From contig CANGNS010000002.1 of NCBI GenBank assembly GCA_947455465.1, positions 82,424 to 114,423 on the forward strand: a stretch of DNA of 32,000 nucleotides. Direction: 5' to 3'. This document shows positions 1-32,000 of the stretch, piece by piece. The notes below the pieces were generated by a model. It worked only from the letters and a program-made list of their open reading frames with translations, did no database searches and was not told where the DNA came from. Both the position numbers and the translations under genes were made by a program. Numbering within the stretch: position 1 is the first letter of the stretch; each line of letters begins with the position of its first letter. The stretch comes from Comamonadaceae bacterium. GTDB lineage: Bacteria; Pseudomonadota; Gammaproteobacteria; Burkholderiales; Burkholderiaceae_C.

Positions 1-1172
1 ACCACATGGTGGCTGCCCCAACCGTGGTCGGAGCCGTCGCCGTTGGACGAGAGCGTGCGGCCAAAGTCCGAGGCGGTAAAGCTGGTCACCATCTGGTCCA
101 TACCCAGGCCCTGCATGGCATCGTCAAATTCTTTGCAGGCCTGGCTCAGGCGGTTGAGCAGCACCGGGTGCTGCACCGCCAGGTTGTCGTGCAGGTCAAA
201 ACCGCCCATGCCCACCAAAAACACCTGGCGGCGCAAGCCCAGAACGGCCTGCTTTTCAATCAGCCGGGCCACCATCTTGAGCTGGGACGACAAGGTGTTG
301 GTAGCGCTGGTCGGAAACCAGGCATTCATGGTGGCGCTGGAGGTGGTGCCCACGGCGGCCAGCAGCGCGTCATAGGTGTTGAGCGCGCTGCGGGTGATCT
401 GGTTGTAATCGCTGGCAAAAATGCCGGTCGGGCTTTGGGTCATCAAGGTCTTGAGCGCGGCGGCAGCGGTGGCGGAGCCAAACAGCGCATTGGCTTTGAT
501 AGCGTTGACCGTGCTGGGGCCGGTGGCACTCATTTGGTAGGTCAGCGCCTGCTGGCCCGAGGTAAATACCGCGTTGCCATTGACCGAGATACAGGTCAGC
601 GCCGATTTCGCATTGCTGCTTTGCCACAGGTCGGCGGCGCGGCCGCCCCAGCCGGTGGCGGCGCCCTCGGCTTTGAAGGTCGATTGCCAGTAAGCCTGCT
701 GGTCGTTGTGCGAAAACAGCTTGGGCGGCAGCGGAACCGATTTGGCGTTGTACTGCGCCAGCGTGGTGGGCACGATGAGCGGGCCCACATTCATCACCAA
801 GCCGGCGCGCCCCGCTTCAAACAGGCCTTTGAGCGCCGTCATTTCCGGGTTCAGCGCCATTTGGCGCCCGTCTGGCAGGGCTTTGCTCAGCGCGGTGGGA
901 GCCAAATAGTTGCGGGCCAATGCGATACCGTCGTAATTCGTGCCCAAGGCGATGGGGCCTTTGCGGATGGCGTAGTAGGCGGCGTGGGAATCGACGTCGT
1001 AGGGCAAGACCATGTTGTAGTGGTCATTGGCGCCATACATAAAGATGCACACCAGGGCCTTGTAATCGTTGGCCGTCTGCGCGCTGGCCTCGGCGGCCAG
1101 GGCCAGCGAGCCCAGCAGGCCGGCGCTGTGGCGCAGCATGTCGCGGCGGGTCAGGGGCAATGCGTGTTTCAT
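1..1172 (-). CDS. DUF1501 family (sulfatase-like, Tat-exported) protein; 3' end lies beyond the window
   Basis: Not in the ORF track because it runs off the left edge. The reverse strand from ATG 1172-1170 reads MKHALPLTRRDMLRHSAGLLGSLALAAEASA, a twin-arginine signal. At the window edge the same frame reads GDGSDHGWGSHHV, the DUF1501 C-terminal signature. Its ATG overlaps the upstream DUF1800 stop as ATGA (1172-1169). Confidence 0.8.
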   Translation of the reverse strand, partial: MKHALPLTRRDMLRHSAGLLGSLALAAEASAQTANDYKALVCIFMYGANDHYNMVLPYDVDSHAAYYAIRKGPIALGTNYDGIALARNYLAPTALSKALPDGRQMALNPEMTALKGLFEAGRAGLVMNVGPLIVPTTLAQYNAKSVPLPPKLFSHNDQQAYWQSTFKAEGAATGWGGRAADLWQSSNAKSALTCISVNGNAVFTSGQQALTYQMSATGPSTVNAIKANALFGSATAAAALKTLMTQSPTGIFASDYNQITRSALNTYDALLAAVGTTSSATMNAWFPTSATNTLSSQLKMVARLIEKQAVLGLRRQVFLVGMGGFDLHDNLAVQHPVLLNRLSQACKEFDDAMQGLGMDQMVTSFTASDFGRTLSSNGDGSDHGWGSHHV

Positions 1173-2908
1173 TTCTGCACCAAATAGTCGGTGCTGGCCA
1201 TGACCAGCGTAAGGGCGGCATAAACGCGGTTGAGTTTGCCCGCGTCGGTGGTAGCGGCAATCGAGGTCACCGCCTGCGTAATGAGCGTGGCATTGGCCGC
1301 TTGCAGCGCACCGCCGGCCAGGCACTGGTTGAGCCAAGCCACCAAGGCGCTCGGGTCGGTGGCCAGCGTGAGCTCGTAGGTGTAATCGGCCTTGATAGTG
1401 CGCGCATTGTTGACCGTGCCGGCCAGATAATTGATATAGCCCACCACCGTGGGTTCGGCACTGATCTGGAACTCCGGCGCCACCCAGTTTTGCGCTGCAA
1501 TGGCCGAGTTAGGCGGCACATAGCCCGGCCGGAAAAAATTGAACACACTGGGCGCACGCAGCGGCATTTGGCCCAGGGCGGTATCGGCGTCGGTAAGCCC
1601 CAGGTTCCACAAGCCGTCGGCATTGCTCGCACCGAAAGTGCGCCCCCACTGCACGATGCGCAGCACCGGCTCGCGCAGCTTGCCAAAGCCAGCCAAAGTG
1701 CCTGGCGCACGCGCCTCGGCGTCCAGCCAAATGGCCTGGAACACGGCTCGCAAATCGCCGCGCACGCCAGCGCCATTGTTGGCAAAGACCGTCGATACAC
1801 GGGCCACATAAGCGCCGCTCGGGTTGCTGGTAACCAGGCGCTGGATCAGCTGTTTGCTGATAAAGGTGGCGGTATTGGGGTGGTTAAACAGAGTGTCCAG
1901 CGCAACTTTGAGGTCGCCCGCGCCGTCTACGGTGGTGCGGGCGGCAATCGTCTGGCCCAAAAAACGTTTTTCTTCCGTGCTGTGCAGCGCGCCGGTCAGC
2001 ACCATGGGCACCACATGGCGGTAGGCAGCGGGCGCCAGTACGCCGCTTGGGTCGTTGGCCGTCGATGCATTCCAGCCGGTGAAAACTTTGGCCAGGCCCT
2101 GAATGTCGGTGTTGTCGTAGGTTTCTTGCGGGTTGCCGCTGGCGTCCAGTGCCAAGGAGCCGTCGGTCTGCAAGCGGTACAGGCCGATGGTAAAGAGCTG
2201 CATGACCTCGCGGGCGTAGTTTTCGTCCGGCAGTCGGCCGGTGACCGGGTCGGCTTTCTGGTTGCCCTTCATATTGAGATACGAGCCCATGGCCGAGGAC
2301 AAGGTGATGGCGTCCAACAACGTGCGGAAATTGCCAAACGCGTTTTTCTCGAGAATGTCCCAATAATTGGCCAGCGCGAAGTTTTTCCAGGTCACCGCCC
2401 CCAAACCCAGGGACGATACGACGAAGATTTCCGACAAAGCCAGCGCAGCGCGTTGGCGTACCGCGTCGGGCGCGGCGAACAGCTTGTACCAAATGGCATT
2501 GGGCCAGCCACCGTCGCCATTGATATTGCCGTTAACGCTGGCGTCAGCAAAGCCTTTGGCGATCAGCCAGTCGGTCATGCTTTGAGATGGCGCCATGTCC
2601 ATTTGTTCGGCCAGCCACGCCGACGCGCCTTTTTGGGTCATGGCCTCCAGTGCGGCCCGGTTACCGCCCAAGCCCGCCTGGTTGATCAGGCGGCTGGCAG
2701 AAGCAGCGTCAGGGAGCGCGTTGGTGGAAACGGGGGCTTGTGCGCCGCCGCTACCCCCACTGGCCCCTGCGCTAGCACTGGCGGTAGATGCGCCTCCTCC
2801 TCCTCCGCCGCAAGCGGCCAGGGTGAGCGCGGATGCAGAGACACCCAGCAGGCGCTCGGGGCCGGGATGGGTAGGGAGTAGGTCGGCTTGCGCAGCGCTG
2901 GTTTGCAT
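1169..2908 (-). CDS. DUF1800 family lipoprotein
   Basis: Track ORF 1169..3082 trimmed to the Met at 2908 (MQTSAAQ...ALTLAAC lipobox followed by a Gly/Ser linker). Motifs PDENYAREVMQLFTIG and LLDAITLSSAMGSYLN are typical of DUF1800. It forms the canonical DUF1800-DUF1501 pair. Confidence 0.8.
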   Translation of the reverse strand: MQTSAAQADLLPTHPGPERLLGVSASALTLAACGGGGGGASTASASAGASGGSGGAQAPVSTNALPDAASASRLINQAGLGGNRAALEAMTQKGASAWLAEQMDMAPSQSMTDWLIAKGFADASVNGNINGDGGWPNAIWYKLFAAPDAVRQRAALALSEIFVVSSLGLGAVTWKNFALANYWDILEKNAFGNFRTLLDAITLSSAMGSYLNMKGNQKADPVTGRLPDENYAREVMQLFTIGLYRLQTDGSLALDASGNPQETYDNTDIQGLAKVFTGWNASTANDPSGVLAPAAYRHVVPMVLTGALHSTEEKRFLGQTIAARTTVDGAGDLKVALDTLFNHPNTATFISKQLIQRLVTSNPSGAYVARVSTVFANNGAGVRGDLRAVFQAIWLDAEARAPGTLAGFGKLREPVLRIVQWGRTFGASNADGLWNLGLTDADTALGQMPLRAPSVFNFFRPGYVPPNSAIAAQNWVAPEFQISAEPTVVGYINYLAGTVNNARTIKADYTYELTLATDPSALVAWLNQCLAGGALQAANATLITQAVTSIAATTDAGKLNRVYAALTLVMASTDYLVQK

Positions 2909-3018
2909 GAACGCGTACCCCAAAACCAAACCCTCGCCACAGGCAATGGATGGGCCGCGACATGCGGGCTGTGGGGACTTGGGTGGGTTAAGTATTACAC
3001 GAAGCCGTGAACGCCCCG

Positions 3019-3032
3019 TGGCGGAAGCTGTG
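3019..3032. repeat. att core copy distal to the tRNA (TGGCGGAAGCTGTG)
   Basis: Identical to the last 14 nt of the tRNA-Ser gene at 26264-26277. Similarity stops at both edges of the 14-mer. Confidence 0.75.
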
Positions 3033-3160
3033 TCAGCATATGACATGCTTTTTACCCGTCTTTTTATATCCAATAAAAACAAAAAAATACTTATATATCA
3101 ACAGCTTAGGCATCTTTTTGTCCAAAATAGAATTTTTGCAATTTGACAAATCTGAGGAAA

Positions 3161-3190
3161 AAGTGTATCTTTTAGTGTATCTTTTTTAGA
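3161..3190 (+). repeat. Tandem pair of GTGTATCTTT decamers, a possible integrase arm-type site, 17 nt upstream of the int start
   Basis: AAGTGTATCTTTTAGTGTATCTTTTTTAGA here matches AAGTGTATCTTTGGGTGTATCTTTTTAGA at 26186-26214, in the same orientation and just inside the two island ends. Confidence 0.4.
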
Positions 3191-3206
3191 GAAAATTGCT
3201 TAAAAA

Positions 3207-4412
3207 ATGAGCAAACTCAATGCCCTCAAAATCAAGTCAATCAGCAAAATCGGTATGCATTCTGACGGTGGTGGATTGTACTTAAAGGTGCAATCATCAG
3301 CGAAAACTAGCTCAGTAAACAAAAGTTGGATTTTTCGATGGGGAGCAAAAGGCGCAAACACAATGGGGTTGGGGTCGCTCCGAGATGTGTCGCTGTCAGA
3401 GGCAAGGGGGTTAGCAAGCGAGTGTCACAGAATGGTTGCTCGTGGACTAAATCCCCGCGATGAACGTGAAAAACTTAAATCTGAACGGCTCGCAAAAGCA
3501 TCAAGCTCCATCACTTTCATGGCTGCGTCTGAGCAATACATTGAGACTCACCACCACTCTTGGAAAAATGTAAAGCATAAGCAGCAATGGGAGAAAACGC
3601 TTGAAACATATGCCCATCCAAAGATTGGAAATGTATCCTGTGCTGATGTGACAAAGGCGCAGGTGCTTTCAATCTTGAAGCCAATCTGGACTGAGAAGCA
3701 CGAGACTGCAACAAGATTGCGTGGTCGCATTGAATCAGTGCTGGATTGGGCAATAGCTAAAGGCTACAGAACAGAACCGAATCCCGCAGTTCTTAAAGGC
3801 AATTTGCAGCCGCTACTGCCTTACTTGCAAAAGCGTCAGCGCATCAAGCATCACAACGCCATGCACTATGACGATGTTCCCAAATTCTTCGCCACGATCA
3901 AAGACGATCCAACTATTTCGGCCCGTGCACTGGTGTTTTGCTTACTGACAGCGACAAGAACATCAGAAGCAGTGAATGCCACCTGGAAAGAAATTGACTT
4001 TGCGAAAAATACTTGGATCATTCCCAAAGAAAGAATGAAGCGCGGAATTGAGCACCGAGTGCCACTAGCATCTCAGGTGTGTGAGATGCTGGGGTTCATT
4101 AAGAGAGCCAACAATGACTTTGTTTTTTGCAGTGAGGTACGAAAAACTAAACCAATTTCAAACATGACAATGTTGCAATTTCTTCAACGTAAAGAAGGGC
4201 TGGAGAAGCTAACGGTTCATGGGTTTAGATCATCATTCAGAGACTGGGCTGCTGAAAAAGGAAACTTCGCAAGGGAAGTTTGTGAGCAGGCATTGGCTCA
4301 CGCATTGAAAGATCAGACGGAGGCAGCTTATCAACGGGCTGACTACTTTGAGAAGCGGACTGCGTTGATGCAGGAATGGGCAGACTACTGCTTTGGCGAA
4401 AAAAGTAGATGA
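3207..4412 (+). CDS. int: P4-type tyrosine integrase
   Basis: N-terminal arm-binding-type domain (LKIKSISKIGMHSDGGGLYLKV...WIFRW). Catalytic residues lie in LLTATRTSE (R), HGFRSSFRDWA (HxxR) and LAHAL...AAYQRAD (H, Y). Confidence 0.9.
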   Translation: MSKLNALKIKSISKIGMHSDGGGLYLKVQSSAKTSSVNKSWIFRWGAKGANTMGLGSLRDVSLSEARGLASECHRMVARGLNPRDEREKLKSERLAKASSSITFMAASEQYIETHHHSWKNVKHKQQWEKTLETYAHPKIGNVSCADVTKAQVLSILKPIWTEKHETATRLRGRIESVLDWAIAKGYRTEPNPAVLKGNLQPLLPYLQKRQRIKHHNAMHYDDVPKFFATIKDDPTISARALVFCLLTATRTSEAVNATWKEIDFAKNTWIIPKERMKRGIEHRVPLASQVCEMLGFIKRANNDFVFCSEVRKTKPISNMTMLQFLQRKEGLEKLTVHGFRSSFRDWAAEKGNFAREVCEQALAHALKDQTEAAYQRADYFEKRTALMQEWADYCFGEKSR

Positions 4413-4451
4413 ATCAGCCCTCGTTGATTCACCTACTCTTTCTGAGAAGCA

Positions 4452-4643
4452 CTAGCTCTTATTGATAAGAGCCAAGATTTCAGACTCACGCCAGCAAGTC
4501 GTCTTTGGTCCCAGTTTTATGGGCTGTGGAAATCTGCCTTCTGCCACGCCTTGCCACCAAGCCGCTTTTGAGATTGGCAGGTAGCCAAAAGAAGCTCCCT
4601 TCTTGTCACGTACGATATCTTTAACTCTTAATAACTTATCCAT
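4452..4643 (-). CDS. alpA: AlpA-family excisionase/transcriptional regulator
   Basis: 63 aa. LLRVKDIV...ISKAAWWQGVAEGRFPQPIKLGPKTTCWRESEI matches the AlpA/Xis MerR-like HTH signature. The gene is convergent with int. Confidence 0.85.
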   Translation of the reverse strand: MDKLLRVKDIVRDKKGASFGYLPISKAAWWQGVAEGRFPQPIKLGPKTTCWRESEILALINKS

Positions 4644-4702
4644 AAATAAAAACCCTTAAAAATTGCATCATTAAATTATTGAAATTTATACTTCAATTGA
4701 TT

Positions 4703-5218
4703 TTAAGAATTTAATGCCATTAAATTCTCCTCTTCAGTCTCACTACCAACTGACGGACCTGAAATTATTGAAAATCTCTGTGCCGCCCCATCGGAATGGA
4801 TGCGTATTTTTCCAAAACAAACATACCGAAGTTTCTCATTTGAGCAAAATGCAATTTCAATCCATCCAGAATTCAGAAAAGGGGAAATTGCATCTCTGAT
4901 ATCAGATAATGTTGCATCCTCCTCTTCTGATTCATCCACATTATCCCAATCCTCATTATTCATTTCAGAAGGCAATTTTTTATAATCCACATCATCAGTA
5001 TCGCAATAACAATGAAACATGGTGTACTTTGTGGGGGAAACTGTAGGATACTGAGAACAATAATCAGAACGAAAAATTGAATTCTCCTCATCGTCAAAAA
5101 TCCATTTGCCACCCGAAGTATCCCAAACAAAATTATTCAATGCATCTGCAAGCATTGAATAATTAATCTGACATTCGTCTGACTTTGTAAAAGTAAAAAC
5201 GCCATATGAATCAGCCAT
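4703..5218 (-). CDS. Hypothetical acidic protein
   Basis: 171-aa ORF with no competing frame and acidic runs (DNVDESEEEDATLSD, SETEEEN). No family recognised. Confidence 0.55.
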   Translation of the reverse strand: MADSYGVFTFTKSDECQINYSMLADALNNFVWDTSGGKWIFDDEENSIFRSDYCSQYPTVSPTKYTMFHCYCDTDDVDYKKLPSEMNNEDWDNVDESEEEDATLSDIRDAISPFLNSGWIEIAFCSNEKLRYVCFGKIRIHSDGAAQRFSIISGPSVGSETEEENLMALNS

Positions 5219-5556
5219 AAAATCACCTTTATATAAAGTAAACCTACCACTACCTCAATATTTGCCACACCATGCAACAAATTACTTTCAAATCTCAGCG
5301 TAGTCGCTGAAATTGAATCTATGAATGTCGCTTATGAAATCTGATAATTCATAAATCACATCTAGCGACAGATTGCTAAATGGATCGACAGATCAATCTC
5401 TGTCAATGCTAATCATCAATATACTGTCTTTATAATGAATATAATTCATGTTTAATTTCTTACTTGTCTTCATATTTGCTCCAAATTTAATTTAAAAATC
5501 TAAAATATCAAAAGAATCAATTATCTGATTCAGACTCTAGTTTATTGCAAAACACA

Positions 5557-5783
5557 TTTTTTGATAATCTGTTTTGTGTGGACCACTCAACTTGAATAAT
5601 CCACTTGAATCTAAATGATCTAATTGACTCAGGACTCAGTATATAGATAAAGGTGCTTTTTGATAATCTATTCTGCGTGGACCACTCATATTTAAATTAC
5701 CCATCGCGGGACAGATTTCCCTAAATGCAAATATTAATATACCAATTTTGAACTGATTTGATAATGAGTTTATAGTGGACCAA
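5557..5783 (+). promoter_or_regulatory. Three phased copies of TTGATAAT-N9-GTGGACCA(C/A), operator-like
   Basis: TTGATAAT lies at 5561, 5660 and 5758. GTGGACCAC lies at 5578 and 5677, and GTGGACCAA at 5775. The spacer is always 9 nt and copies are 99 and 98 bp apart. GTGGACCAC is a 9-bp palindrome. Confidence 0.5.
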
Positions 5784-6133
5784 GCATGTTTATAAGTAAT
5801 ACGCTTACAGATTAAGGATTACTATAAAAGGAGTTTTTCTGTTCCAAATTGAACAACTTCTATAGCTAAGGGGCGGCGGTCGAAGCTGGTGCACTCGCCA
5901 AAGTAGCCTAGCGAATGTGAATTGAATGCTTTGAGCGATCCAACTTGCGAGCTACTTGCAGCTCAGACAAGTACGAGCATAGGACGCAAAAGTTCAATGG
6001 GATAAGCTGACATCAGTCAGTGCTAACACAATTAGAGCGTTAGACTGAACAAAGTGCTTGACAGATCAGTGTAGTTGATTCACAGTTGAAGACGTGTGGA
6101 CCTTAATATTAATTATGAAAAATACTCATTGAT

Positions 6134-6454
6134 ATGAAAAAAACAATAAGTAAATTAAATGAACATTATTTCATAATTTCATTTTTACTGGCGTCAGGTT
6201 TCGCCAACCCCGCCGCTAGTCAAGATATAATATATCGATGCGGTAAAGAATACACAAATATTATAATTGATCGCAAATATGGAGAATGTATAAGGATAAC
6301 TCTTACCGATAAAGAATGGAAAGATGAGAAAATTCGAATGGATTTATTGCATAAGTGCACCATGGAAGCGGCGAAGGCTCCTACTATGGGTGGCGTAAAT
6401 ATCGGCGTTGAAAGTTGCAAAAAAAGGTATCCTGAAATAATTCGATATCAATGA
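6134..6454 (+). CDS. Small secreted Cys-containing protein, hypothetical
   Basis: N-terminal signal-like segment MKKTISKLNEHYFIISFLLASGFANPAASQ. No family recognised with confidence. Confidence 0.5.
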   Translation: MKKTISKLNEHYFIISFLLASGFANPAASQDIIYRCGKEYTNIIIDRKYGECIRITLTDKEWKDEKIRMDLLHKCTMEAAKAPTMGGVNIGVESCKKRYPEIIRYQ

Positions 6455-6553
6455 TCAATATTTTTATTTAAGATTAAAAAATGCAGTCCTATTAAATGTT
6501 TACATAAAAAATATATTGCATACAAAAATATATTGATATAACGACCATAATAG

Positions 6554-7279
6554 ATGGAATCGCAAATGAAAAATCCACCATGGTCACGTGACGAACACAT
6601 AGTTGCACTTGACTTTTACTTGAAGCATACGCCGCAGATTCCTGGCAAAGAATCAAAGGAAGTAATTCAGCTTAGCGAACTACTAAACAACATTGAAGGC
6701 AAGATTCAAGGCGATAGGACTGAGACTTATCGCAATCCTGCAGGTGTCTACATGAAGTTAATGAACTTCCGAAGGTTTGATCCAGGATACAAAGGCGTGG
6801 GTCTTGCAAACGGAAGTAAAGATGAACAGGTTGTTTGGGATCTGTACGCAAATAAGAAAGACGAACTTTCAAAGTTGGCTGTACAAATTGCACTTTTCAT
6901 GGCGTCAAATGAAGTCAAAGAAACGCTACCTGCTTTAGAGGCTGATGAGGAAGAAGGCAACGAAGGACAATTGCTTAGTAGAGTGCATCGCTATCGTGAG
7001 CGAGATCGGAAATTAGTCAAAAAGGCAAAAGATAAATTTGCGAATGAAAATGGTCGCATATTTTGTCAAGCATGTGGATTTGACTTTGAAACGAAATATG
7101 GTTCAAGAGGTGCAGATTTCATTGAATGTCACCACACTAAGCCCGTTTCTGAACTAGAGGCTAACGGGAAGACTAAAGTCGCTGATCTAGTCCTTCTTTG
7201 CTCAAATTGCCATCGCATTGTTCATAGACGCAAGCCATGGCTAACATTCGCTGAATTGAAGGCTCAGTTGCAACATTAG
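6554..7279 (+). CDS. HNH endonuclease of the predicted restriction endonuclease (COG3183-like) type
   Basis: The C-terminus reads RVHRYRERDRKLVKKAK...CQACGFDFETKYGSRGADFIECHHTKPVSEL...DLVLLCSNCHRIVH. The N-terminal domain reads PPWSRDEHIVALDFYLKH...YMKLMNFRRFDP...SKDEQVVWDLY, as usual for this family. Confidence 0.85.
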   Translation: MESQMKNPPWSRDEHIVALDFYLKHTPQIPGKESKEVIQLSELLNNIEGKIQGDRTETYRNPAGVYMKLMNFRRFDPGYKGVGLANGSKDEQVVWDLYANKKDELSKLAVQIALFMASNEVKETLPALEADEEEGNEGQLLSRVHRYRERDRKLVKKAKDKFANENGRIFCQACGFDFETKYGSRGADFIECHHTKPVSELEANGKTKVADLVLLCSNCHRIVHRRKPWLTFAELKAQLQH

Positions 7280-7291
7280 CCAATAAAAGAG

Positions 7292-8290
7292 TTGTTCGTG
7301 AAATACCAAGAACTTCAACACTTCATCGCATCTGAGATGCGAATGTCACAAATCTATCAGCCAATCATGTTGATTGAGTTGCTAAAGAACAATGGTAGTG
7401 CATCAGTCAATCAAATCGCTCAAGCAATCCTCAACAAAGACCCAACACAGATTGAGTACTTCTCACTTATAGTGAAGAACATGGTTGGCAAGGTTCTGAC
7501 GAAGAATCGTGGTATCACGGAAAAGAATAAAGACACATACACTTTGATTGGCAGTGATGGACTCACAACTGATCAAATCAAATTATTGATTGATCTTTGC
7601 CAACAAAAGATTGATGAGTTTGAACAAAAGCGCGGCGACAGCGTGTGGAGTCATCGTAGGCGTGGACACAGACCAATTAGTGGATCAGTCAGATATGAAG
7701 TTCTCAGCCGTGCGAAGGGACGTTGCGAACTGTGTGGCATTTCTAATGAAGAGAAGATGCTCGAAGTTGATCACATCTTTCCAAAGTCGCTTGGTGGCAA
7801 AGATGAACTGTCCAACTACCAAGCACTTTGCTATTCGTGCAATGCTGCGAAACGCAATACAGACGACACAGACTTTCGCTTGTTCAAGACCATGTACGAA
7901 CATCGTGAAGCGAATTGTTTGTTCTGCGACGTTCAGTCGAATGATAGATCACGTATCGTCAGCGAGAATAATTTAGCGTATGCGATGCGTGATGGATTTC
8001 CAGTCACGCACGGTCATACATTGTTCATCCCCAAGCGCCATGTGTTGGACTACTTTGGATTGACTCAGGCAGAGACAAACGCGGTGAATAGTCTCATACA
8101 GGAGCAGAAGAAATTATTGCAAGCTAGCGATAAGAGTATTGATGGGTTCAACATTGGCATGAACTGTGGCTCAAGTGCTGGGCAGACAGTCTTTCACTGC
8201 CATGTGCATCTAATCCCTAGACGCGCTGGCGATGTTGAGAATCCGCGTGGTGGCGTTAGACATGTGATCAGTGGTAAAGGCTATTACTGA
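7292..8290 (+). CDS. Three-domain fusion: N-terminal winged-helix-like region, HNH nuclease, C-terminal HIT (histidine triad) domain
   Basis: HNH motif: CELCGISNEEKMLEVDHIFPKSLGGKDELSNYQALCYSCNAAKRN. HIT motif: FPVTHGHTLFIPKRHV...GFNIGMNCGSSAGQTVFHCHVHLIPRRAGD. The start is uncertain: TTG at 7292, GTG at 7298 or ATG at 7337. Confidence 0.85.
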   Translation: MFVKYQELQHFIASEMRMSQIYQPIMLIELLKNNGSASVNQIAQAILNKDPTQIEYFSLIVKNMVGKVLTKNRGITEKNKDTYTLIGSDGLTTDQIKLLIDLCQQKIDEFEQKRGDSVWSHRRRGHRPISGSVRYEVLSRAKGRCELCGISNEEKMLEVDHIFPKSLGGKDELSNYQALCYSCNAAKRNTDDTDFRLFKTMYEHREANCLFCDVQSNDRSRIVSENNLAYAMRDGFPVTHGHTLFIPKRHVLDYFGLTQAETNAVNSLIQEQKKLLQASDKSIDGFNIGMNCGSSAGQTVFHCHVHLIPRRAGDVENPRGGVRHVISGKGYY

Positions 8291-8379
8291 AACCGCATGT
8301 GACTCCATGCCCAACGTTTTTTTAATTTTTATGATGTGCCACTCCATCAAGTCTTGATGAATAACATGACGAGGTTGCT

Positions 8380-8697
8380 ATGACTCAAATCTATGCACGA
8401 AAAAACTTTCGACTACCCGAAAAAGTTTCAAGCGACATCATCTCACAGTGGCAAGAATTGCTCCACGATGCAGCAATCGAAGGTGGAGGCTTTGATGATA
8501 TCGATGTTTTTTACTCTGAAAAAGAAAGAGTCATCGGGGTAAGCGTTCCGATTGAGAATGACCTTATGCTGACACTTGAAGCTGGCGCCATTCTTGGCTA
8601 CGTTACAGCTGAAGTGAACAGATCAGAGCTATATTCACTAGAGCGCTGGATGTCGGTTCATGACGAAAATGGTGATGTGATTGAGTCGACACTTTGA
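8380..8697 (+). CDS. Small acidic hypothetical protein
   Basis: 105 aa with a GAGG RBS upstream (acgaggttgctATG). By my count it has about 20 D/E against 8 K/R. No family recognised. Confidence 0.55.
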   Translation: MTQIYARKNFRLPEKVSSDIISQWQELLHDAAIEGGGFDDIDVFYSEKERVIGVSVPIENDLMLTLEAGAILGYVTAEVNRSELYSLERWMSVHDENGDVIESTL

Positions 8698-8720
8698 TTT
8701 CGGTAATAGGATGAAGTAAC

Positions 8721-8795
8721 GATGTTGAGACCCCACGTGGTGGCGTTAGGCATGTGATCAGTGGCAAGGGGTATTACGAAGTGAAAGACGAATGA
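8721..8795 (+). pseudogene. Orphan 3' fragment of a second HIT-domain gene
   Basis: 8721-8777 matches 8231-8287, the end of the HNH-HIT gene, at 50 of 57 nt. It encodes DVETPRGGVRHVISGKGYY against DVENPRGGVRHVISGKGYY. An in-frame TGA lies at 8712-8714 just upstream, so no intact ORF exists. Confidence 0.65.
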
Positions 8796-8857
8796 TCTTG
8801 GCTGACGATAATTCAAATTAACTATGTTGGGTAATGAAATTCAGAGAGATTCGATAA

Positions 8858-11671
8858 GTGACATCTAAGCACGGTCAGGCATCATTACTAATTTCACAAG
8901 GCGTCTTTGCCTCGGTGAAGACGTTTCGTGAATTTGAGCAGCGTGTGTCCAATTTATTTCAGACAAATACAAAGGCTCAAGGTGATGCGTTTGAAATTTT
9001 CGTTGAAGCCTATCTAGCAACTCAGCAAATACTGCAATGCCAAGAAACCTGGCTGGTAGGTGACATACCAGTTCACGTTCGGGAAAAACTTAATCTGCCA
9101 AACGACTCGAAAGGGATTGACGGCGTCTATAGGTCAATGTCCGATGACTTCGTTCCCTATCAAGTCAAGTTTCGTTCAAATAGACCCGCAATGGGATTCA
9201 ATGAAGTTGCGCCTTTTCTTGGCATCACAGAACGAGCAAGTGATCGACTATTGATCACAAACTGTGACACCATAGCAATCGATGTCAAGAATAGGACGGG
9301 AATACGATCACTGCGTGGTTTTGACTTCGATTCACTAAGCGAAGAGGACTTCTTAGTCATAGAGAACTGGCTCAATAAAAAGCCAGTTAAGCGAAAGCCA
9401 CTGACGCCAGATCCATATCAAGTCGAAGCGTTAGATGCCATTGCGAAGCATCTTGAACACAACGACAGAGGAACAGCGGTCATGGCTTGCGGCACTGGCA
9501 AGACACTCGTGGCATTGTGGGCAGTAGAACAAAGCAATGCAAAAACGATTCTTGTCTTAGTTCCCTCGCTGACTTTATTGCAGCAAACATTAGAGGAATG
9601 GAGTGTTCACAACTCGTGGGGTAAAGACTTTTCTTATCTTTGCGTCTGTAGCGATCCTTCAGTAAATCTAAAGAATGATGAGATTGAAATCGATCCCTCA
9701 GATGTACCCTTCAGAATCGATACAGACCCTGAGATAGTTAGACGCTACCTAGCCCAAGATAACGGCAAAACTAAGATAGTTTTTTCGACCTATCAAAGTA
9801 GCCAAGTTGTCAGCCAAGCGACCAAAGGTGTTTTTGAATTTGACATAGCTGTCTTCGACGAAGCACATAAAACTACGGGATCAGCTGAAGGTAGATTTGC
9901 TCTTGCCCTTAGCGATGAAAACGTAAAAATAAAGAAGCGTCTATTTCTAACCGCTACACCAAAGCATTACGACATTAGTAAACGAGATAAAGATGGTGAG
10001 TTCAAATTTGTCAGTATGGACGATGAATCGGTTTACGGCAAAAGGGCGCATACGCTTACCTTTGGTGATGCTGCAGCCAAAGGAATCATCTGTCCCTACA
10101 AGGTTGTGATTACTTTAATCAATAAGCAAAAAGTTGATGACTTTGCCTTGAAGAACGGAATCACTTTGGTCGAAGGTGACTCTGTCAAAGCCAAGTGGGT
10201 AGCGAGTCAAATCGCCGTTAGTAGTGCGATCAAGCACACAATCGCAACAAAAATTATTACCTTCCACAGTCGTGTAAAAACCGCTCGTGAGTTTGCTAGT
10301 GGTGAGGTCTACGGAATCAAGAAGTTTGTTGATGACTTTGAGGTTTTTCACGTTCACGGCAAGCAAAAAAGTAATGAACGTAAAGATACGATTTCGAAAT
10401 TTAGAAAATCTAGTCGCTCAATCATCACCAACGCTAAGTGTCTAACAGAAGGCGTTGATGTCCCAGCAGTGGATATGGTGGCTTTCGTTGACCCTCGTCA
10501 CAGCAAGATCGATATCGCTCAAGCTGTTGGTAGGGCAATGAGAAAACCAAGAGGCGGAAGTAAAACGGTCGGCTATATCGTTGTTCCCGTTTTTGCTGAA
10601 GATGCCACAGAGCAGTCACTTGAAAGAGCAATTAAGAGTGAGGAATTTAACGATGTTGCTCTAATTTTGAATTCATTATTGGAGCAAGATGAAGAGTTGG
10701 TCGAAATAGTCCGAGAGTTAAAGCAGGCGAAGGGTCGAGGCGAGGTATTTAATCCACAAAGATTCAAAGAGAAAATTGAGGTTATTGGACCGCTGATTAA
10801 ATTAGATGAGTTAACAAATAGTATTTACGTCGAAGTTGTCGATCGTTTAGGTGAGTCGTGGGATGAATCATATGGAAAGTTAAAGAAATTCAAAGACGAA
10901 AATGGTCATTGTCGTGTTCCACAATTGGATTCAGGCAAGAAATCAACATTAGGTCATTGGGTAGCTACACAGAGACGCGCCAAATTAACTTCAACATTGT
11001 CAGAAGACCGTATTAGCAGACTGGACAAACTGAACTTCGCTTGGGATTCATTCGATCAAAAGTGGGAAGAAGGATTCACTGCGCTAGTTGCATTCAAGAA
11101 ACGAAACGGTCATTGCATCGTCCCAAAAGGATATATAGAAAATGGAATTCAGCTCGGCTCTTGGGTTCGAACCAAACGAGCGAGCAGAAAAGATTTAACT
11201 TTGTCAGAAGAGAATATTTCTTCCCTAAATGCCATTGGGTTTATTTGGAAACCCAATGAGGATGCTTGGGAAGAAGGATTTAATGCTCTTGTTGTGTTCA
11301 AACTAAGAGAAGGACATTGCCTTGTCCCTAAGGATCATATTGAAAAAGGGTTCAATCTAGCAAGTTGGGTGCGCAATCAACGGTCTCATAAAACGAACTC
11401 GAAACTATCAGCTGAGAGGACTCGCCGTTTGAATGAAATGGGTTTCGTATGGAATCAGCTAGAGCAGAAGTGGGATGAGCACTTTCAAGCACTTTGCGTC
11501 TTTGAAAAGCAAAATGACCATTGCTTAGTACCAGTCAGTTATACGATAAACGGAATTAATCTTGGGTCTTGGGTACATACGCAAAGGCGTGAATACGGAA
11601 GCAAAAGATTGTCTACCGACCGACAAAATAAATTAGAGGTGTTGGGATTCACCTGGAAAATTAAAAATTGA
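8858..11671 (+). CDS. N-terminal PD-(D/E)xK-like nuclease, SF2 DEAH helicase (ResIII type) and four C-terminal helicase-associated (HA) repeats
   Basis: GTG start. Nuclease-like region: GDAFEIFVEAYL...KGIDGVY...YQVKF. Helicase motifs: I AVMACGTGKT, II VFDEAHKT, III LFLTATP, V/VI CLTEGVDVPAVDMVAF...AQAVGRAMR. Four HA repeats follow, of the form W(D/E)E.F..L..F....GHC.VP......LG.WV..QR. Confidence 0.9.
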   Translation: MTSKHGQASLLISQGVFASVKTFREFEQRVSNLFQTNTKAQGDAFEIFVEAYLATQQILQCQETWLVGDIPVHVREKLNLPNDSKGIDGVYRSMSDDFVPYQVKFRSNRPAMGFNEVAPFLGITERASDRLLITNCDTIAIDVKNRTGIRSLRGFDFDSLSEEDFLVIENWLNKKPVKRKPLTPDPYQVEALDAIAKHLEHNDRGTAVMACGTGKTLVALWAVEQSNAKTILVLVPSLTLLQQTLEEWSVHNSWGKDFSYLCVCSDPSVNLKNDEIEIDPSDVPFRIDTDPEIVRRYLAQDNGKTKIVFSTYQSSQVVSQATKGVFEFDIAVFDEAHKTTGSAEGRFALALSDENVKIKKRLFLTATPKHYDISKRDKDGEFKFVSMDDESVYGKRAHTLTFGDAAAKGIICPYKVVITLINKQKVDDFALKNGITLVEGDSVKAKWVASQIAVSSAIKHTIATKIITFHSRVKTAREFASGEVYGIKKFVDDFEVFHVHGKQKSNERKDTISKFRKSSRSIITNAKCLTEGVDVPAVDMVAFVDPRHSKIDIAQAVGRAMRKPRGGSKTVGYIVVPVFAEDATEQSLERAIKSEEFNDVALILNSLLEQDEELVEIVRELKQAKGRGEVFNPQRFKEKIEVIGPLIKLDELTNSIYVEVVDRLGESWDESYGKLKKFKDENGHCRVPQLDSGKKSTLGHWVATQRRAKLTSTLSEDRISRLDKLNFAWDSFDQKWEEGFTALVAFKKRNGHCIVPKGYIENGIQLGSWVRTKRASRKDLTLSEENISSLNAIGFIWKPNEDAWEEGFNALVVFKLREGHCLVPKDHIEKGFNLASWVRNQRSHKTNSKLSAERTRRLNEMGFVWNQLEQKWDEHFQALCVFEKQNDHCLVPVSYTINGINLGSWVHTQRREYGSKRLSTDRQNKLEVLGFTWKIKN
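10859..11668 (+). repeat. Four in-frame tandem coding repeats of exactly 204 nt (68 aa), the HA domains
   Basis: The Trp codon that opens each repeat sits at 10859, 11063, 11267 and 11471, a constant 204-nt period. Confidence 0.8.
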
Positions 11672-11790
11672 GTTCAAAGTTAGTTTTACGGTTGCTTACT
11701 CCAACTGAGCTAACCTCATAGAACGGATACGCTAAGAGTACGCTCTCACAACATGACTGATTACCATTGATTAGCACTGAACTTTCCGCA

Positions 11791-12444
11791 CTATATTGCT
11801 GTGGACGTACGAATCACTCTATCCAACCACTGATAGTATTTTCTGTTGTCTTGAGATATCTTGTATACCGTGCTAAGTCCATCAAGCAAAATATCGTCAT
11901 CGTATTCGACTGAGACTGAGTCAAGGATTTTCTTGGCATATGGCAGGAAAATTTGTGGTGCGCATGGTGGGACATGCAAAATCTCACATCTGCTTCTAAT
12001 TCCAGCATCAACTTCTTCAAGACGATTCGTGCTGAGAATCGTCAAGTCTGTGCCAAGTGTCTCGTCAAGTTCAATCTTCATCGCATCTGACATAGCAGCT
12101 TTACTCATCAAGAACTCTTCAATGATGATGTAGTTGAATTTCTGATCATTGATAGTGAAGTTCTTGTTGATCATCTTGTTTCTCCCATACAAGTCGTGAA
12201 TGTCAGATGCGTTCTTGAGATCGCTAGATCTGACTTTCTGAAATTGTGCTTCTTTCCGTTCTATGGCGTTTGGTAGCAGTCGCTGAATCAGTGACTTGCC
12301 TGTGCCACTTGTTCCATGCAACAGTAATGGCGCTTCAAGTTCTCCACTCGCATAGGCAAACACTACTTCACTGACTTCGCTGTTGGGATAGACGATTTCG
12401 TGAATAGATTTTGGCGAGTAATTTTTAATGGTTGAGATGATCAT
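11791..12444 (-). CDS. AAA+ ATPase, clamp-loader/RFC-like
   Basis: Walker A LLLHGTSGTGKS, Walker B YIIIEEF, sensor-1 ILSTN, and the SRC motif GIRSRCEIL characteristic of RFC/clamp-loader AAA+ proteins. Confidence 0.75.
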   Translation of the reverse strand: MIISTIKNYSPKSIHEIVYPNSEVSEVVFAYASGELEAPLLLHGTSGTGKSLIQRLLPNAIERKEAQFQKVRSSDLKNASDIHDLYGRNKMINKNFTINDQKFNYIIIEEFLMSKAAMSDAMKIELDETLGTDLTILSTNRLEEVDAGIRSRCEILHVPPCAPQIFLPYAKKILDSVSVEYDDDILLDGLSTVYKISQDNRKYYQWLDRVIRTSTAI

Positions 12445-12498
12445 TTTTTGTATTTGGTTAGATGAGTGAGCTGTTGTTGCAGCTCACTCGTTCAAGAC

Positions 12499-13488
12499 TT
12501 AGATTGCTTTCTCTCGTGTTGTCGAAATCTCTGCTTCAATACGATGCTTTCTAAAGAGAGTTGTTAGCGAGTCGGCGATTGCATACATGGCTTCGTCTGA
12601 TGGTTTTCTGTTGAAGCGAATGACGACTGAGTAGGGTTCGTCACTGTGTTCGTCTTCAGCAGCAGCTTCAACATTGAGACTTGCAGACTGTGAGACACGC
12701 TCAAGCATGACTGATGCAGCACTTGCTTCAAAATCTTGGCCAGACTTTTCTGGCGCAGTGTCAATCGATACAGTGCTGTCACTGACAGTCTCAGAAGCGC
12801 AGGAAACACTTGAATTTGCAGCGTCGTGAGCATCTGTGTGCTCGTCAGTCTGTTCATCGCTCGCAGCGTCTACAGACACTTCTGTGTCTTTTGAGACGCT
12901 AGGTAAAGCAGGCGCGGTGACGCTTGCTGAGGGCATCGTCGGTGTCGCTGGCGATGTGTCAGGTTTGCTTGATTTGTCAGACGAGTCATTGCCCCTGAGC
13001 AACTTGAGCTGAGCACCAGTCAGATGCGCCATGCTCTCGCCCATTGCGACCATCGCCATGAACACGTCAGGGGGAATCTGCGTGATCTCGTAGATGCTCG
13101 TCCAAGACGAGGGCAACAAGTTTGTGGCAGCGATCAAGTCGTCATAGCGTTCGCCAATCGCAAGAAACTTGCGAACTGTTGAGTCTTCAGACTTACGACC
13201 CACGTCTTTCAAGAAGCAGTCGTACTCAGACTTTGCGAGCGTGTTTTTCGCTTCAAAAACGATGCGACACATCTCGATTGTTGACTGAGCAGTCTTTACA
13301 GCGAATTTTGAATATTCGTTGTAAAGACGCTCACGTGCAGTTACGTGATGCTCGATGACTATTCCATCATCAGTTTCAAAGACACTTATTTGACCAAGAC
13401 CATTCTCTAACTCAGAAGTCGAAGAGTTATTGTCGATATCAATGTTTGTTCCATTTTGAACAGATTCATTTTGTGTGTATTCAATCAT
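12499..13488 (-). CDS. Hypothetical protein: helical N-terminal domain (DUF3102-like?) and an acidic Ser/Thr/Asp-rich C-terminal half
   Basis: CRIVFEAKNTLAKSEYDCFLKDVGRKSEDSTVRKFLAIGERYDDL resembles phage/plasmid DUF3102-type helical domains; this resemblance is weak. The C-terminal region is low complexity. Confidence 0.6.
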   Translation of the reverse strand: MIEYTQNESVQNGTNIDIDNNSSTSELENGLGQISVFETDDGIVIEHHVTARERLYNEYSKFAVKTAQSTIEMCRIVFEAKNTLAKSEYDCFLKDVGRKSEDSTVRKFLAIGERYDDLIAATNLLPSSWTSIYEITQIPPDVFMAMVAMGESMAHLTGAQLKLLRGNDSSDKSSKPDTSPATPTMPSASVTAPALPSVSKDTEVSVDAASDEQTDEHTDAHDAANSSVSCASETVSDSTVSIDTAPEKSGQDFEASAASVMLERVSQSASLNVEAAAEDEHSDEPYSVVIRFNRKPSDEAMYAIADSLTTLFRKHRIEAEISTTREKAI

Positions 13489-13496
13489 ATTAATCC

Positions 13497-14159
13497 TTAA
13501 GCCAAGCCAACTTCAGCACGAATTTTTTTGCTACTAGTCACGAAATGATCTAGTTCGTAACCACATTTCTGATGAATGTCCCCATTTGCATCAAAATAGA
13601 ACAACGAAGACCATGATCCATTAACTAACATTTCTAAATCGCAGTTGCGCAAGATGACATCATTCTCAGCAACCCAGAACTTATGTATGTTGTCACCAAC
13701 CAGAGTTGCTGACTCTTCTAAGGCAGCAATAATTGGTTTTTTTATGTTATTTTTTCTGTAATCACACATAGTCCATTTTTCAAATCGTGCATCACCTGCG
13801 TTGAACTTGAAACGATAAATTCCTCCAATATGTTTTGCAAGTTCATTCCAATCTACAGTAGGTTTAACCACGCCTGTATGATTTAGCATGTTTGTAGCAG
13901 GCATGCTTGAAATGAGTGGCATTGCTGTTACAGGATAATTATTTGATTCAGTTAACCAAACAAAATTCTTTCGCTGCATTAATTTCAACAGTCGCTCGTC
14001 TTTTAGAAATCCAGTGGAGTTCTCAAGAATGATTTTCCCACTCTCAATAATTTTGCAGATATGAATACCCTTTGTATAGTGATATACAGACTTGAATTTA
14101 GCGCAAGCCATTTTTCGATTTATACGAGCACGAAGTTGCATTTTCTTTGTAGTAGACAT
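13497..14159 (-). CDS. Hypothetical protein
   Basis: 220-aa ORF separated by 8 nt from the downstream gene of the same operon. No family recognised. Confidence 0.6.
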   Translation of the reverse strand: MSTTKKMQLRARINRKMACAKFKSVYHYTKGIHICKIIESGKIILENSTGFLKDERLLKLMQRKNFVWLTESNNYPVTAMPLISSMPATNMLNHTGVVKPTVDWNELAKHIGGIYRFKFNAGDARFEKWTMCDYRKNNIKKPIIAALEESATLVGDNIHKFWVAENDVILRNCDLEMLVNGSWSSLFYFDANGDIHQKCGYELDHFVTSSKKIRAEVGLA

Positions 14160-14224
14160 AAAAACCTCTATTAAAAATTAGATAAATTGATTATTTTTAG
14201 AATTCGATAGATCGTTAGATATGC

Positions 14225-14503
14225 TCATACGAACCCACAAGATTGAGCGCGATCAAACCATGCAATAGAGTTGCCACATTCATCGTTGTAGATGAAGTAG
14301 CGAGCATCTTCACAATAGCCAACATCCCAGTGCGTCACTGATGCAAATGTCAGCTCTTGCTCAAACTCCATCAAGTCACATTGCTTATTAGCGTTGTTTG
14401 AACCCACAAACAAGAACAAATCATTTTCTTGCTTGTGAATCTGCTTCTTACCAGTGCAGATGTCACAGTCGCAATAAGACTTCATCATGTTACTTTTACT
14501 CAT
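14225..14503 (-). CDS. Hypothetical Cys-rich small protein
   Basis: Track ORF 14225..14539 trimmed to the ATG at 14503, which follows GAAGGAAATT (RBS). It contains CDCDICTGKK. No family recognised. Confidence 0.5.
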   Translation of the reverse strand: MSKSNMMKSYCDCDICTGKKQIHKQENDLFLFVGSNNANKQCDLMEFEQELTFASVTHWDVGYCEDARYFIYNDECGNSIAWFDRAQSCGFV

Positions 14504-14590
14504 AATTTCCTTCTTTCTTTCAGTTAATATAAAACACAAATTTGAATCAACTATTTGATTCAGACTCTATTATATGCAATACTGCATATT

Positions 14591-14714
14591 TTGATAATTC
14601 AATATTCGTGGACCACGCATCTTGAATAATCAATTGAATCTAAATGATTTAATCGACTCAGTATGTATTATATAGGCTCGGTGATTTTTTATTAATCAAT
14701 AATATGTGGTCCAG
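14591..14714 (+). promoter_or_regulatory. Two phased copies of the TTGATAAT-N9-GTGGACCAC motif, second locus
   Basis: TTGATAAT at 14591 with GTGGACCAC at 14608. TTATTAAT at 14689 with GTGGTCCAG at 14706. The spacer is 9 nt in both and the copies are 98 bp apart. The site lies in the divergent intergenic region between the 14503 (-) and 14795 (+) starts. Confidence 0.45.
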
Positions 14715-14794
14715 CTAGTTTAAACTAGATGCCATTTTGATTAATATGTTTGTCCATGTAGAATCTCAAAATCGTTCCAAATTGAACAAAACCC

Positions 14795-15523
14795 ATGACC
14801 AAACCAAAGCACTCAAAGACACTTGCGTTAAACAAAGAGCCATTTCGACTCTGGTATGAGTTCTTGAAACGGGCTAAGGCGAAGGGAATGAAGGTGTCGA
14901 AGGACTACAGTGAGTGGGGAGACACGAGTGTGGGTTTTGACAAGTGGTGGCGAGAGCATGGCGCTAACCTGGTGCCAGTCGTTGCAAATGGCGTCGCTCT
15001 AGCTTCAGAAGAGACGCTCCATGATGACAACTACTACCTGTTTGCCATTCCAAAACATCTGTCAGCTCGCCAAACCCGTGTCGAAGCTGAACACTTGATG
15101 AAGAAATTGAAGGCTGAACATGGGGAGATCAAACTGAATACAAGATGGCGCTTGACTGAGGGCAAGAGCCTGAGATACGAAGCTATTCGCGCCTACCTGC
15201 ATGCCATTGACTGCAAAGACAAGTTGATCAAACAAGCAGTGGCTGCTGGTAAGTCAGCTGCTGATGTGAAGGTTGTGGATGTATTGGCAGCATTGCGTCT
15301 GTATTACATCAAGAAGCATGACAGATACAAGGGTAAAGGCGACCTGATGCCACAGCGACTGACACATGGTGATGGAGGATACGAGACCGATCCAAGCAAG
15401 ATCATCGTCAGCGACCATAGTGACCCAAAAGTTGCCACTCAGTCGATCAATGCTGTGCGTGACTATTTGAAGAGAGGTGAAGAGACGATGAAAGCTGTAG
15501 CTGAAGGCAGATTTCCTTCTTGA
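14795..15523 (+). CDS. Hypothetical protein
   Basis: 242-aa ORF directly downstream of the motif-bearing intergenic region. It ends in AVAEGRFPS, echoing the AlpA motif VAEGRFP. No family recognised. Confidence 0.65.
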   Translation: MTKPKHSKTLALNKEPFRLWYEFLKRAKAKGMKVSKDYSEWGDTSVGFDKWWREHGANLVPVVANGVALASEETLHDDNYYLFAIPKHLSARQTRVEAEHLMKKLKAEHGEIKLNTRWRLTEGKSLRYEAIRAYLHAIDCKDKLIKQAVAAGKSAADVKVVDVLAALRLYYIKKHDRYKGKGDLMPQRLTHGDGGYETDPSKIIVSDHSDPKVATQSINAVRDYLKRGEETMKAVAEGRFPS

Positions 15524-15557
15524 TGCCAGATCAAAATCACACTTGCACTGATTTGCT

Positions 15558-16745
15558 ATGAACGCACAACTGTGGACAAAAGTAACTGTTATTGCTGATG
15601 CGTTGAAATATTCTTCGATTAGTGAGTGGCGCAAACATAGTTCTTCAGCCTATGCAATTTGTTGCAGAAACAAGTGGAATGAAGAAGCCTGCGCCCATAT
15701 GTCCAAGAAAAAACAGGCAAACGGATTCTGGACTGACGAGAAGGTTCTTGCTGAATCTCGTAAGTTTTCATCAACTGCAGATTGGGCTGCAACGAGCCCT
15801 TCCTCATATGTTGTCGCAAAGCGGAAGAAGCTTGTCCCCACAACAATGCCTAGAGCGTTAGTTCATAACCAATGGACTAAATCACAAGTAGCTAAGGTCG
15901 CAAAAGAATTCAAGACTCGTGGAGAATTTAGAAGTACGCAGCCAAGTGCATACTCCATAGCAATTAGCAACGGCTGGCTTGATGATGTCTGCGTTCATAT
16001 GTTGAACACAGCACCATGGTTTGGTCCCAGAGTAATTAGAGAGTTTTTAATCGCACACGATATAGAATTCATCGCTGAGCATAAGTTCAATACTGATTCA
16101 GTGGTCAAAAGATACCCATTTGACTTTTACTTACCGAAGTTAAATTGCCTTATTGAATATCAAGGAAGACAACATAAGGATGGTTGGTTCAAGGATTTAG
16201 CTGATGCAAAGGCGATTCAGTTGCGAGATAAATCAAAACGATCATTTGCAGCAGAGCAAGACATAAATTACCTTGAGTTAGATCAGCGAACAAGGAAGGT
16301 GTTGTTGGAAACATTACGTTTGGAACTTAAGAAAATTGCTGAGATCGTAGGCGTTAGATACAGTGATGCACCAAGGCAACTTACAGAGGCTGAGTTGAGT
16401 GAAATTGAAACAGCATTCAAGTGGAATCATAAGTCAGTAAAAGAAGTTATTGATACTTGTACGTCACTTAAAGAATTCCGTCAGAAGTATCCATCAGCAT
16501 ATGACTACGCTTTGAAAAACGATTTATTGAAGAGCTTGGGTAGTGATCTAGCTAGAATCACAGTGCACGGAAAATACACCAAAAAATATGTGACGGAGGT
16601 TGCTGTAACTTGTACCACAAGAAACGAATTCAAAGTCAAAAACAAAGGCGCCTGGGCTGCTGCTCAGCGCAATGGGTGGCTTGATGAAGTATGCGCTCAC
16701 ATGCCAAAGCATGTTCAAAGGAAAAATAAGCAATCTGATCTTTAA
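15558..16745 (+). CDS. PD-(D/E)xK (Vsr/DUF559-like) nuclease core flanked by five ~35-aa repeats
   Basis: Core: RYPFDFYLPKLNCLIEYQGRQH. Repeats include SEWRKHSSSAYAICCRNKWNEEACAHM, GEFRSTQPSAYSIAISNGWLDDVCVHM, KEFRQKYPSAYDYALKNDLL and NEFKVKNKGAWAAAQRNGWLDEVCAHM. Confidence 0.65.
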   Translation: MNAQLWTKVTVIADALKYSSISEWRKHSSSAYAICCRNKWNEEACAHMSKKKQANGFWTDEKVLAESRKFSSTADWAATSPSSYVVAKRKKLVPTTMPRALVHNQWTKSQVAKVAKEFKTRGEFRSTQPSAYSIAISNGWLDDVCVHMLNTAPWFGPRVIREFLIAHDIEFIAEHKFNTDSVVKRYPFDFYLPKLNCLIEYQGRQHKDGWFKDLADAKAIQLRDKSKRSFAAEQDINYLELDQRTRKVLLETLRLELKKIAEIVGVRYSDAPRQLTEAELSEIETAFKWNHKSVKEVIDTCTSLKEFRQKYPSAYDYALKNDLLKSLGSDLARITVHGKYTKKYVTEVAVTCTTRNEFKVKNKGAWAAAQRNGWLDEVCAHMPKHVQRKNKQSDL

Positions 16746-16794
16746 TCGACATCAGTGGTGTTAAACTAACAGACCCTATCCACAACATATCAAT

Positions 16795-17091
16795 ATGACA
16801 ACACTAAAAGAACTCATTGCACAACGTGAAGCACTTGAAAAGCAAATCGCTGAAGTGCGCCAAACTGAACTTGCAGATGCAATTGCAAAAGTTCGTGCAT
16901 TGATCACTGAATTTGGACTGACTCAGTCAGACATCTTTGGTGGCACGGCGAAGGTGCGTAAAGTCAAAGATGCAACGAGCAAAGTTGCTGCTAAGTACCG
17001 TGACCCGATTTCTGGCAAAGAATGGTCTGGACGTGGACTCGCACCAAAGTGGTTGCAAGGCAAAGACAAGTCTCAGTACCTGATCGCTTGA
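16795..17091 (+). CDS. H-NS family nucleoid-associated protein
   Basis: N-terminal coiled coil (LKELIAQREALEKQIAEVRQ). The C-terminal DNA-binding motif is AAKYRDPISGKEWSGRGLAPKWL. Confidence 0.85.
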   Translation: MTTLKELIAQREALEKQIAEVRQTELADAIAKVRALITEFGLTQSDIFGGTAKVRKVKDATSKVAAKYRDPISGKEWSGRGLAPKWLQGKDKSQYLIA

Positions 17092-17115
17092 TAGCTCAAG
17101 TCTTAGACTGACAAG

Positions 17116-17146
17116 AAGCCCATGTGAATTGCGTGGGCTTTTTTTA
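17116..17146 (+). terminator. Rho-independent terminator after the H-NS-like gene
   Basis: AAGCCCA-loop-TGGGCTT stem followed by a T run (17139-17145). It sits between convergent genes. Confidence 0.6.
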
Positions 17147-17154
17147 TGCGTGAA

Positions 17155-17754
17155 TCACAGCAAATTAACACTCGCTCTGAGCAGCTGGGGATTTGTATCC
17201 ACATATTTCATCGTGACAGCAGGGCCACTGTGCCCTGCCAATTCCATCAACACACGCACTGAAACGCCCTTGTTAGACAGAGCAGTCAAAAAACCACGCC
17301 GTGCGCTATGTGAACTCGCTCCAGCAATCCCAGCACTCTTGTACATGTAGTGAAAGTGCTGAGCGAGCGTAGACGCTGTGAAGCCCCTGTCTGGGTGCTT
17401 CTGACTGCTAAACAGTGCACGACTTGTGTCTGTGAATGTCACTGGGACTAGATCTTTGAGCTTGAAGCGCACTTGCAGGTAGTTCTTGATCTCTTCTTGC
17501 GCTTTGTCTGACAGAAAGACTGTGCGTCCCTTTGAGCCCTTCGTCATCTGTGCTGAAAGATAGATCTCTTCACGAATTTCACCCTCACTCGTGAGTACAT
17601 CAGCGAGACGAAGCGCAGCGAGTTCTCCAACTCGCATCCCAGTTAAATTTAAGACTGTGAACATTGCACGATTTCGTGCTGCGTGTTTCTTTGTTGCGAT
17701 CGACAACAATACTTTGCGAATTTCTCGCTCATTTAATACTTTAGCTTGCGGCAT
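17155..17754 (-). CDS. Short (199 aa) tyrosine recombinase, catalytic domain only
   Basis: TGMRVGELAALRLADV (R), KGSKGRTVFL (K), HSARRGFLT (HxxR), LAGHSGPAVTMKYV (H, Y). There is no N-terminal SAM-like or arm-binding domain. Confidence 0.85.
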   Translation of the reverse strand: MPQAKVLNEREIRKVLLSIATKKHAARNRAMFTVLNLTGMRVGELAALRLADVLTSEGEIREEIYLSAQMTKGSKGRTVFLSDKAQEEIKNYLQVRFKLKDLVPVTFTDTSRALFSSQKHPDRGFTASTLAQHFHYMYKSAGIAGASSHSARRGFLTALSNKGVSVRVLMELAGHSGPAVTMKYVDTNPQLLRASVNLL

Positions 17755-18166
17755 TGAACTTTTACTCCTAAATCAATCAATAGAGAAGTATTTAGTGTGC
17801 TCCCTTTGATTCGGTCGGACAATAGTTTTTGCCGAAATATTTTTCCTATATAAATCAACGACCTACGTCATACCAAATGAAATGTGAGAAAGTATTGATT
17901 TTCAGCCGCAGCATTCCATTTGTCGATTCAGTGAATTTCAGTGGCTCATAGTCTTACGTGTGCGTATCTGATTGAAAGTGAACCTTCAGTTCACTTAGTG
18001 CTTTCGCAACTCATTTCGCTTCGCTCATTCGTTTGCTCAGCACTGAATCTATTAATTTAATCTAATAGTTCACTTCAATAAATTGATCTGAATGGAAAAC
18101 TAAATGAATTAATGAAGTAATTGAATTCGGTATCTGGTCTTGTGTTCTCATCTCTGTACTTGAGCC

Positions 18167-18199
18167 GTAACCACCCTTCGAAAGCGAAGAGGTGGTTAC
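18167..18199 (+). other. Strong hairpin inside a ~1 kb non-coding gap
   Basis: GTAACCACCCTTCG-AAAG-CGAAG(A)GGTGGTTAC gives a 14-bp stem with one bulged A. It is followed by TTTCGTCTTGT, so it could terminate a plus-strand transcript. Confidence 0.4.
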
Positions 18200-18738
18200 T
18201 TTCGTCTTGTCCATCGCCATGTGACAACCAGTTGGAATCATCAAAGGGTGCTCAATGAGCATGTCGCTACGCAATTGCGTACTTCAATGATGATCGTATT
18301 TAATGGGCATTTTTCGTCCGCTCTTGGCTCTGCTCCTAACCGTACCAACAGCGATTTCTAAAGCATCTTTCAGGTGTTATTGATGCTATGGCGGACTTTG
18401 TTCAAGTTGCTCTTCTTGTTCAGTCTGTTACCAAACCGATTACTACTACGATGTAGGAAATGTTTTGCTGATTCAGCACTCATTTATAGCGTCCCTGGGA
18501 GGGTGGTCCTACAAAGCGTGTGCTGAACTTCACACTATCTACCGTCACACCAACAATGAGAACGGACTTACGGCATGCTTTGAAGTGATGCTAACTTTTC
18601 ATTCAGTTACATACTTATTTATGCCTAACCAATGAAAAGAAATAATTTACCAATGAATTTTTGGATAAATACAGTAGGAATTTCTATTTAGTGGTAGCAA
18701 CATCTGTGTTCTTTCAACACAAATGGAGTTAAAAACAA

Positions 18739-19179
18739 ATGGCTACTCAACTTAGTTCACTGAAGATCACAAATGTCGTGCGTCAAAACAAGACGAACAC
18801 GAACGAGTTTCGCAAAACGAAACTGATCAAGAAGTTGGATGAACAAATTGGTCTTGCGACTGCACAGAAGAACGGCGAGTTGTTCACAGTCAAGCGACTG
18901 AAGAATGTCAAAGACGAAGCTAGTGGAGCATCAAGTCAGATTGAAGTGTCAAAGCGCATCAACGCTTGGTTCTGGACTGATAACAACAAGACTTACTTGC
19001 AGATCAAGTACGGGACCAAAGTGCTTGATCTACAGAAGGGAAAGAACACGATTGAGTGTGCAAGTCAGGACGAACTGATCAAGACATTACTCTTGATTAA
19101 GAGTGCTGTTGCTAGTGGGGAGCTAGATGCAGTGATTGAAGCTGCAAGTGTGAAGGTGCGAGAGCGATTCAAGAGGTAA
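18739..19179 (+). CDS. Hypothetical protein
   Basis: 146-aa ORF followed by a terminator. No family recognised with confidence. Confidence 0.6.
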   Translation: MATQLSSLKITNVVRQNKTNTNEFRKTKLIKKLDEQIGLATAQKNGELFTVKRLKNVKDEASGASSQIEVSKRINAWFWTDNNKTYLQIKYGTKVLDLQKGKNTIECASQDELIKTLLLIKSAVASGELDAVIEAASVKVRERFKR

Positions 19180-19203
19180 ACTCATCATACTCAAAACAAG
19201 AAG

Positions 19204-19227
19204 AGTCACTTGAGGTGACTTTTTTTG
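19204..19227 (+). terminator. Rho-independent terminator
   Basis: AGTCACT-TGA-GGTGACT stem followed by T7 (19220-19227). Confidence 0.55.
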
Positions 19228-19265
19228 TGGAATGAGCTTCTACATCAGATTAATACATTAAAAGC

Positions 19266-21407
19266 ATGAACGATAAGCAATTCAAAATATTAAGTTTTTT
19301 ACTTGCTGCAATATTTATCCTATTGTTCATTATATTTTTTGGACATATTTTTTCATTTGTATCATCCATTTTTATTGGTGCAATTGGGTTAATCGCCTTA
19401 AGTGGCTTAATAATTAGCAACTTAAAGCCTATACACTTTTTTGCGTTTGGACTACTAATATTTTATTCTGGAATAGTTTATTTCTCAGTGAAATATGAAA
19501 AAAAGAAAGAGCAAAAAAAGCAAGCGAAGATTAATGAAATAATTCATTTCCTAAATAATGAAGTTCAAATTGCAATTGACAACATCTACAACAAAGAAAC
19601 TATTAAAGACCCATCAAAAACAATAGAAATATTAAAAAGAACGAGCATTCTTGATAGCAGCGATTGGAGAATAGCATATTCATTTTGTGCGCTAGGTGAA
19701 ATCCATTGCACAAATACTTACGGCGTTTACGACATTCAAAAGGCTATAAATTTCTATACAGCTGCGATAAACAAGGGGAATAAATATGCCGAAATTACTT
19801 TAGGAAAAATTTATTTCGAAGGAAATAAAGTTAAAACCAATTATGAAATGGCTTGGCAATATTTTTATAATGTTAGAAAACTTTACCCATCAGAAGCAAA
19901 TTTGTACTTGGGTCTGATTCTGCGAAAGTGCCACAAGACATTTTTCGGCGTTGATAGCACAATTAGTCCAAACTCAAGTGATTACAAACTTGCATTTGAA
20001 TTAATTAGCAAGGCAGCCAAATCAGAAAATCCATTGTCTTTAGCTTCGTTTAAGCTTGGCGCAATGACGTACTTAGGTCAAGGCACAGAAAAAAATTATG
20101 ATTTAGCCTTCTCCCTTATGTATAGTTCAGTTACTACGTGCTGGGATGCTGAAGTCATTTATCTTGCAGAAATGTATAACTCGGGATTGGGTGTAGAAAA
20201 AAACTATGGGAGAGCTCTGTACTTCGCAATTATGGCAAATTATCTTGGCTCTGAATGTCAAGAATTTATTGAGGCAATAACAGAAAATACAAGTGATAGT
20301 GATAAGGCAGACGCCTACTATGATATTTCTTATTCAACAATTGATGATGAAAAGTTCAGTCATGAATACTTGGAAAAGTCTGAATCTCTTGGAAACGAGA
20401 GAGCGACTATTCAAAAAGCTTACTACCATATTCATGGTACGAATCAATATTACGAAATAAACACGGTAAAAGCGTACGAAGTCCTATTGCCACTTGCATT
20501 AAGTGGTAATGTCAATGCCCAGTACATGATTTCAGATTTGCTAATTAAAGGTGAAGGTATTGAACAAGACCGTAACAAAGGTTTTGATTTTCTTAATTTA
20601 GCTGCTGAGCAAGATCATTCAAATGCAAATGGATTGCTTGCATACTATTTGCAAGAAGAAAATAATGACAACATTAATGAACGTATCTTTAATCTTTATT
20701 TGAAGGCAGCAAAGTTAGGAAATGCTTACTCTTGCTATGTAGTTGGCGACATTTACTTGAATGGAATTCGCATTGATGGAAATTACGAAGAGGTTGAATT
20801 CGTTAAAAAAGATATTACACTAGGCATTCAATATTTGGAAGATGGGGCAACATATGGGAATGATGATTGTCAATTTTTATTAGGCACTGTCTATTACTAT
20901 GGCTTAAATTCAATTCCACCTGACTACGAAAAATCCTATACTTATTTTCGCAAATGCGTAAGCAGTGGTGGAAATTTTGCAAAAAAATATCTAGGGCTTC
21001 TTTACGATTTTGGGTTTGGTGTTGGCATGAACTCATACCGCGCAAACTCATACTACATTGATTTTCTCAAAGAATTTGAAGATGGCTTAGTTCATCACAA
21101 TATCGCAAGTAACTATATGCATGGCAAAGGTGCTAATGTTAATGTACCAGAGGCTCTTAAACATTATGAAATTGCTGCCCGTTTAGGATTCACTCCTTCT
21201 ACAATGGCACTTGCCTTTATGTATTTAGAAGGCAAACACAAAGTCAAAGATTTAATTAAATCTTTAACTTGGTTCTTTGTATCAGCAGAGTTGAATGAAA
21301 ATGATGCTTTTGAGCAAATTAAGTTAATAAAGGAAAAAATAAGTAGCGAAGGTATTGATAAGGCTAAAGCTGATGCCGAAATTATTCTAAGTAAAATTAA
21401 GAAATAA
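19266..21407 (+). CDS. Membrane-anchored Sel1-like repeat (SLR/TPR-like) protein
   Basis: N-terminal hydrophobic helices (FKILSFLLAAIFILLFIIFFGHIF..., IGLIALSGLIISNL, FFAFGLLIFYSGIVYF). These are followed by many Sel1-type repeats, for example AINFYTAAINKGNKYAEITLGKIYFEGNKVKTNYEMAWQYF and YFRKCVSSGGNFAKKYLGLLYDFGFGVGMNSYRANSYY. Confidence 0.85.
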   Translation: MNDKQFKILSFLLAAIFILLFIIFFGHIFSFVSSIFIGAIGLIALSGLIISNLKPIHFFAFGLLIFYSGIVYFSVKYEKKKEQKKQAKINEIIHFLNNEVQIAIDNIYNKETIKDPSKTIEILKRTSILDSSDWRIAYSFCALGEIHCTNTYGVYDIQKAINFYTAAINKGNKYAEITLGKIYFEGNKVKTNYEMAWQYFYNVRKLYPSEANLYLGLILRKCHKTFFGVDSTISPNSSDYKLAFELISKAAKSENPLSLASFKLGAMTYLGQGTEKNYDLAFSLMYSSVTTCWDAEVIYLAEMYNSGLGVEKNYGRALYFAIMANYLGSECQEFIEAITENTSDSDKADAYYDISYSTIDDEKFSHEYLEKSESLGNERATIQKAYYHIHGTNQYYEINTVKAYEVLLPLALSGNVNAQYMISDLLIKGEGIEQDRNKGFDFLNLAAEQDHSNANGLLAYYLQEENNDNINERIFNLYLKAAKLGNAYSCYVVGDIYLNGIRIDGNYEEVEFVKKDITLGIQYLEDGATYGNDDCQFLLGTVYYYGLNSIPPDYEKSYTYFRKCVSSGGNFAKKYLGLLYDFGFGVGMNSYRANSYYIDFLKEFEDGLVHHNIASNYMHGKGANVNVPEALKHYEIAARLGFTPSTMALAFMYLEGKHKVKDLIKSLTWFFVSAELNENDAFEQIKLIKEKISSEGIDKAKADAEIILSKIKK

Positions 21408-21459
21408 TTTCAGGCACAATATTTCAACAACGTTTTTCTCTTTTATCAACCTTGATTTT

Positions 21460-22761
21460 TTATCGTTGAATTAACTGTAACGCCTCTTCGATGACTCCAC
21501 ATCGCTCACCTTTTCCGATTTCTTTATCGTAGTCGAATGGCAACGGCCCACTGTAGAGCACTTTCCTATAGCGATCTAGTGGCTCTAGCAGTTCGAGCGT
21601 CATAAATCTTTTGTTGCCCTTTTTTGCGCATTCATTTTCTGTGAGACTGAAAGTCAATCTTTTGATGTCTTTGTCTGACGGGTTCTTCAAAACGATGTAC
21701 AGCTTGTTGTCGCTCACCCACCACACGTTTGACTCTTCCAGCTTCTGAGCTACTTCATCTGGAAATTGCTTGATCGTATTTTGGCTAGTCTGATCTGTTG
21801 CTTCAGATTGCACCGATATCGCCATATGACGCTTGTACATCTGATCTTCATGCACTAGCTTGAGGTTGGCCTCGACTTGCTGATGGTGCGTTGAATGATC
21901 AACCCAATGTCTGTTGACAATGTTTTTGTTGATCCATTCGACAATTCGCTCAAAGCATATTTCCCAAAACGAAATTTGTGTTGCTCGATAGGGCTTCACA
22001 CAATCGAACACTGTCATCTCGAATTCTTTCGCCTTCAGCAAACACTCGTCATAGTGATCTCTGTAGATGCCTATGAACTCTTTGCGTGAGATGAACTTTT
22101 CTCTTGAAAGCTCAGTGAACAAAGTCTCTTCAGTCACCTTGTCTGTTCCAAGCACTTGCCATTGGCGAATCTCACTGGGCGTCAATGTTCTTAGCTGCCA
22201 GTTTGGCGTCGTCTCAATTGCGTCTGTAAGCAACATGCTCACTCCCATTGACTGAACGTACTCTCTCAGTTCCTTAGCCCAACCTTCCATCACCTCAGCA
22301 ATCTTGTCTGTGCTTGAGGGATCTCCTGAGAAACTGCCCCTATGCACTTGCACTTCACCAAAGGCGAACCGCATCACGCCAGCAATCAAGACATCTACGC
22401 AGGCGCTCGCACAGGAGTCTTTTGGTCCTAGGTACGTGTTGAGCTTTCGTTCACGCAAGATTCGACCGATTTCTCTGGCAGTGACTGCATTACCACCCAG
22501 TGAGTTGAGATGCACTGCGTTCATGTGCAGAACAGAGTGGTACTCGTCTATCTGCGCCAGTGCTTTCCTGAAATCATCTAAGTCTGCCCGTGTGATCTCG
22601 TCTTCAATCTTGAGAGTGACTTCAACATTGTCTTTGTACGTCTCAAGTGTGACTTTTGCCCAGCTACTGAAAGAAACCGTAAGCAATGCGATCACGAATA
22701 AAAGTCTGGTGAGTCGCAAGTTCATGAGTGGTCGCTGTGGTGTGATTAAGGCTGCATTCAA
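21460..22761 (-). CDS. Secreted protein with a ClpP/SppA-fold-like N-terminal domain (COG3904-like?)
   Basis: Signal peptide MNLRLTRLLFVIALLTVSFSSWAKV. The likelier start is ATG 22725 rather than the track's TTG at 22761. SLGGNAVTAREIGRILRERKLNTYL...CASACVDVLIAGVMRF resembles periplasmic ClpP-fold proteins. The family call is weak. Confidence 0.6.
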   Translation of the reverse strand: MNAALITPQRPLMNLRLTRLLFVIALLTVSFSSWAKVTLETYKDNVEVTLKIEDEITRADLDDFRKALAQIDEYHSVLHMNAVHLNSLGGNAVTAREIGRILRERKLNTYLGPKDSCASACVDVLIAGVMRFAFGEVQVHRGSFSGDPSSTDKIAEVMEGWAKELREYVQSMGVSMLLTDAIETTPNWQLRTLTPSEIRQWQVLGTDKVTEETLFTELSREKFISRKEFIGIYRDHYDECLLKAKEFEMTVFDCVKPYRATQISFWEICFERIVEWINKNIVNRHWVDHSTHHQQVEANLKLVHEDQMYKRHMAISVQSEATDQTSQNTIKQFPDEVAQKLEESNVWWVSDNKLYIVLKNPSDKDIKRLTFSLTENECAKKGNKRFMTLELLEPLDRYRKVLYSGPLPFDYDKEIGKGERCGVIEEALQLIQR

Positions 22762-23126
22762 TTAAGCATTTGCTGCTTTAGTAATTGAGGAAATTTATTG
22801 TGTAGCTCTTGCGACCATGATTCAGTTCTTGACTCAAGCAACTCATCATTCTTTTTTTCTACCCACAACTCTACCAACGCATCAGCTTCTAAGACGTGTT
22901 CGTCAGTCATGCTTCTGCGTACAAATGCCCCAAGATCCTTGCCTTGCATATTGTCTAAAAATAAAGCGATGAAGAGCCATTTATAGGCGTCAACCACACG
23001 CTTTTCATCATTTCTTTTAGCAAGTATCTCAGACGCAAAAGTAATTTGCAGTTCTGACACTCCATTTTCCGAACAATGCTCAAGCCACTCAAATTCAGTT
23101 TTAAATTCGCTCTTTAAATTAGCCAT
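22758..23126 (-). CDS. Hypothetical protein
   Basis: 122-aa ORF. Its stop overlaps the downstream ORF start and its start overlaps the upstream stop by 1 nt, suggesting a coupled operon. Confidence 0.55.
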   Translation of the reverse strand: MANLKSEFKTEFEWLEHCSENGVSELQITFASEILAKRNDEKRVVDAYKWLFIALFLDNMQGKDLGAFVRRSMTDEHVLEADALVELWVEKKNDELLESRTESWSQELHNKFPQLLKQQMLN

Positions 23127-23566
23127 TACTTCCTATTATTATTTAACCAGCTTTGATAATCCATTGATGCATTACTTGCAGCAATCCTACGTTGAGTTTT
23201 TAAAATTTCCTTTTGTACATTCAACATTTCACCTTCAGGACTTTTCGGAAGAGCACTTCCTTGATATGAGGACTCATTATTCCCTATGTATAAAAGAAAT
23301 ATCGCAAACAAAAAAACTACTACTATTATGCCAACAGTCAATATAAAATCACTGAATGAATTGACTAGTCCAAAGTACATTGAAGCATAGTAAATCGCAC
23401 TGAACAATGCGCCTAAAATTAAAGATAAGGTAATCGTGTAAAAAATAAATTTTAAGGATTTACGATAAAGTAATTCTAGCAAGCATTTAGAAAAAATTAC
23501 AGATTTCCCAAAGTGTTCCATAATTTCACCTTTGAACTTGGCGAACTCTTCGGAGAATATAGACAT
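23126..23566 (-). CDS. Hypothetical membrane protein (2 predicted TM helices)
   Basis: Hydrophobic segments FIFYTITLSLILGALFSAIYYA and FILTVGIIVVVFLFAIFLLYI. Confidence 0.55.
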   Translation of the reverse strand: MSIFSEEFAKFKGEIMEHFGKSVIFSKCLLELLYRKSLKFIFYTITLSLILGALFSAIYYASMYFGLVNSFSDFILTVGIIVVVFLFAIFLLYIGNNESSYQGSALPKSPEGEMLNVQKEILKTQRRIAASNASMDYQSWLNNNRK

Positions 23567-23604
23567 AAAGATTCTTTCTCTATTTCATTCAATTTGAAAA
23601 GCAG

Positions 23605-23745
23605 TTAGTGCGAAACTTGTTCTCTATGAGCTTCTGAAGCAGCGACAGCTTGAGTCAAAATTGATTCATTAACAAAAAATTGACCTTCTTTTATTCTTGG
23701 CTTATATCCTGAAATACTGAATAAAAAATCTTCAATTTTTTTCAT
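23605..23745 (-). CDS. Possible 46-aa ORF filling the gap in the operon
   Basis: Below the track's length cut-off. ATG at 23745 reads MKKIEDFLFSISGYKPRIKEGQFFVNESILTQAVAASEAHREQVSH. It overlaps the stop of the upstream gene by 14 nt. Support comes only from its position. Confidence 0.25.
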   Translation of the reverse strand: MKKIEDFLFSISGYKPRIKEGQFFVNESILTQAVAASEAHREQVSH

Positions 23746-24052
23746 TTATAACCTCTTCTGGTTTTACAGAATCAATACTTTTTATCCATTTTTTCCACAA
23801 CAAAAATGCCATCAAAAATTGCCCAGCAAATTCACCTATAACTTCATAGCTGTTAAATGCTTCTCTTTCAGGTAGCTTAAAGAGCTTTACAGCAAGCATC
23901 AAAATCACCATTAGTGCCCAAAACCTTCTAGCATAGCTACAGTAGCTGTATATTTTTGATTCTCTTTTTCTTAAAATATACCAATAGATAAGAGGCAGAA
24001 ATACAGGAAGTAATAATGTAAAACAAATTAATAAAAATGGTACATATTCCAT
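23732..24052 (-). CDS. Hypothetical membrane protein
   Basis: Hydrophobic segments MEYVPFLLICFTLLLPVFLPLIYWYIL, FWALMVILMLAVKLF and FAGQFLMAFLLW. Confidence 0.55.
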   Translation of the reverse strand: MEYVPFLLICFTLLLPVFLPLIYWYILRKRESKIYSYCSYARRFWALMVILMLAVKLFKLPEREAFNSYEVIGEFAGQFLMAFLLWKKWIKSIDSVKPEEVINEKN

Positions 24053-24143
24053 ACTTTGCCTTTTATCTATAGATGACTAGCCAAAGCTATTGCCAAAGTT
24101 ATCCATAGATGTTTTTTCATTTTTTCACCTTTTTAAGTACATG

Positions 24144-25358
24144 CTATAGAACTGAAAATAATCTTAATTTAGAGTTAACAAATTCTTTTTGTTCTTCATC
24201 AAAACCATCTATCAATTTATGAGTCTTGAAGTACTCAACTATTAGATCAACTTTAATAGCTTTATTGTATTTTGAAATATAATCATCATCCATAGTAAAT
24301 AGATAAGATATTACTTCATCATGATGTATATATTCTGTTATAGCGAAATTATCCAAAACACTAAGATAAATCGTATCTAGTTTCAAACTAAATTCTTTTT
24401 CTGCGTCTAATTTTTCTGGCAAAGATTCAGCTATAAGTTGAATATAGATATCAGATAACTTTTTCCTTGAAGCATCTACCTCTTTTAGACAAATATTGCT
24501 ATCAAGTCCTCCAACATTAACTAGATCAGATCTAATCTCATCAATTGATTTAATAAAATCAAAATATGAATCTCTGACTAACTGATATGTTAACCCATCT
24601 CTCTTAAAACTATCTATAAATGAATTTTCAATAGTTCCTTTTTTGGCACTTAATTCAAGTGATAATTTGCTCTCTTTTTCATGAGCCTCTAACAATAAAG
24701 CGGCATTAGGAATTGGCTTGTGTTTGAACAAGAAAGGAAAATATGTTCTTTTATATAAAACATCTTCAAAAATACTCCTATTTTTTCTATAAGATATTTG
24801 TTCAATTTCTTCTAAATCAAAATCAACTATAGCATTTACCATTGGCTGTAATACGCTATCTCCTGTCTTTCTAGAATGTATTAAGCATTTAAGTAACTTA
24901 TCAGATGTTTGATTTCTAATTTCCGTATCAGTTATTTCCCTATTGTAATTTCTCTCCCAATTAACAGCAAAATAGGAAGGTAAATTATCATGTAATTCAT
25001 CAATATTGCTTGATTTATTAAAAACAAATAGCATTGTTTCTTCAAACAAATTTATTCCTAATTCATAAAGTTCAGCTAAATGAGGATTTCTATCTTTAAC
25101 TACAGCTAGAACGCTTCCTAGCATTACATCACCTAATAAATGTCTATCGTTATAAGCATAGCGATAGAAAAATAGTTGTAAGCATTGACAGGCTGGCTCT
25201 ATTAGATTTTTCTCTTCTTCTGTAAGTTGAACATTAGGATCTTGCCAGTCTGAGAAAGGATATCCGCAACTATCTATAAGCAAAGCCAATGAAGCAATAG
25301 ATTGCGATGCTTTTTTAGGATATATTTTTATCTCCTTTTTCTTAAAAAAATTAAACAT
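24144..25358 (-). CDS. Hypothetical protein, first gene of the minus-strand operon
   Basis: 404-aa uninterrupted ORF in very AT-rich DNA. No family recognised. Confidence 0.6.
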   Translation of the reverse strand: MFNFFKKKEIKIYPKKASQSIASLALLIDSCGYPFSDWQDPNVQLTEEEKNLIEPACQCLQLFFYRYAYNDRHLLGDVMLGSVLAVVKDRNPHLAELYELGINLFEETMLFVFNKSSNIDELHDNLPSYFAVNWERNYNREITDTEIRNQTSDKLLKCLIHSRKTGDSVLQPMVNAIVDFDLEEIEQISYRKNRSIFEDVLYKRTYFPFLFKHKPIPNAALLLEAHEKESKLSLELSAKKGTIENSFIDSFKRDGLTYQLVRDSYFDFIKSIDEIRSDLVNVGGLDSNICLKEVDASRKKLSDIYIQLIAESLPEKLDAEKEFSLKLDTIYLSVLDNFAITEYIHHDEVISYLFTMDDDYISKYNKAIKVDLIVEYFKTHKLIDGFDEEQKEFVNSKLRLFSVL

Positions 25359-25510
25359 AGTTAATAACGCTTTATAAAAGAAATTGGAAATAAATCTTTA
25401 TTTTGATTTAGTAGCTGTTTTGCCGATTTTCTTTCTAGCATCAAGCAATTTAGCTGTGTTCTCTTCACGCTTCTTGTCTACAGCGATAAATAATATGAAG
25501 AGGACTTAAA

Positions 25511-26005
25511 TTGAGACTACAAGAATTCGCAGACGCTGAAGAACAGATCAAGTTGTGGAAATTGATCAGTGACAGTGTTTGGCACAGTATCAAACAACAA
25601 GCAATTGAGCAAGAGCATAAACGACTTGACGCTCAAAAAAGAACACCAAAGACCAGCTCAAGCGACAAAGCTGTCAAAAAGCCTAAGCCTGCTGCTGCTC
25701 CTAAGCCAACAAAGCAGCCCACGAAGCAGCAAGTGACCGACAAGTCAGCAATTCCTACAAAGCAGCAAATGTCAGCATCACAGACTCAAAAGCAGCAAGT
25801 CTTGCCCAAAGTGTTCAGCAACACAAGTAAATCCAACCTAGTTGCACCACAGACGCCAGTGACTAGTGCTAGCAGTCTTTCAGCGCAGAGTGTTGCAAAG
25901 ACTCGTTCTGAGCGTCAGCGGCATGACCCCAACTCAGTCGTAAACATTCAACGCCAACTCTACCCCCTTGCTAACAGTGATGTGGTGAAGCGATTGACGA
26001 GCTGA
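25511..26005 (+). CDS. Hypothetical protein with a low-complexity K/Q/P/T-rich centre
   Basis: TTG start preceded by AAGAGGA. The centre reads KPKPAAAPKPTKQPTKQQVTDKSAIPTKQQ. Confidence 0.5.
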   Translation: MRLQEFADAEEQIKLWKLISDSVWHSIKQQAIEQEHKRLDAQKRTPKTSSSDKAVKKPKPAAAPKPTKQPTKQQVTDKSAIPTKQQMSASQTQKQQVLPKVFSNTSKSNLVAPQTPVTSASSLSAQSVAKTRSERQRHDPNSVVNIQRQLYPLANSDVVKRLTS

Positions 26006-26187
26006 TGCCTGCTGATCAGTTTGAAATTCAATGGACTTGTGGGGCAGATTTAGTCCCAGAAATGAAAGCTACTTGTGCAACATGCGATGCGTCAAGATTC
26101 ATCGACATGGAAAGCTTGCCCAAACAACTTATCGGTGATAAATTGTTCTGTTTTGCCTATTTTTTCAGCAATAGACCAAGCGAATAA
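26005..26187 (+). CDS. Hypothetical small protein
   Basis: 60 aa. Its ATG overlaps the upstream stop (TGATG). Its stop abuts the terminal GTGTATCTTT repeats. Confidence 0.4.
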   Translation: MPADQFEIQWTCGADLVPEMKATCATCDASRFIDMESLPKQLIGDKLFCFAYFFSNRPSE

Positions 26188-26214
26188 GTGTATCTTTGGG
26201 TGTATCTTTTTAGA
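26186..26214 (+). repeat. Tandem pair of GTGTATCTTT decamers, a possible integrase arm-type site, tRNA-proximal end
   Basis: AAGTGTATCTTTGGGTGTATCTTTTTAGA is a direct copy of 3161-3190. It lies 50 nt inside the att core. Confidence 0.4.
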
Positions 26215-26263
26215 TTTTGAAAACTAAAATATCTATATATTTCATATAGTTAAGTCAATTTTC

Positions 26264-26277
26264 TGGCGGAAGCTGTG
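26264..26277. repeat. att core copy forming the 3' end of tRNA-Ser
   Basis: TGGCGGAAGCTGTG, identical to 3019-3032. Confidence 0.75.
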
Positions 26278-26353
26278 AGATTCGAACTCACGGAGGACTC
26301 ACATCCTCGCCGGTTTTCAAGACCGGTGCCTTAAACCGCTCGGCCAAGCTTCC
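26264..26353 (-). tRNA. tRNA-Ser (anticodon UGA)
   Basis: The reverse complement is GGAAGCTTGGCCGAGCGGTTTAAGGCACCGGTCTTGAAAACCGGCGAGGATGTGAGTCCTCCGTGAGTTCGAATCTCACAGCTTCCGCCA. It has acceptor stem GGAAGCT/AGCTTCC and anticodon stem CCGGT/ACCGG with loop CTTGAAA. It also has a long variable arm GAGGA/TCCTC, T arm GTGAG-TTCGAAT-CTCAC and an encoded CCA. Confidence 0.95.
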
Positions 26354-26393
26354 ATGGGCTGGGATTCTAGCGGGTGGTAAAACCGGGGCCGCC

Positions 26394-27329
26394 ATGCAAG
26401 CCTTCTACAGCGACCAGTTTGTGCTGCCCCTGCCGCCGGGGCACCGTTTTCCTATGGCCAAGTACGCCATGCTGCGCGATGCGCTGGTGGCGCAGCTGCC
26501 CGACATCCAACTTTTGCAGGCCCCGCGCGCCACGGACGCCGAATTGCTGCGCGTGCACACGCCCGACTACGTGCGCGGCATCGCCGACGGCTCCGTGCCC
26601 GCAGCGGTGCTGCGCGAGATCGGCTTTCCTTGGAGCGAGGCCATGGCCGAGCGGGCGCGCCGCTCAGTAGGCGCCACCGTGGCGGCGGCGCGCTCGGCGC
26701 TGCGCCAGGGCATAGGCGCCAATCTGGCTGGCGGCACGCACCATGCGTACGCCGACAAAGGCGGCGGCTTTTGCGTGTTCAACGACGTGGCCGTAGCCGC
26801 CCGCACCCTGCAAGCCCAGCGCCAGCGCGAAGGCGGCGCGCTGCAGGTGGCGGTGATCGACCTGGACGTGCACCAGGGCAACGGCACGGCGCGCATTTTT
26901 CAGGGCGACGCCAGCGTGTTCACCCTGTCTTTGCATGGCGAAAAGAATTTTCCGTTCCGCAAAGAAGCGGGCGACCTGGACGTGGGTCTGCCCGACGGCA
27001 CCGGCGACGCCGACTACCTGGCCGCGCTGGACGGCGCGCTGCAGGCGCTAGAAGCGCGCTGCGCGCCGCAACTGGTGTTCTATCTGGCCGGCGCCGACCC
27101 GTTTGAAGGTGACCGCCTGGGCCGCCTCAAGCTCAGCTACGCCGGCATGCAAGCGCGCGACCAGCGCGTGCTGGACTGGTGCCTGGCCCGGCGCATCCCG
27201 CTGGTGCTGCTCATGGCTGGCGGCTACGGCGTGCAAATCGAAGAGACGGTGCGGGTGCAGCTGAACACTTACCAAAGCGCGTTTGCGCATTGGCAGCGGT
27301 GGCGGGAGGGCAAGTCGGTAGGTATATAG
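26394..27329 (+). CDS. Histone deacetylase-family (HDAC/acetoin utilization-like) amidohydrolase
   Basis: GGTHHAYADKGGGFCVFNDVAVAA, IDLDVHQGNGTA and SLHGEKNFPF are the classic HDAC-family motifs. Confidence 0.9.
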   Translation: MQAFYSDQFVLPLPPGHRFPMAKYAMLRDALVAQLPDIQLLQAPRATDAELLRVHTPDYVRGIADGSVPAAVLREIGFPWSEAMAERARRSVGATVAAARSALRQGIGANLAGGTHHAYADKGGGFCVFNDVAVAARTLQAQRQREGGALQVAVIDLDVHQGNGTARIFQGDASVFTLSLHGEKNFPFRKEAGDLDVGLPDGTGDADYLAALDGALQALEARCAPQLVFYLAGADPFEGDRLGRLKLSYAGMQARDQRVLDWCLARRIPLVLLMAGGYGVQIEETVRVQLNTYQSAFAHWQRWREGKSVGI

Positions 27330-27460
27330 GCATGGGCCGCTTGCAAAGACTCTGCCAGCAACTCGCGCACCACTTCACTCTTGGTCTTGCCGGTTTGGGT
27401 GCAAACCCATTGCAAATCCCGCTCCTCGCTGTCCGCCAAACGCACAGTTAAGGTACTCAT
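27269..27460 (-). CDS. Small ribbon-helix-helix (CopG-like) protein, orphan
   Basis: Track ORF 27269..27559 trimmed to ATG 27460, which follows AAAGGGGTGAAT. MSTLTVRLADSEERDLQWVCTQTGKTKSEVVRELLAESL fits the RHH beta-alpha-alpha pattern. Its 3' end overlaps the HDAC gene end by 61 nt. Confidence 0.45.
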   Translation of the reverse strand: MSTLTVRLADSEERDLQWVCTQTGKTKSEVVRELLAESLQAAHAYIPTDLPSRHRCQCANALW

Positions 27461-27910
27461 ATTCACCCCTTTCCATCCAAACTGCACCGCCAGTGGAGGC
27501 CGATCTATCACAGCGTGATACAGCTTAAAACCCAATGCAAGCCGGCGTGAACGACGCAATCCTATAAATTGAGACTTGAAAATGTGAGGCTGCCCAATTT
27601 GCGGCCCACACGCCCGTCAGCGCCATAGCGCGCACAGACCCAAACACCCCACCCCAAGCCAGCCCCGCGCTGGCTTTTTCTTGCGTGCCACAGGGTTTCA
27701 CCGCATGCCGCCCAGCGCGGCGGCGTGATAAGGTAACGATTACTTTTTTAGTAATCATTACCACTCCAAAAGCATCCCTTCCTCGCCTTGTTGCGCCTAT
27801 TACGAACCGCAAGCCAACCGAGCCAAAAACAACTAGGTGCGCAGAAAACGCTTCCCGCAGCTACCCAATATGGGCGAAATTGCCTATTTAAATGGAGTTA
27901 CAATTAAATC

Positions 27911-28231
27911 GTGCTAACCGTCATTGAGACGCCCATCTTTCAACGGATGGTCAAAGGTGTTTGGGCCGAGGCCGAACACGAAGCCTTTGTTGTTTTCATT
28001 AGCGAAAACCCACTAGCTGGCGATGTGATTTCTGGTGCAGGCGCCTTGCGCAAAGTTCGCTGGAAGCGTGTGGGCACAGGGAAGAGCGGAGGCGCTAGGG
28101 TGATTTATTACACACGACTCGCCAATGGCGAAGTGGTACTGGTGGCGATCTACGCCAAAGCCACATTTGACAACATGCCGGTAGAAATTTTGAAATCCTG
28201 GAAGGAGGCCTACGATGGCCAAAGCCAATAA
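27911..28231 (+). CDS. RelE/HigB-like type II toxin
   Basis: GTG start. FISENPLAGDVISGAGALRKVRW...GKSGGARVIYY...VVLVAIYAK is the signature of the RelE/HigB-like toxin group that has the GKSGG.RVIYY motif. Confidence 0.75.
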   Translation: MLTVIETPIFQRMVKGVWAEAEHEAFVVFISENPLAGDVISGAGALRKVRWKRVGTGKSGGARVIYYTRLANGEVVLVAIYAKATFDNMPVEILKSWKEAYDGQSQ

Positions 28232-28514
28232 AACCACCATGGACGCGGAAATGCAGGCCTTTGCAGAAGACGTGCGCCAATCCATCGCACAGGCCCGGCG
28301 AGGTGAGGCGGCTCGGGTGCATACGCCTGCGGACATTGCGCGCTATAAGGCGCGGGGGCGACCAGTGGGCAGCATGAAGCCAAACGCCAAGCAAGCCGTC
28401 ACCGTGCGCTACAGCCCCGATGTGCTGGAAGCCTTCAAGGCCAGCGGCCAAGGCTGGCAAGCCCGCATGAATGACGCCCTGCGCGAGTGGCTTAAAGCCC
28501 AGCCGCACCGATAA
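28215..28514 (+). CDS. BrnA-like antitoxin
   Basis: RGRPVGSMKPNAKQAVTVRYSPDVLEAFKASGQGWQARMNDALREWL matches the BrnA antitoxin C-terminal pattern. The gene overlaps the toxin gene by 17 nt. Confidence 0.7.
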   Translation: MAKANKTTMDAEMQAFAEDVRQSIAQARRGEAARVHTPADIARYKARGRPVGSMKPNAKQAVTVRYSPDVLEAFKASGQGWQARMNDALREWLKAQPHR

Positions 28515-28925
28515 GCACGCACCGGGCCACGGGCCGTTGCACCAACTAACAGGGTTAAACCGCTTGTAGCTAAGCGCGGCGATGTGCTAAGGTATTCATT
28601 GTTTATTTGACAATAATTGCCAACCAAGCCCATGCCCGCCCTGAACGCCTCAGATCTAACGACTCCCCACCCTAAAAGCAGCTCGCTGCTGCATGACGCG
28701 CTGTACCAGCTAATGCGCGAAGGCCTGCTGGACCACGCCATCCGCTGCGAAGACGGCATGACGGTGCTGAGCGCCTGATGGGTTTGTCAGGGCGTGCGCC
28801 TGTTTGGCAACCCGGCCTCGGACCCGGCGCAGCAGAGGCCGGTGTTGTGGGCGCCGGGGGGGGTTAGGAATGATCAATAACCCTTCACAGTTCTTGTTTA
28901 GAAATATTGAGAGGAGATAAACCAA

Positions 28926-29483
28926 TTGGCCGTCACAAAACCAATACGCCCTAAATTGAGTGAGCGGGACCGAGTAAGACGAACCACAATATTGGCCTTG
29001 AGATGCTTAACCAATATTGCTTTTTATAGAAGCGGCGTGGGAAAACTAACCGATGCATCTCAGCAGGAATTCTATAGAGTTGCAAATTCGAACAATTTTG
29101 ATATCGCGGTATTGGAATGGTTTAAGGTTTTCGGAGAACGGAACGGCGAGCATCATTGGCGAAATATATTTTCCATTGACCCATTCAGCGAATATCTTTT
29201 ATCAAGCTTAAAAATTAGTCAAGGGGAATTTAGTAATTACATTAACGAAGTCGCCACTTACCGCAATACTTTTATCGCACACCTAGACGACTCATATATT
29301 ATGAATATACCAAACCTGGACACCATGCATCAATGCATGATTTTTTTACTCAATCAAATGCACAACAAAAACACATACAAGATGCATTTATCACCAAATC
29401 TTATTTCATGCCCCGAAAAAAATTACGATAGACTTTTGGAGTTAGGGGAGCAAATATATAATAATATTTTATATGCCAATTAA
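28926..29483 (+). CDS. Hypothetical protein with a HEPN-like RNxxxAH motif (Abi-type?)
   Basis: TTG start. The ORF is AT-rich. EVATYRNTFIAHLDD fits the Rx4-6H (RN...AH) motif of Abi-associated HEPN families. The family call is tentative. Confidence 0.5.
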   Translation: MAVTKPIRPKLSERDRVRRTTILALRCLTNIAFYRSGVGKLTDASQQEFYRVANSNNFDIAVLEWFKVFGERNGEHHWRNIFSIDPFSEYLLSSLKISQGEFSNYINEVATYRNTFIAHLDDSYIMNIPNLDTMHQCMIFLLNQMHNKNTYKMHLSPNLISCPEKNYDRLLELGEQIYNNILYAN

Positions 29484-29650
29484 ATATAACAAACCAATAT
29501 AGTGACCGCCATCTAAAGGGCACACAAATAAGATTAACAATCGAACACATAAAAAATCCCGCACTTTAATTTAATGTGACTTTTCGGACAATAAATGAGC
29601 ATGTCTGTCCGGAATCTCAATCAACATCCGCAATTAATTAACTTACCAAC

Positions 29651-30172
29651 ATGGATAAATATTTTCGCAATTTACTCCAAGAACTAAAGGGTGGCTTTTT
29701 CTCCGTATATCCGAATATTCAAGATATCATGAGAGTGCTATCGACCGATCGCACACCCTGGTTTGATATAACCTATGAAGACGGAAGCAAAAGATCTCTT
29801 GCCATAGTACACGCCTATGATGCTTATAAGATATATAAATACAAAAATCTGACCGATAGAATTAATTACCCAGATTTGCCAAATACATATGAAGATGCAG
29901 ACGTAGTTTTTGAAATACTAGCACCTGTTATATCGGCTTGGATTAATGAAGGCAAGTATCTATCATGCTCCAGGTTGTTGGCATCGGTATTTGTTCAGCT
30001 TGCGGAGCACGAAAATCTTGAAATTGATGCCATATCCGAAAATATCATATGGAGACTTCAAGAAGAATGCGAGGTTATCATCAATGAAAAAACCGAAAAT
30101 ATAATTCAAATCGCTATTCAGAATCTAAAAAATATCGGTTTTAAAGCTTCGGAAAATAATATTCAATTCTAA
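29651..30172 (+). CDS. Hypothetical protein
   Basis: 173-aa ORF in the AT-rich islet. No family recognised. Confidence 0.55.
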   Translation: MDKYFRNLLQELKGGFFSVYPNIQDIMRVLSTDRTPWFDITYEDGSKRSLAIVHAYDAYKIYKYKNLTDRINYPDLPNTYEDADVVFEILAPVISAWINEGKYLSCSRLLASVFVQLAEHENLEIDAISENIIWRLQEECEVIINEKTENIIQIAIQNLKNIGFKASENNIQF

Positions 30173-30181
30173 ACATTATTT

Positions 30182-31024
30182 ATGAAAAATAATGTAAATA
30201 GACGCGCGTATTTGAATTCTAAAATCCGAGAGGCCGCATCTAAATGCTCGCACCCATTTGCCAGAGACTGCACAGGAATGCTAGAGGCATTTTTTTTACT
30301 TTCAATTCCAAGTTCATATGAATGGAAATTCACGCCTACCACCAAACTGATAAAAAAGCTTTCTAATATTCACAAAAACGATGAATGGAATAAAATCTAT
30401 TGGCGCGATTTAGCAGAAAATTTGCAAGCCTTTTCTGTCGTTACCTACCATCGTCAAATTGGCATTATCGCTCCTGCTTCGCGGGCGTTGAATTCAAACG
30501 AATTGTTAGCAGCAGCAGTACTTGCTCGCGCTGCCATTGAGCTTTCCGCGTGGTCGCTATATTCAACTAACATTATTCGCAATGCAGTCTTAAATATGGC
30601 AAAAAAATGTGATCCATTGATTAACCGATATACGGCCGATGCTTTGCAAACCCTATTAGTTAAAATGCTTTGGGGCACAAGACTTGGGCACGAAAATTCT
30701 GAGCTCAAACAGCTAAACATACTAACCGTTTTAGATAAACTTAGTAAGCATGATAAGGAAAACTTTCTGCTACCAACTTATAACCTGCTATGCGAAGCAG
30801 CTCATCCAAACGTTATTGGGAACAATGAATATTTGGAGTATCCTGAAAACCAAAGTGAAAACGATAGTTTCACTATCAGAATTTCTAAATCACCCACGAG
30901 ATCCAAACCTAATGAACTGCTTGAGCACACCTTAGGAGGACTTGGCTGGGCTGCGGTTTGTCAGCGCAATGCCATGTTGCAGATAAGGGAATCCTTGGAA
31001 ACAATCGGAGAAAAATTTCTCTAG
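30182..31024 (+). CDS. Hypothetical protein
   Basis: 280-aa ORF starting 10 nt after the previous stop. No family recognised. Confidence 0.6.
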   Translation: MKNNVNRRAYLNSKIREAASKCSHPFARDCTGMLEAFFLLSIPSSYEWKFTPTTKLIKKLSNIHKNDEWNKIYWRDLAENLQAFSVVTYHRQIGIIAPASRALNSNELLAAAVLARAAIELSAWSLYSTNIIRNAVLNMAKKCDPLINRYTADALQTLLVKMLWGTRLGHENSELKQLNILTVLDKLSKHDKENFLLPTYNLLCEAAHPNVIGNNEYLEYPENQSENDSFTIRISKSPTRSKPNELLEHTLGGLGWAAVCQRNAMLQIRESLETIGEKFL

Positions 31025-31107
31025 CAGGGTGATATATTGGTCGATTAGAGTGACGGCTATTGCTAGCCGACTTATATACGGAATGTTATTCAGTTAATTA
31101 AATCGTT

Positions 31108-31761
31108 TTAAACCAACATACCCTTAGTCTCAATAAACCTCACCACCTCCCCCACCCCACTGAGCGTTTTCAGGTTGGTCATGACGAAGGGGCGCAGGCC
31201 TTTGGGGGTGCTGCGCATGCGGGTGGTGTCGGCGCGCATCACGTCCAGGTTGGCGCCTACGTGAGGGGCCAGGTCGGTTTTGTTGATGATGAACAAATCG
31301 CTCTTGGTAATGCCGGGGCCGCCTTTGCGGGGGATTTTTTCGCCCGCTGCCACGTCAATCACGTAGATGGTCAGGTCCGACAGCTCGGGGCTGAAGGTGG
31401 CGGCCAGGTTGTCGCCGCCGCTTTCGATAAACACAATGTCCGCCTCGGGGAAGTCCACCAGCATGCGGTCTATAGCCTCCAGGTTGATGGAGGCGTCTTC
31501 GCGGATGGCGGTGTGCGGGCAGCCGCCGGTCTCTACGCCCATGATGCGCTCGGCCGGCAGCGCGCCGCTGACGGTCAGCAGGCGCTGGTCTTCTTTGGTG
31601 TAGATGTCGTTGGTAATGGCCACCAGATCGTATTTGTCGCGCATAGCTTTGCACAGCATTTCGAGCAAAGTGGTTTTGCCCGAGCCCACGGGGCCGCCTA
31701 TGCCCACGCGCAGGGGCGGTAGTTTTTTGGTGCGGTGGGCGATGTGGTGCAGTGCGGACAT
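31108..31761 (-). CDS. ureG: Urease accessory GTPase UreG
   Basis: [20 protein letters not shown] (P-loop), [35 protein letters not shown] and INKTDLAP. Confidence 0.95.
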
Positions 31762-31775
31762 GGCGTTACTCTTTA

Positions 31776-32000
31776 TTAAGAACGGAACAAACGGGAATAC
31801 TGAACCTCATGCTGCGCGCTCAAGATGGCCAGCATGGGCGTAAAGGCTTGCTGCGCACCGGGCGGTACGGCCAGCGCAGCGTCCAGGGCGTTGGGTATGG
31901 CGGCGCTGATGGCCGACAAAATGCGCTGCCCCGCGCTCTGGCCCAGCGGCACCGACTTGATGGCGGCCTGCGCCATGTTCTCGGCCCAGCCAAAGGCGTA
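31776..32000 (-). CDS. ureF: Urease accessory protein UreF, C-terminal part only
   Basis: The frame is open to the window edge: [28 protein letters not shown]...[11 protein letters not shown], a UreF C-terminal signature. Its stop lies 14 nt upstream of the ureG start. Confidence 0.8.

Follow-up and report, generated by a model that had tools for sequence, protein, structure and literature searches.

Minus-strand promoter and stem-loop modules as the probable nature of paralogous intergenic repeats in a tRNA-Ser island

The window, a stretch of 32,000 nucleotides from a freshwater Comamonadaceae-type host, carries an island of about 23 kb that is integrated at tRNA-Ser and has a P4-type integrase. 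Two intergenic regions of this island, here called locus 1 and locus 2, repeat the same motif, and the question is what these repeats do. An initial annotation took them for phased bipartite operators, composed of TTGATAAT and GTGGWCCAC half-sites and bound by one island protein that would control an island-wide regulon, including the rightward genes. The bipartite site with its 9-nt spacer is real and far above what shuffled sequence gives. Exact TTGATAAT-N9-GTGGACCA matches were found in the window at 5561-5585, 5660-5684, 5758-5782 and 14591-14615, and a degenerate fifth copy, at 14689-14713 (TTATTAAT...GTGGTCCA), departs from the motif at three positions. When up to three mismatches were allowed, nine matches were obtained against 0.20 expected, and none of 100 shuffles scored as high. 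The reported start-to-start distances (99, 98 and 98 bp) were confirmed, as was the paralogy of the two regions, whose alignment shows 72% column identity and contains the long common blocks previously listed. The description of the downstream half as a GTGG(A/T)CCAC palindrome fits most copies, but not the third copy of locus 1 (GTGGACCAA) and the second of locus 2 (GTGGTCCAG), which are imperfect. The first site of each locus was also matched on the minus strand and hence belongs to a longer dyad, TTGATAAT-N9-GTGGACCAC-N9-AT(T/A)ATCAA.

A weak additional copy had been proposed at 6096. The sequence GTGGACCTT is present at 6096-6104, yet it was not recovered at three mismatches, and its nearest TTGAT-like partner (TTGATTCA, 6076-6083) is separated by 12 nt instead of 9, so that we treated it as chance or a relic. 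In the 23-kb island, TGGWCCA occurs five times (1.6 expected), every one inside these units; the "regulon" thus reduces, in the window, to two loci. Other readings of the motif were considered and rejected. For a sigma-54 promoter (TGGCAC-N5-TTGC), the GG of TGGACC is followed by TTGA 12 nt on with no GC, and the arrangement is absent in the third unit. For a plus-strand sigma-70 promoter using TTGATA as -35, no -10 hexamer was found at 16-18 bp (CACTCA, CACGCA). As Fur-box, ARG-box, IHF or LexA sites, the sub-motifs match in fragments only, and a reading of the upstream arm's conserved ATG as the start of a small ORF fails because several units lack this ATG. GGWCC as a restriction-modification target signal was also set aside, its 13 occurrences in the island being neither avoided nor enriched (11.5 expected). 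Rfam at gathering thresholds recognized tRNA only and nothing in either locus, and a distant BLAST search of locus 1 against plasmid records yielded no match.

Read on the minus strand, each repeat is probably a complete promoter-plus-stem-loop module of about 98 bp, and the TTGATAAT "half-site" is the complement of TTATCA, the predicted -35 hexamer of a leftward sigma-70-type promoter. The order within a module is a dyad with a TGGWCCA core near -50, TTATCA, a 17-bp spacer, nAtAnT, a AGAGTCTGAAT block, a hairpin, a Shine-Dalgarno (SD) sequence and a start codon. A consensus promoter scan of the minus strand, independent of the motif, placed TTATCA-17-TATATT, TTATCA-17-TATACT, TTATCA-17-TATAAT and TTAATA-17-TATAAT exactly at the units. 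At locus 1, the following features were recognized:

4452..5218, minus strand: leftward genes past locus 1, for a 171-aa protein and a 63-aa AlpA-family protein
5288..5473, minus strand: first leftward gene of locus 1 (61 aa in relatives)
5514..5600, minus strand: module 1, nearest the gene, from motif, consensus and hairpin analysis
5531..5514, minus strand: module 1 leader hairpin, GAATCAGATAATTGATTC
5538..5527, minus strand: module 1 conserved AGAGTCTGAATC, with the predicted transcription start near 5530-5532
5544..5539, minus strand: module 1 predicted -10, TAAACT
5567..5562, minus strand: module 1 predicted -35, TTATCA
5586..5578, minus strand: module 1 dyad, GTGGTCCAC, with upstream arm TTCAAGTTGA
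5613..5699, minus strand: module 2 (promoter scan TTATCA-17-TATACT), with predicted -10 TATACT at 5643..5638, predicted -35 TTATCA at 5666..5661 and dyad GTGGTCCAC at 5685..5677
5711..5797, minus strand: module 3, the most degenerate (promoter scan TTATCA-17-TATATT, TG before it), with predicted -10 TATATT at 5741..5736, predicted -35 TTATCA at 5764..5759 and dyad TTGGTCCAC at 5783..5775
5841..5854, plus strand: GTTCCAAATTGAAC dyad, repeating the leader/operator-like site found ahead of the 242-aa gene
5862..5975, plus strand: decayed remains of the 5' part of a second gene of the 242-aa family, with ATA in place of the ATG and three in-frame stops

Module 1 of locus 1 is followed, 65 nt past its -10, by a start codon with an AGGAG-type SD, and no leader hairpin of the family type was found in module 3. 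The window copy of the first leftward gene is interrupted by an in-frame TGA at codon 27 (5395..5393). On the other side, the 242-aa remnant was recognized by tblastn (E 0.002, 36% identity across 45 aa, stops included), and positions 56-344 of the related locus L020 match window positions 5657-5943 at the DNA level. With this decayed gene behind it, locus 1 is a control region that has been duplicated and is partly dead. At locus 2, the features are as follows:

11791..14503, minus strand: leftward operon driven from locus 2 by prediction (92-aa, 220-aa and 329-aa proteins, clamp-loader-like AAA+ ATPase)
14544..14630, minus strand: module 1, nearest the gene (promoter scan TTATCA-17-TATAAT, 10 of 12), with leader hairpin at 14561..14544, predicted -10 TATAAT at 14574..14569 and predicted -35 TTATCA at 14597..14592
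14616..14608, minus strand: module 1 dyad, GTGGTCCAC, with arms TTCAAGATGC and TATTGAA
14642..14728, minus strand: module 2, distal and degenerate (promoter scan TTAATA-17-TATAAT, 10 of 12), with predicted -10 TATAAT at 14672..14667, predicted -35 TTAATA at 14695..14690 and dyad CTGGACCAC at 14714..14706
14737..14794, plus strand: predicted rightward promoter and leader of the 242-aa gene, from promoter scan and conservation, with -35 TTGATT at 14737-14742 and -10 TAGAAT at 14759-14764
14774-14787, plus strand: GTTCCAAATTGAAC dyad of the 242-aa gene, roughly +3 to +17
14795..15523, plus strand: gene of the 242-aa orphan protein, divergent from the modules

Locus 2 is, as first described, a divergent promoter region between the leftward AAA+-containing operon and the 242-aa gene. 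In module 1, transcription is predicted to start near 14560-14562, and the 92-aa gene begins 65 nt past the -10. The ATG of the 242-aa gene at 14795 has no SD before it, and upstream of this gene TAGAAT/TAAGAT and GTTC-N6-GAAC are kept in nearly all relatives. In the leftward operon, the AAA+ ATPase shows weak similarity to replication clamp loaders, and the 329-aa protein, previously called DUF3102-like, had no DUF3102 match in Pfam, even at E<=5.

We then compared the window with 31 related loci from Limnohabitans and freshwater metagenomes. One of them, L001, belongs to the cultured Limnohabitans sp. Rim28. The motif is strongly kept among them, the module standing ahead of leftward genes, and in several loci each gene of the leftward array has its own module copy. 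Family copies were anchored on ATTATCAA only across 228.6 kb of these loci, and exact TGGNCCA stood at a fixed offset in 53 of the 72 anchors. At the fixed -10 offset, the hexamer had A2 and T6 in 52/56 copies having both ATTATCAA and the dyad, compared with only 5/15 of the ATTATCAA sites that lack a dyad. Across 45 distinct units, the consensus reads aaTTcAAgaTGc.TGGtCCA...ATTATCAAAAAAt...tgA.AtAcTa.agtcTGAaT. Gene-proximal modules are followed by an SD-preceded start codon 43-96 nt past the -10, which holds for at least ten unrelated genes, and every module bearing a -10, in the window as in the 31 related loci, is directed away from the 242-aa gene. The elements therefore combine what is expected of sigma-70-type promoters: hexamers 16-18 bp apart, conserved A2 and T6, and a gene with a ribosome binding site on the same strand. 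The -35 hexamer matches the consensus at 4/6 positions only, and the total of promoter-like scan matches in these AT-rich regions was not above that of shuffles, so the case for promoters comes from position and conservation. A search for RNA-seq runs found no usable one covering the window, and a metatranscriptome contributed only short, low-depth contigs on L001-type genes, which carry no signal of transcript starts. The 98/99-bp "phasing" is not helical: 99 bp makes about 9.4 turns, and the period is what results when whole modules of promoter, leader and hairpin follow one another in tandem.

Two inverted repeats frame these predicted promoters. The upstream one has a core, TGGWCCA, that is exact in 53/56 copies (TGGTCCA in 36, TGGACCA in 17), with its centre 15 bp from the -35. 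Positions +-1 to +-3 of the dyad are invariant while +-4 to +-6 co-vary, the +-4 pairs among 41 including GC (19), UA (8) and UG (4). Its flanks carry a TTCAAgaTG arm, with the mirror arm cTTGAA in part of the copies. This palindrome is kept beyond structural need and at a fixed distance from the promoter, as in operators, and its almost invariant core suggests a bound protein. Hence, the earlier proposal of a dimer-binding operator stands for the GTGGWCCAC dyad, which is kept far beyond chance and looks like the site of a dimeric protein, but not for the TTGATAAT half, which is the -35 complement. With its centre near -50, the dyad is not at a classical activator position, nor is a core upstream of the -35 usual for a simple repressor. 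The strength of the stem-loop depends on the context. Modules that follow a gene have a median of -15.8 kcal/mol and 9.2/12 symmetric flank positions, versus -7.6 kcal/mol and 5.9/12 for tandem modules, and the strongest reaches -20.8 kcal/mol, which suggests a terminator role where the module comes after another gene. The strong-stem modules after genes are mostly at orthologous positions in L001, L013 and L016 and thus represent few independent events. The modules of the window itself have weak dyad hairpins only, and a terminator scan found two L001 dyads terminator-like and none in the window or L016. The second inverted repeat, the leader hairpin, has 95.8% of its cells paired and compensatory changes at 5/10 pairs, compared with 32-46% paired in slid controls; these hairpins are AT-rich and weak (-5 to -12 kcal/mol).

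The related islands differ from each other by whole gene-plus-module cassettes. A cassette at L001 9179-9728 is missing from L016 and L013 and another, at L001 7810-8368, from L013, both ending at modules, and L017 has a different gene behind a module nearly identical to one of L021. Most of the cassette proteins belong to no family; one is a GNAT acetyltransferase. In Logan contigs from four metagenomes, only one arrangement was seen, without variants, contigs being blind to minor forms. An exact scan of viral contigs for TGGWCCA-N10-ATTATCAAA found 113 stretches, all but one with a single match, which is about chance by our own estimate from the pattern and the collection size; the island family is not represented among the scanned viral contigs.

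Taken together, these data are best explained by both regions being copies of the divergent control region of the island, with promoters, an operator/terminator dyad and cassette swapping combined in one module, a reading to which we assign a probability of about 0.65. The host sigma-70 RNA polymerase would start at each module, the tandem copies (three at locus 1, two at locus 2) acting as stacked promoters. It would use the -35 TTATCA, followed by an A-tract, and the -10 nAtAnT, often with an extended-minus-10 TG, and initiate within the AGAGTCTGAAT block, so that the leader hairpin forms from about +1. A dimeric regulator would bind the invariant dyad core with a footprint reaching the -35 hexamer, a repressor being somewhat more likely than an activator. 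Where a module stands after another gene, the dyad may extend to a stem-loop of 13-15 bp that ends the upstream transcript. Since modules are alike across about 100 bp, recombination among them would add, delete and swap the small genes that they flank, which would leave whole cassettes as the differences between relatives. The leftward transcript of canonical relatives would continue into the 330-aa gene, the AAA+ gene and alpA, in which case the modules would gate the island's own functions. The leading candidate for the regulator, by position only, is the 242-aa protein. It has 71 homologous clusters, none annotated, no family in Pfam, NCBIfam, PHROG or PADLOC, and no sequence match in the PDB. 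Its AlphaFold2 model is all-alpha (pLDDT 68), with no fold match in the PDB and no recognized DNA-binding domain. A recognizable domain of this kind is limited, among the candidates, to the AlpA-family and H-NS-like proteins.

Several other explanations were weighed against this composite module. The operator reading of the initial annotation, which is improbable as a whole, draws on a motif that is real, significant and conserved, on the longer palindrome at the first site of each locus and on the single symmetric site found between the leftward gene and the 242-aa gene in L009, L011 and L014. However, it leaves unexplained why TTGATAAT falls at the exact -35 place of a leftward promoter, with a conserved -10 at 17 bp, and why the internal modules of relatives (L001, L009, L013 and L016), which lie between consecutive leftward genes, have no plus-strand gene there to control. 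The 99-bp spacing, a module length and not whole helical turns, the lack of TGGWCCA elsewhere in the island and the variable distance from the dyad to the 242-aa promoter (23 nt in the window, 19 nt in L013) also speak against it. Slightly less probable still is that the dyad is a mere intrinsic terminator or attenuator carried by a mobile promoter cassette, without a dedicated regulator and with its core kept by ancestry or gene conversion. The co-variation of dyad flanks within single islands, the much stronger stem-loops where a gene precedes the module, the two L001 dyads passing the terminator scan and the precedent of stem-loops working as terminators in the PeSL elements of phages (PMC2839356) would all agree with such a terminator. 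A terminator loop requires no fixed sequence, whereas TGGWCCA is exact in 53/56 copies while its flanks vary freely across lineages only 65-70% identical in their genes at the DNA level; moreover, tandem modules without an upstream gene keep the core and lose the extended stem, and many units keep an upstream arm, AAGATG, with no mirror partner. It is likewise unlikely that the module is an antitermination or attenuation unit, in which the leader hairpin and a T-run stop most transcripts about 30 nt after their start and a promoter-loaded factor, in the manner of Q or Pseudomonas aeruginosa AlpA, gives read-through. The leader hairpin is kept by covariation, a T-run directly follows many copies (e.g., AATTCTTTTTTAAAT in L021, L001, and L023), and in the Q and AlpA systems a DNA site embedded in the promoter is indeed paired with a terminator further downstream (PMC9371919). 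Yet the Q/AlpA site lies between -35 and -10 and not at -50, no -10-like pause element was seen in the initially transcribed region, and the 63-aa AlpA-family protein falls far short of the length of P. aeruginosa AlpA, in which residues as far along as position 142 contact DNA. In the window, the terminator scan called none of these AT-rich hairpins, the T-run is missing in about 40% of copies, including module 1 of locus 2, and a 5'-terminal hairpin would equally fit an mRNA-stabilizing role.

A recombination-based explanation, which we consider quite unlikely, takes the modules as integron-, shufflon- or invertible-promoter-like sites of the island's 199-aa FimB/FimE-sized tyrosine recombinase, the 7-bp TGGWCCA being the overlap and its central A/T setting polarity. 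The dyad with its co-varying arms would then be a recombinase core site, and the island a new cassette-capture system, an "integron with built-in promoters"; this has the same low probability. In such a system, each site may supply a terminator, a regulated promoter and a stabilizing leader, and stacked empty modules may be ORF-less cassettes. A Xer/invertase-like recombinase of about 200 aa is indeed encoded near the modules in the window and several relatives, 12-bp inverted arms around the 7-bp core resemble a tyrosine-recombinase core site (L016: ATTCAAGAAGCG TGGTCCA CGCTTCTTGAAT), both centre bases occur (36 T, 17 A), and cassette indels end at modules while tandem modules abut precisely. 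Integron arrays resemble the island in their one-strand small genes separated by imperfect palindromes with co-varying stems, in cassette-wise variation among relatives and in a nearby tyrosine recombinase gene. In contrast, integron cassettes are mostly promoterless while each island element has its own predicted promoter, and integron hallmarks are absent: neither R''/R' core sites (RYYYAAC / GTTRRRY) of attC type, nor GTTRRRY at module ends, nor attI/Pc were found, and the recombinase, of about 200 aa and without the IntI-specific insertion, scores 40 bits as an integron integrase (cut-off 265 bits). With fimS switches (FimB/FimE), the island shares a tyrosine recombinase of about 200 aa and promoter-bearing segments that measure about 100 bp between short palindromic 9-mers, the flanking dyads of locus 2 having opposite centre bases. 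Unlike in fimS, the recombinase is not adjacent but 2.4 kb away, it scores 35 bits against the invertase family (cut-off 221), and no -10-bearing module is inverted in the 31 related loci or the window. The recombinase also lacks an N-terminal DNA-binding domain. The assemblies of four metagenomes agree with this single arrangement, with the limit on minor forms noted above. Arm sequences also differ between modules, which would leave the recombinase without a fixed binding site, and 100 bp of homology suffices for recombination of the RecA type. Least probable of all is that the tandem 98-bp repeats are replication-origin iterons at which the clamp-loader-like AAA+ ATPase and the 329-aa protein would act. 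The repeats do adjoin genes weakly similar to replication clamp loaders; however, in relatives the module stands singly before each of several genes, each unit is laid out as a promoter with leader and SD, iterons usually measure about 20 bp and are helically phased, and among the core genes none was recognized as an initiator, primase or helicase of any known type of replicon.

The composite module can be set beside known genetic switches and cassettes. In the stl/str region of SaPIs and the cI/cro region of phage lambda, a regulator gene is divergent from the operon, with repeated dyad sites in the intergenic region, and the island locus shares this layout, with a gene at the regulator position and an operon leading toward excision-type functions (alpA in canonical relatives). 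SaPI and lambda operators are adjacent, whereas the island sites are about 99 bp apart; the island dyad lies upstream of the -35 and recurs inside the operon before each cassette gene, and unlike the SaPI and lambda regulators the 242-aa protein has no recognizable HTH and no relative of known function. The closest analogue, although the modules are not members of this group, is the promoter-early stem-loop (PeSL), a composite promoter-terminator cassette of T4-type phages (Arbiol et al., 2010, PMC2839356; Comeau et al., 2014, PMC4122927). PeSLs are conserved elements of about 100 bp with a sigma-70-like promoter and a stem-loop, which flank ORFans and mediate indels by recombination (PMC2839356, PMC4122927). 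Like them, the modules are intergenic elements of about 100 bp in which a predicted sigma-70-type promoter and a stem-loop are followed by the SD and start of the next gene. They too are repeated before many small genes of no assigned function in a variable region, and insertions, deletions and replacements between relatives end inside them. The two kinds of element have no sequence similarity. The context also differs, a chromosomal tRNA-Ser island of Comamonadaceae type in place of the hyperplastic region of a T4-type phage. In the modules, the stem-loop is upstream of the -35 and not between or over the promoter hexamers, its invariant palindromic TGGWCCA core suggests a bound protein, a second, co-varying leader hairpin is present, the hexamers are further from consensus, and empty modules are stacked in tandem beside a divergent gene.

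For annotation, these results correct the strand and the nature of the motif. If the composite-module reading is true, a strategy of T4-type phages would also be used by a family of chromosomal islands in abundant freshwater bacteria: a conserved cassette of about 100 bp ends transcripts, starts them and offers a handle for recombination, and new genes can thereby be swapped in ready for expression. Behind the modules, the variable cassettes would be candidates for accessory roles, among them defence, anti-defence and toxin immunity, which are plausible given the restriction-like cargo in the same island. The TGGWCCA dyad at a fixed promoter distance would be a compact and highly conserved regulatory element, and its pairing with the orphan 242-aa family would offer an experimental handle on both island switching and the function of this orphan.

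The bipartite motif TTGATAAT-N9-GTGGACCA, which the initial annotation had read as phased operator half-sites in two intergenic control regions, locus 1 (5514-5856) and locus 2 (14544-14789), is real. Exact copies were found at 5561, 5660, 5758 and 14591 and a degenerate one at 14689, and the copies are spaced as reported, at 99, 98 and 98 bp. Allowing up to three mismatches, we observed nine matches against 0.20 expected, and none of 100 shuffled sequences reached this number. The two loci are indeed paralogous, and their alignment contains long identical blocks and reaches 72% column identity. The first site of each locus also matches on the minus strand, indicating that these sites belong to a larger dyad, a palindrome with a TGGWCCA core. 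The weak copy proposed at 6096, on the other hand, has no partner at the correct spacing, and the suggested island-wide spread was not found, since the five TGGWCCA sequences observed in the whole island (1.6 expected) all lie inside the repeated units. The repeats are real, non-random and conserved, but they appear to be tandem leftward promoter modules instead of phased bipartite operators.

Both loci lie within an island of approximately 40% G+C (approximately 3033-26263), while the host DNA has approximately 62%. The features of the island are as follows.

3019-3032 and 26264-26277, 14-bp direct repeat TGGCGGAAGCTGTG bounding the island, the second copy being the 3' end of tRNA-Ser(tga)
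3207-4412, plus strand, P4-type integrase
4452-4643, minus strand, 63-aa AlpA-family protein
Between the AlpA-family gene and locus 1, minus strand, 171-aa protein
6554-11671, plus strand, from locus 1 to the AAA+ gene, restriction-like cargo (HNH, HNH-HIT fusion, 937-aa helicase with four HA domains)
Left of locus 2, minus strand, leftward operon of a clamp-loader-like AAA+ ATPase and 329-aa, 220-aa and 92-aa proteins
Right of locus 2, start at 14795, plus strand, 242-aa orphan protein
Right of the 242-aa gene, 395-aa nuclease-like protein and H-NS-like protein
17155-17754, minus strand, 199-aa tyrosine recombinase (Xer/invertase-like catalytic domain, scoring far under every family cut-off)
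With the 199-aa recombinase in the remaining conserved set, DUF6641 protein

The integrase gene is located at the island end distant from the tRNA, and paired GTGTATCTTT repeats just within both ends (3162-3190 and 26187-26213) may be arm-type integrase sites. PADLOC matches suggest that the cargo comprises type IV, type IIG and PbeA-like components. A tyrosine recombinase of approximately 200 aa is also found near the modules in several relatives, such as at 11014-11622 in the Limnohabitans sp. Rim28 locus (L001). A second low-G+C islet (28900-31050, 36-39% G+C) carries ORFs of 185, 173 and 280 aa, with host genes on either side.

Homologues of the 242-aa protein form 71 clusters (53-93% identity), none of them annotated. 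Relatives were collected with a profile built from 20 of these clusters, which matched one locus each in Limnohabitans sp. Rim28 and in a Comamonadaceae MAG, and a further 29 loci in freshwater metagenomes, together named L001 to L031. Their canonical order is int (+), then alpA, the AAA+ gene, a 330-aa gene and several small genes (all -), the control region and the 242-aa gene (+), beyond which lie a small recombinase (-) and an H-NS-like gene (+). The motif was conserved in nearly all related loci. With the 8-mer ATTATCAA as sole anchor, 72 occurrences were found in 228.6 kb, and TGGNCCA stood at a fixed offset exactly in 53 and with one mismatch in three. In five loci (L001, L009, L012, L013, L016), the unit repeats every 425-754 bp, each time between consecutive leftward genes and immediately upstream of the next start.

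The minus-strand consensus of 45 distinct units reads aaTTcAAgaTGc.TGGtCCA.(10).ATTATCAAAAAAt...tttt.tgA.AtAcTa.agtcTGAaT, in which TTATCA is the -35 hexamer of a predicted leftward promoter and TTGATAAT its complement. The -10 hexamers, 17 bp past the -35, were TATACT (n = 13), GATACT (n = 12), AATAAT (n = 7), AAAAAT (n = 6), TATAAT and others, with A2 and T6 present in 52 of 56 copies versus 5 of 15 ATTATCAA sites without the dyad. Many copies have the extended -10 form, with TG one base upstream. A consensus promoter scan of the window independently returned the following predictions.

5764..5736, minus strand, TTATCA-17-TATATT
5666..5638, minus strand, TTATCA-17-TATACT
14597..14569, minus strand, TTATCA-17-TATAAT
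14695..14667, minus strand, TTAATA-17-TATAAT

As the total of promoter-like hits in this AT-rich DNA was not above that of shuffles, the case lies in the coincidence with the conserved module and not in the scan alone. The -35/-10 geometry is kept in all three locus-1 and both locus-2 modules, the most degenerate being module 3 of locus 1 and module 2 of locus 2. Gene-proximal modules have a Shine-Dalgarno-preceded start codon 43-96 nt past the -10, and at least 10 unrelated genes are preceded by such a module.

Immediately past the -10, AGAGTCTGAAT is conserved, and an inverted repeat follows from about the predicted +1, with conserved ends (GAAT(C/T)...(G/A)ATTC) and a variable interior. Among 12 long-type leaders, pairing was kept in 95.8% of cells, compared with 32-46% in slid controls, and 5 of 10 pairs had compensatory changes. 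A T-run directly follows the hairpin in approximately 60% of copies; the hairpin could act in mRNA 5'-end protection or in transcription attenuation. Several GANTC sites (GAATC, GATTC, GACTC) are grouped within the leader hairpins (5514-5640 and 14544-14665), with no enrichment across the island (111 observed, 99.5 expected). From the upstream arm (approximately -66) to the end of the hairpin (approximately +32), the module spans approximately 98 bp, and the 98/99-bp period is the length of abutting modules. The same period was observed in L002 (99, 99, 99), L020 (98), L023 (99) and L028 (98, 99). Helical phasing is rejected because 99 bp corresponds to approximately 9.4 turns.

Locus 2 represents the divergent region in its canonical form. 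The following features lie on its right side and at locus 1.

14737-14764, plus strand, predicted promoter of the 242-aa gene, TTGATT-16-TAGAAT
14774-14787 (predicted approximately +3 to +17) and 5841-5854, second dyad GTTCCAAATTGAAC, GTTC-N6-GAAC, of another type than the TGGWCCA dyad
5862-5975, degraded 5' remnant from a second gene of the 242-aa family (ATG to ATA, three in-frame stops; tblastn E 0.002)
5288-5473, minus strand, small first leftward ORF of locus 1, with an in-frame TGA at codon 27 (5393-5395)

Across L001 to L031, the second dyad lies 9-13 nt past a conserved TAGAAT/TAAGAT -10 and 4-7 nt (7 nt in the window) ahead of the 242-aa start codon, an ATG that lacks a Shine-Dalgarno sequence. 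Both this -10 and the dyad are kept in nearly all relatives, with the variant GTTCAAAATGGAAC in L009, L012 and L030, and the dyad resembles an operator or a leader element of the 242-aa promoter. Locus 1 has the same layout up to GTTCCAAATTGAAC. The L020 alignment spans the remnant too, and in L005, L007 and L028 locus-1-type sequence immediately precedes a 242-aa gene that is intact. Judging from these sequences, locus 1 represents a duplicate of the control region. At present its leftward modules point toward the small ORF (intact, 61 aa, in L005, L007 and L028), the 171-aa gene and alpA, and the relic of its rightward face precedes the restriction-like cargo.

Within the dyad, TGG/CCA at positions ±1 to ±3 shows no variation, and ±4 to ±6 co-vary, the ±4 pairs being G:C in 19, U:A in 8 and U:G in 4 (n = 41). 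Both flank variants occur within one island, which argues that self-complementarity was selected and not co-evolution with a protein. Modules directly after a gene had strong stem-loops, for example ATTCAAGAAGCGTGGTCCACGCTTCTTGAAT in L016, with a median energy of -15.8 kcal/mol and symmetry at 9.2 of 12 flank positions, although these come mostly from orthologous positions in three related loci. Tandem and first modules were much weaker (approximately -7.6 kcal/mol, approximately 6 of 12). Terminator-like calls were obtained for two L001 dyads. Nevertheless, the core is retained in modules with neither an upstream gene nor an extended stem, and conservation extends to the asymmetric upstream arm AAGATG, from which we infer a two-layer role. 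The dyad, with its center at approximately -50 from the start and an extent as far as the -35, would be bound sequence-specifically by a dimeric protein and, where needed, would also serve as terminator of the preceding gene. The 242-aa protein, always adjacent and divergently transcribed, is the positional candidate for the binder. It had no family match in any library searched, neither its sequence nor its fold matched the PDB, and its AlphaFold2 model is all-alpha (mean pLDDT 68). The conserved AlpA-family, H-NS-like and 329-aa proteins are further candidates, and a host factor is possible; the 329-aa protein gave no DUF3102 match.

Relatives differ by complete gene-plus-module units. L001 9179-9728, with a GNAT-type gene, is missing in L016 and L013, and both L001 modules bordering this segment align with the lone module of L016. 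L001 7810-8368 is likewise missing in L013 as one unit. The first modules of L017 and L021 are near-identical as far as the last leader-hairpin base and are then followed by unrelated genes. A GNAT-type acetyltransferase gene recurs among the cassettes behind the modules (L001 9183-9725, L009 4274-4831), and most other cassette genes (MAKFAM..., MGQAKIR..., MKKIDIN...) had no family match. The metagenome assemblies showed a single arrangement, although minor forms could escape these assemblies. Whole-unit differences match the behavior described for the promoter-early stem-loop (PeSL) cassettes of T4-type phages, conserved elements of ~100 bp in which a sigma-70-like promoter is combined with a stem-loop; they border ORFans and give rise to indels through recombination (PMC2839356, PMC4122927). 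The repeats are best described as tandem leftward composite modules of dyad, predicted promoter and leader, specific to an uncharacterised island family and analogous to these phage cassettes. In canonical relatives the predicted leftward transcript runs on into alpA, and we therefore favor a reading in which the modules would gate island functions as a switch.

Follow-up and report, generated by a model that had tools for sequence, protein, structure and literature searches.

Type ISP restriction-modification (R-M) enzymes are defined by their domains (PMC4666363, PMC2790908): an N-terminal Mrr nuclease, a superfamily 2 (SF2) helicase-like ATPase motor, a gamma-family N6-adenine methyltransferase domain, and a C-terminal target-recognition domain. 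In CglI and NgoAVII, according to two reports (PMC5861437, PMC5737866), a subunit for recognition and cleavage acts alongside a second, SF2 helicase-like subunit. The PbeABCD system consists of PbeA (an HKD nuclease with an SF2 helicase), PbeB, PbeC (an ABC ATPase), and PbeD (DndE-like) (PMC10853773), and TtrA is a putative DEAD-box helicase needed for conjugation of the SLP2 plasmid (PMC8743542). A histidine-triad (HIT) protein, ThsC, is listed by PADLOC as an accessory of "Thoeris type II" (PMC8565338), which qualifies the preliminary description of the locus studied here, where HIT was not recognized as part of any named anti-phage system.

A four-gene block within an integrative island

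The analyzed stretch of 32,000 nucleotides (hereafter, the window) falls in GC content from ~0.63 to 0.33-0.46 between roughly positions 3000 and 26000. This region carries the gene for a P4-type tyrosine integrase (3207-4412, plus strand; Pfam Arm-DNA-bind_3, Phage_int_M, and Phage_integrase), followed by AlpA (4452-4643), and is bracketed by an imperfect 30-nt direct repeat (family D6, 90% identity), the left copy of which, GAAAAAGTGTATCTTTTAGTGTATCTTTTT, occupies 3157-3186 and the right copy 26182-26211, adjoining a tRNA-Ser gene (26264-26353). The repeat pair probably represents the island ends or integrase-binding sites. The four plus-strand open reading frames (ORFs) spanning 6554-11671, separated by gaps of 12, 89, and 160 nt, are exactly as previously delineated, and they do lie inside an integrase-bearing island. 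Just 5' of them is a plus-strand ORF for a small secreted or lipoprotein-like product (6134-6454) with a signal-peptide-like N-terminus in translation.

No methyltransferase or HsdS-type family was detected among the island ORFs scanned with Pfam, NCBIfam, and PADLOC, several of which matched no family at all and might conceivably include a novel methylase, and PADLOC assigned the four-gene set to no named defense system. The earlier statements that the island contains no methyltransferase, that the block is not a classical Type I or Type III R-M system, and that it is not an already named system thus hold for the ORFs scanned. The whole block recurs identically in 3 other contigs (L087-L089); these represent the same island and so provide no independent instances.

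Domain composition of the encoded proteins

All the domains originally assigned to the block (2 HNH domains, a winged helix, HIT, a PD-(D/E)xK-like nuclease, an SF2 DEAH helicase, and HA) were confirmed. Gene 1 (6554-7279, plus strand) encodes a 241-aa protein with an HNH domain at residues 171-226 (Pfam HNH, E 2.5e-10), the profile of which matches the HNH domain of EcoKMcrA in 6ghc. Its N-terminal domain (about residues 1-120) is all-helical in the AlphaFold2 model (pLDDT 75), and comparison of the model with the PDB yielded no fold match. Most of the 1186 homologues are about 238 aa long, and a C-terminal HIT domain is present in some, including 5 proteins (P0265, P0297, P0304, P0312, and P0314) in which an HNH-HIT module bears the gene 1 N-terminal domain in place of a winged helix. 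By inference from its sequence, gene 1 is a candidate autonomous, methylase-less Type IV-like nuclease.

Gene 2 (7292-8290, plus strand, TTG start) encodes a 332-aa protein comprising a winged-helix-like region (residues 1-115), an HNH domain (145-195), and a HIT domain (218-312); its alignment with homologues begins at residue 1. The HNH domain (Pfam HNH_5, E 4.4e-13) displays CxxC...CxxC and DH motifs, whereas the HIT domain (Pfam HIT, E 6.5e-20; best match to PDB HIT proteins, E 6e-17) is of the Fhit/Hint type, with the signature HCHVHLIPRR. In the alignment of 36 homologues, H302-C-H304-V-H306-L-I-P and the catalytic residues of both domains are invariant, and the presence of the HxHxHxx motif within a HIT fold places gene 2 in the Fhit/Hint branch of the HIT superfamily. 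Residues 1-115, the sole confident part of an otherwise poor AlphaFold2 model, are predicted to adopt a winged-helix-like fold, with weak matches to forkhead/ORC winged helices. Homologues number 5811, and the best 120 of them are full-length, with 73-92% identity. HNH-HIT is an abundant, very conserved, uncharacterized fusion, and the pairing of the 2 domains is the conserved unit, since it occurs with 2 different N-terminal domains and both catalytic centers are invariant; we found no description of HNH fused to HIT in PADLOC-DB or the searchable literature.

The third gene (8380-8697, plus strand) encodes a small acidic protein (105 aa, pI 4.3) without matches in Pfam, NCBIfam, PADLOC, PHROG, or the PDB. 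The family is real but rare, with 32 representatives of about 100-110 aa, except for one of 74 aa and one of 1086 aa.

Gene 4 (8858-11671, plus strand, GTG start) encodes a 937-aa protein composed of an Mrr-family nuclease (about residues 21-170, nt 8918-9367), an SF2 translocase motor (about residues 175-627, nt 9380-10738), and 4 HA repeats (residues 668-937, nt 10859-11668; Pfam HA x4, E 4e-79). The motor matches Pfam ResIII/DEAD (183-369) and Helicase_C (458-562) and contains the motifs GTGKT (212), DEAH (334), TATP (365), and QAVGR (555); the Mrr-type PD-(D/E)xK variant motifs F45-E46, D83..G86-I87-D88, and Q102-V-K104 are invariant among 120 homologues. Residues 21-627 align with residues 13-661 of LlaBIII (4xqk; phmmer E 1.1e-55), LlaGI (5ffj) is matched with E 8.5e-49, and the PADLOC model REase_MTase_IIG is matched solely at positions 19-653 of 1646 (E 2.3e-79). 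Judged by these alignments, the first ~630 residues of gene 4 correspond to the Mrr-nuclease and SF2-motor half of Type ISP restriction enzymes, and the helicase is not an orphan combination of folds.

Distribution of the gene families across related loci

We compared about 25 related loci, with about 12 contexts for each family; most derive from freshwater metagenomes, and some are short contigs. In 10 of 12 distinct contexts (L001, L002, L003, L007, L008, L009, L183, L185, L186, and the P0003 contig), full-length wH-HNH-HIT homologues (61-92% identity) are unaccompanied by the helicase. Conversely, 9 of the 11 informative contexts of full-length helicase homologues (66-87% identity) are without HNH-HIT, and these 9 (L090, L093, L094, L095, L097, L098, L099, L101, and L102) also lack any relic of it. 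HNH-HIT lies directly 5' of the helicase in only 2 loci, the window's island and L100, and all 77 HIT-only genome loci are free of the helicase within 10 kb. Outside the window's island, neither gene 1 nor the small acidic gene occurs at any HNH-HIT or helicase locus. No HNH-HIT/helicase fusion was found, the top 120 homologues of each family being free of the other's domains. Both proteins are intact and highly conserved when alone, and the closest HNH-HIT relatives (92% and 85% identity) have wholly different neighbors. The loci therefore do not display the close co-localization, no more than 1-2 genes apart in many unrelated genomes, that marks a multi-gene system: conserved co-localization, on which the proposal of a four-gene functional unit depended, is largely lacking, and that proposal fails. 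IMG/VR viral contigs contain no full-length relatives of either family, which identifies HNH-HIT and the helicase as island genes, not phage genes.

Known defense genes recur in these neighborhoods. The helicase is accompanied by Zorya ZorB/C/D in L090, by UzuA in L095, and by SLFN_AlbA_2 in L184; wH-HNH-HIT is accompanied by AIPR in L001 and by PIN/FitA and YafQ in L002, with toxin-antitoxin pairs among the known defense genes, and in L187 a DruA-domain gene adjoins a gene-1-type HNH-HIT fusion that follows a 418-aa gene. HNH-HIT is very frequently one of the first genes to follow an integrase (L007, L100, L183, and L186). In L101, the helicase sits beside host mod genes, with no island backbone in the 7 kb upstream and with the contig ending inside the helicase. 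From domain content and neighborhood, the nuclease genes of the cluster qualify as defense candidates. Separately, similar-looking but nonhomologous small secreted ORFs occupy the same place beside HNH-HIT in L001, L002, and L007.

Of the 11 informative helicase contexts, 5, including the window's island, have an HNH gene of either of 2 families upstream. In L095, L097, and L098, this gene encodes an HNH-motif protein of 341-357 aa (66% identity between the L095 and L097 copies) and is joined by one for a SAM methyltransferase, a small class-I protein with TehB/Methyltransf_11-type matches that belongs to no recognized DNA methyltransferase family. A full-length match to the PADLOC UzuA model (E 8e-76) lies between the HNH gene and the helicase in L095, overlapping both. 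Tight spacing is thus no evidence of a unit, and the short gaps within the block cannot be read that way.

A relic of an earlier gene order

The gap upstream of gene 4 holds a 76-nt plus-strand relic of an HNH-HIT 3' end (8720-8795), comprising the last 24 codons and the stop. Its positions 8720-8777 are 88% identical (51/58 nt) to 8230-8287, and the frame 8721-8795 reads DVETPRGGVRHVISGKGYYEVKDE followed by a stop, matching the usual C-terminal tail of the HNH-HIT family, ...GKGFYEDKK and stop. In L100, a 3.7-kb metagenome contig, an intact HNH-HIT gene abuts the helicase start with no gap (junction TAAATG). Because the relic is real and the L100 junction preserves the same order, HNH-HIT immediately 5' of the helicase is a genuine earlier arrangement in the window lineage. 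To this extent, the original interpretation of the relic stands; its extension to a functional unit does not, given that the 2 families are mostly found apart.

The older junction is interrupted by a 432-nt segment that holds the small acidic gene. In the ancestor, HNH-HIT would have lain directly before the helicase, as it still does in L100; recombination with a related island may then have introduced a different HNH-HIT allele along with the small acidic gene, with 76 nt of the former 3' end persisting as the relic. The small acidic gene is probably a passenger that arrived with this rearrangement.

A probable mosaic of island cargo and its alternatives

On balance, 6554-11671 is probably cargo of a tRNA-Ser-associated integrative island, made up of 3 autonomous nuclease-type defense candidates and one passenger, not a single system; a mosaic of single-gene defense candidates is indicated by the about 25 loci, in which the genes travel separately as island cargo. 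Gene 1 would then act as a sensor domain fused to HNH, that is, as an McrA-like, methylase-less Type IV-like nuclease. In gene 2, a single polypeptide, the winged helix would place the protein on DNA for cutting by HNH, and the HIT domain, in what is the least certain step, might handle a nucleotide-phosphate bond, either by processing an adenylylated DNA end or by hydrolyzing or sensing a nucleotide of the dinucleoside-polyphosphate type that controls the nuclease. Homology with LlaGI and LlaBIII predicts that gene 4 translocates along double-stranded DNA at the expense of ATP and cuts with its Mrr-type nuclease. Its loading would have to use the HA repeats, putative DNA-binding elements, since these replace the methyltransferase and target-recognition domain; with no self-marking, such an enzyme would resemble ATP-dependent Type IV enzymes.

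Two observations count against fully independent genes: families this rare would not be expected to produce 2 HNH-HIT/helicase adjacencies by genome-wide chance, and the HNH gene found 5' of the helicase in 5 of 11 contexts hints at an optional partnership. The block could belong to an optional two-component restriction enzyme, possibly analogous to CglI/NgoAVII, in which the Mrr-SF2-HA motor teams with any DNA-binding HNH protein encoded just 5' of it, wH-HNH-HIT in the window and L100, and the 341-357-aa HNH-motif protein with the SAM methyltransferase in L095, L097, and L098. Besides the CglI precedent (PMC5861437, PMC5737866), this reading draws on the recurrence of such pairs with 2 HNH families, on the gapless L100 junction, on the relic, which makes the adjacency older than the present arrangement, and on a small neighbor-joining tree, where helicases preceded by the methyltransferase and HNH pair fall on separate branches. 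We nevertheless consider it rather unlikely: each partner is found more frequently by itself, intact and conserved, than with the other, the helicase already possesses a conserved nuclease and has no obvious need of a second, the methyltransferase is not of a recognized DNA methyltransferase family, and the UzuA match in L095 illustrates that abutting island genes need not cooperate. That all 4 genes form one undescribed defense system is strongly disfavored by the distribution data and, in our view, scarcely credible. The shared strand, the short gaps, and the identical block in L087-L089 would fit such a system, but those contigs are the same island, gene 1 and the small gene appear at no other locus of the 2 families, the nearest HNH-HIT relatives keep entirely other company, and the small gene lies within the very segment that breaks the older junction.

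The genes might instead serve the mobile element, the HA helicase in transfer or replication, like TtrA, and HNH in homing, excision, or packaging. The frequent position of HNH-HIT shortly after the integrase and its unusual conservation (73-92% identity) would suit such a role, as would the requirement for TtrA in SLP2 conjugation (PMC8743542), the abundance of HA-domain helicases on Streptomyces plasmids (420 records), and the lack of full-length IMG/VR relatives for either family. We judge this improbable, however, because the helicase retains an intact Mrr nuclease and has its nearest counterparts among Type ISP enzymes rather than helicases of replication or transfer, because both genes occupy variable positions among known defense genes and in islands with different integrases, and because the 7 kb upstream of the L101 helicase, which adjoins host mod genes, contain no island backbone.

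Comparison with described systems

Gene 4 shares with Type ISP enzymes the N-terminal Mrr nuclease, with motifs I (FE), II (D-x-G-x-D), and III (QxK) all present, and the SF2 helicase-like ATPase motor, which the alignment with LlaBIII and LlaGI spans. It differs in the supplementary Asp of motif II, located 5 residues before the catalytic Asp and not 4, in lacking a gamma-family N6-adenine methyltransferase domain detectable with Pfam, NCBIfam, or PADLOC, and in carrying HA repeats at residues 668-937 where a C-terminal target-recognition domain would be expected. Without self-marking, gene 4 therefore cannot qualify as an R-M enzyme of the Type ISP kind. Classical Type I and Type III R-M systems differ from the block in having a separate methyltransferase (and specificity) subunit gene nearby, of which there is none among the island ORFs scanned.

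Genes 1 and 2 resemble McrA and other Type IV HNH enzymes in consisting of an N-terminal domain followed by HNH, with no cognate methylase found; in this comparison the PADLOC mREase_IV matches are weak. Their N-terminal domains are not SRA, SBD, EVE, or another recognized modification reader, and gene 2 and some gene 1 relatives add a HIT domain whose catalytic center is intact. The HIT domain of gene 2 matches the PADLOC ThsC model (E 2.7e-10), but ThsC is free-standing, whereas that of gene 2 is fused to HNH, and PADLOC detected neither ThsA nor ThsB/TIR among the 10 island proteins scanned (3207-14159). On some actinobacterial plasmids, HIT genes lie beside TIR genes (hits H3, H4, and H10).

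Streptomyces TtrA, which carries HA domains, and other HA-domain helicases share with gene 4 the order of an SF2 helicase followed by HA repeats. The role reported for TtrA is in conjugation of linear plasmids (PMC8743542). The 821 plasmid records matching gene 4 are all below 60% identity, the top ones at 30-34%, and in the Pseudomonas plasmid relatives the match starts no earlier than residue 187, so that they lack the Mrr nuclease.

The possible analogy with CglI/NgoAVII lies in a nuclease gene, wH-HNH-HIT or methyltransferase plus HNH, just 5' of an SF2 motor gene. It derives from the neighboring position of the genes in 5 of 11 helicase contexts, not from sequence similarity; the pairing here is not conserved, and CglI combines a nuclease-free DEAD-Z1 motor, its H subunit, with an R subunit whose nuclease domain is different and non-HNH. 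With PbeA, gene 4 shares the SF2 core (PADLOC, E 6e-26), although this match covers the helicase core alone, the nuclease of gene 4 is Mrr-type and not HKD, and PbeB-D have no PADLOC matches. The match to the mREase_IV model PDLC03658 (E 4e-10) is likewise confined to the helicase core. What gene 4 has in common with PbeA and with SauUSI-type ATP-dependent Type IV enzymes is a general logic, the fusion of a nuclease, an SF2 motor, and a DNA-recognition region.

Four plus-strand genes in an integrase-bearing island

The four plus-strand open reading frames (ORFs) of the preliminary description are present in the window, and Pfam agrees with the domains ascribed to them: gene 1 (6554–7279) encodes an HNH protein, gene 2 (7292–8290) an HNH–HIT protein, and gene 4 (8858–11671) a protein with ResIII/DEAD and Helicase_C domains and four HA repeats; the remaining ORF (8380–8697) encodes a small acidic protein. 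The surrounding integrase-bearing island is likewise real. It encodes a P4-type integrase (3207–4412) and AlpA (4452–4643), has a GC content of 0.33 to 0.46 versus about 0.63 in the flanks, and is bracketed by 30-nt imperfect direct repeats, which are 90% identical, each contain GTGTATCTTT twice, and lie just before the integrase gene (3157–3186) and just before tRNA-Ser (26264–26353) on the right (26182–26211). These repeats are candidate att or arm-type sites. As previously stated, scans of island ORFs with Pfam, NCBIfam, PADLOC, and PHROG revealed no methyltransferase family. The Rfam scan returned nothing except the tRNA, and promoter and terminator counts did not exceed the shuffled expectation; by eye, a weak hairpin with a T-run is visible at 8295–8323, just 3′ of the HNH–HIT gene.

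Several other features of the island were recorded. Two divergent intergenic regions each contain 2 tandem copies of an element of approximately 90 to 100 nt (core TTGATAAT...GTGGACCAC); one region lies upstream of a plus-strand cargo block starting at 6134 (5514–5700) and the other upstream of 14795 (14533–14675). The copies may represent common operator or promoter modules of the island. The minus-strand gene immediately beyond the helicase gene (11791–12444) encodes a 217-aa AAA+ protein that is truncated and clamp-loader-like (PHROG clamp loader, E 1e-11), with similar genes in L003 (Pfam) and L097 (26% identity), 2 homologue-bearing loci; it seems to belong to the island backbone, outside the cluster. 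A further nuclease-like gene, a 395-aa ORF at 15558–16745 without a Pfam family, matches PHROG homing-endonuclease and HNH-endonuclease profiles (E 6e-19 to 6e-17) and is followed by an H-NS-like gene (16795–17091). A short tyrosine recombinase of 199 aa (17155–17754) and a DUF6641 protein (18739–19179) recur in related islands, the former in L093, L097, L098, and L185 (43–68% identity) and the latter in L093, L097, and L098 (40–57%), and resemble the backbone module of a family of islands with varying cargo slots. A second low-GC patch (approximately 28900–31050; 0.36–0.39), amid high-GC host genes, contains 3 ORFs (185, 173, and 280 aa) that lack Pfam families; this patch could be a further small insertion.

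HNH–HIT and helicase genes occur apart

The proposal that the 4 genes form a functional unit, with conserved co-localization of the HNH–HIT and helicase genes, did not survive a survey of contexts gathered from both sides, that is, from homologues of the winged-helix-like (wH)-HNH–HIT protein and of the helicase (66–87% identical, full length). Full-length wH-HNH–HIT genes occur without the helicase in 10 contexts, namely metagenome contigs (L001, L002, and L003), Comamonadaceae, Polynucleobacter, and Methylophilaceae MAGs (L007, L008, and L009), the closest relative (L183, 92% identity), the contig encoding P0003 (85% identity), L185, and L186. Helicase genes lack an upstream HNH–HIT gene or relic in 9 contexts (L090, L093, L094, L095, L097, L098, L099, L101, and L102), a count that leaves out L096 and L184, where the upstream sequence is too short to judge. 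Helicases without an HNH–HIT gene can be equally close to gene 4 (L101, 87% identical; L094, 82%), and a small tree of nuclease–motor cores did not separate linked from unlinked helicases. Domains of the other family were found in none of the best 120 homologues of either family, the helicase was found within 10 kb of none of the 77 HIT-only genome loci, and, in the loci examined outside this island, neither gene 1 nor the small acidic gene was accompanied by an HNH–HIT or helicase partner. Loci L087–L089 are the same island as the window rather than separate instances; outside this lineage, the sole exception is L100. Our preferred reading of the cluster is a mosaic of nuclease-type defense candidates that are independent of one another; 2 of them, the HNH–HIT fusion and a Type ISP-like motor-nuclease that has HA repeats and no methylase, are uncharacterized.

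Neither the short gaps nor the shared strand is a sign of a functional unit, because in these islands of freshwater betaproteobacteria genes matching single-gene defense models are packed to the point of overlap. In L095, a full-length match to the PADLOC model of UzuA (GIY-YIG; E 8e-76) is wedged between an upstream HNH gene and the helicase, overlapping both. Elsewhere, helicase neighbors include Zorya genes (L090) and a Schlafen/AlbA_2 gene (L184), and wH-HNH–HIT neighbors include an AIPR abortive-infection gene, toxin–antitoxin pairs, a GIY-YIG gene, and an SNase gene. The sites are hotspots of autonomous genes arrayed head to tail, which are often the first cargo genes behind an integrase, so that gap size and strand can mislead genome scanning in such islands.

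Two side observations concern these neighborhoods. In L090 (9484–15384), a helicase homologue (74% identical) adjoins, back to back, SNF2+Mrr_cat (ZorD-like), EH_Signature (ZorC-like), and MotB_plug (ZorB-like) genes that form a Zorya-like set; one HNH_2 and one Imm_superinfect gene lie upstream. In many islands, HNH–HIT genes are flanked by small, sequence-unrelated ORFs with signal-peptide- or lipoprotein-like N-termini (window, 6134–6454; L001, 7253–8001; L002, 7086–7352 and 9002–9415; L007, 8282–8827 and 9848–10255), some of which overlap the HNH–HIT stop codon by 4 nt.

History of the HNH–HIT/helicase junction

Between the small acidic gene and gene 4 lies the 3′ remnant of an older HNH–HIT gene, with 51 of 58 nucleotides identical between 8720–8777 and 8230–8287. 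Its frame (8721–8795) translates as DVETPRGGVRHVISGKGYYEVKDE followed by a stop codon and has the C-terminal tail of most family members (GKGFYEDKK), whereas the intact window gene stops early (GKGYY), which identifies the relic as an authentic HNH–HIT gene end. On L100, a 3.7-kb contig, the TAA of an intact 336-aa HNH–HIT gene abuts the helicase ATG; this junction and the relic show that, for part of the helicase family, HNH–HIT directly before the helicase is a genuine older arrangement. The relic and the former adjacency thus stand as originally described, but the relic was rejected as proof of a functional unit: it shows ancestral adjacency in this lineage only, and an unrelated gene subsequently came between the 2 ORFs, both of which were kept. 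In the most probable sequence of events, an ancestor with the HNH–HIT gene directly before the helicase would have recombined with a related island, which would have brought in a second HNH–HIT allele, 88% identical to the relic across the surviving 58 nt, and the small acidic gene, so that only 76 nt from the 3′ end of the old gene remained. The small acidic protein (pI 4.3) belongs to a real but rare family with a highly variable alignment; it has no detectable relative of known function, and profile searches against PDB and PHROGs returned nothing.

HNH–HIT fusions with 2 kinds of N-terminal domain

The gene 2 family is abundant (5811 matches), the best 120 matches all being full length and 73% to 92% identical. 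In a 36-sequence alignment, the HNH zinc-finger cysteines, the HNH DH motif, and the HIT triad (H302/H304/H306) are invariant; the HIT motif, HCHVHLIPRR, is Fhit/Hint-like. An AlphaFold2 model built from 36 sequences of low diversity was poor overall (pLDDT 52), the sole confident part being a predicted winged-helix-like domain (residues 1–115), for which Foldseek found no significant match in PDB. Gene 1 belongs to a family of approximately 238 residues, annotated as McrA by automatic pipelines. Its HNH domain matches that of EcoKMcrA and, in an acceptable AlphaFold2 model (pLDDT 75), resembles Cap5 in the HNH part alone; the helical N-terminal domain has no fold match in PDB. Five relatives of gene 1 (P0265, P0297, P0304, P0312, and P0314; 368–376 aa, 62–65% identical) carry a C-terminal HIT domain almost the same as that of gene 2. 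One such fusion gene, in L187 (8001–9131), is the first after a gene for a 418-aa protein and precedes HU and DruA-domain genes. HNH plus HIT is therefore a recurring two-domain module, seen with 2 different N-terminal domains, which argues that HIT works with HNH inside one polypeptide. No full-length HNH–HIT protein was found in the plasmid collection, and IMG/VR viral contigs yielded HIT-only phage proteins, no full-length HNH–HIT, and no helicase relatives, so that neither family is phage-borne.

Gene 2 would bind DNA by its winged helix and cut by its HNH domain. The HIT active site might act on a nucleotide–phosphate linkage, either at a DNA end or in a small nucleotide controlling the nuclease; this is the least supported step.

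A motor-nuclease with HA repeats and its possible roles

Residues 21–627 of gene 4 align with residues 13–661 of the Type ISP restriction–modification enzyme LlaBIII (E 1e-55), and LlaGI also aligns; the best PADLOC match, REase_MTase_IIG, is a 1646-residue model covered only at positions 19–653. Mutagenesis of LlaGI defined the motifs of the Mrr-family nuclease (PMC2790908); these are present in gene 4 and essentially invariant in 120 homologues (F45-E46, D83..G86-I87-D88, and Q102-V-K104), and the SF2 motor motifs are intact. In the manner of Type ISP enzymes, the protein is predicted to translocate along double-stranded DNA with ATP and to cut by means of its Mrr nuclease, whereas DNA loading would occur via the HA repeats in place of the methyltransferase and recognition module. 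Discrimination would then rest on something besides host methylation of the target site.

The helicase could instead team with an upstream DNA-binding HNH protein, loosely like CglI, in which the subunit for recognition and cleavage cooperates with a separate helicase-like subunit (PMC5861437; PMC5737866). Of 11 informative helicase contexts, 5, the window and L100 among them, have an HNH-type gene immediately upstream. In L095 (1946–4459), L097 (618–2262), and L098 (1773–3417), the helicase is preceded by genes for a 205-aa class-I SAM methyltransferase and a 341- to 357-aa protein with the motif C-x2-C...DH...C-x2-C-N; between L095 and L097, the methyltransferase copies are 58% identical and the HNH-motif copies 66% identical, and it is after this pair that UzuA intervenes in L095. 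We nevertheless consider such teaming rather unlikely, because both HNH–HIT and helicase are more often solitary, intact, and conserved. A non-defense role, in which the helicase serves maintenance of the mobile element, appears quite improbable; it is considered because plasmids of Streptomyces and Pseudomonas frequently encode distantly related helicases with HA domains. These include TtrA. TtrA is required for conjugation (PMC8743542). In the plasmid collection, all relatives of the helicase were distant (top matches 30–34% identical).

A bolder reading is advanced as a possibility with considerable doubt. HNH–HIT fusions with either N-terminal DNA-binding domain would constitute a novel kind of anti-phage nuclease encoded by a single gene, in which an active Fhit-type HIT domain adds a nucleotide-dependent step new to restriction (for example, (de)adenylylation of the DNA end after cutting, or licensing of HNH that depends on a nucleotide), and the Mrr-SF2-HA protein would be a methylase-free Type ISP descendant working alone or recruited by an upstream HNH partner. 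If the genes do act individually, the window adds 2 candidate members to the single-protein nuclease defenses: an HNH enzyme that always carries an intact HIT nucleotide hydrolase/transferase, raising the question of what the HIT active site does in restriction, and a Type ISP-derived motor-nuclease with HA repeats swapped in for the methyltransferase/specificity module, which would give the long-uncharacterized HA domain a testable role in DNA loading or recognition.

Relationship to known systems

Assignment to Thoeris II was rejected, since among its PADLOC models only the HIT model ThsC was matched and ThsA and ThsB are absent from the ten island proteins scanned (3207–14159); Pbe was rejected because the match is confined to the helicase core and the PbeA nuclease is of the HKD type (PMC10853773). 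The ThsC match means that HIT is not wholly new to defense catalogues, although the preliminary description recognized it in no named anti-phage system. No description of the HNH–HIT fusion itself was found in PADLOC-DB v2 or in the searchable literature, where a search for HNH with HIT in defense or restriction gave the PADLOC paper only. Having no methylase, the cluster is not Type I or Type III restriction–modification, as originally held, nor Type ISP. [quoted passage not shown]

Follow-up and report, generated by a model that had tools for sequence, protein, structure and literature searches.

The window analysed here, a stretch of 32,000 nucleotides, contains a gene that raises the question of why a DNA-cutting domain should be joined in one polypeptide to a HIT domain, and what the two would accomplish together. 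The gene is complete (7292-8290, plus strand), as indicated by the ORF listing, Pfam, and comparison with homologues. An earlier interpretation made from the letters alone (hereafter, the sequence-only reading) had divided its product into a winged-helix-like N-terminal region, a central HNH nuclease, and a complete HIT domain, and Pfam, AlphaFold2 (AF2), and Foldseek agree with this anatomy. The peptides that it had quoted were located in the ORF: that beginning MSQIYQP corresponds to residues 18-47, EVDHIFPKSLGG...NYQALCYSCNAAK to residues 158-187, and HCHVHLIPR to residues 302-310.

Translation from the TTG at 7292 gives 332 amino acids, and an ATG start at 7343 (315 aa) for the same gene is also on public record. 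The true start is probably the GTG at 7298, giving 330 aa, because residues 5-15 are conserved throughout the family (L8 and F11), an AAAGAG motif lies 6 nt upstream, and the exact 330-aa protein is present in a public collection. A scan for promoters and terminators around the gene gave nothing above shuffled sequences. The possibility that a sequencing frameshift or an assembly artefact had joined two genes was ruled out by hundreds of colinear homologues and by the presence of the identical protein on several independent assemblies. Indeed, all 120 of the 120 best matches were 317-358 aa long with the same architecture, and the homologues formed 233 clusters at 50% identity (E<1e-30).

The N-terminal 125 residues were modelled by AF2 with good confidence (pLDDT 82.6, pTM 0.77) as helices at residues 22-32, 39-49, and 54-72 and a hairpin at 76-85, followed by a long helix at 93-125. 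The winged-helix core comprises residues 20-88 (7349-7555, plus strand), with an invariant Y22-Q23-P24 opening its first helix. The long helix (7568-7666, plus strand; AF2 models and alignment), which carries an invariant C103, links this core to the HNH domain and may contribute to oligomerisation. Neither Pfam nor a profile search of PDB sequences gave a match to the N-terminal domain, and Foldseek returned generic winged helices only (FOXN1, E2F-DP, MarR, and F93; best E 0.075). It had been proposed that this region might resemble the SBD- or SRA-like readers of modified DNA, and the likeness of YQPxxLxxLL to the HKPLLLL helix of SBD prompted us to consider that identity. SBD is a domain of about 170 aa, in which the H-R/K and Y-P cavity residues are separated by about 48 residues (PMC6224610, PMC7461809). 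The domain here has about 90 aa plus the helix, and of the SBD features sought, only the YQP motif was present, with no upstream H-K/R; no SBD structure appeared in the Foldseek top 50 either. Length, motif pattern, fold comparison, and profile search thus argue against the SBD identity, and the domain is best modelled as a generic winged helix rather than an SBD, SRA, or DpnI-like reader.

The central part, residues 132-195 (7685-7876, plus strand), was recognised as an HNH (His-Me finger) nuclease from Pfam, NCBIfam, and residue conservation. Pfam HNH and HNH_5 matched residues 145-195 with E-values of 6e-12 and 4e-13, respectively (46 bits against a gathering cut-off (GA) of 21.4, and 49 bits against 27.5), and NCBIfam gave partial IscB and Cas9d matches to the region. 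The predicted catalytic residues, D160-H161, N175, and N184, form the H-N-N variant found in Cas9 and IscB. Among 68 sequences, D160 and N184 were invariant and H161 and N175 were at least 90% conserved; of the four cysteine zinc ligands, C145, C148, and C180 were invariant and C183 was at least 90% conserved. By these residues, the protein is assigned to the zinc-dependent subgroup of the HNH/His-Me finger superfamily. The AF2 confidence was low for the HNH domain (<50) and for the inter-domain geometry (full-length pTM 0.46).

The HIT domain occupies residues 207-312 (7910-8227, plus strand), and its identity was examined by Pfam, PDB sequence matches, Foldseek, and invariant residues. The Pfam HIT model matched residues 218-312 (E 6.5e-20, 72 bits, GA 21.5) over profile positions 4-97 of 98, showing that the domain is complete. 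Its motifs are a C209-x-x-C212 zinc motif, an H242/P247/R249/H250 box, and the triad H302-x-H304-x-H306, and the segment H302-C-H304-V-H306-L-I is invariant in the family alignment. AF2 modelled residues 201-310 with pLDDT 86-97, and Foldseek matched the domain with a probability of 1.00 to 3wo5, 6af2, 3o0m, 3imi, and Fhit (TM, normalised to the target, 0.6-0.77). The top fold matches in the PDB were Rv2613c, bacterial HIT proteins, and Fhit at E about 1e-7, the best being Ap4A phosphorylases; sequence matches in the PDB were likewise bacterial HIT proteins, Ap4A phosphorylase, and Fhit (E 1e-17 to 1e-9). The C-terminal domain is accordingly a true HIT fold by Pfam, AF2, and Foldseek, and these comparisons place it in the Fhit/COG0537/Ap4A-phosphorylase branch. 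The suggestion that the protein processes adenylylated DNA ends in the manner of aprataxin found no specific support: apart from the branch, no aprataxin chain was seen among the 61 PDB sequence matches (E<=1) or in the Foldseek top 50, and the C-terminal tail shows no Cys/His finger pattern that would indicate a zinc-finger DNA clamp. The name ATP adenylyltransferase, given to homologues by JGI, was also rejected in the sense of an Ap4A phosphorylase equivalog, since NF052622 scored 55 bits against a cut-off of 290 and the similarity does not extend beyond the HIT-domain level.

Downstream of the triad, family alignments showed a clade-specific tail, R-x-G-D-x3-P-x-G-G-V-R-x-V-I-x-G-K, at residues 313-332 (8228-8287, plus strand). 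Because the phmmer alignments end at residue 315, no homology of the tail to Ap4A phosphorylases is claimed. A relic second copy of the 58 nt encoding the HIT tail, 88% identical, lies 490 bp downstream (8720-8777, plus strand) and resembles what would remain of the 3' end of a displaced allele. Between the tail and this relic lies an ORF of 105 aa (8380-8697, plus strand), which has no family matches and no counterpart beside homologues.

The gene lies in a low-GC island of about 23 kb (3157-26211; GC 0.27-0.46 against about 0.62 for the host). The island is bounded by 30-nt direct repeats (3157-3186 and 26182-26211), encodes a P4-type integrase (3207-4412), and lies beside a tRNA-Ser(TGA) gene (26264-26353). 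Immediately upstream, a separate HNH protein of 241 aa (6554-7279, plus strand) with weak PADLOC type IV and HNH matches ends 12 nt before the ORF. Downstream is a 937-aa ResIII/SF2 helicase with four C-terminal HA domains (8858-11671, plus strand), which is matched over its first 620 residues by a PADLOC type IIG/type I restriction model. Each of these proteins, together with the 105-aa ORF, was considered as a conserved partner and rejected, as none recurs beside homologues; the sole exception is a weak HNH-domain match at two loci (L005 and L042). In a census of 114 nearest-neighbour proteins at 33 loci, with ORFs taken from a simple ORF caller, no Pfam family occurred more than four times. 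The commonest neighbours were ResIII helicases, SLFN-type helicases, integrases or recombinases, GmrSD, and C5 methylases. The C5 methylase was examined as a cognate modification enzyme; it was seen at 4 of 30 loci (3-4 in the 33-locus census) and more likely belongs to other restriction-modification (RM) systems. Indeed, Vsr (two proteins) and an HpaII restriction endonuclease (one) appeared in the same census, suggesting that the methylases may have RM systems of their own. Taken together, these results indicate that the gene is autonomous, has no conserved neighbour, and resides in variable defence or mobile islands. At the 33 loci the nuclease thus occurs without a cognate methyltransferase, as in type IV systems, and it is solely this absence that suggests type IV behaviour.

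Homologues with the same three domains number in the hundreds and occur in Proteobacteria, Bacteroidota, Cyanobacteria, Verrucomicrobia, and Thaumarchaeota. The fusion is not rare in the phyletic survey, and it is abundant in metagenomes; its existing annotation is generic ("HIT domain-containing protein" or "ATP adenylyltransferase"). Eight full-length members were found on IMG/VR viral contigs, while no full-length copy was present in PLSDB plasmids or in 50,697 GenBank phage records. One sublineage adjoins dndC-dndD-dndA in two Sphingomonadales genomes, and its members there have a degenerate HIT domain.

In comparisons among lineages, the two catalytic activities decay separately. Both active sites are kept in 233 of 237 full-length sequences sampled from two abundant clades. 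Among 38 full-length representatives at 50% identity, 16 retain the HIT fold and an intact HNH domain with the triad destroyed. In such HIT-degenerate lineages the triad and the tail are lost together and the fold is kept. This ties the tail to catalysis, and the persistence of the fold suggests that it has a further role, structural or regulatory. Conversely, at least 13 clusters (50% identity) that lack HNH keep the winged helix and the HIT domain with triad and tail intact, and further clades have a dead HNH with the catalytic HIT motifs retained. We considered whether the HNH-less form represents an ancestral core; as a simple story this was rejected, since such forms are polyphyletic and nested among HNH-containing clades, pointing to secondary losses.

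Evidence for a joint function came from relatives of the HIT domain outside this protein. HITs of the same clade, with triad and tail, directly adjoin HNH_4 proteins of 344-380 aa at 12 loci, HNH proteins of 334-352 aa at three GTDB loci and on four RefSeq plasmids, and DUF3427/NOV_C nucleases matching PADLOC PDC-S36 and PD-T4-1 at three loci. On a Persicobacter plasmid, the 340-aa neighbour of the HIT is annotated as hypothetical only. Split operons of HIT and HNH genes are carried by Polaromonas naphthalenivorans CJ2 pPNAP03 and Aromatoleum aromaticum EbN1 plasmid 2. In two further loci (L047 and L080) the HIT forms the N-terminal part of a longer protein, a PLD-ResIII helicase with matches to type IV mREase models (E 1e-118), and in Bacillaceae it is encoded directly upstream of such helicases (L059) or near them. 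The split HIT and nuclease loci are L026, L030, L065, L029, L032, L071, L046-L079, L059, and the four plasmids. Altogether, at least six restriction-type nuclease architectures carry the same HIT clade, fused or directly adjacent, with occurrences across many bacterial phyla, in Thaumarchaeota, and on plasmids. In neighbour-joining trees, which were built on domains of about 125 residues and have low resolution, the stand-alone HITs beside nucleases nest among the fused ones, and the HIT of L026 is 68% identical to that of the window. About half of the 45 stand-alone loci examined had no adjoining nuclease, so the clade is not exclusive to defence; the flanks scanned at those loci were mostly housekeeping genes (FTHFS, guaA, mnmA, ggt, and a P-type ATPase).

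Fusion and adjacency across at least six architectures constitute a classic signal of a shared pathway, and the HIT and the nuclease very likely work together. The coupling of the two domains that had been supposed from the window is strengthened by this recurrence; of the two roles then offered, namely processing of adenylylated DNA ends and control of the nuclease by a nucleotide ligand, it shows neither. We propose a HIT-plus-nuclease module, consisting of a HIT with the triad and the P-x-G-G-V-R tail that is fused or adjacent to a restriction-type nuclease, with the window protein as its fused form.

Our main reading is that the protein is an autonomous, single-polypeptide restriction-type nuclease, probably serving in defence, which is carried as cargo of an integrative island and represents the fused form of the module; we put its probability at roughly 55%. 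The observed domain identities, intact catalytic residues, autonomy, island context, and recurrent HIT-nuclease association form its basis, and from these we infer the defence role. The winged helix would place the protein on DNA and presumably supply target or self/non-self discrimination, and the HNH domain, with its Cys4 zinc site and D160-H161/N175/N184, would cut the DNA. Judging from its intact residues, the HIT domain is predicted to be a catalytically competent nucleotide alpha-phosphate hydrolase or transferase. Its most likely job, which we name tentatively and at less than even odds, would be to bind and turn over a nucleotide of the Ap4A, ATP, or NMP-X type and thereby to license or limit the nuclease, in analogy with the NTPase modules of GmrSD, SspE, BrxU, and McrBC. 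HIT domains are normally dimers, and therefore the HIT may also pair two HNH domains for double-strand cleavage. One observation fits less well with gating: the repeated loss or death of HNH with retention of the winged helix and a catalytic HIT is better explained by an independently acting HIT, possibly on DNA, than by a pure regulator of HNH.

An independently acting HIT could be a processor of DNA ends. The winged helix would hold it on DNA, where it might, for example, remove the 5'-AMP placed by ligase at a nick made by the nuclease, so that repair is undone and restriction becomes irreversible. HIT chemistry on 5'-adenylated DNA is established for aprataxin, and nucleases of the HNH, NOV_C/PD-(D/E)XK-like, and PLD types are expected to leave ligatable ends; the span of HIT partners over these three folds would fit a role downstream of cleavage. 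The polyphyletic HNH-less clusters and the dead-HNH clades described above also suggest a DNA-targeted job of its own for the HIT, although they could also be no more than detoxified remnants. On the other side, the domain belongs to a branch other than that of aprataxin, with neither aprataxin matches nor a C-terminal zinc finger, and its close relatives occur alone, as small proteins among housekeeping genes, an arrangement indicative of a small-molecule substrate. We consider end processing unlikely on balance. Improbable, in our estimate, is a mainly structural HIT that serves as a dimerisation platform pairing two HNH domains, with the catalytic site as a passenger. HIT proteins form obligate dimers, a double-strand break by HNH restriction enzymes requires two active sites, and the 16 of 38 representatives with a destroyed triad and intact HNH are as this proposal would have them. 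However, it does not sit easily with the intact triad and tail in 233 of 237 sequences of the two abundant clades, with the frequent occurrence of the HIT as a separate small protein adjoining the nuclease, or with the retention of a catalytic HIT in lineages whose HNH is dead or deleted.

In a further explanation, metabolic sabotage or clean-up, the HIT would hydrolyse or phosphorolyse a free nucleotide conjugate required by the invader, such as NDP-sugar donors for DNA hypermodification or modified dNTPs and dNMPs, leaving phage DNA that can be cut by a partner type IV nuclease; in phosphorothioate (PT) contexts, it might desulfurise the dNMPS released from cut PT-DNA. The HIT superfamily includes NDP-sugar phosphorylases, and the best Foldseek matches of the domain are Ap4A phosphorylases, but the NCBIfam ATP-adenylyltransferase score of 55 is far below the cut-off of 290. 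Type IV-like enzymes recur as partners (SauUSI-like mREase_IV models and DUF3427 proteins), DUF3427 being a reader of 5mC and 5hmC (PMC6765204), and HINT1 provides a precedent by converting dGMPS to dGMP with release of H2S (PMC8775712). The sublineage beside dndC-dndD-dndA would suit the phosphorothioate variant, yet it is precisely in the dnd-adjacent members that the HIT is degenerate. Furthermore, depletion of UDP-glucose or a similar donor would harm the host too; we regard this explanation as having a low probability. Lowest of all we rate a protein with no defence role, either a selfish element of the HNH homing type or an enzyme of DNA repair that resides in islands by chance. Homing endonucleases often contain HNH domains, eight full-length members are on viral contigs, and the relic 3' end beside the gene shows past recombination at the locus. 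Nevertheless, the gene interrupts no host gene or intron, varied defence or mobile genes surround it, HITs of the same clade have partners with matches to defence models (mREase_IV, PDC-S36, and PD-T4-1), and full-length copies numbered 0 in 50,697 GenBank phage records, all of which speak against this explanation.

Beyond this one protein, the module may reflect a two-enzyme principle of restriction, which we offer as a speculative and rather doubtful generalisation: the HIT would be a second catalytic effector working with any nuclease to which it is joined, whether HNH, PD-(D/E)XK-like NOV_C, or PLD-helicase, and its target would be either DNA or a nucleotide cofactor. In the former case, it might remove 5'-adenylates made by ligase and so block resealing, or attack a different nucleotidyl-DNA adduct; in the latter, it might destroy a cofactor on which the invader depends for hypermodification or replication of its DNA. 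Under the two-enzyme principle, the wH-HNH-HIT proteins and the split HIT/HNH plasmid operons would constitute a defence-system family that is both new and widespread. Few bacterial defences have been studied as well as restriction-type nucleases, and a HIT partner for them would be new, as no description of an HNH-HIT protein or of a link between HIT and restriction was found in the searchable open-access literature. A HIT that gates the nuclease would give type IV-like enzymes a new kind of nucleotide control; one that works on DNA ends or on the nucleotide supply of the invader would add a new step to restriction. The protein is small (330 aa) and autonomous, and natural HIT-dead, HNH-dead, and HNH-deleted variants exist, which makes the question directly testable. 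A bacterial DNA deadenylase or a nucleotide-controlled nickase might be obtained as reagents.

Among known systems, those nearest to the HIT domain in both sequence and fold are bacterial COG0537 HIT proteins, the mycobacterial Ap4A phosphorylase Rv2613c, and Fhit, which share with it the G-Q-T-x-x-H-x-H-x-H-x-x-P-R and CxxC motifs. In contrast to the window protein, they are small stand-alone enzymes acting on free dinucleoside polyphosphates, without the P-x-G-G-V-R-x-V-I-P tail and without a nuclease partner. Aprataxin similarly joins a HIT to a DNA-binding module, but it is eukaryotic, belongs to another HIT branch, uses a C2H2 zinc finger in place of a winged helix, and has no nuclease domain. 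ThsC, of the system called Thoeris type II in PADLOC (PMC8565338), is another HIT recruited to defence. As the sole HIT model in PADLOC, it was the best match there of the domain (E 2.7e-10); the match is at the generic HIT level, and ThsC belongs to a different system with ThsA/ThsB signalling, no Thoeris genes being present here.

On the nuclease side, solitary wH-HNH restriction-type enzymes resemble the window protein in domain order, with a winged helix ahead of HNH in a single chain of some hundreds of residues, and in having no cognate methylase. Their winged helix is DpnI-like and reads 6mA, and they lack a HIT, whereas the winged helix here has no specific match and carries its own invariant YQP. 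The PT-dependent SBD-HNH/ScoMcrA endonucleases, such as EcoWI and SprMcrA (PMC7461809, PMC6224610), also combine an N-terminal DNA-reading domain of the wHTH class with HNH, and one sublineage of the present family lies beside dnd genes. These enzymes again have no HIT, and their SBD differs from the N-terminal domain here in size (about 170 aa against about 90 aa plus helix) and in its cavity pattern, which is absent here. The best functional analogy for gating is provided by GmrSD, BrxU, and SspE (DUF262 NTPase plus DUF1524), single-chain defence nucleases in which a nucleotide-hydrolysing domain is combined with a His-Me finger. In these, the nucleotide domain is ParB/Srx-like rather than HIT, and the domain order and the DNA-reading module differ. 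No DUF262 (GmrSD_N) or DUF1524 match to the window protein was found in Pfam or PADLOC, and there is no sequence relationship to them. SauUSI-type type IV enzymes (PMC6765204) consist of a PLD nuclease, an ATP-driven helicase, and a DUF3427 reader, none of which the window protein has. Such enzymes nevertheless carry relatives of the window HIT at their N-terminus or have them encoded immediately upstream, suggesting that the HIT serves the same purpose there as it does beside the HNH nuclease here.

The open reading frame at 7292-8290 (+) was found to encode an HNH nuclease and a complete HIT domain in one polypeptide, as the sequence-only reading had proposed. Pfam placed the HNH at residues 145-195 (HNH, E 5.8e-12; HNH_5, E 4.4e-13) and the HIT at 218-312 (E 6.5e-20, spanning positions 4-97 of the 98-position profile), with no match in the first 130 residues. 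The matches to NCBIfam and PADLOC models (HinT, ATP adenylyltransferase, IscB/Cas9 HNH, ThsC HIT, and PtuB HNH) were at the domain level only and all far under the curated cut-offs. In the alignment, the HNH motifs (C145, C148, C180, C183, D160-H161, N175, and N184) were intact and conserved. The true start is likely GTG at 7298, because residues 5-15 are conserved family-wide, an AAAGAG motif precedes this codon by 6 nt, and the exact 330-aa protein is present in a public collection, which also holds a 315-aa version from ATG 7343; neither entry is named.

An AlphaFold2 model based on an alignment of 68 homologues gave the HIT domain a pLDDT of 86-97, and Foldseek related it with a probability of 1.00 to the Ap4A phosphorylase Rv2613c, bacterial HIT proteins, and Fhit. 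The C-terminal domain is accordingly a true HIT fold, which removes one of the two objections raised beforehand against the fusion. The HNH part was modelled poorly (pLDDT <50), and the inter-domain geometry is unreliable (pTM 0.46). Modelled separately, residues 1-128 gave a winged helix and, after it, a long helix at 93-125 (pLDDT 82.6, pTM 0.77). Foldseek against the PDB matched this domain only to generic winged helices, namely FOXN1, E2F-DP, MarR-family proteins, and archaeal virus F93 (best match E 0.075, probability 0.87-0.93), and a profile of the domain had zero matches to PDB sequences. SBD, SRA/PUA, and DpnI structures were absent from the top 50 Foldseek matches, and the suggestion of an SBD/SRA-like reader at the N-terminus was not borne out. 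What the predicted structure supports is the winged-helix fold class, not a particular ligand.

The other objection, that a frameshift had joined two genes, fails because the same architecture recurs in numerous homologues. The best 120 database matches were all 317-358 aa long, 73-92% identical, and matched the same four Pfam models; an exhaustive search of 50%-identity representatives gave 233 clusters with E<1e-30, in which full-length members reach down to about 33% identity. A different query brought up a second clade (326-328 aa, 51-62% identical). These database counts indicate that the HNH-HIT fusion is not rare. A full-length copy was found in about 25 GTDB species representatives, including Polynucleobacter, Polaromonas, Nitrosomonas, Luminiphilus, Marinobacter, Rhodobacteraceae, Bradyrhizobiaceae, Bacteroidia/Flavobacteriales, Synechococcus/Cyanobium, Verrucomicrobiae, Lentisphaeria, Rubrobacteraceae, and the archaeal Nitrososphaeraceae/Nitrosopumilaceae. 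IMG/VR contigs carried eight copies, and no full-length copy was found in PLSDB plasmids or GenBank phages. Where homologues are named publicly, they are called 'HIT domain-containing protein', 'Ap4A HIT family hydrolase', or 'ATP adenylyltransferase'.

A 23-kb low-GC island (27-46%, against about 62% for the host DNA in the window) contains the gene. Direct repeats of 30 nt (3157-3186 and 26182-26211, 90% identical) flank the island, which has a P4-type integrase (3207-4412) at its left end and, just outside its right end, a tRNA-Ser(TGA) (26264-26353). The presence of a further, truncated integrase (17155-17754, -) hints that two elements lie in tandem. Intergenic repeats of about 88-130 nt (three copies, 65-82% identical) were also observed about 9 kb apart in the island (5514-5700 and 14544-14675). 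Outside it, a second short low-GC stretch (0.36-0.39) at about 29000-31000 within the high-GC host DNA holds three ORFs on the same strand (28926-29483, 29651-30172, and 30182-31024).

Ending 12 nt before the fusion ORF is a separate 241-aa HNH protein (6554-7279, +; HNH at residues 171-226), whose N-terminal 130 residues match PADLOC 'HNH' models only and whose HNH region has a weak match to a type IV model; this protein is probably another solitary nuclease of the restriction type in the island. On the other side are a 105-aa ORF without family matches (8380-8697) and a 937-aa ResIII/SF2 helicase with four C-terminal helicase-associated domains (8858-11671, +). Over its first ~620 residues, this helicase matches a type IIG restriction-methylase model of PADLOC (E 2e-79) as well as PbeA models, and no methylase domain was seen in it. 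None of these three recurs beside homologues, and clustering of the ORFs called across 30 homologue loci revealed no conserved neighbour. Likewise, in a Pfam census covering the two closest ORFs per side at 33 loci (114 proteins, simple ORF caller), no family occurred in more than four. The commonest were ResIII, SLFN-type helicases (some with GIY-YIG), integrases/recombinases, GmrSD, AbiEii-type ATPases, MazG-like proteins, and C5 methylases; the last seem to belong to their own RM systems, since Vsr and an HpaII restriction endonuclease appeared in the same census. Furthermore, the 92%-identical homologue has a different context and adjoins an integrase. The absence of a conserved neighbour and the differing contexts show the gene to be an autonomous cargo of defence and mobile islands.

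The final 58 nt of the gene (8230-8287) encode the HIT tail DVENPRGGVRHVISGKGYY. A second copy, 88% identical, lies 490 bp downstream (8720-8777) and reads DVETPRGGVRHVISGKGYYEVKDE followed by a stop. The similarity does not continue on either flank, and the second copy resembles the remnant 3' end of an allele that has been displaced. Because the 105-aa ORF is located between both copies, a cassette replacement by recombination within the conserved tail is suggested.

Natural variants were informative about the two activities. Both the D-H motif of the HNH (D160-H161) and the HIT triad (H302-x-H304-x-H306) were kept by 233 of the 237 full-length proteins from the two abundant clades that were sampled. 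Among 38 full-length 50%-identity representatives, 16 kept the HNH and had a degenerate triad (e.g. HCHTRIIP, HYSIRLAP); these had also lost the tail (residues 313-332) and retained the HIT fold and PKRHV box. Another five had lost D-H and kept triad and tail. At least 13 clusters (50% identity) had no HNH at all, being winged helix-HIT proteins of 234-293 aa; these forms are polyphyletic, group in the tree next to full-length proteins with a dead HNH, and kept the triad in 14 of 15 cases examined. The HNH and HIT activities are therefore separately losable. From these patterns, the tail is tied to HIT catalysis, the HIT fold seems to have a further value apart from catalysis, and the winged helix and HIT can persist as a pair without the nuclease. 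In two Sphingomonadales loci (L027, 2768-9925, and L028), a member of one sublineage, with its HIT degenerate or absent, is divergent to dndC (PAPS reductase), dndD (SMC-like ATPase), and dndA (cysteine desulfurase), with a 405-aa methyltransferase-like protein next. This member may act as a restriction partner in connection with phosphorothioation; dnd neighbourhoods of this kind have also been noted for other wHTH-HNH nucleases (PMC10853773).

The HIT domain was also found with other nucleases. Forty-five GTDB loci, which are the best-scoring subset of 571 matches and not a random sample, matched only residues ~176-332, that is, the HIT and its conserved tail (P-R-R-x-G-D-x3-P-x-G-G-V-R-x-V-I-P); their surrounding ORFs were mapped and partner proteins scanned. 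In 12 of these 45 (Bacteroidota and others), the HIT was directly downstream of a 344-380-aa HNH_4 protein; two of these HITs were stand-alone, and ten were joined to a small SAM-methyltransferase-like domain in fusion proteins of 285-365 aa. The latter form a conserved, mostly Bacteroidota two-gene operon, an HNH_4 protein of 344-371 aa followed by the class-I SAM-methyltransferase-like-HIT fusion (L058, 6577-8489; L061, L062, L063, L064, L070, L072, L073, L078, and L079). Neither product has a system-specific PADLOC model, the fusion matching the generic ThsC HIT model only. In L026, L030, and L065, a 119-134-aa HIT directly precedes a 334-352-aa HNH protein. In L029, L032, and L071, the HIT adjoins a NOV_C nuclease (with DUF3427 in L029), for which the PADLOC matches are PDC-S36 (best E 7e-98) and PD-T4-1. 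A stand-alone HIT in Bacillaceae lies directly upstream of an 808-811-aa PLD-ResIII protein (L059) or within a few kb of one (L052, L056). In L047 (7998-11966, 1322 aa) and L080 (4138-7503, 1121 aa), a PLD-ResIII helicase carries the HIT as its N-terminal domain; the L047 protein also has S24 and DUF3427 and matches a type IV mREase model (E 5e-118). These two fusions resemble the SauUSI type IV enzymes in architecture (PMC6765204), with an N-terminal HIT present.

RefSeq plasmid annotation independently shows the same pattern: a 'HIT family protein' abuts or overlaps a ~340-aa 'HNH endonuclease' in Polaromonas naphthalenivorans CJ2, Aromatoleum aromaticum EbN1, and Hymenobacter canadensis, and in Persicobacter psychrovividus the 340-aa neighbour is labelled hypothetical. 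Because the partner HNH proteins have no N-terminal domain in common with the window protein, the pairs are independent combinations and not fragments of a single gene. In low-resolution neighbour-joining trees of ~125-residue domains, stand-alone HITs beside HNH or NOV_C genes (L026, L029, L030, L032) nest among fused ones, and the L026 HIT is 68% identical to that of the window protein. No nuclease was seen at about half of the 45 loci, and the flanking genes scanned there are mostly housekeeping, so the HIT clade is not exclusive to defence; it recurrently accompanies restriction-type nucleases, fused or adjoining. Stand-alone HITs of the clade are also phage-encoded; PHROG 19494 (phrog_19494) matches residues 221-325 of the window protein (E 2e-29), and gp4 of Streptomyces phage phiSASD1 matches residues 209-332, tail included.

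Taken together, the best-supported reading is that of an autonomous restriction-type nuclease that probably serves defence, in which the winged helix would target DNA, the HNH would cut it, and a catalytically competent HIT, fused or encoded alongside, would supply nucleotide-phosphate chemistry that seems to benefit restriction by several unrelated nucleases. Since there is no cognate methylase, self/non-self discrimination would have to be intrinsic, and could rest on DNA modification or an infection trigger. No HNH-HIT fusion or link between HIT and restriction nucleases was described in the open-access papers searched in full text, those on restriction, PT, His-Me, and PADLOC among them, and a mention elsewhere is possible; PADLOC 2.0 has no dedicated model, ThsC being its sole HIT model. 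The protein would be an HNH nuclease of the restriction type whose HIT module is without precedent, and a broader, apparently unreported HIT-plus-nuclease module stands behind it.

As to what the HIT does, an action on nucleotidylated DNA ends, aprataxin-like or other, would agree with the persistence of winged helix-HIT proteins lacking HNH, and is rather unlikely given the HIT branch and the housekeeping relatives. That the HIT destroys a nucleotide conjugate needed by the invader, or cleans up phosphorothioate nucleotides, accords with the type IV-like partners and with the desulfuration of dNMPS by HINT1 (PMC8775712), and we consider it improbable, to the same degree as a mainly structural role in dimerisation. 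Ranked first, still tentatively (about 0.35), is nucleotide-dependent licensing of the nuclease, which fits the HIT working also as a separate subunit and the retention of its fold when catalysis is lost; the HIT would then be analogous to the NTPase modules of GmrSD, SspE, BrxU, and McrBC.
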